32,000 bases of DNA. It comes from Crocosphaera subtropica ATCC 51142. GTDB lineage: Bacteria > Cyanobacteriota > Cyanobacteriia > Cyanobacteriales > Microcystaceae. The notes beneath the pieces are model-generated. The model did no database searches, was not told the origin of the DNA, and saw nothing but the letters and a program-made list of their open reading frames with translations. How positions within the stretch are numbered: position 1 is the stretch's first letter; each line of letters begins with the position of its first letter. The position numbers and the translations under genes are program-made. The stretch lies in contig NC_010546.1 of assembly GCF_000017845.1 (NCBI RefSeq), forward strand, positions 240,001 through 272,000, read 5' to 3'. Below are positions 1 through 32,000 of the stretch, one piece after another.

Positions 1-155
1 TTTCATAATTTGTTATGAAATAGTCTTTTGTTCCCCACACTCAGAGATATAGCAACTGAATATCCTAATTTTGGCTACAGCATTACCCAAGTCATCATAT
101 TGCACTCATGTTTGTAAGTTCCTTTGGACTTTAAGGTAATGAGTTAACGGCATAT

Positions 156-1787
156 TCAAGACATGGATTTGACTGGTTTTTTCATAGTTGATTTTAACAG
201 TAAACCGTATTCAATGCCCTCTACCACTGCTTGATAGGAGGCTTCTAAAATATTAGGAGAAACCCCTACAGTAGTCCAACGAGTTTGACCATTACTCGAC
301 TCGATTAAAACACGAGTATTAGCAGAAGTTCCTGCACCTCCATCTAAGATTCTGACCTTATAATCCGTGAGATGAAATTGAGCAATTTCGGGGTAAAAAT
401 TCACTAAAGCTTTGCGTAACGCACTATCTAAAGCAGAAACCGGTCCATTTCCCTCGGCTACCTCTAATCTATCTTCTCCATTAACCGTTACTTTAATGGT
501 GGCTAGGGCATTACTATAGGGCATTCCCTCACCATAGAGCATATCGCAATGCACTTGAAATCCTTGCAGTTGAAAGAAGCTTTTTGTTTGTCCTAAGGCT
601 TGACGCATTAACAGTTCAAAACTGGCTTCTGCTGCCTCAAATTGATAGCCTTCGTGTTCTAATTCTTTGATTCTTGCTAAAATTTGACGACAAGCAGCAT
701 CTTCTTTATTTAACTCAATGCCAAAGCTTTTCGCCTTCGATAAAACATTACTTAAACCGGCCATTTCTGAGATTACAATGCGCCTTTGATTACCAATATT
801 TTCCGGTTTAATATGTTCATAGGTTAAAGGATTTTTCTGCACCGCAGACACATGAATGCCTCCCTTATGGGCAAAAGCCGAACGGCCGACAAAGGGTGCA
901 TGGTCATCGGGGGCTAAATTAACCATTTCGCTAATTAAACGGCTGGTTTTGGTGAGTTCAGTTAACTGGGTGTCTTCTAGACAGCGATAGCCCATTTTTA
1001 ACTGCAAATTAGGAATTAAGGTGCAGAGGTTAGCATTACCGCAGCGTTCCCCGTAACCGTTAATAGTTCCCTGTACCATTCTCACCCCTTCTACCACTCC
1101 TGCTAACCCATTGGCCACGGCAGTTCCAGAATCGTTATGAGTATGAATTCCTAGTTGGGGACTGTCCTCATCAGGTTTAATCTCTAAGGCGGTGATGACA
1201 TCTCGAACAATGCGACTGACATCATGGGGTAGGGTTCCCCCGTTGGTATCGCATAATACTAACCATTCTGCCCCTGCTGCTTTGGCAGTTTTCAGGGTTT
1301 CTAGGGCATAGTCTGGGTTATTGACATAGCCATCAAACCAATGTTCGGCATCATAAATAACACGCCTTCCCTGAGTGCGGAGATATTCAATGGTATCGGC
1401 GATCATCTCTAAATTCTCGTCTAGGGTGGTTTTTAGCCCCTCTGTGACGTGAAGATCCCAAGATTTACCAAAAATGGTCACCCATCGTGTTCCTGCAGCT
1501 AAAATGGCTTTTAAAAGGGGGTCTTCGGCCGCTCTTTTGTGGGGACGACGAGTCGAACAGAAAGCGACAACTTCCGCTTGGGTCAGAGGTTCTTCTTGTA
1601 ATTTCCAGAAAAACTGCACATCCTTGGGGTTAGCCCCTGGCCAGCCCCCCTCAATAAAGGGAATCCCCATTTTATCCAATTGACGGGCAATTTTGAGCTT
1701 ATCTTCTAAAGATAAGGAAATTCCTTCCCGTTGCGCCCCATCTCTGAGGGTAGTATCGTAGAGCCAAATTTGGTTAGCAGTCCCCAT
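156..1787 (-). CDS. cimA: (R)-citramalate synthase (LeuA/HMGL-like family, CimA clade)
   Basis: 543-aa ORF. The N-terminus LYDTTLRDGAQREGISLSLEDKLKIARQLDKMGIPFIEGGWPGANPKDVQFF matches the citramalate-synthase clade pattern (GGWPGANPKD) rather than the LeuA pattern (EAGFPxAS). It has a HTHND metal-site motif and a C-terminal LeuA-dimer-like regulatory domain. Confidence 0.8.
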   Translation of the reverse strand: MGTANQIWLYDTTLRDGAQREGISLSLEDKLKIARQLDKMGIPFIEGGWPGANPKDVQFFWKLQEEPLTQAEVVAFCSTRRPHKRAAEDPLLKAILAAGTRWVTIFGKSWDLHVTEGLKTTLDENLEMIADTIEYLRTQGRRVIYDAEHWFDGYVNNPDYALETLKTAKAAGAEWLVLCDTNGGTLPHDVSRIVRDVITALEIKPDEDSPQLGIHTHNDSGTAVANGLAGVVEGVRMVQGTINGYGERCGNANLCTLIPNLQLKMGYRCLEDTQLTELTKTSRLISEMVNLAPDDHAPFVGRSAFAHKGGIHVSAVQKNPLTYEHIKPENIGNQRRIVISEMAGLSNVLSKAKSFGIELNKEDAACRQILARIKELEHEGYQFEAAEASFELLMRQALGQTKSFFQLQGFQVHCDMLYGEGMPYSNALATIKVTVNGEDRLEVAEGNGPVSALDSALRKALVNFYPEIAQFHLTDYKVRILDGGAGTSANTRVLIESSNGQTRWTTVGVSPNILEASYQAVVEGIEYGLLLKSTMKKPVKSMS

Positions 1788-2022
1788 AGAATTACTTTGC
1801 TTGGTTGAAATCGTTGAAAGGGTGTGTTGTCCTATTTTTAGATTACCTGATCATCGACAATTATTTCAGTTACTTTTAACGATTATGATTACTTAGGGAA
1901 GAAAATCAAGCAACTAATAATACATAACTTAATTTTGGCACAAGAATAAAAACGATAAAATAGAAATAGGTAAATTTCCTAAAAAAATTAATATTTTGCC
2001 ATCAGTGTTGAGGTAAAGATCA

Positions 2023-2373
2023 ATGAGCAACAAATCGTTAAGTTTACTTTTAGGAGTCACCCTATCTTTGTCAGTTTTGGGGACAGAAACCTTAGCTTAT
2101 CCTAACCGAGTTCGCTTTAATCCCAATGCTGGCGTTCATCGGACAATTATTGCTCCTAATACCAATCTTGGCAACAGTTATCCTAGAGGAAATGATTATC
2201 ATAGAGGTGGAAGAAACTATACTTTTAGAGAACGAATTACGATTCAAAGAGATCGACGAGGAACTTGCTATAATTGTGGTTATTCTAATGGTTATAACTC
2301 CTACCGAAACTATCGAAACTATGGTCGGAATTATCGATTTGTTCCTAACAATAGCTCCTCAGATTATCATTGA
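2023..2373 (+). CDS. small secreted hypothetical protein, Asn/Tyr/Arg/Gly-rich
   Basis: 116-aa ORF. It has a signal-peptide-like N-terminus (MSNKSLSLLLGVTLSLSVLGTETLAYP). The mature part is low-complexity (YRNYRNYGRNYRF, GYSNGYNSY) with one CxxC (CYNC). No family recognised. Confidence 0.45.
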   Translation: MSNKSLSLLLGVTLSLSVLGTETLAYPNRVRFNPNAGVHRTIIAPNTNLGNSYPRGNDYHRGGRNYTFRERITIQRDRRGTCYNCGYSNGYNSYRNYRNYGRNYRFVPNNSSSDYH

Positions 2374-2382
2374 TGAGTTAGC

Positions 2383-4182
2383 TTATAAACCATAAACGAT
2401 AATAATGAAAAAAGGCACTAGAAAAGTAAACATTAAAGTCAAGGGTAAACCAACTCTAGTAAAATCTAAAAAGCGATAACCCCCAGGTCCATAAACCATT
2501 GTATTGGTTTGGTAGCCAATGGGGGTTATATAACTGTTAGAAGCAGCAAACATAACAGCTAACATAAAAGCAATAGGATTAAGGTCGAGATTTTCGGCTA
2601 CTTCAGCAGCGACGGGTAACATTAATAAAACTGCTGCATTATTAGAAAGGATTTCAGTTAGTAATGCTGTAAAAAAATAAAAAAGAACTAAGACAAAATA
2701 ATTAGGTAAATAACCTCCTAACATAACAATATAGTTGGCGATTAATTCATTTGTTCCTGATTTATCCATAGCGATTCCTAGGGGAATTAATCCGGCTAAG
2801 AGAAAAATTATATCCCAACGCACTGCACCATAAATTTCTCCTGGTTTCAAACATCCTGTAAAAATCATCAACATTACCCCGACTAAACTACTGACTAAAA
2901 TGGGTAAAATATTGAAAGCAGCTAAGATAACGACCCCAAAAACAATGGCGATCGCAATATAGGCTTTATTCTGTCGTAAAGTTTCTATATCCCTTTCTTC
3001 TAAGACTAATAATTCTCTAGTAGTTTGTAAACCAATAAAGCTTTCTTTGGGTCCTTGAACCAATAATAAATCCCCAAATCGTAAGCGAACTTTTCCCAAT
3101 CTTTCTCTTAATAATTCTTCCCCTCGACGAATAGCAATAACCGTTGCATTATATCGTTGTCTAAATCGTAAATCTTTAAGGGTTGAACCAATTAAACGAG
3201 AGTTAGATAAAATGAGAACTTCTGCTACTTTATCCTCTCCAAAACTTAGTTCATCCTCAACTTTTTCTTCATCAAATTTCACATCAGCTAGAATATCAAC
3301 TCCTCTCTCATCTCGAATTTGTAGTAAATCTTCTTTACTTCCCCTCACTAATAAAATATCGCCCAGAGATAAAATTTTATCAGCTAAAGGTTGGGGAAAG
3401 TGAATATCATTGTGTATAATTTCTAGAACATCAATATCAAATTTTCTTTGGATTCCACTTTGTCTTAAGGTTTGTCCAATTAAATTAGAGCGAGGGGTGA
3501 TAATAATTTCACTTACATAGTCTTTCATGCCATAATCAACATCTAAACCATCATTACTAACGGATTTGCGCTCAGGTAATATTCGGGGAGCAATAAAAGT
3601 TAAGTAAATTAATCCTATAAAAAAAATAGGAATTCCAATAGGGGTTATCAAAAAAATACTAAATTCACCATATCCTAATTTCTTGGATAAGCCACTTGCT
3701 AAAATATTTGTAGAAGTTCCAATGATAGTAATAACTCCTCCTAAAATTGCTGTATAAGATAGAGGAATTAAGAGCTTAGATAAGGATATTTTTCGTTTTT
3801 TACCCCAAGATTCTATAATAGGCAAAAACACCGCTACTACCGCAGTATTATTAATAAAGGCACTAATAAATCCTACAATAATTCCCAGAGAAGCAATTTG
3901 CTTTCTTAAACTTTTTCCCCCTAATTGAAATAATAAATCTCTGACAATTTGAAGTCCTCCTGTTCGTGTAATTCCGGCACTTAAAATAAACATAGCCATT
4001 ACTGTAATTGTGGCTGAATTACTAAACCCTGAAATTCCCTCTTCAGGGGTAACTAATTGACATAAAATCAATAAAACTGTAATACCAATAGCTGTGGTAT
4101 CCACAGGAAAAAACTCACAAATAAAACTAATTAAAGCTAATAATAAAATGATTAAGGTTAAAATAATGGGCGAGATGAACAT
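2383..4182 (-). CDS. SLC13/DASS-type anion permease with two central TrkA-C (RCK_C) domains
   Basis: 599-aa polytopic ORF. Hydrophobic N- and C-terminal halves flank two soluble repeats (GQTLRQSGIQRKFDIDVLEIIH..., GSTLKDLRFRQRYNATVIAIRRGEE...) typical of TrkA-C. This is the CitT/ArsB-like transporter architecture. Confidence 0.75.
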   Translation of the reverse strand: MFISPIILTLIILLLALISFICEFFPVDTTAIGITVLLILCQLVTPEEGISGFSNSATITVMAMFILSAGITRTGGLQIVRDLLFQLGGKSLRKQIASLGIIVGFISAFINNTAVVAVFLPIIESWGKKRKISLSKLLIPLSYTAILGGVITIIGTSTNILASGLSKKLGYGEFSIFLITPIGIPIFFIGLIYLTFIAPRILPERKSVSNDGLDVDYGMKDYVSEIIITPRSNLIGQTLRQSGIQRKFDIDVLEIIHNDIHFPQPLADKILSLGDILLVRGSKEDLLQIRDERGVDILADVKFDEEKVEDELSFGEDKVAEVLILSNSRLIGSTLKDLRFRQRYNATVIAIRRGEELLRERLGKVRLRFGDLLLVQGPKESFIGLQTTRELLVLEERDIETLRQNKAYIAIAIVFGVVILAAFNILPILVSSLVGVMLMIFTGCLKPGEIYGAVRWDIIFLLAGLIPLGIAMDKSGTNELIANYIVMLGGYLPNYFVLVLFYFFTALLTEILSNNAAVLLMLPVAAEVAENLDLNPIAFMLAVMFAASNSYITPIGYQTNTMVYGPGGYRFLDFTRVGLPLTLMFTFLVPFFIIIVYGL

Positions 4183-4374
4183 AAGAATAACTTTTAACCC
4201 GTGTAAAAGGACTTATAATAGCATAAAATTACTAACACAACTATAATCACTTTATACAAGGGTTGCTTATTTTCTTTTAAATTGTCCAGATGACAAGCAA
4301 CTTTTAGAATAAAAGAGAAAATTTTGGAATAAGTGGGTATAATTTATAAGACAAATGACGACCTTTAATATCTC

Positions 4375-6120
4375 ATGAGACTTTCTCAGGGCAAAAGAAA
4401 ATCAAGAAAGAAACACAAAGAGACGTTATCCGTTAACATCAAAGACAAATTAGCACAAAAACGTAAAGCAAGAGAAAATAGACGTAAACTCATGGGATTA
4501 ATCGGATTTTCCCTGTTTTTTGCTATTTTGGTTGGTGTTCCTCTGAGCTTTACTATCAGTCCTAAAATTGGTGTATCAGTCGGTTTATTAATTCCTTCAT
4601 TAATAATCTGTTACAATTATCCTCGCACAGCTTTATGGGCTTTTTTGATATATATGCCCTTTAGCGGTACAGTAACCTACTGGATTGGTGGTGGTAACGC
4701 ACTTTTTCAGCTTTCTAAAGATGGTTTTTATATCCCTGCTTTATTGGGTTTAATGCAAGATTGTAGAAAGAAAAGAAAACCTATTGTTGTTTCAAAACCA
4801 CTGTTAACAACCTTAATATTGTTATTAGTTTGTGCCTTATTAACCTTATTGTTTGTTAATGGATTTAAACAATTTTTACCAACTTGTGATTCTCTGAGTG
4901 AATATGATAAATTTTTGCGAGATGCCAATGGACAATTAATTTTAGATCAAAATGGAGTAGTTATTACCACACCTTGTAAAGAGTCCATTCCCTTTGCCCA
5001 GGGTCTATTAGGATTAAAAATATTACTTGGCTATGTTCCCTTAATTTTTTGTGCTTATTATTTAATCCAAGATAAAAAAAGATTGCTTTTTTTAGGACGC
5101 TTATTAGTGGTTTTAGCGATTATTTGTTGTGCGTTAGCATTCATCCAATATTGGATGTTAAAAACGGGACGATGTGCAGGAACTGATCATCTGGTAGGGG
5201 AGGATTTATTTAAACCAAAACTAGATGCAAAATGCTTTGTTGGAGGTTCTCTTTTGTATGCTCCTAGTCAGGGACAAATTCGATTACCTGGAACTTTTGT
5301 TTCCCCTTGGCATTGGGCTTGGTTTTTAGTTGCTAATGCAGCCATTTGTTTTTCTGTTGCTTTTAGCGATACTGCCTTCTTTTGGAGAAATTGTGGTTTA
5401 GTTGGCATGGCTATGGTCTTTGTTAATTCTATTATTTGTGGTCAAAGATTAGCTTTAGCTGCTGTACCAGCGATTCTGATTGCTATGCTATTTTTAACAG
5501 GAAAATTTGCAGATATAAAACGATTTATTCCCGTCGGTATAGGATTATCTGTGGTCTTATTTGTAGGCTTTTCTTTTTTTAATCCTGATTTTATTCAAGA
5601 GCGTATTGATAGTTTTGTAGATCGATGGAATGCTTCTCCTCCTTATCTATTTATTCAACAACAATTTGATTATGCTATAAGAAATCAAAAAGGTCTTTTG
5701 GGTAGAGGACTAGGGGCAGCTACGAACTCGACTCGAATATTTGGAGAGGTTGCACTGGTAGAAACCTATCATCCCAAACTTTTATTTGAAATGGGTTATT
5801 TAGGCTTAGGGGCTTTTATGATTTTTGTAACCCATTTATGTGTTTTAACTTTTAAAGCTTATCGTCCTCTAAAGGATGAATCTTTACGCAGTTTTGCGTC
5901 TGGGTTTTGGGTGTTTATTCTAATCATCAGTTACTTTCCTTATTGGTATCCTTTAGATACGGACCCAGTAGCTATTTATTATTGGTTTTTTGCGGGTGTT
6001 ATCTTGCGAATGCCTCTCATTGATAAGGAAGAACAAGCTAAACTAAAAGCCCAGCAAGCAGCAGAAGACGCATCTAAAAAGCGTGTCAAAACCAAAAGAA
6101 AAACTCCATCAGTGATTTAG
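4375..6120 (+). CDS. O-antigen ligase/polymerase (Wzy_C)-like integral membrane protein
   Basis: 581-aa ORF with more than 10 predicted TM helices. It has a periplasmic-loop motif IRLPGTFVSPWHWAWFLVANA resembling the Wzy_C R..G.f..pN core. It precedes two glycosyltransferase genes on the same strand. The basic N-terminal 40 aa make the exact start uncertain; M40 is possible. Confidence 0.55.
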   Translation: MRLSQGKRKSRKKHKETLSVNIKDKLAQKRKARENRRKLMGLIGFSLFFAILVGVPLSFTISPKIGVSVGLLIPSLIICYNYPRTALWAFLIYMPFSGTVTYWIGGGNALFQLSKDGFYIPALLGLMQDCRKKRKPIVVSKPLLTTLILLLVCALLTLLFVNGFKQFLPTCDSLSEYDKFLRDANGQLILDQNGVVITTPCKESIPFAQGLLGLKILLGYVPLIFCAYYLIQDKKRLLFLGRLLVVLAIICCALAFIQYWMLKTGRCAGTDHLVGEDLFKPKLDAKCFVGGSLLYAPSQGQIRLPGTFVSPWHWAWFLVANAAICFSVAFSDTAFFWRNCGLVGMAMVFVNSIICGQRLALAAVPAILIAMLFLTGKFADIKRFIPVGIGLSVVLFVGFSFFNPDFIQERIDSFVDRWNASPPYLFIQQQFDYAIRNQKGLLGRGLGAATNSTRIFGEVALVETYHPKLLFEMGYLGLGAFMIFVTHLCVLTFKAYRPLKDESLRSFASGFWVFILIISYFPYWYPLDTDPVAIYYWFFAGVILRMPLIDKEEQAKLKAQQAAEDASKKRVKTKRKTPSVI

Positions 6121-6137
6121 TTGTTAACTTAAACATT

Positions 6138-7172
6138 ATGTCTTATCCTTCAATTTCAATTATTATTCCAAGTTATCGACGAGAACAAATTTTAAAAGAT
6201 ACTTTAGAGGATGTTCTTAAACAGGATTATCCTCATTTTGAAATTCTGGTTGTTGATCAAACAGCAAGTCATGATCCTACGATTCAAAGTTATTTAGAAA
6301 ATTTAGCTAACACCAATAAAATTAAATGGTTTCGTGTTAGTTGGGCAAGTTTACCAGCAGCTAGAAATTATGGGGTTCGTCGTTCTCAAGGAGACATTAT
6401 TATTTTTATTGATGATGATGTTCAATTACCAGCTAATTACTTATATAGTCATACAAAAATCTATCAAGAAAAATCAGAAATTGGAGCCGTGGCAGGGAGA
6501 GTTTTAGATAGAATGAAATTGGCTGATGCTGAAAAAATTAATGATTCTGAAGACCCTTATACCATAGAAATGTTACCTCCAGAAGCAATGGACCCTGGTA
6601 TTGCCTGGTATTATATTGATTTGGTTCATACGACCAAACCTCAAGAAGTCATCTCAACTCGCGGTTGTAATATGTCTTTTCGACGAGAAGTTTTTACGAA
6701 ATATAATGTTTGGTTTGATGAAAGATTTAGAGGAAATGCCGTTAGAGAAGAGTCAGATTTTTGTTTACGTTTACGCCAAACTGGTTATAAAATTTGGTAT
6801 GAACCTGATGCTTATTTAGTTCATTTAGGAGAAGAAACGGGGGGGTGTCATGATATGAGTACCCGTTCTTTTTCCTATCAAATGACTTTCTATCATAACC
6901 ATTTTTTAATGGCATTAAAAAACTTAACTTTTTTAGAACAGTTACGATTATATACTAAACTATTTGATTGTCATGTTTTGGGTAATCCTCCTTGTAATAA
7001 AGGGGGTTCTCCAATTAAAATTTTAGTTCGTTTATTGTTCTATACTTTAGGCTTTATAGATGCTATAAGAACAATAATTATATCTCAATGGAATGATGGA
7101 CAAATTTATAGTAAAAATGATATAAATTACCATCAATTACAGTCGAATAAGTCCTTAGAATCGGTTTCTTGA
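6138..7172 (+). CDS. family 2 glycosyltransferase (GT-A)
   Basis: 344-aa ORF. The N-terminal ISIIIPSYRREQIL..., the ARNYG motif and the DDD motif (IIFIDDDV) are typical of GT2. It starts 17 nt after the upstream gene. Confidence 0.8.
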   Translation: MSYPSISIIIPSYRREQILKDTLEDVLKQDYPHFEILVVDQTASHDPTIQSYLENLANTNKIKWFRVSWASLPAARNYGVRRSQGDIIIFIDDDVQLPANYLYSHTKIYQEKSEIGAVAGRVLDRMKLADAEKINDSEDPYTIEMLPPEAMDPGIAWYYIDLVHTTKPQEVISTRGCNMSFRREVFTKYNVWFDERFRGNAVREESDFCLRLRQTGYKIWYEPDAYLVHLGEETGGCHDMSTRSFSYQMTFYHNHFLMALKNLTFLEQLRLYTKLFDCHVLGNPPCNKGGSPIKILVRLLFYTLGFIDAIRTIIISQWNDGQIYSKNDINYHQLQSNKSLESVS

Positions 7173-7204
7173 GTATTGAATATATATCAGATTAATTATT
7201 AATC

Positions 7205-8377
7205 ATGAAAATTTTAGTAGCCAGTCATACCTATATTGTTGACCTTAATTGTGAAAAATTCAAAACTTTAGCACAACTAGATCCTAATCTTGAAGTTACT
7301 ATTATTGTGCCGCAAAAATGGAAACCAGGAGGCGTTCAGAATAAAATAATTGAAAAACAACCTCGGTTTGAAGGGAATTTTAAAGTTATTCCTATTTATA
7401 ATTTTAGCCAAAATAATCAGGGATTATTAACTTTTGGTACGGATATTATTAAACTATTAAACGAATTTAAACCACAAATTATACAAGTAGAACAAGGAGT
7501 TAAATCTTTTGCTTATGCTCAATTGATTACTCTCAATAAATGGTTAAATTTAAAAGCTAAAAATGTGTTTTTCACCTGGTGGAATCTTCCCTATGAATCA
7601 AAGTTTCCTGTTTCCTATCTAGAACAATATAACTTAAAAAATACTGATGGATTAGTGGCAGGGAATCAAGATGCTGCTGATATTTTACGAGATCACGGTT
7701 ATAATAAAGCAGTAGCAGTTATGCCCCAATTAGGAGTCGATGAGGTTTTATTTTCACCACAAAAACAACCAGAATTAGCTCAAAAATTAGGTATTAAAAA
7801 GCAAGATTTTGTTATTGGTTTTGTTGGTAGATTCGTAGAAGAAAAAGGTATTTTGACTCTTTTGAAAGCAGTTCAAGCTTTACCTGAAAAAAATTGGAAA
7901 CTTTTATTATTGGGAAGAGGAGAACTTCAAGCCAAAATTATTCAAGAAAGTAAAGATGTTAAGATTGAAGATAAATTAATAATGCTTGAAAGTGTAGCTC
8001 ATGATCAAGTTCCTCAATATATTAACTTGATGAATGTTTTAGTTTTACCGTCAGAAACTACCTATCAATTTAAAACCTTAACGGCTGTGGGTTGGAAAGA
8101 ACAATTTGGTCATGTTTTAATTGAAGCTATGGCCTGTAAAGTACCAGTCATTGGTTCAGATTCTGGAGAAATACCTAATGTTATTAGTGATGCTGGTTTG
8201 ATTTTTCCTGAAGGAGATTCTACAGAATTGAAAAACTGTTTAAGTCAATTGATGTTAGATCCTGCTTTGGCTGATAAACTAGCTGAAAAAGGTTATAGAA
8301 GAGTATTAGAAAATTATACGAATAAAGCTTTAGCTGAAAAAACATTAACCTTTTACCAATCACTTAGTGATAAGTGA
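7205..8377 (+). CDS. family 4 glycosyltransferase (GT-B, GT1/GT4 clan)
   Basis: 390-aa ORF. The C-terminal half has GFVGRFVEEKGI...LLLLGRGE... and the EQFGHVLIEAMACKVPVIGSDSGEIP (E-x7-E-like) motif typical of GT4. Confidence 0.8.
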   Translation: MKILVASHTYIVDLNCEKFKTLAQLDPNLEVTIIVPQKWKPGGVQNKIIEKQPRFEGNFKVIPIYNFSQNNQGLLTFGTDIIKLLNEFKPQIIQVEQGVKSFAYAQLITLNKWLNLKAKNVFFTWWNLPYESKFPVSYLEQYNLKNTDGLVAGNQDAADILRDHGYNKAVAVMPQLGVDEVLFSPQKQPELAQKLGIKKQDFVIGFVGRFVEEKGILTLLKAVQALPEKNWKLLLLGRGELQAKIIQESKDVKIEDKLIMLESVAHDQVPQYINLMNVLVLPSETTYQFKTLTAVGWKEQFGHVLIEAMACKVPVIGSDSGEIPNVISDAGLIFPEGDSTELKNCLSQLMLDPALADKLAEKGYRRVLENYTNKALAEKTLTFYQSLSDK

Positions 8378-8486
8378 AGAAAAAATTTTCACTAATAATA
8401 GATAATTTATAAAAAGAATCTAATTATCATTGTTAAGTAAAAAAAGATATGCTATGATTCAAAAGAAAAATTAATAAATACAAACA

Positions 8487-8657
8487 ATGTTAATTTTACC
8501 AGGATCAACCGTTAGAGTAACTAACCCCAACGATACCTATTATCGTTTTGAAGGACTGGTGCAGCGAGTCAGCGACGGGAAAGCTGCTGTTTTATTTGAA
8601 GGAGGAAACTGGGATAAGCTGGTGACTTTCCAATTATCAGAAATAGAAGTTGTTTAA
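8487..8657 (+). CDS. ndhS: NAD(P)H-quinone oxidoreductase (NDH-1) subunit S
   Basis: My own translation gives a 56-aa ORF that is missing from the ORF track because it is under 60 aa: [56 protein letters not shown]. It carries the SH3-like NdhS signature [20 protein letters not shown]...[13 protein letters not shown] as I recall it from Synechocystis Ssl0352. Confidence 0.75.
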
Positions 8658-8732
8658 TAACCCAACAAACTAATCCAAAACCCTACATATAGGTTAAGGT
8701 AAAAGTCATTAGCCATTTTTATCATTGCTATT

Positions 8733-9401
8733 ATGCGCCTTCCTTTACCGCAATTTAGTACAGATAGTCGTCATCCCGATCATATTGCCGAAGTCATAGA
8801 AACATCAACCACACAGTTTTTGGCTCAATGTTTGGAACCCGAAGACTTAAGTTTTCCTGTGATGCCGGCTTTTGGGAGTTGGGTAAAATCTTTAGATGAA
8901 GAGTCAGGAAATAAAATTGTAGCTGTTGTAACTTATGCCACGACAACTCCCATTGACTCGGTGCATCGTGCGAGGGCGTTGGGGTTATCATTAGAAGAGT
9001 TGCGACAACAACAACCGCAAATCTTTGCCATGTTAAAAACAGAATTTAAGGCAACCATTGTTGGTTTTGAGAGTTCCCAAAATGCAGAAAACGGTAATGG
9101 CCACAACTTAGGGAAAGTCTATCAATATTTACCCCCTCGTCCTCCTCAAATTCATCAAGGGGTTCATCGTTGTGAAGCAGTAGAAATTATCAATTTTAGT
9201 GAAGAAGTAGAATTTTTACGGATATTACTACAAGTTCGAGATGCCCCGGTGGATGCTTTAATTGCTGCTGCTATTAGAGATATTTATCTATTAAGAAAAG
9301 CTGATAAAAACTGGTTAGTTAAAGTAGGAAGAACCCTCAGCATTTTACTCAGAGATGATTATGATCGCCTTCAATACATTCTCAGTCAAGTTACCCTTTA
9401 A
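8733..9401 (+). CDS. conserved hypothetical protein (no family assigned with confidence)
   Basis: 222-aa ORF with clean coding-like composition, on the same strand as ndhS (75-nt gap) and the downstream histidine kinase (117-nt gap). The N-terminal ~75 aa (HIAEVIETSTTQFLAQCLE...GSWVKS...IVAVVTYA) look like a small beta-barrel. This is tentative. Confidence 0.55.
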   Translation: MRLPLPQFSTDSRHPDHIAEVIETSTTQFLAQCLEPEDLSFPVMPAFGSWVKSLDEESGNKIVAVVTYATTTPIDSVHRARALGLSLEELRQQQPQIFAMLKTEFKATIVGFESSQNAENGNGHNLGKVYQYLPPRPPQIHQGVHRCEAVEIINFSEEVEFLRILLQVRDAPVDALIAAAIRDIYLLRKADKNWLVKVGRTLSILLRDDYDRLQYILSQVTL

Positions 9402-9518
9402 TCGTACACATTAGAGGGAATTTCTCCTTATTCTGTTCGGTTCTACTACTGTTATAAATTTCTCAATCCGTTTATCATCAAGGAAGTTAGAGGTGAATGT
9501 GTTAAGTAAGAGAAGTAT

Positions 9519-10979
9519 ATGATGATTTCTGAGGCTTTATTAGAAAAATTAAGTGATATTATTAACCGTGATCCAGGGGTGAATATTGTCCCTTCTCTGG
9601 GGGAACCGACAGCCATAGAAATAGAGGAACAACGACTAAAAGCGCAAGGACAATGGGTTAGTGCCATAGCATCCTTAGAAATCTTACTACTATCTTACTT
9701 AGACACAAACACATCTGACAATAAGAACCCTCAAGGATTAATTTTATCAGCCCCAACCCCTATTTTATGCCATCCCAACCTAACTAATTTAATTCAGACA
9801 GGCATTTTTACCCTGCAACCCAGTCAACACAGTTGGAAACAATTTCAACTTCCTGGGTTTGCTGATGCTGAAAATAGAAACCAGCGACCCAACATTAGAG
9901 AATTTCCCTTATTTCCTCAAGATCCCCTAGCTACTGAGCAATTTTGTTTAGTTTTAACTTCTCAGTTTTCCTTATTAATGGTTTTAGGGGAAGATAGCTT
10001 AGGACTGCCTGCGTTTCAATTTTCCTTTGATCCTGATGTGATATCTCAAGCATGGTTAAGGTTGCGATCGCGTCTCAGTTTAGTCAATCACCCCCAACTC
10101 TGTGACTTAGACGAATTAGTTAAACAGCTTATCCCTTCCACTCCCAGTTATCAAGTGGTTACGGAATTTAGTCGTTTATTACTGCATTATTTTCCTAAAA
10201 TTTCTCCTATCATTAACTCAAAAAATTGTTATAGTCAAGACTTAGAAAATGGCAAGGATCAAGCCTATTCATCTAAGAAAAATTCCTTTACTACTTCTAC
10301 TGTTGAAGAAGCTACCGATGTAGCCTTACTTCAAGCTTTAAGTCATGAAATTCGTACGCCTTTAACCAGTATTCGTACGATGACTCGGTTGCTATTGAGG
10401 AATAAAGAGTTAGATCCCAAAATGATCCGCTTATTAGAAAATATCGATCAAGAATGTAGTGAACAAATTAACCGTATGGAACTTATTTTCCGTGCGACAG
10501 AATTAAAAAGTAAAGGCTCTCAAGATCCTTCAGTAGAATTAGTTAGAACCTCGTTAGATACCCTATTTCATCAATCTATTCCTCGTTGGAAGCGACAAGC
10601 ACAAAGGCGTAATGTTGATTTAGAGATAGGACTGCCAAAGAAATTACCCCAAGTGGTTAGTGATCCAGGAATGTTAGATCAAGTGTTAACAGGGTTAATG
10701 GAAAAATGTACCCGTAGTCTTTCAGGTGGGGGACAAATTAAAGTACAAGTGAGTACCGCAGGACATCAATTAAAATTACAATTTCACACAGAATCCTATC
10801 GACAATATAATCCATTTAAAGCGTTAGGACAACTATTATTATTACAACCAGAAACGGGTAGTGTGAGTTTAAATTTAGATGTTACCAAAAACCTCTTTAA
10901 TCGTTTGGGAGGGAAATTAATTGTCCGTCAGCGATCGCAACAAGGGGAAATTTTCACTATCTTTTTACCCTTAACTTAG
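9519..10979 (+). CDS. soluble sensor histidine kinase with intact H-box but degenerate HATPase_c motifs
   Basis: 486-aa ORF with no TM segments. The H-box is SHEIRTPLTSI (His276, codon 10344-10346). In the C-terminal catalytic domain the N-box Asn, G1 (DxGxG) and G2 (GxGLGL) positions read MEKCTRS, HTESYRQ and GSVSLNL. The N-terminal ~270 aa sensor region may be DICT-like (EQFCLVLTSQFSLLMVLGED); this is tentative. Confidence 0.7.
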   Translation: MMISEALLEKLSDIINRDPGVNIVPSLGEPTAIEIEEQRLKAQGQWVSAIASLEILLLSYLDTNTSDNKNPQGLILSAPTPILCHPNLTNLIQTGIFTLQPSQHSWKQFQLPGFADAENRNQRPNIREFPLFPQDPLATEQFCLVLTSQFSLLMVLGEDSLGLPAFQFSFDPDVISQAWLRLRSRLSLVNHPQLCDLDELVKQLIPSTPSYQVVTEFSRLLLHYFPKISPIINSKNCYSQDLENGKDQAYSSKKNSFTTSTVEEATDVALLQALSHEIRTPLTSIRTMTRLLLRNKELDPKMIRLLENIDQECSEQINRMELIFRATELKSKGSQDPSVELVRTSLDTLFHQSIPRWKRQAQRRNVDLEIGLPKKLPQVVSDPGMLDQVLTGLMEKCTRSLSGGGQIKVQVSTAGHQLKLQFHTESYRQYNPFKALGQLLLLQPETGSVSLNLDVTKNLFNRLGGKLIVRQRSQQGEIFTIFLPLT

Positions 10980-11233
10980 GAGTTTAAGAGACTGTTCCTC
11001 AAATAAATCTTAAATGCAACCTGATGACTTAGCATAACCTATCAGAATCTTTACGAGAGAGTGGGGTCAACCTCACAGCCAACTCCCAAAAATTTAAGAT
11101 CAACATCGCAATTGATACAATTTCTAGGAATCAACCACGATACAATAAAAATAGGATTGGTTATCGTCAATCCATTTATTGTGCCATCACTGCCTTAGGG
11201 CAGGATTACTGAACGCCAGGGAAACGTTACCTT

Positions 11234-12064
11234 ATGCCCCAATCTAATCTACATCTCGTCAACTCCCATGTAGATAATCATCAGGTTTCTGAACCTTATT
11301 CTCATAGCCAAACTCATCAACGGAGTAAACCTGAATTATCCCTAGAAGTAGTTAACCAAACCTTAGAGAATGCAAACGCTCAACAGGTTATAGAATGGGC
11401 TAGAGACACCTTTGGGGATGGATTGGTCATGAGTACCAGTTTCGGTATTCAAGCAGCCGTCATGTTGCATCTAGTGACCGAAGTGGTGCCAGATATTCCG
11501 ATTATTTGGGTGGATACAGGTTATCTTCCTCCAGAAACCTACCGATTTGCTGAAGAATTAACCGATCGCCTCAAACTTAATTTAAAAGTCTATCAATCAA
11601 CCTTGACCCCTGCTAGGATGGAAGCCCTTTATGGTAAACTGTGGAGCCAACACGATGTAGAGTCTCTTAATCGTTACGATTTAATCCGTAAAGTCGAACC
11701 GATGCAACGAGCTTTAAAAGAACTTCAGGCCACGGCTTGGTTAGCCGGGTTGCGTCGTCAACAAACAGAACACAGAAAGTCCCTTGAACGGGTTGAGTTA
11801 CAAGGGGATCAGTATAAAGTTTACCCTATTTTAACCTGGAATTCCCGTGATATCTATCATTATTTAACTGCCCACGACCTACCCTATCATCCCTATTTTG
11901 ATAAAGGATACGTTAGTGTAGGGGACTGGCATTCTAGTCGTCCTGTAACAACTGCTGATGAAAATGAACGGGATAGTCGTTTTCATGGTGTTAAACAGGA
12001 GTGTGGCTTACATTTGCCCCTGTCTCCTGAAGCAGCCGAAAGTTTAGATTCAAGTACCCTTTAG
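11234..12064 (+). CDS. cysH: phosphoadenosine phosphosulfate (PAPS) reductase, thioredoxin-dependent type
   Basis: 276-aa ORF. It has a PAPS_reduct fold ([27 protein letters not shown]) and the C-terminal catalytic ECGLH motif. That Cys is the only cysteine in the protein, so the CC...CxxC Fe-S cluster ligands of APS reductases are absent. Confidence 0.85.
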
Positions 12065-12455
12065 TCTTTTTGGACAATACCAGATCAACTCAACATATTT
12101 TCTGTTGGTAGGGTTTCCCTTCGGTCTTCTGATGGTGTGAGACTATACTGCTTTTGTGATAAACTTGGAATTATATAAAATCTTCGTATCCAAACTCTAT
12201 TGGTCAACAAGTAGGCAAACTGTTACTATTAACCATAACTCATAGTTGTTTGTAGCTGTAGCACAGAGTTTTGTTGTGTTCGCCGAAGGCTCGATTTCAG
12301 CGAACATAATGCTGAGATTCAGTGGGATTTCTTTAGATTAAACTGGGAAAAAGGGGGATGACTGGCTAAGAATTGCGAATCTCCTTACCTTTAGTAAGAA
12401 GAGTCTCCATACGCTATTCTTGTAACTTGTCACCCTTAAAAAGCATGAACTCGAA

Positions 12456-12653
12456 TTAACTCATCGCAGCGTTCGACCGATCGTAGGAACTACGAAAATC
12501 AGCACAGGGTTTACCTTGAATAGTAGTCCAATAGTCTTTTTCTACATCTACGCCAATCTCAGAAGCCGCCCGTCCTAACATGGATTGTTGACGATTTTTG
12601 ACCATTTGGTGATGACGCATCATTAAAGCTCTTGCTTGTTGTTGAGTAGACAT
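12456..12653 (-). CDS. gifA: glutamine synthetase inactivating factor IF7
   Basis: 65-aa ORF: MSTQQQARALMMRHHQMVKNRQQSMLGRAASEIGVDVEKDYWTTIQGKP...YDRSNAAMS. It is near-identical in pattern and length to Synechocystis IF7 as I recall it. A GGAG lies 11 nt upstream of the ATG, and an NtcA box sits in the promoter region (12734-12747). Confidence 0.7.
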   Translation of the reverse strand: MSTQQQARALMMRHHQMVKNRQQSMLGRAASEIGVDVEKDYWTTIQGKPCADFRSSYDRSNAAMS

Positions 12654-12733
12654 AATTGTTAGACTCCGATTGTTTATGGTGTTTTTTTATCTGGTTTATT
12701 TCACCCTCACTACTATGTATAACACACAATTCT

Positions 12734-12747
12734 GTAACATTTGCTAC
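12734..12747 (-). promoter_or_regulatory. NtcA binding box (GTA-N8-TAC) in the gifA promoter
   Basis: GTAACATTTGCTAC is an exact GTA-N8-TAC match, 81-94 nt upstream of the gifA ATG. On the gifA strand a TATACA-like -10 follows only about 12 nt after the box. The box would therefore overlap the -35 region, which is the repressor geometry known for gif genes. Confidence 0.5.
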
Positions 12748-12946
12748 AAAATAGGACTTTATCTATAAAACTTAACATTTTGTTTGGGATCGTGGAAACA
12801 ACTATACCCGTAGACAGAGAAAAGTTAGGAGATAAGAATAACGGGTAATGTCAGGATTCGTTGAACTCATTACCCAAAAAAATCGTTATCATTAAAGATT
12901 GAGCAAAATTATAATCTCTACGAACTAATATCTTAGATTAACTATT

Positions 12947-14305
12947 ATGGCATTACCCATTGTTGCGATTATTGGACGGCCCAATGTGGGCAAATCAACC
13001 CTTGTCAACCGATTAGCCAAAGATAGACAAGCAATTGTACATGATCAGCCAGGAATTACCCGCGATCGCACTTATCGGCCGGCATTTTGGTGCGATCGTG
13101 ATTTTCAAGTAGTGGATACAGGGGGGTTAGTATTCGACGATGATACAGAATTTTTACCCTTGATCCGAGAACAGGCCATGGCAGCCTTAACAGAAGCCAG
13201 TGCAGCCATTTTTGTCGTGGATGGACAACTGGGACCCACAGCCGGCGATCGTGAGATTTCAGACTGGTTAAGACGGCAAAAGGTTCCTGTGTTATTAGCG
13301 GTGAATAAATGTGAGTCACCGGAGATGGGATTAATACAAGCAGCCGAATTTTGGGAATTAGGTTTAGGAGAACCCTATCCTATATCGGGTATTCATGGCA
13401 GTGGAACTGGGGAATTACTCGATCAATTAATTACCTATTTACCCTCCCCTGACGAACTTCCCGATAGAGAAGAAATCAATGTGTCGATTATTGGTCGTCC
13501 TAATGTGGGAAAATCCAGTTTATTGAATGCGTTTTTAGGGGAACAAAGAGCCATTGTTAGTCCTATTTCTGGAACCACTAGAGATGCGATTGATACAGTG
13601 GTCGAACGAGGAGACAACACCTATCGTTTAATTGATACGGCTGGTATTCGTCGTAAAAAAAATGTTAACTATGGGGCAGAATTTTTCAGTATTAATCGAG
13701 CCTTTAAAGCCATTCGTCGTGCGGATGTCGTCTTATTAGTCATTGACGCTATTGATGGAGTGACAGACCAAGATATTAAGTTAGCAGATCGCATTATTGA
13801 CGAAGGACGGGCGGCTATTATTGTGGTCAATAAATGGGATGCAGTAGAGAAAGATTCTTATACTATTTATGACTACAAACAAAAGGTGATGGATCGACTT
13901 TATTTTATGGAATGGGCTGATATTATTTTTGTTAGTGCCATGTCAGGAAAACGAGTGGAAAACATCTTTGAATTAGTGGATGTCGCTGTAGAAGAACATC
14001 GTCGTCGGGTGAATACGTCTGTTGTTAACGAAGTATTAGAAGAAGCGGTTAAATGGCATTCGCCCCCCACCACTAAACAAGGAAAACAAGGGAGAATATA
14101 TTACGGAACCCAGGTATCGAGTCAACCGCCAACTATTGCTTTATTTGTCAATGATCCCAAGCGATTTAATGATAATTATCGACGCTATATTGAACGACAG
14201 TTTCGAGAACAAATCGGTTTTCCTGGAACTCCTATTCGTTTGCTATGGAGAGGGAAGAAAACACGAGATGTTGAACCCAGTTTAAATAGGGCGACAAAAG
14301 TTTAG
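12947..14305 (+). CDS. der: ribosome-biogenesis GTPase Der (EngA)
   Basis: 452-aa ORF with two tandem GTPase domains (GRPNVGKST ... DTGG ... NKCE; GRPNVGKSS ... DTAG ... NKWD) plus a C-terminal KH-like domain. Confidence 0.95.
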
Positions 14306-14579
14306 CACACTCGCTTTTAAAGAGAAAGAGGGTTTGGGAGAGATACAATCCTCTTTCAAACTAATTGCTCTTGCTTGTTGCCTTTTGGCTTGAAAACATT
14401 AATGAATTTAAGAGAACGTATAACATAGAAGAATTGTTCGAGCTAAAAAATTGGTTACTAGCAGGCCATATTGATGATGCTTTGTTGCTAGTAGAGTAAC
14501 TCACAGAAATGAGCAAAGATGATAAGCTCACGAGGTGGCAAGTCGGGTAAAACATCTACCTAGAGAACCTGAGTTCGGG

Positions 14580-15563
14580 TTAAGCAGATTCAGGTAAAAC
14601 CCAGTCCATTTCAAGAGAAGGTTTTTTGGGTTGATGACAATAAGCAATTAATCCACAAAGGAGGTTCACACAAAAATTGACAGGACTACGATGGCGAGAA
14701 TGTTCGATTTGAGAGATATTCTTTAATTGGTCAATAATTGTCTCAATAATCGAGCGTTTACGTGATAAAAGCTTATCGTGAAGTCCCATGAGTTTATTCT
14801 TCATATTGCGTCTCGGTTTAGCAAAAAACTCAATTCCCAAATTGTCTAAAAGCTCTGAAGCTAATTTCTGGGAGACATAGCCTCGGTCAGCAAAAATTTT
14901 GCCAAAAAGCCCTTCAACAAGTTCTAGGACGGGGTTGCGGTCATCGACATTACCAGCAGTAATGCTGACGTTAAGCAATTCTCCTTGCTCATTAACCACT
15001 AAATGCAGCTTAAAGCCAAAAAACCAATCTACTGAAGTTTTACCGCGTGCAGCTAGACCATCAAACACTTTATGCCTTGAAATCCGTCGATTATGACAAA
15101 CTCCCGACCCACCTGGATTTAAAATCCAGGTGGAAAGCGGGAGTGCATTCCGCACTTTGATGCTCGTAGAATCGAGAAAACTGATCCCACTGCATTGCCC
15201 AAAACAATGTTTGAGATAGACACACAAAGGAATTAGGGTCGAAGGCATCCATTCAATAAATCGTTGATAACTAGGTAAATGGGGAAATTCCGCACGAAAA
15301 TGACAACAAACTTCCTCAAGATAATAATGTTTGAAGTTACGATAGTGATTAGCGTGAAAAACAATTAAAATTGTCATAATCTCACTTAAACATAAGCATT
15401 TCCTTCGTTGACGAGTTTGAAAACCATGAGAAATTAATTGTTTATGCCACAATGGTTCAAAAGTTTGGCAAAAGTCATCTACATGGCAAAATGCGGAGCG
15501 AACTGTTCCGAGGTTCCCTCGGAACCAGCATGCGCACCAAGATAAAGCATCTATACTAAACAT
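14580..15563 (-). CDS. IS982-family DDE transposase (carries an 18-aa in-frame insertion)
   Basis: 327-aa ORF. The motifs are those I associate with IS982-type transposases: [32 protein letters not shown]...[71 protein letters not shown]. The stop codon lies inside the left IR. Confidence 0.8.
15100..15144. repeat. nested perfect-stem palindrome inserted in frame within the transposase gene
   Basis: The outer arms are ACTCCCG (15100-15106) and CGGGAGT (15138-15144). The inner arms are CCACCTGGATTT (15109-15120) and AAATCCAGGTGG (15122-15133). The region encodes [18 protein letters not shown], placed between IKV and CHNRRI. Confidence 0.7.
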
Positions 15564-15945
15564 GGGGAGGAGTTACTGAATATTTGTCTTATTTTCAGCT
15601 TACTACTCCTTCCTTTCCTTATCCCGAACTCAGCTTAGAGAGGGTTTTTGACAATTTCTAGGGCGATCGCAACGGCTGAAACTTTCTTTAATTCAACTTT
15701 CCTTTAACCCTTATAAGCCTAGCTCTGACTTGACTTTAACCGACTTGTCTGTTTACGCTCTTCTGTAGAACAGCCCACCTTCTAGAATTTTATGTTATAT
15801 TTAATGTAGTTATAAACTCGTTTACAACCTGAGTTTGCCCCCAACAGTACCGATAACCCTAAAATAAAATAAAAACTTAACGGTCTGTTAATTGCTTGGC
15901 AAACAATTAAAAGGAAGCAACTATATTACAGGAGCCGTCTGCCTG

Positions 15946-16089
15946 ATGGACTATTTAGAAAAAGTTCTAGAAAAGCTTAGAGAATTGGCACAAAAGCTAA
16001 TCGAAACCTTATTAGGCCCTCAAGCCGAACCAGAACCAGAACTGATACCCATTCCAGTCAACGACCCAAAGCGTCGCAGTCATAGATAA
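15946..16089 (+). CDS. small hypothetical protein (47 aa from the internal ATG)
   Basis: The ORF-track entry 15892-16089 begins with a TTG. The in-frame ATG at 15946 has AGGAG at 15928-15932. The product is [47 protein letters not shown], a helix followed by a Pro/Glu-rich tail. It sits 11 nt upstream of aroQ. Coding status is uncertain. Confidence 0.3.
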
Positions 16090-16100
16090 GCAGGTCTGGT

Positions 16101-16565
16101 GTGTTCACTGAATCTTCTCAAAAGTTAAGTATCCTTGTTATTCATGGACCTAATCTTAATATGTTAGGTATTCGTGAGCCTGGAATTTATGGTTCTGTTA
16201 CCTTAGAAGGTATTAACCGTCTTCTCAGTGAGAAGGCGGACTCTTTGGGTTGCACCCTATCTATAACCCAATCCAACGATGAAGGGGTTTTAGTCGAGTC
16301 CATTCAAGATGCTTTAGGCAATCATCAAGGAATACTGATTAATGCGGCTGCTTATACTCATACTAGCATCGCCATTCGAGATGCCTTGTCTGCGGTCAAA
16401 ATACCGACAGTAGAAGTTCATTTAAGCAATATTTATCAACGAGAAAGCTTCCGCCATCATTCTTACATTGCTCCTATAGCAGTGGGACAAATTAGTGGTT
16501 TCGGAGCTAATAGTTACCGTTTAGGATTAGAAGCTTTACATCATTATCTTAACCAACAAGAATAA
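16101..16565 (+). CDS. aroQ: type II 3-dehydroquinate dehydratase
   Basis: 154-aa ORF with a GTG start. It has [36 protein letters not shown] and [17 protein letters not shown], the type II DHQase signatures. Confidence 0.9.
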
Positions 16566-16632
16566 CCTGGAAAATAAGAGATAATGGAGCATTATCATAT
16601 TGCTCCCATAGGTTTTAGAGAAAGCAGTAGGA

Positions 16633-17343
16633 ATGAGTATGCGGTTAACGATATTAGCATTGATGGTGATCAGCGCAGGAATTATGCTGTTGCAAAATCA
16701 GCAGTCGATCACCCTTTATTTCCTGGGAACTGATGCTGAAACTGCTTTATTCTCCCTAGGACTGCCTTTAGGCCTCTGGATTCTCATCTTTACCATAGCA
16801 GGAATTATTAGCAGTTTATTCATTCAATTATTTACCCGATCTTCTCGTTTACTCTCCTTTAAAAAACCCATTAACCCTAGTCCTCGTCTTCCCGATCCCC
16901 CTGAAACACCCTATCAACGTCCTGAACCTAAGCAATCCGATTGGGAGAGGTCTTCTCCTCCAGAATGGGAAAAGAGTCCCCAAGACAAAGAGGATGATGA
17001 TGAGTGGGAGATTGAAGAACCTCCCATTGAAAAGACCATTCCTCGTCGACCACCTCAAGGGGAAAATACACGTTCAGAGTTTGAAATCCAGCAACCTCCT
17101 AAAACCGCATCCCAAGAAGGAACGGTCTATTCCTATACCTATCGAGAATTAAGCGATCGCGTCTCTTCTGATCCCTCTCAAAGTCCTCCTAAACTGGAAA
17201 AAAAACCCCAATCTTCATCTTCTCAAACCCGTGGAGATGTTTATGATGCTCAATATCGTATTATTACTCCTCCCTACCAACCGTCTCAAGAGTCTAATGA
17301 CGAGGATGGAGAAAATGAGGAAGACGAAGAAAACTGGATTTAA
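16633..17343 (+). CDS. LapA-domain (DUF1049-like) membrane protein with long acidic, Pro-rich tail
   Basis: 236-aa ORF. Two N-terminal TM helices (LTILALMVISAGIMLL; LPLGLWILIFTIAGIISSLFIQLF) are followed by a ~160-aa disordered Pro/Glu/Asp/Ser tail with repeated Trp-acidic motifs (DWERS, PEWEKS, DEWEIEE, ENWI). Confidence 0.55.
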   Translation: MSMRLTILALMVISAGIMLLQNQQSITLYFLGTDAETALFSLGLPLGLWILIFTIAGIISSLFIQLFTRSSRLLSFKKPINPSPRLPDPPETPYQRPEPKQSDWERSSPPEWEKSPQDKEDDDEWEIEEPPIEKTIPRRPPQGENTRSEFEIQQPPKTASQEGTVYSYTYRELSDRVSSDPSQSPPKLEKKPQSSSSQTRGDVYDAQYRIITPPYQPSQESNDEDGENEEDEENWI

Positions 17344-17561
17344 GACGACACATTGAACTTTTCTTGAATACGTTGAGTAATTAATTCAATTTGTTGCTCA
17401 GAAGTTAAACTATCTAATTCATCAATACCAATGATTACTTGTTTAGGTTGTTGTTGTTTACGATCTAAATAGGCATAAAATGCTTCCTTATCATTTTTAT
17501 GTTCAATCAAATATTGTTTGAGTTGTTGATCGCTCATTTTAGTATAGTTAATAGGCTTCAT
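17340..17561 (-). CDS. small hypothetical protein (73 aa), downstream member of a coupled pair
   Basis: The ORF is MKPINYTKMSDQQLKQYLIEHKNDKEAFYAYLDRKQQ.... Its ATG overlaps the stop of the upstream 60-aa ORF (TAATG on the minus strand, 17559-17563). The pattern MS..EL+.Y...H+.D.EAF.AY.DR recalls a small-protein family I remember as widespread in cyanobacteria; the family name was not verified. Confidence 0.5.
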   Translation of the reverse strand: MKPINYTKMSDQQLKQYLIEHKNDKEAFYAYLDRKQQQPKQVIIGIDELDSLTSEQQIELITQRIQEKFNVSS

Positions 17562-17743
17562 TAGAATGCTTCTCCATCTGGGGTAATAACAATTTCAATA
17601 TTTTCTTGATGTCCCGCTAATATAAATAGATTTTGGTTTCGTTCATCTAAACGAATAATATGAATCGGTTGGAACATCACATTGGTTAAAGTATAACTTA
17701 GCAAATATAAACGTTTAAGTTGTGCTAAAGTCGGTTCATTCAT
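17561..17743 (-). CDS. small hypothetical protein (60 aa), upstream member of a coupled pair
   Basis: The ORF is MNEPTLAQLKRLYLLSYTLTNVMFQPIHIIRLDERNQNLFILAGHQENIEIVITPDGEAF. It shares 1 nt with the start of the next ORF. A HIP1 site lies just upstream (17747-17754). Confidence 0.5.
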   Translation of the reverse strand: MNEPTLAQLKRLYLLSYTLTNVMFQPIHIIRLDERNQNLFILAGHQENIEIVITPDGEAF

Positions 17744-17763
17744 TTTGCGATCGCTTTAAATAT

Positions 17764-17799
17764 AAAAAAAGAAACCCCATCTCAATTCTTAAGATGGGG
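17764..17799 (-). terminator. rho-independent terminator downstream of psbA
   Basis: On the minus strand the stem is CCCCATCT (complement of 17792-17799) paired with AGATGGGG (complement of 17775-17782), with a 9-nt loop. It is followed by TTTCTTTTTTT (17764-17774). It lies 37 nt after the psbA stop. Confidence 0.65.
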
Positions 17800-17835
17800 C
17801 TAGATGAGAAAAGGGTTTTAAGATTGAATCAAAGT

Positions 17836-18897
17836 TTATTTAAGAGCGATTAAGGTTTGTTCACCACTGGCTAAGTCTAAGGGGAAGTTATGAGCATTTC
17901 GTTCGTGCATCACTTCCATGCCAATACCTGCACGGTTAAGAACATCGGCCCAGGTACCAATAACACGACCTTGAGAATCTAAGACAGATTGGTTAAAGTT
18001 AAATCCATTAAGATTAAAGGCCATGGTACTAACACCCATCGCAGTAAACCAAATACCAATTACTGGCCAAGCTCCTAAGAAGAAGTGTAAGGCACGACTA
18101 TTGTTAAAAGAAGCATATTGGAAGATTAAACGACCAAAGTAACCATGAGCGGCCACAATATTATAGGTTTCTTCTTCTTGTCCAAACTTATAACCGTAGT
18201 TTTGAGATTCGGTTTCAGTGGTTTCACGCACTAAGCTAGAGGTCACTAAACTTCCGTGCATGGCAGAGAATAACGCACCACCAAATACACCTGCAACCCC
18301 TAACATATGGAAGGGGTGCATGAGAATATTATGTTCAGCTTGGAACACGAACATAAAGTTAAAGGTTCCACTGATTCCTAAAGGCATACCATCGGAGAAA
18401 GAACCCTGTCCGATGGGATAGATTAAGAATACAGCAGTAGCTGCAGAGACAGGTGCGCTATAAGCAACACAAATCCACGGACGCATCCCTAAACGATAAG
18501 AGAGTTCCCATTGTCTTCCCATCCAGCAGAAAATAGCAATGAGAAAATGGAAAATGACTAATTGATAAGGACCGCCGTTGTAGAGCCATTCATCGAGGGA
18601 TGCTGCTTCCCAAATGGGATAAAAGTGTAAACCAATGGCATTAGAGGAAGGAACAACGGCTCCAGAAATAATATTATTTCCATAGAGCAATGATCCTGCT
18701 ACCGGCTCACGAATCCCGTCAATATCAACAGGAGGTGCAGCAATAAAGGCAATGATAAAACAGATGGTAGCGGTTAGTAATGTTGGGATAAGAATGACAC
18801 CAAACCAGCCTACATATAGACGGTTATTAGTGCTAGTTATCCACTGACAAAACCGCTCCCATAGGGAAAGATTTTGGCTTTGTATGGTGGTTGTCAT
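17836..18897 (-). CDS. psbA: photosystem II reaction-centre protein D1
   Basis: 353-aa ORF that can be aligned to canonical D1 over its whole length from memory ([19 protein letters not shown]161 in [46 protein letters not shown]). All OEC ligands are present: D170, E189, H332, E333, D342, A344. Q130 indicates a D1:1-type form. The C-terminal extension is only 10 aa ([10 protein letters not shown]). Confidence 0.95.
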
Positions 18898-18966
18898 GGG
18901 TAAATAATAACGAAATCACAACAATAATTAAGGACAGATTGTATCAATGATTACCTGACCTTGTTA

Positions 18967-18995
18967 TGTATAAGTATATTTACATTCATTGATAA
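18967..18995 (-). promoter_or_regulatory. putative sigma70-type psbA promoter
   Basis: On the minus strand: TTATCA (-35; 18990-18995), a 17-nt spacer, then TATACA (-10; 18967-18972). This gives a ~60-nt AU-rich leader. It is a by-eye match only. Confidence 0.25.
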
Positions 18996-19277
18996 TGATC
19001 CACTTTTTTTTGTATATTTTTATGAAATCAAAATATACTTTTATAATGTTTTGTGAAGATAAATAACAGGTTATTAAATAAGTGTAAATTACTGAATGAT
19101 CTCAAAAGAGATTGTGGAAGAGGGATTTTACGGTAGAAAAATCCAGTAAAATAGGAAAGGGTAACAGTGAGTCATTACCTAAAGCTAGAGAGTAACCCTC
19201 ATTGTATCAAGTTAACCTCTAATAATTAGAGTGATAGAGACTTATCGAGCCAATTATCTTTCTATTAATAAAAATTT

Positions 19278-19826
19278 ATGTCTAAGGCCAAACTTTTACA
19301 GCCTGATTTAATTTTAGGGGATACGATTCTTGGTTTAAGCCAGGAAGTTCTGGATCATTATCGCATTAAGGGATTAATTTTAGATGTGGATGAAACCCTA
19401 GTTCCCCTCAAAAAAGCCCATGTTTCTGAGGATTTAAGACAGTGGGTCGATCAAATTCGGCAGAAAACTCCTATTTGGCTAGTTAGTAATAATCTCAGTG
19501 AAAGTCGTATTGGTCGGATCGCCAACTCTTTGGAGTTACCCTATTTATTAGGGGCAGTCAAACCCTCTCGACGGAAACTGAAAAAGGCGATTCGTGCTAT
19601 GGAATTGCCCATTCCTCAAGTAGCGATGGTGGGCGATCGCTTATTTACCGATGTTTTAGCAGGAAACCGTATGGGAATGTTTACCATTTTGGTCAAACCG
19701 ATGGTTGATCCTGCGATCGCAGCCCGTTCCTATCCGATCCATAATTTTGAAGTGTGGATTTCTGAGAAACTGGGCATTTCTCTGCTGTCTTCGCAACAAA
19801 AGTTCACAAAAAGACATAAAAGGTAA
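19278..19826 (+). CDS. YqeG-family HAD superfamily (subfamily IIIA) phosphatase
   Basis: 182-aa ORF. HAD motif I is LDVDETLVP, motif II is VSNN, and motifs III/IV are K...GDRLFTDVLAGNRMG. The size and layout match the YqeG family. Confidence 0.75.
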   Translation: MSKAKLLQPDLILGDTILGLSQEVLDHYRIKGLILDVDETLVPLKKAHVSEDLRQWVDQIRQKTPIWLVSNNLSESRIGRIANSLELPYLLGAVKPSRRKLKKAIRAMELPIPQVAMVGDRLFTDVLAGNRMGMFTILVKPMVDPAIAARSYPIHNFEVWISEKLGISLLSSQQKFTKRHKR

Positions 19827-19872
19827 AAAAAGAAAACAAAAAAAGTATGAGGAGTCGGAAGACAAAACTCAA

Positions 19873-20154
19873 TTATGAAGGAACAGATTCTTGAACTTCT
19901 CTGGTGTAGGGGCTATGAATTTGAGCATAATAATCGAGAATGTCTAAAAGTCGCTGTTTTTCTAAAGAAGAAAGGCTAGAAGGATAACCTATTTCTAAAT
20001 GATCAATTTGACTTTGATCATAATTAAACTGTTGAGACTGTTGAGGAATCAACGCAATGGTAACCCCTTCAATTTGACGTAAATGAGCAGCTAATTCTCG
20101 ATAAACGGCCAAGGGTAAATGAGGATAAGTAATTTTTTCTTGTGTATGTGCCAC
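19873..20154 (-). CDS. hypothetical protein (93 aa)
   Basis: The ORF starts 26 nt downstream of the lipoprotein gene on the same strand. It has coding-like composition. No family recognised. Confidence 0.45.
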   Translation of the reverse strand: MAHTQEKITYPHLPLAVYRELAAHLRQIEGVTIALIPQQSQQFNYDQSQIDHLEIGYPSSLSSLEKQRLLDILDYYAQIHSPYTREVQESVPS

Positions 20155-20180
20155 TATTTTTACTTATTTTAACTAATGTT

Positions 20181-21314
20181 TTAAGACCAATCAGTTAAGG
20201 TGATTCTTACGTCTTCTTTGTTACGACCTCGAAGACCCAGTTCTGACTTTTGACTTTGATCATTTGCCCCTACACGGCCATCAAATTCAGCTTGAGTCCC
20301 AGGGCTTAATGTATAAGTTGCAGCTAGTTCAACTTTCATGCTGTTAATAATTTTGTTGGTTCCTTTTTCTGCAATTTGTAAGGTAAGAGTAGAAACTTTC
20401 AATGTTTCATTTCCATCATTACATAATGTGCCGTTAATTAAGGGATTAGCTGTATCTTCTCCTGTTAGCTGAACTTGTTGTAACATTAAATCCCTAATAA
20501 TTCCAAAACCATCGGGTCCGGGTGCTTGAACCGCAGAGCCTGACGAAGCAACTGCTTGAGAAGGACCGGGAGTCGGTGGATCAACTGGTTCTTCTGCCGG
20601 TTCTCCTACCCCACGAGGAATTTCTAACCCATACTGTTCTAAGACGATATAAGGGCGTTGGCTACTAGCATTGATAGCTTTGACCTTGACTTGTCCATTA
20701 GAGAGACTTCCCCCAACTCTTACCTGACGAGCGACGTTTTCATTAGGGGCTTTAACAATGGCGACAGGGGTTCCATTAAGTTGCATGACTCCTGATACCA
20801 CAACTCCTCTTGCTTCGTTAGGAATGGGTAAAACAGGAGCAAGCAAAGGAGCCGGTCCTATATCCGATACAGGGGTTCCTGTTCCTGGAGCTTGAGCTAC
20901 AGTGGCGATGGGTCTTTGCTCCAAGGTACATAGTTTTTCTGGTTGAGAAACGCCATTTTGGGCAACGTTTTGAGTAGAACCATTTGACCCCGTTGTTTGC
21001 CGAACAACTGGTTGAATCGGAATGACGGAAAAGGGATTATCCCGTCCTGTCTGAATATTTTTCCGACGTTCACTTGGGGTAGTGGAGGGGATTAATCCTT
21101 CGGTGGCTGATACTTGAGGGGGAGTCGGAGTGGGGGTGGTTTCTTCAAAGACTTCCCCTGGCTTTTCCTCGGAAGTTTCAGGAGGTTGGGGAGACTCAGC
21201 TACGGGTGATTCTTCTGATGGTTCTTGAGAACCTTGAAAAAGGCCGCATCCTCCCAACGTAAGAGCTATATAACTCAGCAATAGCATTGATGGAACTTTT
21301 TTGATCATGACCAA
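20181..21314 (-). CDS. lipoprotein with Pro-rich linkers and beta-rich domains (first resembles PilP/GspC-type)
   Basis: 377-aa ORF. It has a signal peptide plus lipobox (IALTLGG-C). A Pro/Glu/Thr-rich spacer is followed by GVVVSGVMQLNGTPVAIVKAPNENVARQVRVGGSLSNGQVKVKAINASSQRPYIVLEQYG, which fits the L.L.G....g...A.v......v..Gd.l..g.v.v..I....v.l...G pattern. A second Pro-rich linker and a second beta-rich domain follow. Confidence 0.55.
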   Translation of the reverse strand: MVMIKKVPSMLLLSYIALTLGGCGLFQGSQEPSEESPVAESPQPPETSEEKPGEVFEETTPTPTPPQVSATEGLIPSTTPSERRKNIQTGRDNPFSVIPIQPVVRQTTGSNGSTQNVAQNGVSQPEKLCTLEQRPIATVAQAPGTGTPVSDIGPAPLLAPVLPIPNEARGVVVSGVMQLNGTPVAIVKAPNENVARQVRVGGSLSNGQVKVKAINASSQRPYIVLEQYGLEIPRGVGEPAEEPVDPPTPGPSQAVASSGSAVQAPGPDGFGIIRDLMLQQVQLTGEDTANPLINGTLCNDGNETLKVSTLTLQIAEKGTNKIINSMKVELAATYTLSPGTQAEFDGRVGANDQSQKSELGLRGRNKEDVRITLTDWS

Positions 21315-21468
21315 AAGAAATTGATTCAGTTGATTACTCTACAATCTTAACTTGATTCTCTGAGAAAGTTGATGACCTACGATTAAGGTGAATAATCAGA
21401 TGAAATCTCTTTGAATACGATACTTGAGAGTAGGGTAAGTAGGGGGGCAGAGGGTGTAGATATTATCT

Positions 21469-22797
21469 TCATTGGTGACATAACCACATCTGGGCAGTTC
21501 TTGGGTTCATCGATAAAGTACAACGATCGCCCCCAAGCCTCATTTGACGATGGCTAATTAAATCCTCATAGGAACTGGATTTTAATCCCCAAGTGTTAAA
21601 CTCAACCGAGGTATCATAACCAGCTTTATTAATAGCAACGATTCCATTCTCTCCTCGTCGAAAGACTAACAGCAAATCGCTGTCGTATAAGATCGTCATG
21701 GGATTTCCATGAACTGCATTGTGAAATTTGATCATCGCCTTAATATCTTCTCGTTGAAAAGCGTCAAACCATCGATCACGATCTTTAGAATAAGTGTGAG
21801 CGGATTCGTTATGATCGGAGTAGATTAAAGGAAGTCCTCCATCTCTGCCTAAAATATAGACATAAGCTAAATGTTCATCCGTTGGATCAAGTAACCAACC
21901 GCGAAAATCCTTATTATGAGGGATATCATGATTAACGACAAAGGTAACAGCCCTATCCCAAGGTAATGCATTATTTTCGGCTTCAGGATGGGCTAATTTT
22001 CTCAGGGAACCCCCAAAGCCAAAGGCTTCTCGAATCGTTTGAAACAAAGGAAAATCATAGGCAGATATCCAGGTTTCCCGAAGGAAAGGGTCTAAAAAAA
22101 TATTTTCCTCGCAATCACTCCCAGTTAAGACTTCCCCAAAGAAGTAGCTTCCGGCTAAGGACTCACTATCCGCAAAATTATCAATCATGCGCTCACTCAA
22201 GTGCTTAATTGCATCAATGCGGAATCCATCAAATCCCATTGCTGCTAAAGCGATTAACATGGTTCTTTGTTGTGATAATACCCAGGGCGAGTCCATTAAG
22301 TCTGGCAAATTATTGTAATCCCCATAAATCACCCGATCCCGATCGCACCATTGGTCACGTTCAATATTTCCGCCTCGATTAAAGTCAAAAGGTGAAAATA
22401 ATCCCACACTTAAATCCCCATACAAGCGATTCGCTTCAAATAAGGCTTGATTCTTTCGATAATTAGCGAGTTCAGCCTCTCCTGGAAAATTTAAACGATC
22501 TGGCCGAGTTTCATTAGCCATGTGATTGATAATAATATCAGCATAGACTTTCAGTTTCGGCTCTATGGTATGACACTGTTCAATCAATTCTTTAAGTTCT
22601 TGTTTTCCTCCTAGATGAGAGAGAACCACTCGGTAATCTTTGGGTTGATAACATTGCCACCAGTCATGACCCTTGACATCTGAATAGATAGGTGGAGGAA
22701 TCAGCAATGCACCGTACCCTGCATCCCGTATTTCTCCGAGTCGATTAATAATTTCTTGATATTGCCAATTGAAGACATGAAGTACAACATCACGCAT
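21469..22797 (-). CDS. cytoplasmic GH13 alpha-amylase-family glycoside hydrolase
   Basis: All four GH13 conserved regions are present: DIIINH (I), GFRIDAIKH (II, nucleophile Asp), FFGEVL (III, acid/base Glu), FVVNHD (IV). There is no signal peptide. I placed the start at M16 of the track ORF because GAAGGAGG lies 8 nt upstream of that ATG (22795-22797). Confidence 0.85.
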   Translation of the reverse strand: MRDVVLHVFNWQYQEIINRLGEIRDAGYGALLIPPPIYSDVKGHDWWQCYQPKDYRVVLSHLGGKQELKELIEQCHTIEPKLKVYADIIINHMANETRPDRLNFPGEAELANYRKNQALFEANRLYGDLSVGLFSPFDFNRGGNIERDQWCDRDRVIYGDYNNLPDLMDSPWVLSQQRTMLIALAAMGFDGFRIDAIKHLSERMIDNFADSESLAGSYFFGEVLTGSDCEENIFLDPFLRETWISAYDFPLFQTIREAFGFGGSLRKLAHPEAENNALPWDRAVTFVVNHDIPHNKDFRGWLLDPTDEHLAYVYILGRDGGLPLIYSDHNESAHTYSKDRDRWFDAFQREDIKAMIKFHNAVHGNPMTILYDSDLLLVFRRGENGIVAINKAGYDTSVEFNTWGLKSSSYEDLISHRQMRLGGDRCTLSMNPRTAQMWLCHQ

Positions 22798-22890
22798 GAC
22801 ATTTTCCTCCTTCACAAACATCCCAACTGAGCGATCCCTCAAAGATTACCCAGTGTGGGATTGTGTGACCGTAACGTAAAGGATGGGTAA

Positions 22891-23406
22891 TTATTGAGCT
22901 AAGGCAAGGGATTTTAATTCCTGATTAATGGCATCTGTTAAAAAGGTGTGAACCCCTTCGGCTGTGAGTAGAGAATCAGGGTTTCCGGGAACAGACATCC
23001 GAACATTGCCTGTAATATTGGCAACGGCTAAATTCAATGGTTTGTCCTGGGTTTCTCCTAATACTTGACGGGCTGCTTTGGCCACGGTATTAACTAAAGC
23101 ATCTTGGTGTTTTTCAGCTAGTGCATTTTCTAGAAGAAAGATATCAAACCGTCCAAATATTTCGCTGTTTTTGGGTTGTTTTCCAGCAACAATTGCTTTA
23201 AATTCTTCGCTATAAACCCAAACCCAACCAGGGGCAAAACGTCCAATAACTTCTTTGGCGATCGCTTCATTTTTGGTACCTAAAAAGCCTAACTGTTCGG
23301 CAAAACTTTCTTTGAGTTGCTCAACCACTAATTCTGTGATTCTCATAGCAAGTTTATCAGCTAAGGAGGGGGAATAGGGGTAAATTCGACTTTCGATTAA
23401 TGGCAT
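22891..23406 (-). CDS. hypothetical protein, tautomerase-superfamily-like (N-terminal Pro1, two beta-alpha-beta halves)
   Basis: 171-aa ORF beginning MPLIESRIYPYSPSLADKLAMRITELVVEQL. This matches the 4-OT-like pattern of Met-Pro, a beta-strand, then a helix. A second similar unit lies around LNLAVANITGNVRM. AAGGAG is 10 nt upstream of the ATG. The functional call is tentative. Confidence 0.4.
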   Translation of the reverse strand: MPLIESRIYPYSPSLADKLAMRITELVVEQLKESFAEQLGFLGTKNEAIAKEVIGRFAPGWVWVYSEEFKAIVAGKQPKNSEIFGRFDIFLLENALAEKHQDALVNTVAKAARQVLGETQDKPLNLAVANITGNVRMSVPGNPDSLLTAEGVHTFLTDAINQELKSLALAQ

Positions 23407-23447
23407 AATTCGTTATCTCCTTTTTCTAGTTTCAAGAATGAATCGAA

Positions 23448-24023
23448 TTAAGTATTCACTAAGTTAAGTAAGTCCTCTGAGGCAAAAACATCTCGATAGA
23501 AGGTGAGTTGTTCCGTTTTTAAATAAACTCCCCCTTGATGTCCTCGTCTTAAAAAGGTCACATTTCCTTTAGCAATAGTTTCATGGGTAATATCGTCTAA
23601 ACACTGCCATTCAAAATAGACAACATCCCCTTTAAACATAACAATTGGCCAAGTCATTGTTACCCCTGGTTGAGCAATAATAGCCCACCAATGTTGTTCC
23701 CTTTCTGTGCCAGCATTTTTGCCATAAAAAGGACCGTCTTGACAGAAATATACTAATTCATCTCGATATTCTCCACTTAATAAATCGCCTCTTCCTTGAC
23801 GAAGTGCTTCACAATGAGTCGGCCACCATTGCTTATTTTCTTCCTCTATTTGCTTTTCGGTATATTGAGGAGTAATAGAAGGCAGTTCCCCTTGTTGAAG
23901 GCTAATATAATATTGGGCTAATTCGATGAGGTTAGCTCTTTTTTTCTGAGGAACTAATCCAGGTTGGGAGTAATCTGCTGATAATTCAGCGTAGTAGTTT
24001 TTCTTATTAACTAAGACTTGCAT
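23448..24023 (-). CDS. NTF2/SnoaL-like fold protein
   Basis: The C-terminal ~120 aa (WWPTHCEALRQGRGDLLSGEYRDELVYFCQDGPFYGKNAGTEREQHWWA...VMFKGDVVYFEWQC...GNVTFLRRGHQGGVYLKTEQLTFYRD) fit the SnoaL-like alpha+beta cone pattern. I chose the start at M21 of the track ORF (ATG 24021-24023), 9 nt after AGGAGA. It overlaps the stop of the upstream 903-aa gene by 17 nt. M19 (24029) is an alternative start. Confidence 0.5.
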   Translation of the reverse strand: MQVLVNKKNYYAELSADYSQPGLVPQKKRANLIELAQYYISLQQGELPSITPQYTEKQIEEENKQWWPTHCEALRQGRGDLLSGEYRDELVYFCQDGPFYGKNAGTEREQHWWAIIAQPGVTMTWPIVMFKGDVVYFEWQCLDDITHETIAKGNVTFLRRGHQGGVYLKTEQLTFYRDVFASEDLLNLVNT

Positions 24024-26718
24024 ACTCATCACTCTCCTTTGGTAAAGTAGTTTGAAAGTGGGATATTCCATAGGGGGAGTCATCTGTAGCTATTTTTTCC
24101 AATTCTCGTAAATAAACTTTCATGAATTCTTCAACAACTCCAGGATGTTTTGCTGTAATTAAATCCCCATCAACATAAGTGTTAACGGTTCCTCCACTGT
24201 TCTGATAAATAACTTCTGCACCACTGTTTTTAACATCATCAATAATATTATGGGCGCAGGTAACTTTCTTGCCTCGTAACAAGGTTTTATCAGGGGTTAA
24301 TAGCCATAAAGAATGGCAAATGGTTCCTAATTTAAGTCCTTTAATTTGACTAATTTTTCGGATTAAATTAAGGGCAGGTGCTTGATTATCTTGATGGGAT
24401 TGGGGATTATCTTCATAGCGCAATCGATCCATTGCATATCCTCCTACTAAGATAAATCCTTTGAAGTCTGAGGGATTCACTTGATCAACATCACAACGCA
24501 CTCGCAATGGATCTAAATGTTCATTTCCAGTAAACTCCAACACAGGATTATTCCAGAGTCGTGAAATATATACAATTTCATAACCATGTTTTGGGAAAAA
24601 CTGAGAAAATGCCTGAATTTCTGTTTCGTCAAAATGGCTTTCAACTAACACCCCAATTTTCCCTTTCTTTTCTGTTTTTTCTACAAATTCTTGGCGATTA
24701 TCCATTGTTAAAGGTTGAAATTCAACAACTATTTCTGATCCAAAATCGTCAGGACCTAATTCGATCTGGAAGTTATCAGGATCGACGGTTGATCGTTCAA
24801 CTCCGTTAATAGTAATTCGTTGAATTTGGACAGCATTAGGAGGGAAAAAGTCAGGCAAAACATTGAGGGTTGTTTGTGTTAATTGACTATCGGGTTTAAA
24901 GAACAAGCAAAATGACTTATTACGAACATAAGTCATTAAATAAAGATGCGTAAGAAAACAGAGTTCAAACACATGATAACCAGAAATAGAGGGATCGGCT
25001 TTTTTTCCATAACGACCAGTAATGACAGGGCTTCCATTATCATTAACTCGAAAATAAACTCCGCCCCGATCTCGATCTAGGAAGAAAATATTCCAAAATG
25101 CCATCATTTCCTGAGCTAATTCTAGATATAATTGATTCCTAGTTTTGCCATACAAAATTAAGTAAGCAAGAATCCCCTGTTCTTGTTGCCAAAAGTCTTT
25201 AGTATTTAACCAAGGATATTCTCGAATCATGCCATTTTTAGGGTGACGTTCTAAAGCATCAAAACAGCCTCCTCGGAAGGTATCAATTGCCCCAACTTTC
25301 ACCATATTTTGTGCTATTCTCTCTGCAAGTTGAAGCAAAGCATAAGAAAATGACTGCTCTTTTGGCTGACTTGAATAATAATTAGAAACCCTAGTTAAAT
25401 TCCAAGCAATTTTTAGATTATGACCCACAATTCCTCGATCTTGTTGCCAATCCCAGTGAGTATCAGGTTCCCATCTTGGATAGAATCTTTCCTGGACAAA
25501 ATCATTATTTTTTTCAGGAAATTTCTCTGCTATTAAGGTAGCAGTTTCTTTAAGAATTTCTTTACAGCTATTGAGAAATTCTCTAATTTGTTCCGTATGC
25601 TTATTAAGGGGAAGTGGCTCTAAAGCTAAAATTAGATTGACTAAATAAGCTGGAATATGATCCCCAATTGAATTCCAATTTTTACGAGGTTGCTGAGGGT
25701 TATTCTGGTAAACTTTGACTTCTTTGAGAAGGATTGGATCATTAACGGGCCAGGTTTTAGGTTTTAGGGTAGCTGGATCAAGGTGACTAAAAAATCCACC
25801 GAATTCTGATGAGTCATGGAAATATTTAATAAAGGTATTAACCGTACGACGAATATCATCTAAAGTTTCCCATTCTAAAGTAACTCGATAGTATTGTATG
25901 AGTCCGGCTAAGGCATAAATTTGTTCGTAAAGCGGAATAGTTCCTCGTCCTAAAGGTTCATCACTTTCTGAAGGGATAATAAGTTGATTATCTCGTTTCC
26001 CATAAGCCCAGAAACAATATCGACCATCATGGGTTAAACTCCGAAAATACTCTCTTTGGTAATTAACGCCGGCTGTTGCTGCATCTAAAAACCGTTGACT
26101 ACCTGTTAATAAATAGGCAGAAGATAATCCATAAATTAATCTCGATAACGTAGCCATTTCCTGAATATTATCTTGAGTTGGTCCAAAAGTAATATTCAAA
26201 TTCGTTCGGTATTTTGAAAAATTATATCGTCCGTGGCCGTCATATAGTGTATCTAACCAAACATCAGCTAAGCGAGACATTTGAGTGACCCACCAATGGG
26301 TACTTTCAAACAAAAAATGGCCTTGATAATCAATTGTTTGTCCATTTTGATCGTAAAGTAAGTGAATGGTTTTAGCATCTATTCTTTTTGACAGTCCATT
26401 TTGAAGCAATACCCCTTCAACTACGACTAATCGACCAACATTAAGGTATTTACTTGTTTTCTCTATTGGGTTTAGGTCTGGATCGGAACGAGTGCCAAAT
26501 TCTTCTAAATTTCCGTAACGATTACGGTTAATATTATCTAAATTAGAAAGGCTTTGAAAGTTAGTTGTTGAGGTTACATAGATATAAAATTCATCTCCAC
26601 TACGACAACGAATTTTAAAATCAATTCCTTTACCATTTAGATTACTTTGATGGGTAACATCTTCTAACCGTTCAATAACCCTACCCATCAAGGTTACTTG
26701 GTTACAAAAACCTCTCAT
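24007..26718 (-). CDS. three-domain fusion protein: OB-fold-like N-domain, AGE-family (alpha/alpha)6 barrel, C-terminal DJ-1/PfpI domain
   Basis: 903-aa ORF with GGAG 8 nt upstream of the ATG.
- aa 1-125: NQVTLMGRVIERLE...GRLVVVEGVLLQNG...IDAKTIHLL resembles the SSB-type OB strand pattern.
- aa ~135-600: repeated helical-hairpin motifs typical of N-acylglucosamine/cellobiose 2-epimerase-like six-hairpin proteins (LSRLIYGLSSAYLLTG, LYEQIYALAGLIQYY, GHNLKIAWNL, EQGILAYLILY).
- aa ~685-875: DJ-1/PfpI, with KIGVLVESHFDETE, FILVGGYA, and a nucleophile elbow GTICHSLWLL (Cys801 codon at 24316-24318). Confidence 0.65.
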   Translation of the reverse strand: MRGFCNQVTLMGRVIERLEDVTHQSNLNGKGIDFKIRCRSGDEFYIYVTSTTNFQSLSNLDNINRNRYGNLEEFGTRSDPDLNPIEKTSKYLNVGRLVVVEGVLLQNGLSKRIDAKTIHLLYDQNGQTIDYQGHFLFESTHWWVTQMSRLADVWLDTLYDGHGRYNFSKYRTNLNITFGPTQDNIQEMATLSRLIYGLSSAYLLTGSQRFLDAATAGVNYQREYFRSLTHDGRYCFWAYGKRDNQLIIPSESDEPLGRGTIPLYEQIYALAGLIQYYRVTLEWETLDDIRRTVNTFIKYFHDSSEFGGFFSHLDPATLKPKTWPVNDPILLKEVKVYQNNPQQPRKNWNSIGDHIPAYLVNLILALEPLPLNKHTEQIREFLNSCKEILKETATLIAEKFPEKNNDFVQERFYPRWEPDTHWDWQQDRGIVGHNLKIAWNLTRVSNYYSSQPKEQSFSYALLQLAERIAQNMVKVGAIDTFRGGCFDALERHPKNGMIREYPWLNTKDFWQQEQGILAYLILYGKTRNQLYLELAQEMMAFWNIFFLDRDRGGVYFRVNDNGSPVITGRYGKKADPSISGYHVFELCFLTHLYLMTYVRNKSFCLFFKPDSQLTQTTLNVLPDFFPPNAVQIQRITINGVERSTVDPDNFQIELGPDDFGSEIVVEFQPLTMDNRQEFVEKTEKKGKIGVLVESHFDETEIQAFSQFFPKHGYEIVYISRLWNNPVLEFTGNEHLDPLRVRCDVDQVNPSDFKGFILVGGYAMDRLRYEDNPQSHQDNQAPALNLIRKISQIKGLKLGTICHSLWLLTPDKTLLRGKKVTCAHNIIDDVKNSGAEVIYQNSGGTVNTYVDGDLITAKHPGVVEEFMKVYLRELEKIATDDSPYGISHFQTTLPKESDEYASLS

Positions 26719-27053
26719 TTCTCTTCTCCTGCATTCAACGAATGTAGCGACTTGTTGTTAGTAATCTCAAGAGAATATAAACTTTGATCTTTGACGAAAT
26801 TAACTATACTTTATTAGTAACATATCTCTAATAAATAAGCAGAAATACTGATACAAATATTTACAGGATAGGTTGAACTGATACCAATTCTCTTGATTAA
26901 CAATAGAGATTATGAGTTGAGGTAAGCAGAGAAAGCAGGGGAGGCAGGAGGAGATAAAGGAAAAAGAATATTAATTAAGTCTCTAGCTATTTTTGAAAAT
27001 TGGTATAACATTTTTTTATCCATTTAGTATCAATTGTGATACCTAACTTCCCA

Positions 27054-28226
27054 TCATTGATTAAGACGATAACGTTGATGATAAGACAGTAACGGCTTAC
27101 CATCGGGATCATAGCCACTTCCATCCCAATAGAACCAATGAATATTTTGTTCAGGCAGGGCTAAGGAGATATCGTTTCCATTTTTCTTGTTTCCATCATC
27201 TTTAAGTAAAGCTCGAATCACTAAGTCTGATTGGTCGATTTGAACACTGATTAAACTTTCTTTACCTAATTCTTCGACTAATTTAATTTGACCGTGAATC
27301 ACTAAAGCATCCCCTTCTGTTGCCTCATGGATGTCTTCGGGACGAATCCCTAAAACGATGTGTTTAAGACCTGGAGACTCACCCTCTACCTCTGGAATAT
27401 TTTCAGGAGCAATACTGGTTAACGGAATCCCAAATTGACCTAAAATAGCCTTATTATTCTGACATTCTAATTCGAGCAAATTCATCTGAGGGCTGCCCAC
27501 AAACCCGGCTACAAATTGATTCGCAGGATATTGATAAATTTCACGGGGAGAAGCCAGTTGTTGAATTTCACCAGCAAATAAAACCGCCACTTTATCAGAA
27601 AGGGTCATGGCCTCAGTTTGGTCATGGGTGACATAAACGACTGGTTTATTTTGTTCGGTAAAAATTTGTTTGAGTTCGGCTCTTACTTGTTCTCTTAAGA
27701 GGGCATCTAAGTTACTTAAGGGTTCATCTAATAAGAAAACCTCAGGATTTCTCACTAAGGCACGGGCTAAAGCCACTCTTTGCCGTTGTCCCCCTGAGAG
27801 TTTTCCTGGTTTTTCGGGTAAGCAGTCTTTACCTTCTTGGAGTTTGAGTTGTTTGGCTGCTGTTTGAATCCGTTGATCAATTTCCTCTTCTGAAAGATTA
27901 CGAATTTTTAGGGCTGTGGCGATATTTTCTTTGGCCGTCATGTGAGGATAGAGGGCATAACTTTGGAAAACCATGGCAATATTGCGATCGCCGGGAGCAA
28001 TATTAGTGACTTTTTTCTCGCCAATGAAAATGTCTCCTTTTGTTGGTGGTTCTAACCCTGCAATCAATCTCAAAAGGGTTGATTTACCACAGCCAGAGGG
28101 ACCGAGTAAGGTTAAAAATTCTCCATCTTCAACCTCGACATTGCTAATTCCTTTAACAACATCGAGGGTTTTTCCTTGATCAATTTGATATTGTTTTGTT
28201 AAGTTTTCTAGTCTTAACTTAGCCAT
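27054..28226 (-). CDS. carbohydrate-type ABC transporter ATP-binding protein (MalK/UgpC/GgtA-like)
   Basis: 390-aa ORF. Walker A is GPSGCGKST, with a Q-loop, signature LSGGQRQRVALARAL, Walker B FLLDEPLSNLD, and an H-loop VTHDQ. A C-terminal MalK-like regulatory (TOBE-type) domain follows. No permease or binding-protein gene is adjacent. Confidence 0.9.
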   Translation of the reverse strand: MAKLRLENLTKQYQIDQGKTLDVVKGISNVEVEDGEFLTLLGPSGCGKSTLLRLIAGLEPPTKGDIFIGEKKVTNIAPGDRNIAMVFQSYALYPHMTAKENIATALKIRNLSEEEIDQRIQTAAKQLKLQEGKDCLPEKPGKLSGGQRQRVALARALVRNPEVFLLDEPLSNLDALLREQVRAELKQIFTEQNKPVVYVTHDQTEAMTLSDKVAVLFAGEIQQLASPREIYQYPANQFVAGFVGSPQMNLLELECQNNKAILGQFGIPLTSIAPENIPEVEGESPGLKHIVLGIRPEDIHEATEGDALVIHGQIKLVEELGKESLISVQIDQSDLVIRALLKDDGNKKNGNDISLALPEQNIHWFYWDGSGYDPDGKPLLSYHQRYRLNQ

Positions 28227-28282
28227 TCTCTTTTTTCTGTTGAGTCTTTAGCACGTTCCTTTTCTGATAGTAGAATAACACT

Positions 28283-30298
28283 TTATTCATCGCTATCTTT
28301 GGCTGAGGAACGACGACGGCGACGACGAATGACTGGTTTAGTTCCTTCGTCTTGAGAAGCAGAGGTGAAATCGCTTTCGTTCTCATCGTCATTATCATTA
28401 TCGGTTTCTATCCCTTCTTCTATGGCTTGGGATTCAGTGGCAGTAGGGTCCATATCAGTTAAATCAATCACCATTTGCTGTTCTTCGCTGGTGGGGGTTT
28501 GGGTTTCTGGGGTCGTTGCTGATGTTTTTTCTATGGTTTTTCTTTCTATGCCCTCTGGTGATTTCACCGATACCACCACCGATTTGGGGTCTTTAAATTC
28601 TTTGTCGACACGAACCAAGGGAGAAATCCCCATTAAAGCGTAAACATCTTGTTCTAGGGGAGTCATTTCGACAGAAACCCTTTCTACTGGACCTTCTTCT
28701 CGGCGTAAATGTCTGGGAAGTCTTTCTCTACGATTGTCATTACCCGATTCATTATTATTATCGTCTGTTTCTTTGATCCCGACATTACTACTTGATTTAG
28801 TAGAATCTTCTTTAATGACGAGATTGGGGGTTTGACGACGACGGCGACGACGGTTATTAGCGTTACTATTTTGCTCTTGATAACTGGGATGGTGTAACAA
28901 TTCTAATTGATCGGAATTATCGCTATCCTCATCTTCAAAGGGAGAATCCCAACCACTGTCATTGACTTCTAGGGGTTTTTCGATTGGTTTAGGGGTGACG
29001 GGGGTGGGGGCTGGAACGGGAAGGGGAGTGGTAGCGGCCGATTCGAGAGCGACTAATTGAGATTCCCCTGGAAGATGGGCTAAATGGCCTAAGCCACCAC
29101 ATTGGGGACAGGGTTGACCAAATAACTCATAAATGTTTTTACCCTGGCGTTTACGGGTTAATTCCACTAATCCCAGTTCGGAGAGTTGGGCAATTTGGGG
29201 TCTGGCTTTATCGACTTTGAGCGCTTTGTTGAAATGTTCGAGTAATTTGAGTTGATCTCGTCGGGAGTCCATATCGATAAAATCGACAATAATCACACCC
29301 CCAATATTGCGTAATCGTAACTGACGGGCGATTTCGGTAGCTGCTTCGCTATTAGTCCATAAGACGGTTTCCCGTGAGGTGGCCGAACGGGTAAAGGACC
29401 CTGAGTTGACATCAATGACGGTGAGGGCTTCGGTGGGTTCAATAATAATATAACCCCCAGAAGGCAGGTCTACTCTCGGTTTTAGGGCTTCTCTGACGGC
29501 TGCATTGACTCGGAAATAGTCGAGGATGGACATGGATTCCCGATGATGATCAATTAACACTCCTTCGGGAGGCCGTCCCCCACTCCAGTTCATTAAATGA
29601 TGTTTAACTCGTTTAACACCGGAAGGGTTATCCACCACAATACGGTTGACATCTGCGCTGTACATATCCCGTAATACCCGTTGAATAAAGTCGTCATCAC
29701 GGTTTAGGAGGGACGGGGCGCGGGTTGAGGTAGCTTGAACTTGAATCGACTCCCATTGCCGTTGTAAAAATTCTAAGTCCTCCATGATTGCTTCTTCGGC
29801 TTTGCCTTCTGCTTCGGTTCGCACTAATAAGCCCATTCCGGCTGGTTTAATCAGGATGGCTAAAGCCCGTAAGCGACTGCGTTCATCATCGTTGCGAATA
29901 CGCCGAGATAGGTTAACCCCTTTGCCGTTGGGCATCAACACTAAGTAGCGTCCAGGAAGGCTAATATTGCCGGTTAATCTCGGACCTTTGTTACCGGTAG
30001 GTTCTTTCATCACCTGAACCAGCACTTTTTGTTGTGGCGTTAGAAGTTCTGTGATAGCACCGGCACTGCGTTTGAGGCGCAAGGGTCCTAAGTCGGTGAC
30101 GTGGATAAAGCCGTTTCGTTCTGCGTCCCCAATGTTAACAAAGGCAGCATCAATACCTGGGATGACGTTTTCAACGACCCCTAAAAAAATGTCGCTGACT
30201 TGTTGGTTTCCTGTGGCAACCACTAATTCTTGTATTTGATCTTCCCAAAATACGGCAGCAATGTGGTGTTGTTCTGCGATAATAATTTGTTTTGGCAT
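28283..30298 (-). CDS. rne: ribonuclease E (cyanobacterial RNase E/G family)
   Basis: 671-aa ORF. It has an S1 domain (GVVENVIPGIDAAFVNIG), catalytic motifs IDVNSGSF and IIVDFIDM, and a Zn-link CPQCGG. The C-terminal region is non-catalytic, with Arg-rich blocks including RRRRRRSSA (28301-28327). As I recall, that nonapeptide is the conserved PNPase-binding motif of cyanobacterial RNase E. Confidence 0.9.
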   Translation of the reverse strand: MPKQIIIAEQHHIAAVFWEDQIQELVVATGNQQVSDIFLGVVENVIPGIDAAFVNIGDAERNGFIHVTDLGPLRLKRSAGAITELLTPQQKVLVQVMKEPTGNKGPRLTGNISLPGRYLVLMPNGKGVNLSRRIRNDDERSRLRALAILIKPAGMGLLVRTEAEGKAEEAIMEDLEFLQRQWESIQVQATSTRAPSLLNRDDDFIQRVLRDMYSADVNRIVVDNPSGVKRVKHHLMNWSGGRPPEGVLIDHHRESMSILDYFRVNAAVREALKPRVDLPSGGYIIIEPTEALTVIDVNSGSFTRSATSRETVLWTNSEAATEIARQLRLRNIGGVIIVDFIDMDSRRDQLKLLEHFNKALKVDKARPQIAQLSELGLVELTRKRQGKNIYELFGQPCPQCGGLGHLAHLPGESQLVALESAATTPLPVPAPTPVTPKPIEKPLEVNDSGWDSPFEDEDSDNSDQLELLHHPSYQEQNSNANNRRRRRRQTPNLVIKEDSTKSSSNVGIKETDDNNNESGNDNRRERLPRHLRREEGPVERVSVEMTPLEQDVYALMGISPLVRVDKEFKDPKSVVVSVKSPEGIERKTIEKTSATTPETQTPTSEEQQMVIDLTDMDPTATESQAIEEGIETDNDNDDENESDFTSASQDEGTKPVIRRRRRRSSAKDSDE

Positions 30299-31034
30299 TC
30301 AATTCCCTCAAACTTTTGTAAGAGACGATGACAGGTTAGAATTCCTGGATTCGGTGTTTAAATTGGTTGAAAAACTGTTTACAGTCAAACATTTCGACAT
30401 ATCAAGTCAAGTGAAAACGGTAGTGAACTCGACTCATTTGTATCCTTAACCTAATGTCAGTGGGCTAATGGTACTGACTTGTTCCACCAGGGGAAATAAC
30501 TTGATGTTTTAGGGTGTCTCTACCCGTTTCACAACAAGATGGTTTATTCAATATTTTGGAAAATCCTCAGGAATAAACTTGCGCTTCGTTGACATTATAT
30601 ATTTAATACGCTGTCTAGGTGGATAGTTATGAGTTGATAACCTTGATAAAGACGTTAGTGTTTTATCGGCTTTTTTGATTAAACTGATTAATCATGTTTG
30701 ATTAATCTTTAAATGTTGTGTTTTTTGCTCATCACCCTAAGGAATAGGGAGAGGTGATTGCCTTTTGTTTTAGGCTTGGACACAACTATCTACTATTTTA
30801 ACCCGAATATAACCTAAAAGCTATATCTTTGACAAGAGTGGGTGATATTACTGAGAAAGTTTAAACTGTCAAGGGGCTTCACCTGGGATAAATCCGTAAA
30901 AATAACGCTACTTTATGCTAAATCTCAGTTAATATATCTCTCTCTTAATTATGACCCTATTCCCTGAAATTATATAATCATGCCCATTGACCAAAGCACT
31001 TTTTCACTGGTATCCTCATAAGAAATATATCATT

Positions 31035-31622
31035 ATGTTAAAAGTTATTAAGGATGCGAGGATGATTAAATTAAGACTATATGAACTTCAACAAAGGTAT
31101 GCCTTAGGAAATAGAGAATTTACTAACGTTGATCTCAGTGGTTTAGACTTAAGTGGACTTAATCTAAAAAATATCAATTTTCAAGGGGCTATTTTACAAG
31201 GGACTAATTTACAAGGGACTAATCTAGAAAGAGCAAATTTTAAAGGGACTAATCTGACTAATTGTAATCTTTATCGAGCTAATCTTTATGGGGCTAATTT
31301 GAATTATACTAACTTAGTTTATTCTAATTTGAAAGAAGCTAATTTTCATCGAAGTATTATAGAAAATTCTTGTCTAGATTATGTGTGTTTAGAAAGAACT
31401 GATTTCAGTGAAGCCCATTTACGCACTTTATCTGTAGAAGGCACTCAATTAACTAAAACTGACTTAACAGATGCTACTCTGATTGATGTTAATTTAAGTC
31501 AAGCTTATCTTTCTGAAATTTATTATAGTCAATTAACTAAATTATGTAATTGTTTTCAAGTAGAAGCGATATCTGATCAGTTTTTTGATGATATAAATAA
31601 GGAGATGGAATTCGCAGTTTAG
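31035..31622 (+). CDS. pentapeptide-repeat protein
   Basis: It contains tandem A(D/N)LXX pentapeptides (NLQGTNLQGTNLERANFKGTNLTNCNLYRANLYGANLNYTNLVYSNLKEANF...). The track ORF begins with TTG at 30987. The ATG codons at 31035 and 31062 (AAGGA 7 nt upstream) are more plausible starts, so the start is uncertain. Confidence 0.8.
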   Translation: MLKVIKDARMIKLRLYELQQRYALGNREFTNVDLSGLDLSGLNLKNINFQGAILQGTNLQGTNLERANFKGTNLTNCNLYRANLYGANLNYTNLVYSNLKEANFHRSIIENSCLDYVCLERTDFSEAHLRTLSVEGTQLTKTDLTDATLIDVNLSQAYLSEIYYSQLTKLCNCFQVEAISDQFFDDINKEMEFAV

Positions 31623-31650
31623 CTCATAGTATTGTCAAAAATTTAGTCAA

Positions 31651-32000
31651 TTAATTCCTAATAGTTGCTTGACGTAAAGATTTAATTGTATCAAGAACCC
31701 TTTGCCCTACCTTATCAATTTCCTGGCTAGTTGTAAACCTTCCTAAGCCAAATCTCAAGGACGCATAAGCCAGTTTATCCGAATGTCCTAACGCTTTGAG
31801 AACATGGGATGGTTTTGTTGTTGTTGAGGTACAAGCAGAACCAGAAGACAAAGCAACAATTCCTTGTAACCCTAATAATAAAGCAGCCCCGTCTACTGCT
31901 TCTATACTAACATTGAGATTCCCTGCTAAACGTTGTGTTAGGTGTCCATTCAGATGAACTCCTTCTAGGTTTAAAAGTTGTTCCTGAAGTTGATTTCTAA
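31651..32000 (-). CDS. cysteine desulfurase (class V aminotransferase, NifS/IscS-like), C-terminal part; 5' end lies beyond the window
   Basis: My own translation is open to the window edge: ...[87 protein letters not shown].... It contains the SSGSAC active-site loop. The 'M' in the track is a TTG Leu codon inside the gene. Confidence 0.85.

Follow-up and report, generated by a model that had tools for sequence, protein, structure and literature searches.

A conserved gene module joining an AGE-like/DJ-1 fusion protein to a GH13 enzyme in Crocosphaera subtropica, a probable side branch of glycogen breakdown

A locus of Crocosphaera subtropica ATCC 51142 places an AGE-like barrel fused to a DJ-1 domain, two small proteins and a GH13 enzyme in four closely spaced genes, all on the minus strand (cce_0274 and three genes downstream), and raises the question of what such a combination might do. 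An earlier note, made from the sequence alone, had proposed an undescribed glycoside or alpha-glucan conversion pathway, and its interpretation is supported overall by the comparisons presented here. Positions refer to the window, the whole 32,000-nt stretch of DNA analysed.

Organization of the locus

The 903-aa gene cce_0274 (26718..24007, minus strand; product 100% identical to P0001, 'hypothetical protein cce_0274') overlaps by 17 nt the gene for a 191-aa, probably NTF2/SnoaL-like protein (by position cce_0273; 24023..23448, minus strand), counted here from M21, which is also the start in the public annotation (P0121, 191 aa, 100% coverage). A 41-nt gap separates the latter from the 171-aa gene cce_0272 (23406..22891, minus strand), encoding a tautomerase-superfamily fold with Pro-1, and a 93-nt gap leads to the 442-aa GH13 gene (by position cce_0271; 22797..21469, minus strand; counted from M16). 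The gene coordinates confirm the strand and spacing given in the earlier note, and reading of the sequence likewise bore out its strong Shine-Dalgarno motifs, all on the minus strand: AGGAGA (24033..24038) within the 3' end of the 903-aa gene and 9 nt before the 191-aa gene, AAGGAG (23417..23422) 10 nt before the 171-aa gene, and GAAGGAGG (22806..22813) 8 nt before the GH13 gene. The 903-aa gene has its own ribosome-binding site, AGGAG (26726-26730, minus strand), 7 nt before the start.

Upstream of the 903-aa gene, a 335-nt AT-rich intergenic region (26719..27053, minus strand) is the probable promoter region; it matched no Rfam family, and a scan placed minus-strand promoter-like sites, not above chance, at 26830-26803 and 26770-26741. 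No terminator-like site was detected on the coding strand in the three gene junctions, in a scan that was overall not above chance. Judged from spacing alone, the four genes may be co-transcribed.

Recurrence across phyla

The full module was found again in four further metagenomic contexts with unrelated flanks. The order fusion, NTF2-like, tautomerase-like and GH13 occurs in L081/L082, whose flanks are unrelated to those of the window, and is identical in L088/L089; in L083 and L090/L091, AGE and DJ-1 are separate genes and the two small genes stand in reversed order. Joint recurrence of these genes in independent genomic settings puts their association above chance, and the strong synteny in other genomes favours the interpretation of the earlier note. 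The four-gene set is conserved as a unit, and its conserved core, a triad of AGE-like, DJ-1 and GH13 parts of which the first two are fused or adjacent, is shared by at least seven phyla (Cyanobacteriota, Chloroflexota, Actinomycetota, Deinococcota, Bacteroidota, Pseudomonadota and Myxococcota). Triad contexts include Chloroflexi and Rivularia, as well as Runella, Deinococcus, Gemmobacter and Gloeothece; a Streptomyces triad adjoins glgE and treS, and a two-gene form consists of the fusion followed after 3 nt by a CBM48-GH13 gene.

A GH13 gene lay at most 3 kb from the AGE-like gene in 27 of 28 loci, these being the members of a set of 80 genome loci with a complete AGE-like gene and enough flank. 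On the plasmid of Nostoc ATCC 53789, a type A/B relative, no GH13 gene occurred within 6 kb. The NTF2-like and tautomerase-like proteins are missing from some triad contexts and are therefore accessory. Elsewhere the accessory genes encode VOC proteins, a second ThiJ-like protein, a TPP enzyme, GMC oxidoreductases, SnoaL/ester cyclases, EthD and a PF01361 tautomerase, a repertoire that fits carbonyl and proton-transfer chemistry.

Catalytic features of the four proteins

In the product of cce_0274, an N-terminal domain (aa 1 to ~135) is followed by an AGE-like (alpha/alpha)6 barrel (aa ~136-600; 24919..26313, minus strand), then by a short segment rich in beta structure (aa ~601-672) and finally by a DJ-1/PfpI-type domain (aa ~684-873; 24100..24669, minus strand). 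Pfam matches exceeded the gathering score for GlcNAc_2-epim (aa 389-572, E 1.7e-10) and DJ-1_PfpI (aa 687-871, E 4e-16). Seven barrel residues are invariant among 17 diverse homologues: R193 (LSRLIYG), H354 (GDHIPAY), H433 and K436 (VGHNLKIAW), E513 and Q514 (FWQQEQ), and H582 (SGYH). By alignment (short and with low scores where H433 and H582 are covered), H433 and K436 correspond to H259 and E262 of cellobiose 2-epimerase 3wkf, R193 and H582 to the Arg and C-terminal YH motif of AGE 5x32, and Q514 to the Glu of the AGE/CE 'WWxxxE' motif. Thus the Arg and the two catalytic His of AGE/CE enzymes are present in the barrel, but Lys436 and Gln514 stand where those enzymes have Glu; neither substitution varies within the family, so the chemistry or substrate of the barrel may differ from that of known AGE enzymes. 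Cys801-His802 form the nucleophile elbow (TICHSLW) of the DJ-1 domain, which aligns, this pair included, with YhbO 1oi4 and PfpI 8r3n and matches an NCBIfam PfpI subfamily under the cut-off (E 1e-19).

The GH13 protein matches Pfam Alpha-amylase (E 9e-13) and an NCBIfam model. All four catalytic regions announced in the earlier note were located, namely DIIINH (87-92), GFRIDAIKH (191-199), FFGEVL (219-224) and FVVNHD (286-291); regions II-IV, with the catalytic Asp-Glu-Asp, align with those of Bacillus subtilis alpha-amylase 3dc0, as does the region I motif. The protein begins directly in the first barrel strand, hence lacks a signal peptide, as the note had also stated, and is by sequence a predicted cytoplasmic alpha-amylase-type enzyme with regions I-IV complete. 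Its identity as a partner is not fixed: between L088 and the window, the fusion proteins are 70% identical, whereas the GH13 proteins share just 22% identity over 356 aa and differ in their C-terminal domain. Across loci the partners are amylase-like, cyclomaltodextrinase-like, GlgB/TreZ-like or a true GlgX, the last scoring higher than the NCBIfam equivalog cut-off. Members of unrelated GH13 subfamilies can take the partner's place, and such replacement has happened repeatedly.

The superfamily calls of the earlier note held for AGE and DJ-1 (Pfam), GH13 (Pfam, PDB) and the tautomerase (model and Foldseek), and only weakly for the 191-aa protein, which is probably NTF2/SnoaL-like. This very highly conserved protein has 922 homologues, the best 120 of the 922 at 62-78% identity, and its alignment contains 72 invariant columns, with H70, C71, C94, C141 and H162 among the invariant residues. 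Foldseek with a low-confidence model (pLDDT 57) returned almost exclusively SnoaL/NTF2 folds as top matches, and Pfam SnoaL_2 matched weakly in just 3 of 20 family members. The AlphaFold model of the 171-aa protein (pLDDT 89.6, pTM 0.85) confidently predicts a two-repeat tautomerase-superfamily fold with an N-terminal Pro-1; its top Foldseek matches were fused 4-OT Pt0534, Cg10062/cis-CaaD, MIF and CHMI (probability 1.0 each). The MP... start, hence the Pro-1 position, is kept in the family, which has only 19 representatives in 1.84 billion proteins.

A proposed route and its alternatives

Profile and structure searches, suggested in the earlier note as a test, placed the proteins in no characterised pathway. 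Our preferred explanation, which we hold with slightly more confidence than doubt, is that the four genes encode a single functional module, a set of cytoplasmic enzymes that need no cofactor and act on sugars from glycogen or semi-amylopectin, most likely handling reducing sugars released from glycogen through proton-transfer and carbonyl chemistry. The catalytic residues are retained throughout: Asp/Glu/Asp in GH13, R193, H433 and H582 in the AGE-like barrel, Cys801-His802 in the DJ-1 domain and Pro-1 in the tautomerase-like protein. We infer a route by epimerisation, tautomerisation, or a keto- or anhydro-sugar. GH13 would cut an alpha-1,4/alpha-1,6 glucan to give free reducing ends; the barrel would open the reducing-end glucose to an enediol, leading to 2-epimerisation or aldose-ketose isomerisation; the NTF2-like and tautomerase-like proteins could perform follow-up keto-enol or elimination steps; and the DJ-1 cysteine might process the carbonyl or dicarbonyl product that results. 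Because a sugar-isomerase-like barrel, a DJ-1-type Cys enzyme and a starch/glycogen-cleaving enzyme recur together in at least seven phyla, the module probably indicates a side branch of glycogen breakdown not described before.

The foremost alternative, which we consider unlikely, is that the DJ-1, NTF2-like, tautomerase-like and AGE-like proteins form a damage-control set for stress or reactive-carbonyl detoxification, co-expressed with GH13 but not acting on its products. By position, the DJ-1 gene of the Synechocystis icfG cluster corresponds to Slr1854, annotated as general stress protein 18; ethanol induces slr1853 and slr1854, and butanol also induces slr1854 (PMC3726282, PMC3564720). 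VOC, CMD and ABM domains, typical stress and detoxification folds, are found with the cluster, whose commonest form has embedded STAS/RsbW/RsbU stress-type regulators. However, plain co-regulation leaves unexplained the AGE-DJ-1 fusion, its 3-nt coupling to GH13 and the retention of a GH13 gene despite repeated subfamily replacement, and the barrel keeps sugar-isomerase catalytic residues.

Less probable again is a barrel that acts as a six-hairpin glycoside hydrolase, lyase or phosphorylase, attacking a particular alpha-glucan jointly with GH13 while the DJ-1 domain is regulatory or scaffolding. With its extra beta-rich segments on the N-terminal and C-terminal sides, the cce_0274 protein is laid out much like multi-domain six-hairpin glycosidases; moreover, the two Glu of the AGE/CE motifs are replaced, many Asp/Glu elsewhere in the barrel are invariant, and there is a weak GH127 Pfam match (E 0.005). 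Against this, PF07221 is the sole significant family match of the barrel, the AGE Arg and both catalytic His are invariant, and profile searches gave no PDB glycosidase except one weak entry labelled GH73.

An anionic substrate (sulfoquinovose, sugar phosphate or acid) in place of neutral glucan fragments seems improbable. YihS-type sulfoquinovose isomerases are AGE-family enzymes, invariant Lys436 replaces the active-site Glu, several invariant Arg/Lys line the barrel, and acetolactate-synthase-family TPP enzymes accompany the triad in some lineages; yet the partner is a GH13 enzyme, bona fide GlgX included, and no kinase, aldolase, sulfonate exporter or GH31 sulfoquinovosidase occurred in the contexts examined. 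Chance juxtaposition of four unrelated, separately transcribed genes, a reading on which the promoter and terminator scans are uninformative, is still harder to sustain given the shared strand, overlap, short gaps, strong ribosome-binding sites and the reappearance of the set, between different flanks, in at least four more independent contexts. The GghA-type glucosylglycerol hydrolase raised in the earlier note, comparable as a large cyanobacterial protein tied to sugar metabolism (885 aa versus 903 aa) and seemingly favoured by a MalK/UgpC-type ABC ATPase gene upstream of cce_0274, is refuted by family and locus tag, since GghA (Slr1670) belongs to GHL5 (PMC5002435) whereas cce_0274 is AGE plus DJ-1 by Pfam, the orthologue in this strain is Cce_3236 (PMC10873239), no ggpS or glpK copy lies near the locus, and the ATPase gene is not kept with the module in the other contexts compared.

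Relationship to the Synechocystis icfG operon

The glycogen-linked module favoured here is not wholly undescribed. Literature searches found no biochemical study of the slr1852-slr1857 enzymes and nothing under the locus tags of the window genes, but the commonest form of the module is the upstream half of the icfG operon, slr1852-slr1857, which the literature already lists (PMC8670252, PMC12329169). Published work also ties this form to glycogen catabolism: slr1852-1862 are reported as one co-regulated operon, GlgX included (PMC8670252), and glgX slr1857 is induced under nitrogen starvation (PMC5714215). The operon of the window is a pared-down version of the icfG enzyme half (slr1852, slr1854, slr1855 and slr1857): it has no CMD gene, no STAS proteins and no partner-switching kinase/phosphatase, and it carries an additional Pro-1 tautomerase-like protein.

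Organization of the operon and its surroundings

The four genes of the predicted operon of Crocosphaera subtropica (Cyanothece) ATCC 51142 lie on the minus strand: cce_0274 (26718..24007), whose 903-aa product matches 'hypothetical protein cce_0274' at 100% identity; the gene for the 191-aa, putatively NTF2-like protein (24023..23448), with the annotated start as in the database protein P0121; cce_0272 (23406..22891), its 171-aa product likewise 100% identical to its database match; and the GH13 gene (22797..21469), starting at the ATG preceded by GAAGGAGG. The gene arrangement seen in the earlier note is confirmed, since re-reading the coordinates with these starts gave the same tight packing, a 17-nt overlap followed by gaps of 41 nt and 93 nt, and the three strong Shine-Dalgarno motifs ahead of the downstream genes are all present in the sequence. 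A fourth such motif, AGGAG, was read before the 903-aa gene. No terminator-like site was seen in the junctions by the terminator scan; the promoter and terminator scans did not rise above shuffled expectation, and Rfam returned no match on the whole window.

An AT-rich spacer of 335 nt separates the 903-aa gene from a lone upstream gene for a MalK/UgpC-type ABC-transporter ATPase (390 aa; 27054-28226, minus strand), which was rejected as a module member because of this gap and because no orthologue accompanies the module elsewhere. Downstream of the operon are genes for a 377-aa Pro/Ser-rich protein with a lipoprotein-like N-terminus (20181-21314, minus) and a 93-aa protein (19873-20154, minus), neither with a Pfam or NCBIfam match; both were rejected since they were not found beside the module elsewhere. 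The window also contains an IS-type DDE transposase gene (14580-15563, minus) and, at 3000-8000, a low-GC stretch (30-36% G+C) with GT2 and GT4 glycosyltransferase genes. The rest is ordinary chromosome, with a LeuA-like gene, a CitMHS transporter, EngA, a photosystem II reaction-centre protein and RNase E.

Composition of the encoded proteins

Three of the assignments in the earlier note held up well: the AGE-barrel/DJ-1 fusion, with both Pfam domains above threshold; the Pro1 tautomerase-like protein, through a confident AlphaFold model, Foldseek and a conserved Pro-1; and a GH13 enzyme with all four catalytic regions and no signal peptide, through alignment and motif positions. In the 903-aa protein, the PF07221 (GlcNAc_2-epim) match (E 1.7e-10; score 41 bits, cut-off 23.4 bits) is confined to the C-terminal half of the profile, and the PDB profile matches of the barrel were the AGE 8bry and cellobiose 2-epimerases. 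An (alpha/alpha)6 barrel with two catalytic His defines the AGE superfamily (PMC13363691). H433 aligned with H259 of the cellobiose 2-epimerase 3wkf and H582 with the YH motif of the AGE 5x32, each over a short, low-scoring segment; both are invariant in the family, as is R193, and the three residues correspond to the Arg and the catalytic His pair of AGE and cellobiose 2-epimerase. The acidic residues of the GHxxE and WWxxxE motifs are absent from the barrel in this alignment, their places being taken by K436 and Q514, both also invariant. The replacement of two active-site Glu by invariant Lys436 and Gln514 indicates an AGE-type barrel with an altered pocket rather than a standard epimerase, and cautions against assuming the substrate or reaction of known AGE enzymes. 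Likeness to the superfamily (N-acylglucosamine 2-epimerase, cellobiose 2-epimerase, mannose isomerase, YihS) lies in the PF07221 match and the aligned R193, H433 and H582, whereas the AGE-like part of the window's protein is about 660 aa long instead of about 400 aa, has extra N- and C-terminal segments, is linked or fused to a DJ-1 domain, and has too low an identity to the PDB entries for full-length alignment.

The DJ-1 domain matches PF01965 (DJ-1_PfpI) above threshold (E 4e-16). In alignments with YhbO and PfpI, its Cys801-His802 nucleophile elbow falls on their ICH motif and N-terminal acidic residues coincide too, which places it beside the DJ-1/PfpI/YhbO/Gsp18 family; it differs from that family in carrying an invariant insertion (MDRLRY...) and in forming the C-terminal part of an AGE-like protein. 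Neither NCBIfam profile of the curated PfpI/YhbO deglycase/protease subfamily reached its cut-off (TIGR01382, 70 against 139 bits; NF040823, 45 against 330). AGE-DJ-1 fusions also occur in eukaryote-derived data, as a Physarum transcript and a protein assigned by UniRef to the green alga Derbesia (database proteins P0010 and P0021), and one metagenomic contig (L095) holds the fusion alone, among sparse genes and reverse-transcriptase ORFs.

The AlphaFold model of the cce_0272 protein (pLDDT 89.6) has two beta-alpha-beta repeats, and almost all of its top 50 Foldseek matches belong to the tautomerase superfamily, the few exceptions being designed protein cages. The fused 4-OT Pt0534, cis-CaaD/Cg10062, MIF and CHMI were matched with a Foldseek probability of 1.0; compared with these structures, the window's protein has longer helices and 9-17% identity. 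An MP start, which leaves Pro-1, is present in 7/7 full-length close homologues and in 11/13 more distant ones, with one further homologue called from a Val start (VP...). Neither Pfam nor NCBIfam gave any match at E <= 0.01, the superfamily's own profiles (PF01361, PF14552 and related) included. The PDB profile search with the family gave only weak matches, to Mn-superoxide dismutases (E 0.05; 46 residues, aa 28-73, 'GRFxxGWxW'/'GRFGSGWAWL'), judged to be probable local chance similarity because the confident model has a tautomerase fold. This very small family (19 representatives in a set of 1.84 billion proteins) adds a rare, unannotated branch to the superfamily; its gene adjoined the NTF2-like gene in every neighbourhood that was read. 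Methylococcaceae and Accumulibacter have the tautomerase-like domain, with Pro-1 retained, fused to hemolysin-type calcium-binding repeats (about 390 aa), each time directly after a 191-aa homologue (loci L039, 2345-3523; L059, 10695-11876; L073, 10699-11877). Tautomerase-SnoaL fusions exist as well: PDB 9mua, '4OT-SnoaL from P. atlanticus', was among the Foldseek matches of the 191-aa model and parallels the adjacency of the two genes in the window; a literature search for such fusions found nothing.

The 191-aa protein is among the most conserved uncharacterised proteins of this cluster type. Its family has 922 homologues, the best 120 listed being 62-78% identical, and is represented in 314 species genomes; 72 columns are invariant in an alignment of 20 members, including C71, C94, C141, H70, H162 and many Arg, Asp and Glu. 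This set of residues looks like a metal or redox site, which would be unusual for NTF2/SnoaL proteins. The AlphaFold model is poor (pLDDT 57) because the family alignment is little diverse (Neff 1.7), and its Foldseek matches are nearly all SnoaL/NTF2 folds with TM values of 0.3-0.48. No SnoaL/NTF2 profile was matched at E <= 0.01 in Pfam or NCBIfam; weak SnoaL_2 matches appeared in 3/20 members (best E 0.017), hhalign against Pfam-confirmed neighbouring SnoaL proteins gave no signal (probability 0.3), and the PDB profile search with the family was empty. The NTF2-like call of the earlier note is a weak one, with the Foldseek matches of a low-confidence model, the 3/20 SnoaL_2 matches and UniRef names in its favor; the hhalign and PDB profile comparisons were negative. 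At 47/80 genome loci, the homologue is the C-terminal domain of a protein of about 515 aa with two EthD domains (within L004-L079; e.g., L044, 9008-10561), and at a few loci a separate EthD protein is encoded just downstream of it.

The GH13 protein contains the regions DIIINH, GFRIDAIKH, FFGEVL and FVVNHD, with the catalytic Asp (II), Glu (III) and Asp (IV) in place; regions II-IV align with 3dc0, as does the region I motif. It matches PF00128 above the Pfam cut-off (E 9e-13), falls just under it for Alpha-amylase_C (20.0 against 21.2 bits), and lies far under every cut-off for an NCBIfam equivalog assignment. The protein aligns with Bacillus subtilis and animal alpha-amylases and is of the amylase type, not GlgX. 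It begins directly in the first barrel strand and is therefore predicted to be cytoplasmic, with no signal peptide. It shares catalytic regions and a C-terminal beta domain with GH13 alpha-amylases (AmyE-type, animal-type), and differs from them in lacking a signal peptide and in belonging to a module whose GH13 subfamily is interchangeable.

Conservation of the module and exchange of its GH13 gene

Every readable neighbourhood of a close homologue of the 171-aa protein held the same gene set. In the homologue-bearing loci L081/L082 and L088/L089, the AGE-DJ1 fusion, NTF2-like, tautomerase-like and GH13 genes follow the order of the window, within unrelated flanks (Tn3 transposase and integrase, DDE transposase, caspase-like peptidase). 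In L083 and L090/L091, the AGE and DJ-1 genes are separate and adjacent, the two small genes are swapped in order, and GH13 follows. The synteny called for in the earlier note is accordingly present, and the occurrence of both fused and split forms is a pattern classically taken to mean that the two parts, AGE-like and DJ-1, work together.

The conserved core is a triad of AGE-like barrel, DJ-1-type Cys-His protein and GH13 gene. Around the 191-aa homologue, 80 genome loci were taken, 28 of which had a complete AGE-like gene and enough flank; a GH13 gene was at most 3 kb away in 27/28. These partners come from at least five mutually remote GH13 subfamilies. Chloroflexi and Rivularia have AGE and DJ-1 genes (plus ThiJ-like or ankyrin), then a GlgB/TreZ-like GH13 of 815-835 aa; a two-gene form consists of the fusion and, after a 3-nt gap, a CBM48-GH13; on a Streptomyces plasmid the triad adjoins glgE and treS; and Runella, Deinococcus, Gemmobacter and Gloeothece each have the triad with GlgX. 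The fusion protein of L088 is 70% identical to that of the window, whereas the GH13 of L088 shares only 22% identity with the window's and differs from it in the C-terminal domain. A GH13 function is thus kept through replacements of the gene, which points to cleavage of alpha-glucan as the input of the module.

Mobile elements (Tn3-type, DDE, integrases) were found beside module copies in L081 (714-4778), L088 (774-1430), L089 (5954-6361) and L096 (3626-4657), and many relatives are plasmid-borne (43 PLSDB records), which suggests horizontal spread. A ThiJ-like 'type 1 glutamine amidotransferase' protein and a TPP-binding enzyme are encoded beside the AGE/DJ-1 pair in Nostoc (L096, 9640-14617), Streptomyces (L097, 2637-5170), Deinococcus (L099, 1-5974) and Gemmobacter (L100, 1027-3608); Competibacteraceae (L093, 10647-16037) have the TPP enzyme, with the ThiJ-like gene reduced to a weakly matching stretch of 93 aa. 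L093, L096 and L099 also encode GMC oxidoreductases. In Nostocales and others, the same cluster includes a protein of about 1040 aa with CMD, two EthD, VOC/glyoxalase, SRPBCC (AtaL-like) and two SnoaL domains (L015, 10718-13858, and about 40 other loci).

Proposed mechanism and alternative explanations

The observed module, with its core, fusion, catalytic residues and link to GH13 and glycogen genes, can be read as a reaction sequence. GH13 enzymes of whatever subfamily would have the same outcome, new reducing ends; an AGE-type barrel would act on an open-chain reducing sugar via an enediol; tautomerase, NTF2/SnoaL, EthD, CMD and VOC proteins would serve as cofactor-free proton-transfer catalysts; and a DJ-1-type cysteine would attack a carbonyl. 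The genes accompanying the triad in other phyla (a second ThiJ-like protein, a TPP enzyme, GMC oxidoreductases, VOC, many SnoaL 'ester cyclases' and a canonical PF01361 tautomerase) point towards keto- or dicarbonyl-sugar chemistry. Together, these features make it moderately probable that reducing sugars derived from glycogen undergo isomerisation and then elimination or tautomerisation, with DJ-1 acting on a carbonyl product; any specific step of this general model would be much less probable.

A bolder version would make the core and its NTF2-like, tautomerase, EthD, VOC and TPP accessories an unrecognised, nearly cofactor-free branch of glycogen catabolism extending from cyanobacteria to Streptomyces, Deinococcus and Bacteroidota, in which the reducing end of malto-oligosaccharides would undergo enediol isomerisation, then elimination and tautomerisation to a keto- or dicarbonyl-sugar that the DJ-1 cysteine would resolve. 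This is a speculative and somewhat unlikely proposal; if true, it would amount to an enzyme-catalysed parallel to the 'peeling' that 1,4-glucans undergo chemically, and would give a first biochemical role to the Slr1854-like DJ-1/PfpI-type and Slr1855-like AGE-like proteins encoded beside the icfG carbon-regulation genes.

An unlikely alternative is that the genes form a stress or detoxification set merely co-expressed with a glycogen enzyme; this reading would leave both the fusion and the retained GH13 gene unexplained. The barrel might also be a non-isomerase six-hairpin glycosidase, for which the altered pocket leaves some room and to which the invariant R193, H433 and H582 give little encouragement; we rate this reading as quite improbable. 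That the substrate is an anionic sugar seems very unlikely beside the recurrent GH13 partners, the invariant Lys436 notwithstanding, and chance juxtaposition of the four genes is highly improbable given their recurrence within unrelated flanks. The alternative raised in the earlier note, that cce_0274 is a GghA-type glucosylglycerol hydrolase, can be dismissed almost entirely: GghA (Slr1670) is also a large cyanobacterial sugar-related protein of similar length, an 885-aa member of the GHL5 family (PMC5002435), whereas Pfam puts cce_0274 in another fold family, and the gghA orthologue of ATCC 51142 is a separate locus, Cce_3236 (PMC10873239); ggpS and glpK, the usual neighbours of gghA, are absent from the window.

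Bacterial glycogen and starch turnover is considered well mapped, yet in at least seven phyla the triad is found beside glycogen-cleaving enzymes or fused with them. Knowing its reaction would show why cells tie a DJ-1-type protein to the breakdown of glycogen; a new sugar product or a carbonyl-repair step could come to light, and the flow of carbon in diazotrophic Crocosphaera at night or under nitrogen starvation could become clearer.

Relation to known systems

Fungal and algal keto-sugar routes lead from 1,5-anhydrofructose to ascopyrone or microthecin, and through pyranose 2-oxidase to cortalcerone. They take in a glucan or glucose, have a GH31 glucan lyase or an oxidase as their first enzyme, and include dehydratase and tautomerase steps on keto-sugars. 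GMC oxidoreductases accompany the triad in some bacteria, whereas the window has neither a GH31 glucan lyase nor an oxidase; as far as tested, the known enzymes of these routes showed no homology to the window's proteins.

A link between the icfG operon and the regulation of carbon and glucose dates back to the 1990s. In Synechocystis sp. PCC 6803, slr1852-slr1862 is the icfG gene cluster, reported as a co-regulated operon (PMC8670252), with NtcA binding within its first gene (PMC5714215) and regulators tied to carbon and glucose metabolism (PMC12329169). From the first gene, slr1852, to slr1857 the annotations are unknown protein, carboxymuconolactone decarboxylase, general stress protein 18 of the DJ-1 type (slr1854), N-acetylglucosamine 2-epimerase (slr1855), anti-sigma antagonist and GlgX/isoamylase (slr1857), followed up to slr1861 by an anti-sigma antagonist, IcfG and the anti-SigC kinase Slr1861 (PMC8670252, PMC3564720, PMC3726282, PMC12329169). 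No biochemical work on Slr1852-Slr1855 was found in the literature, nor anything on cce_0271-0274 or joining epimerase, DJ-1 and debranching enzyme.

The commonest architecture among our loci was NTF2-like, CMD, DJ-1, AGE-like, STAS, GlgX, STAS, RsbW-type kinase and PP2C phosphatase, the first often as the C-terminal domain of an EthD-EthD-NTF2-like protein. Synechocystis salina (L050) has the order NTF2-like, CMD, DJ-1, AGE, STAS, GlgX, STAS, PP2C, RsbW, which matches the slr1852-slr1861 annotations gene by gene, a mapping made from names and order and not from PCC 6803 sequence. NTF2-like, DJ-1, AGE-like and GH13 genes occur together in both this cluster and the window, where the AGE-like part is 35-41% identical to icfG-type AGE proteins. 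Between 19000 and 29000 of the window there is no CMD gene, neither of the two STAS genes, no RsbW-type kinase, no IcfG PP2C phosphatase and no GlgX-type GH13. Unlike the icfG cluster, the window's operon does without CMD, STAS proteins and the IcfG/Slr1861 partner-switching regulators; it has AGE and DJ-1 fused, an alpha-amylase-type GH13 in place of GlgX, and an added Pro-1 tautomerase-like gene. It is thus a compact relative of the enzyme half of the icfG cluster. The undescribed alpha-glucan-linked pathway proposed in the earlier note is supported as a candidate, with the correction that close relatives are already in the literature, without a function, as part of the icfG operon; the chemistry behind the module may be what is new.
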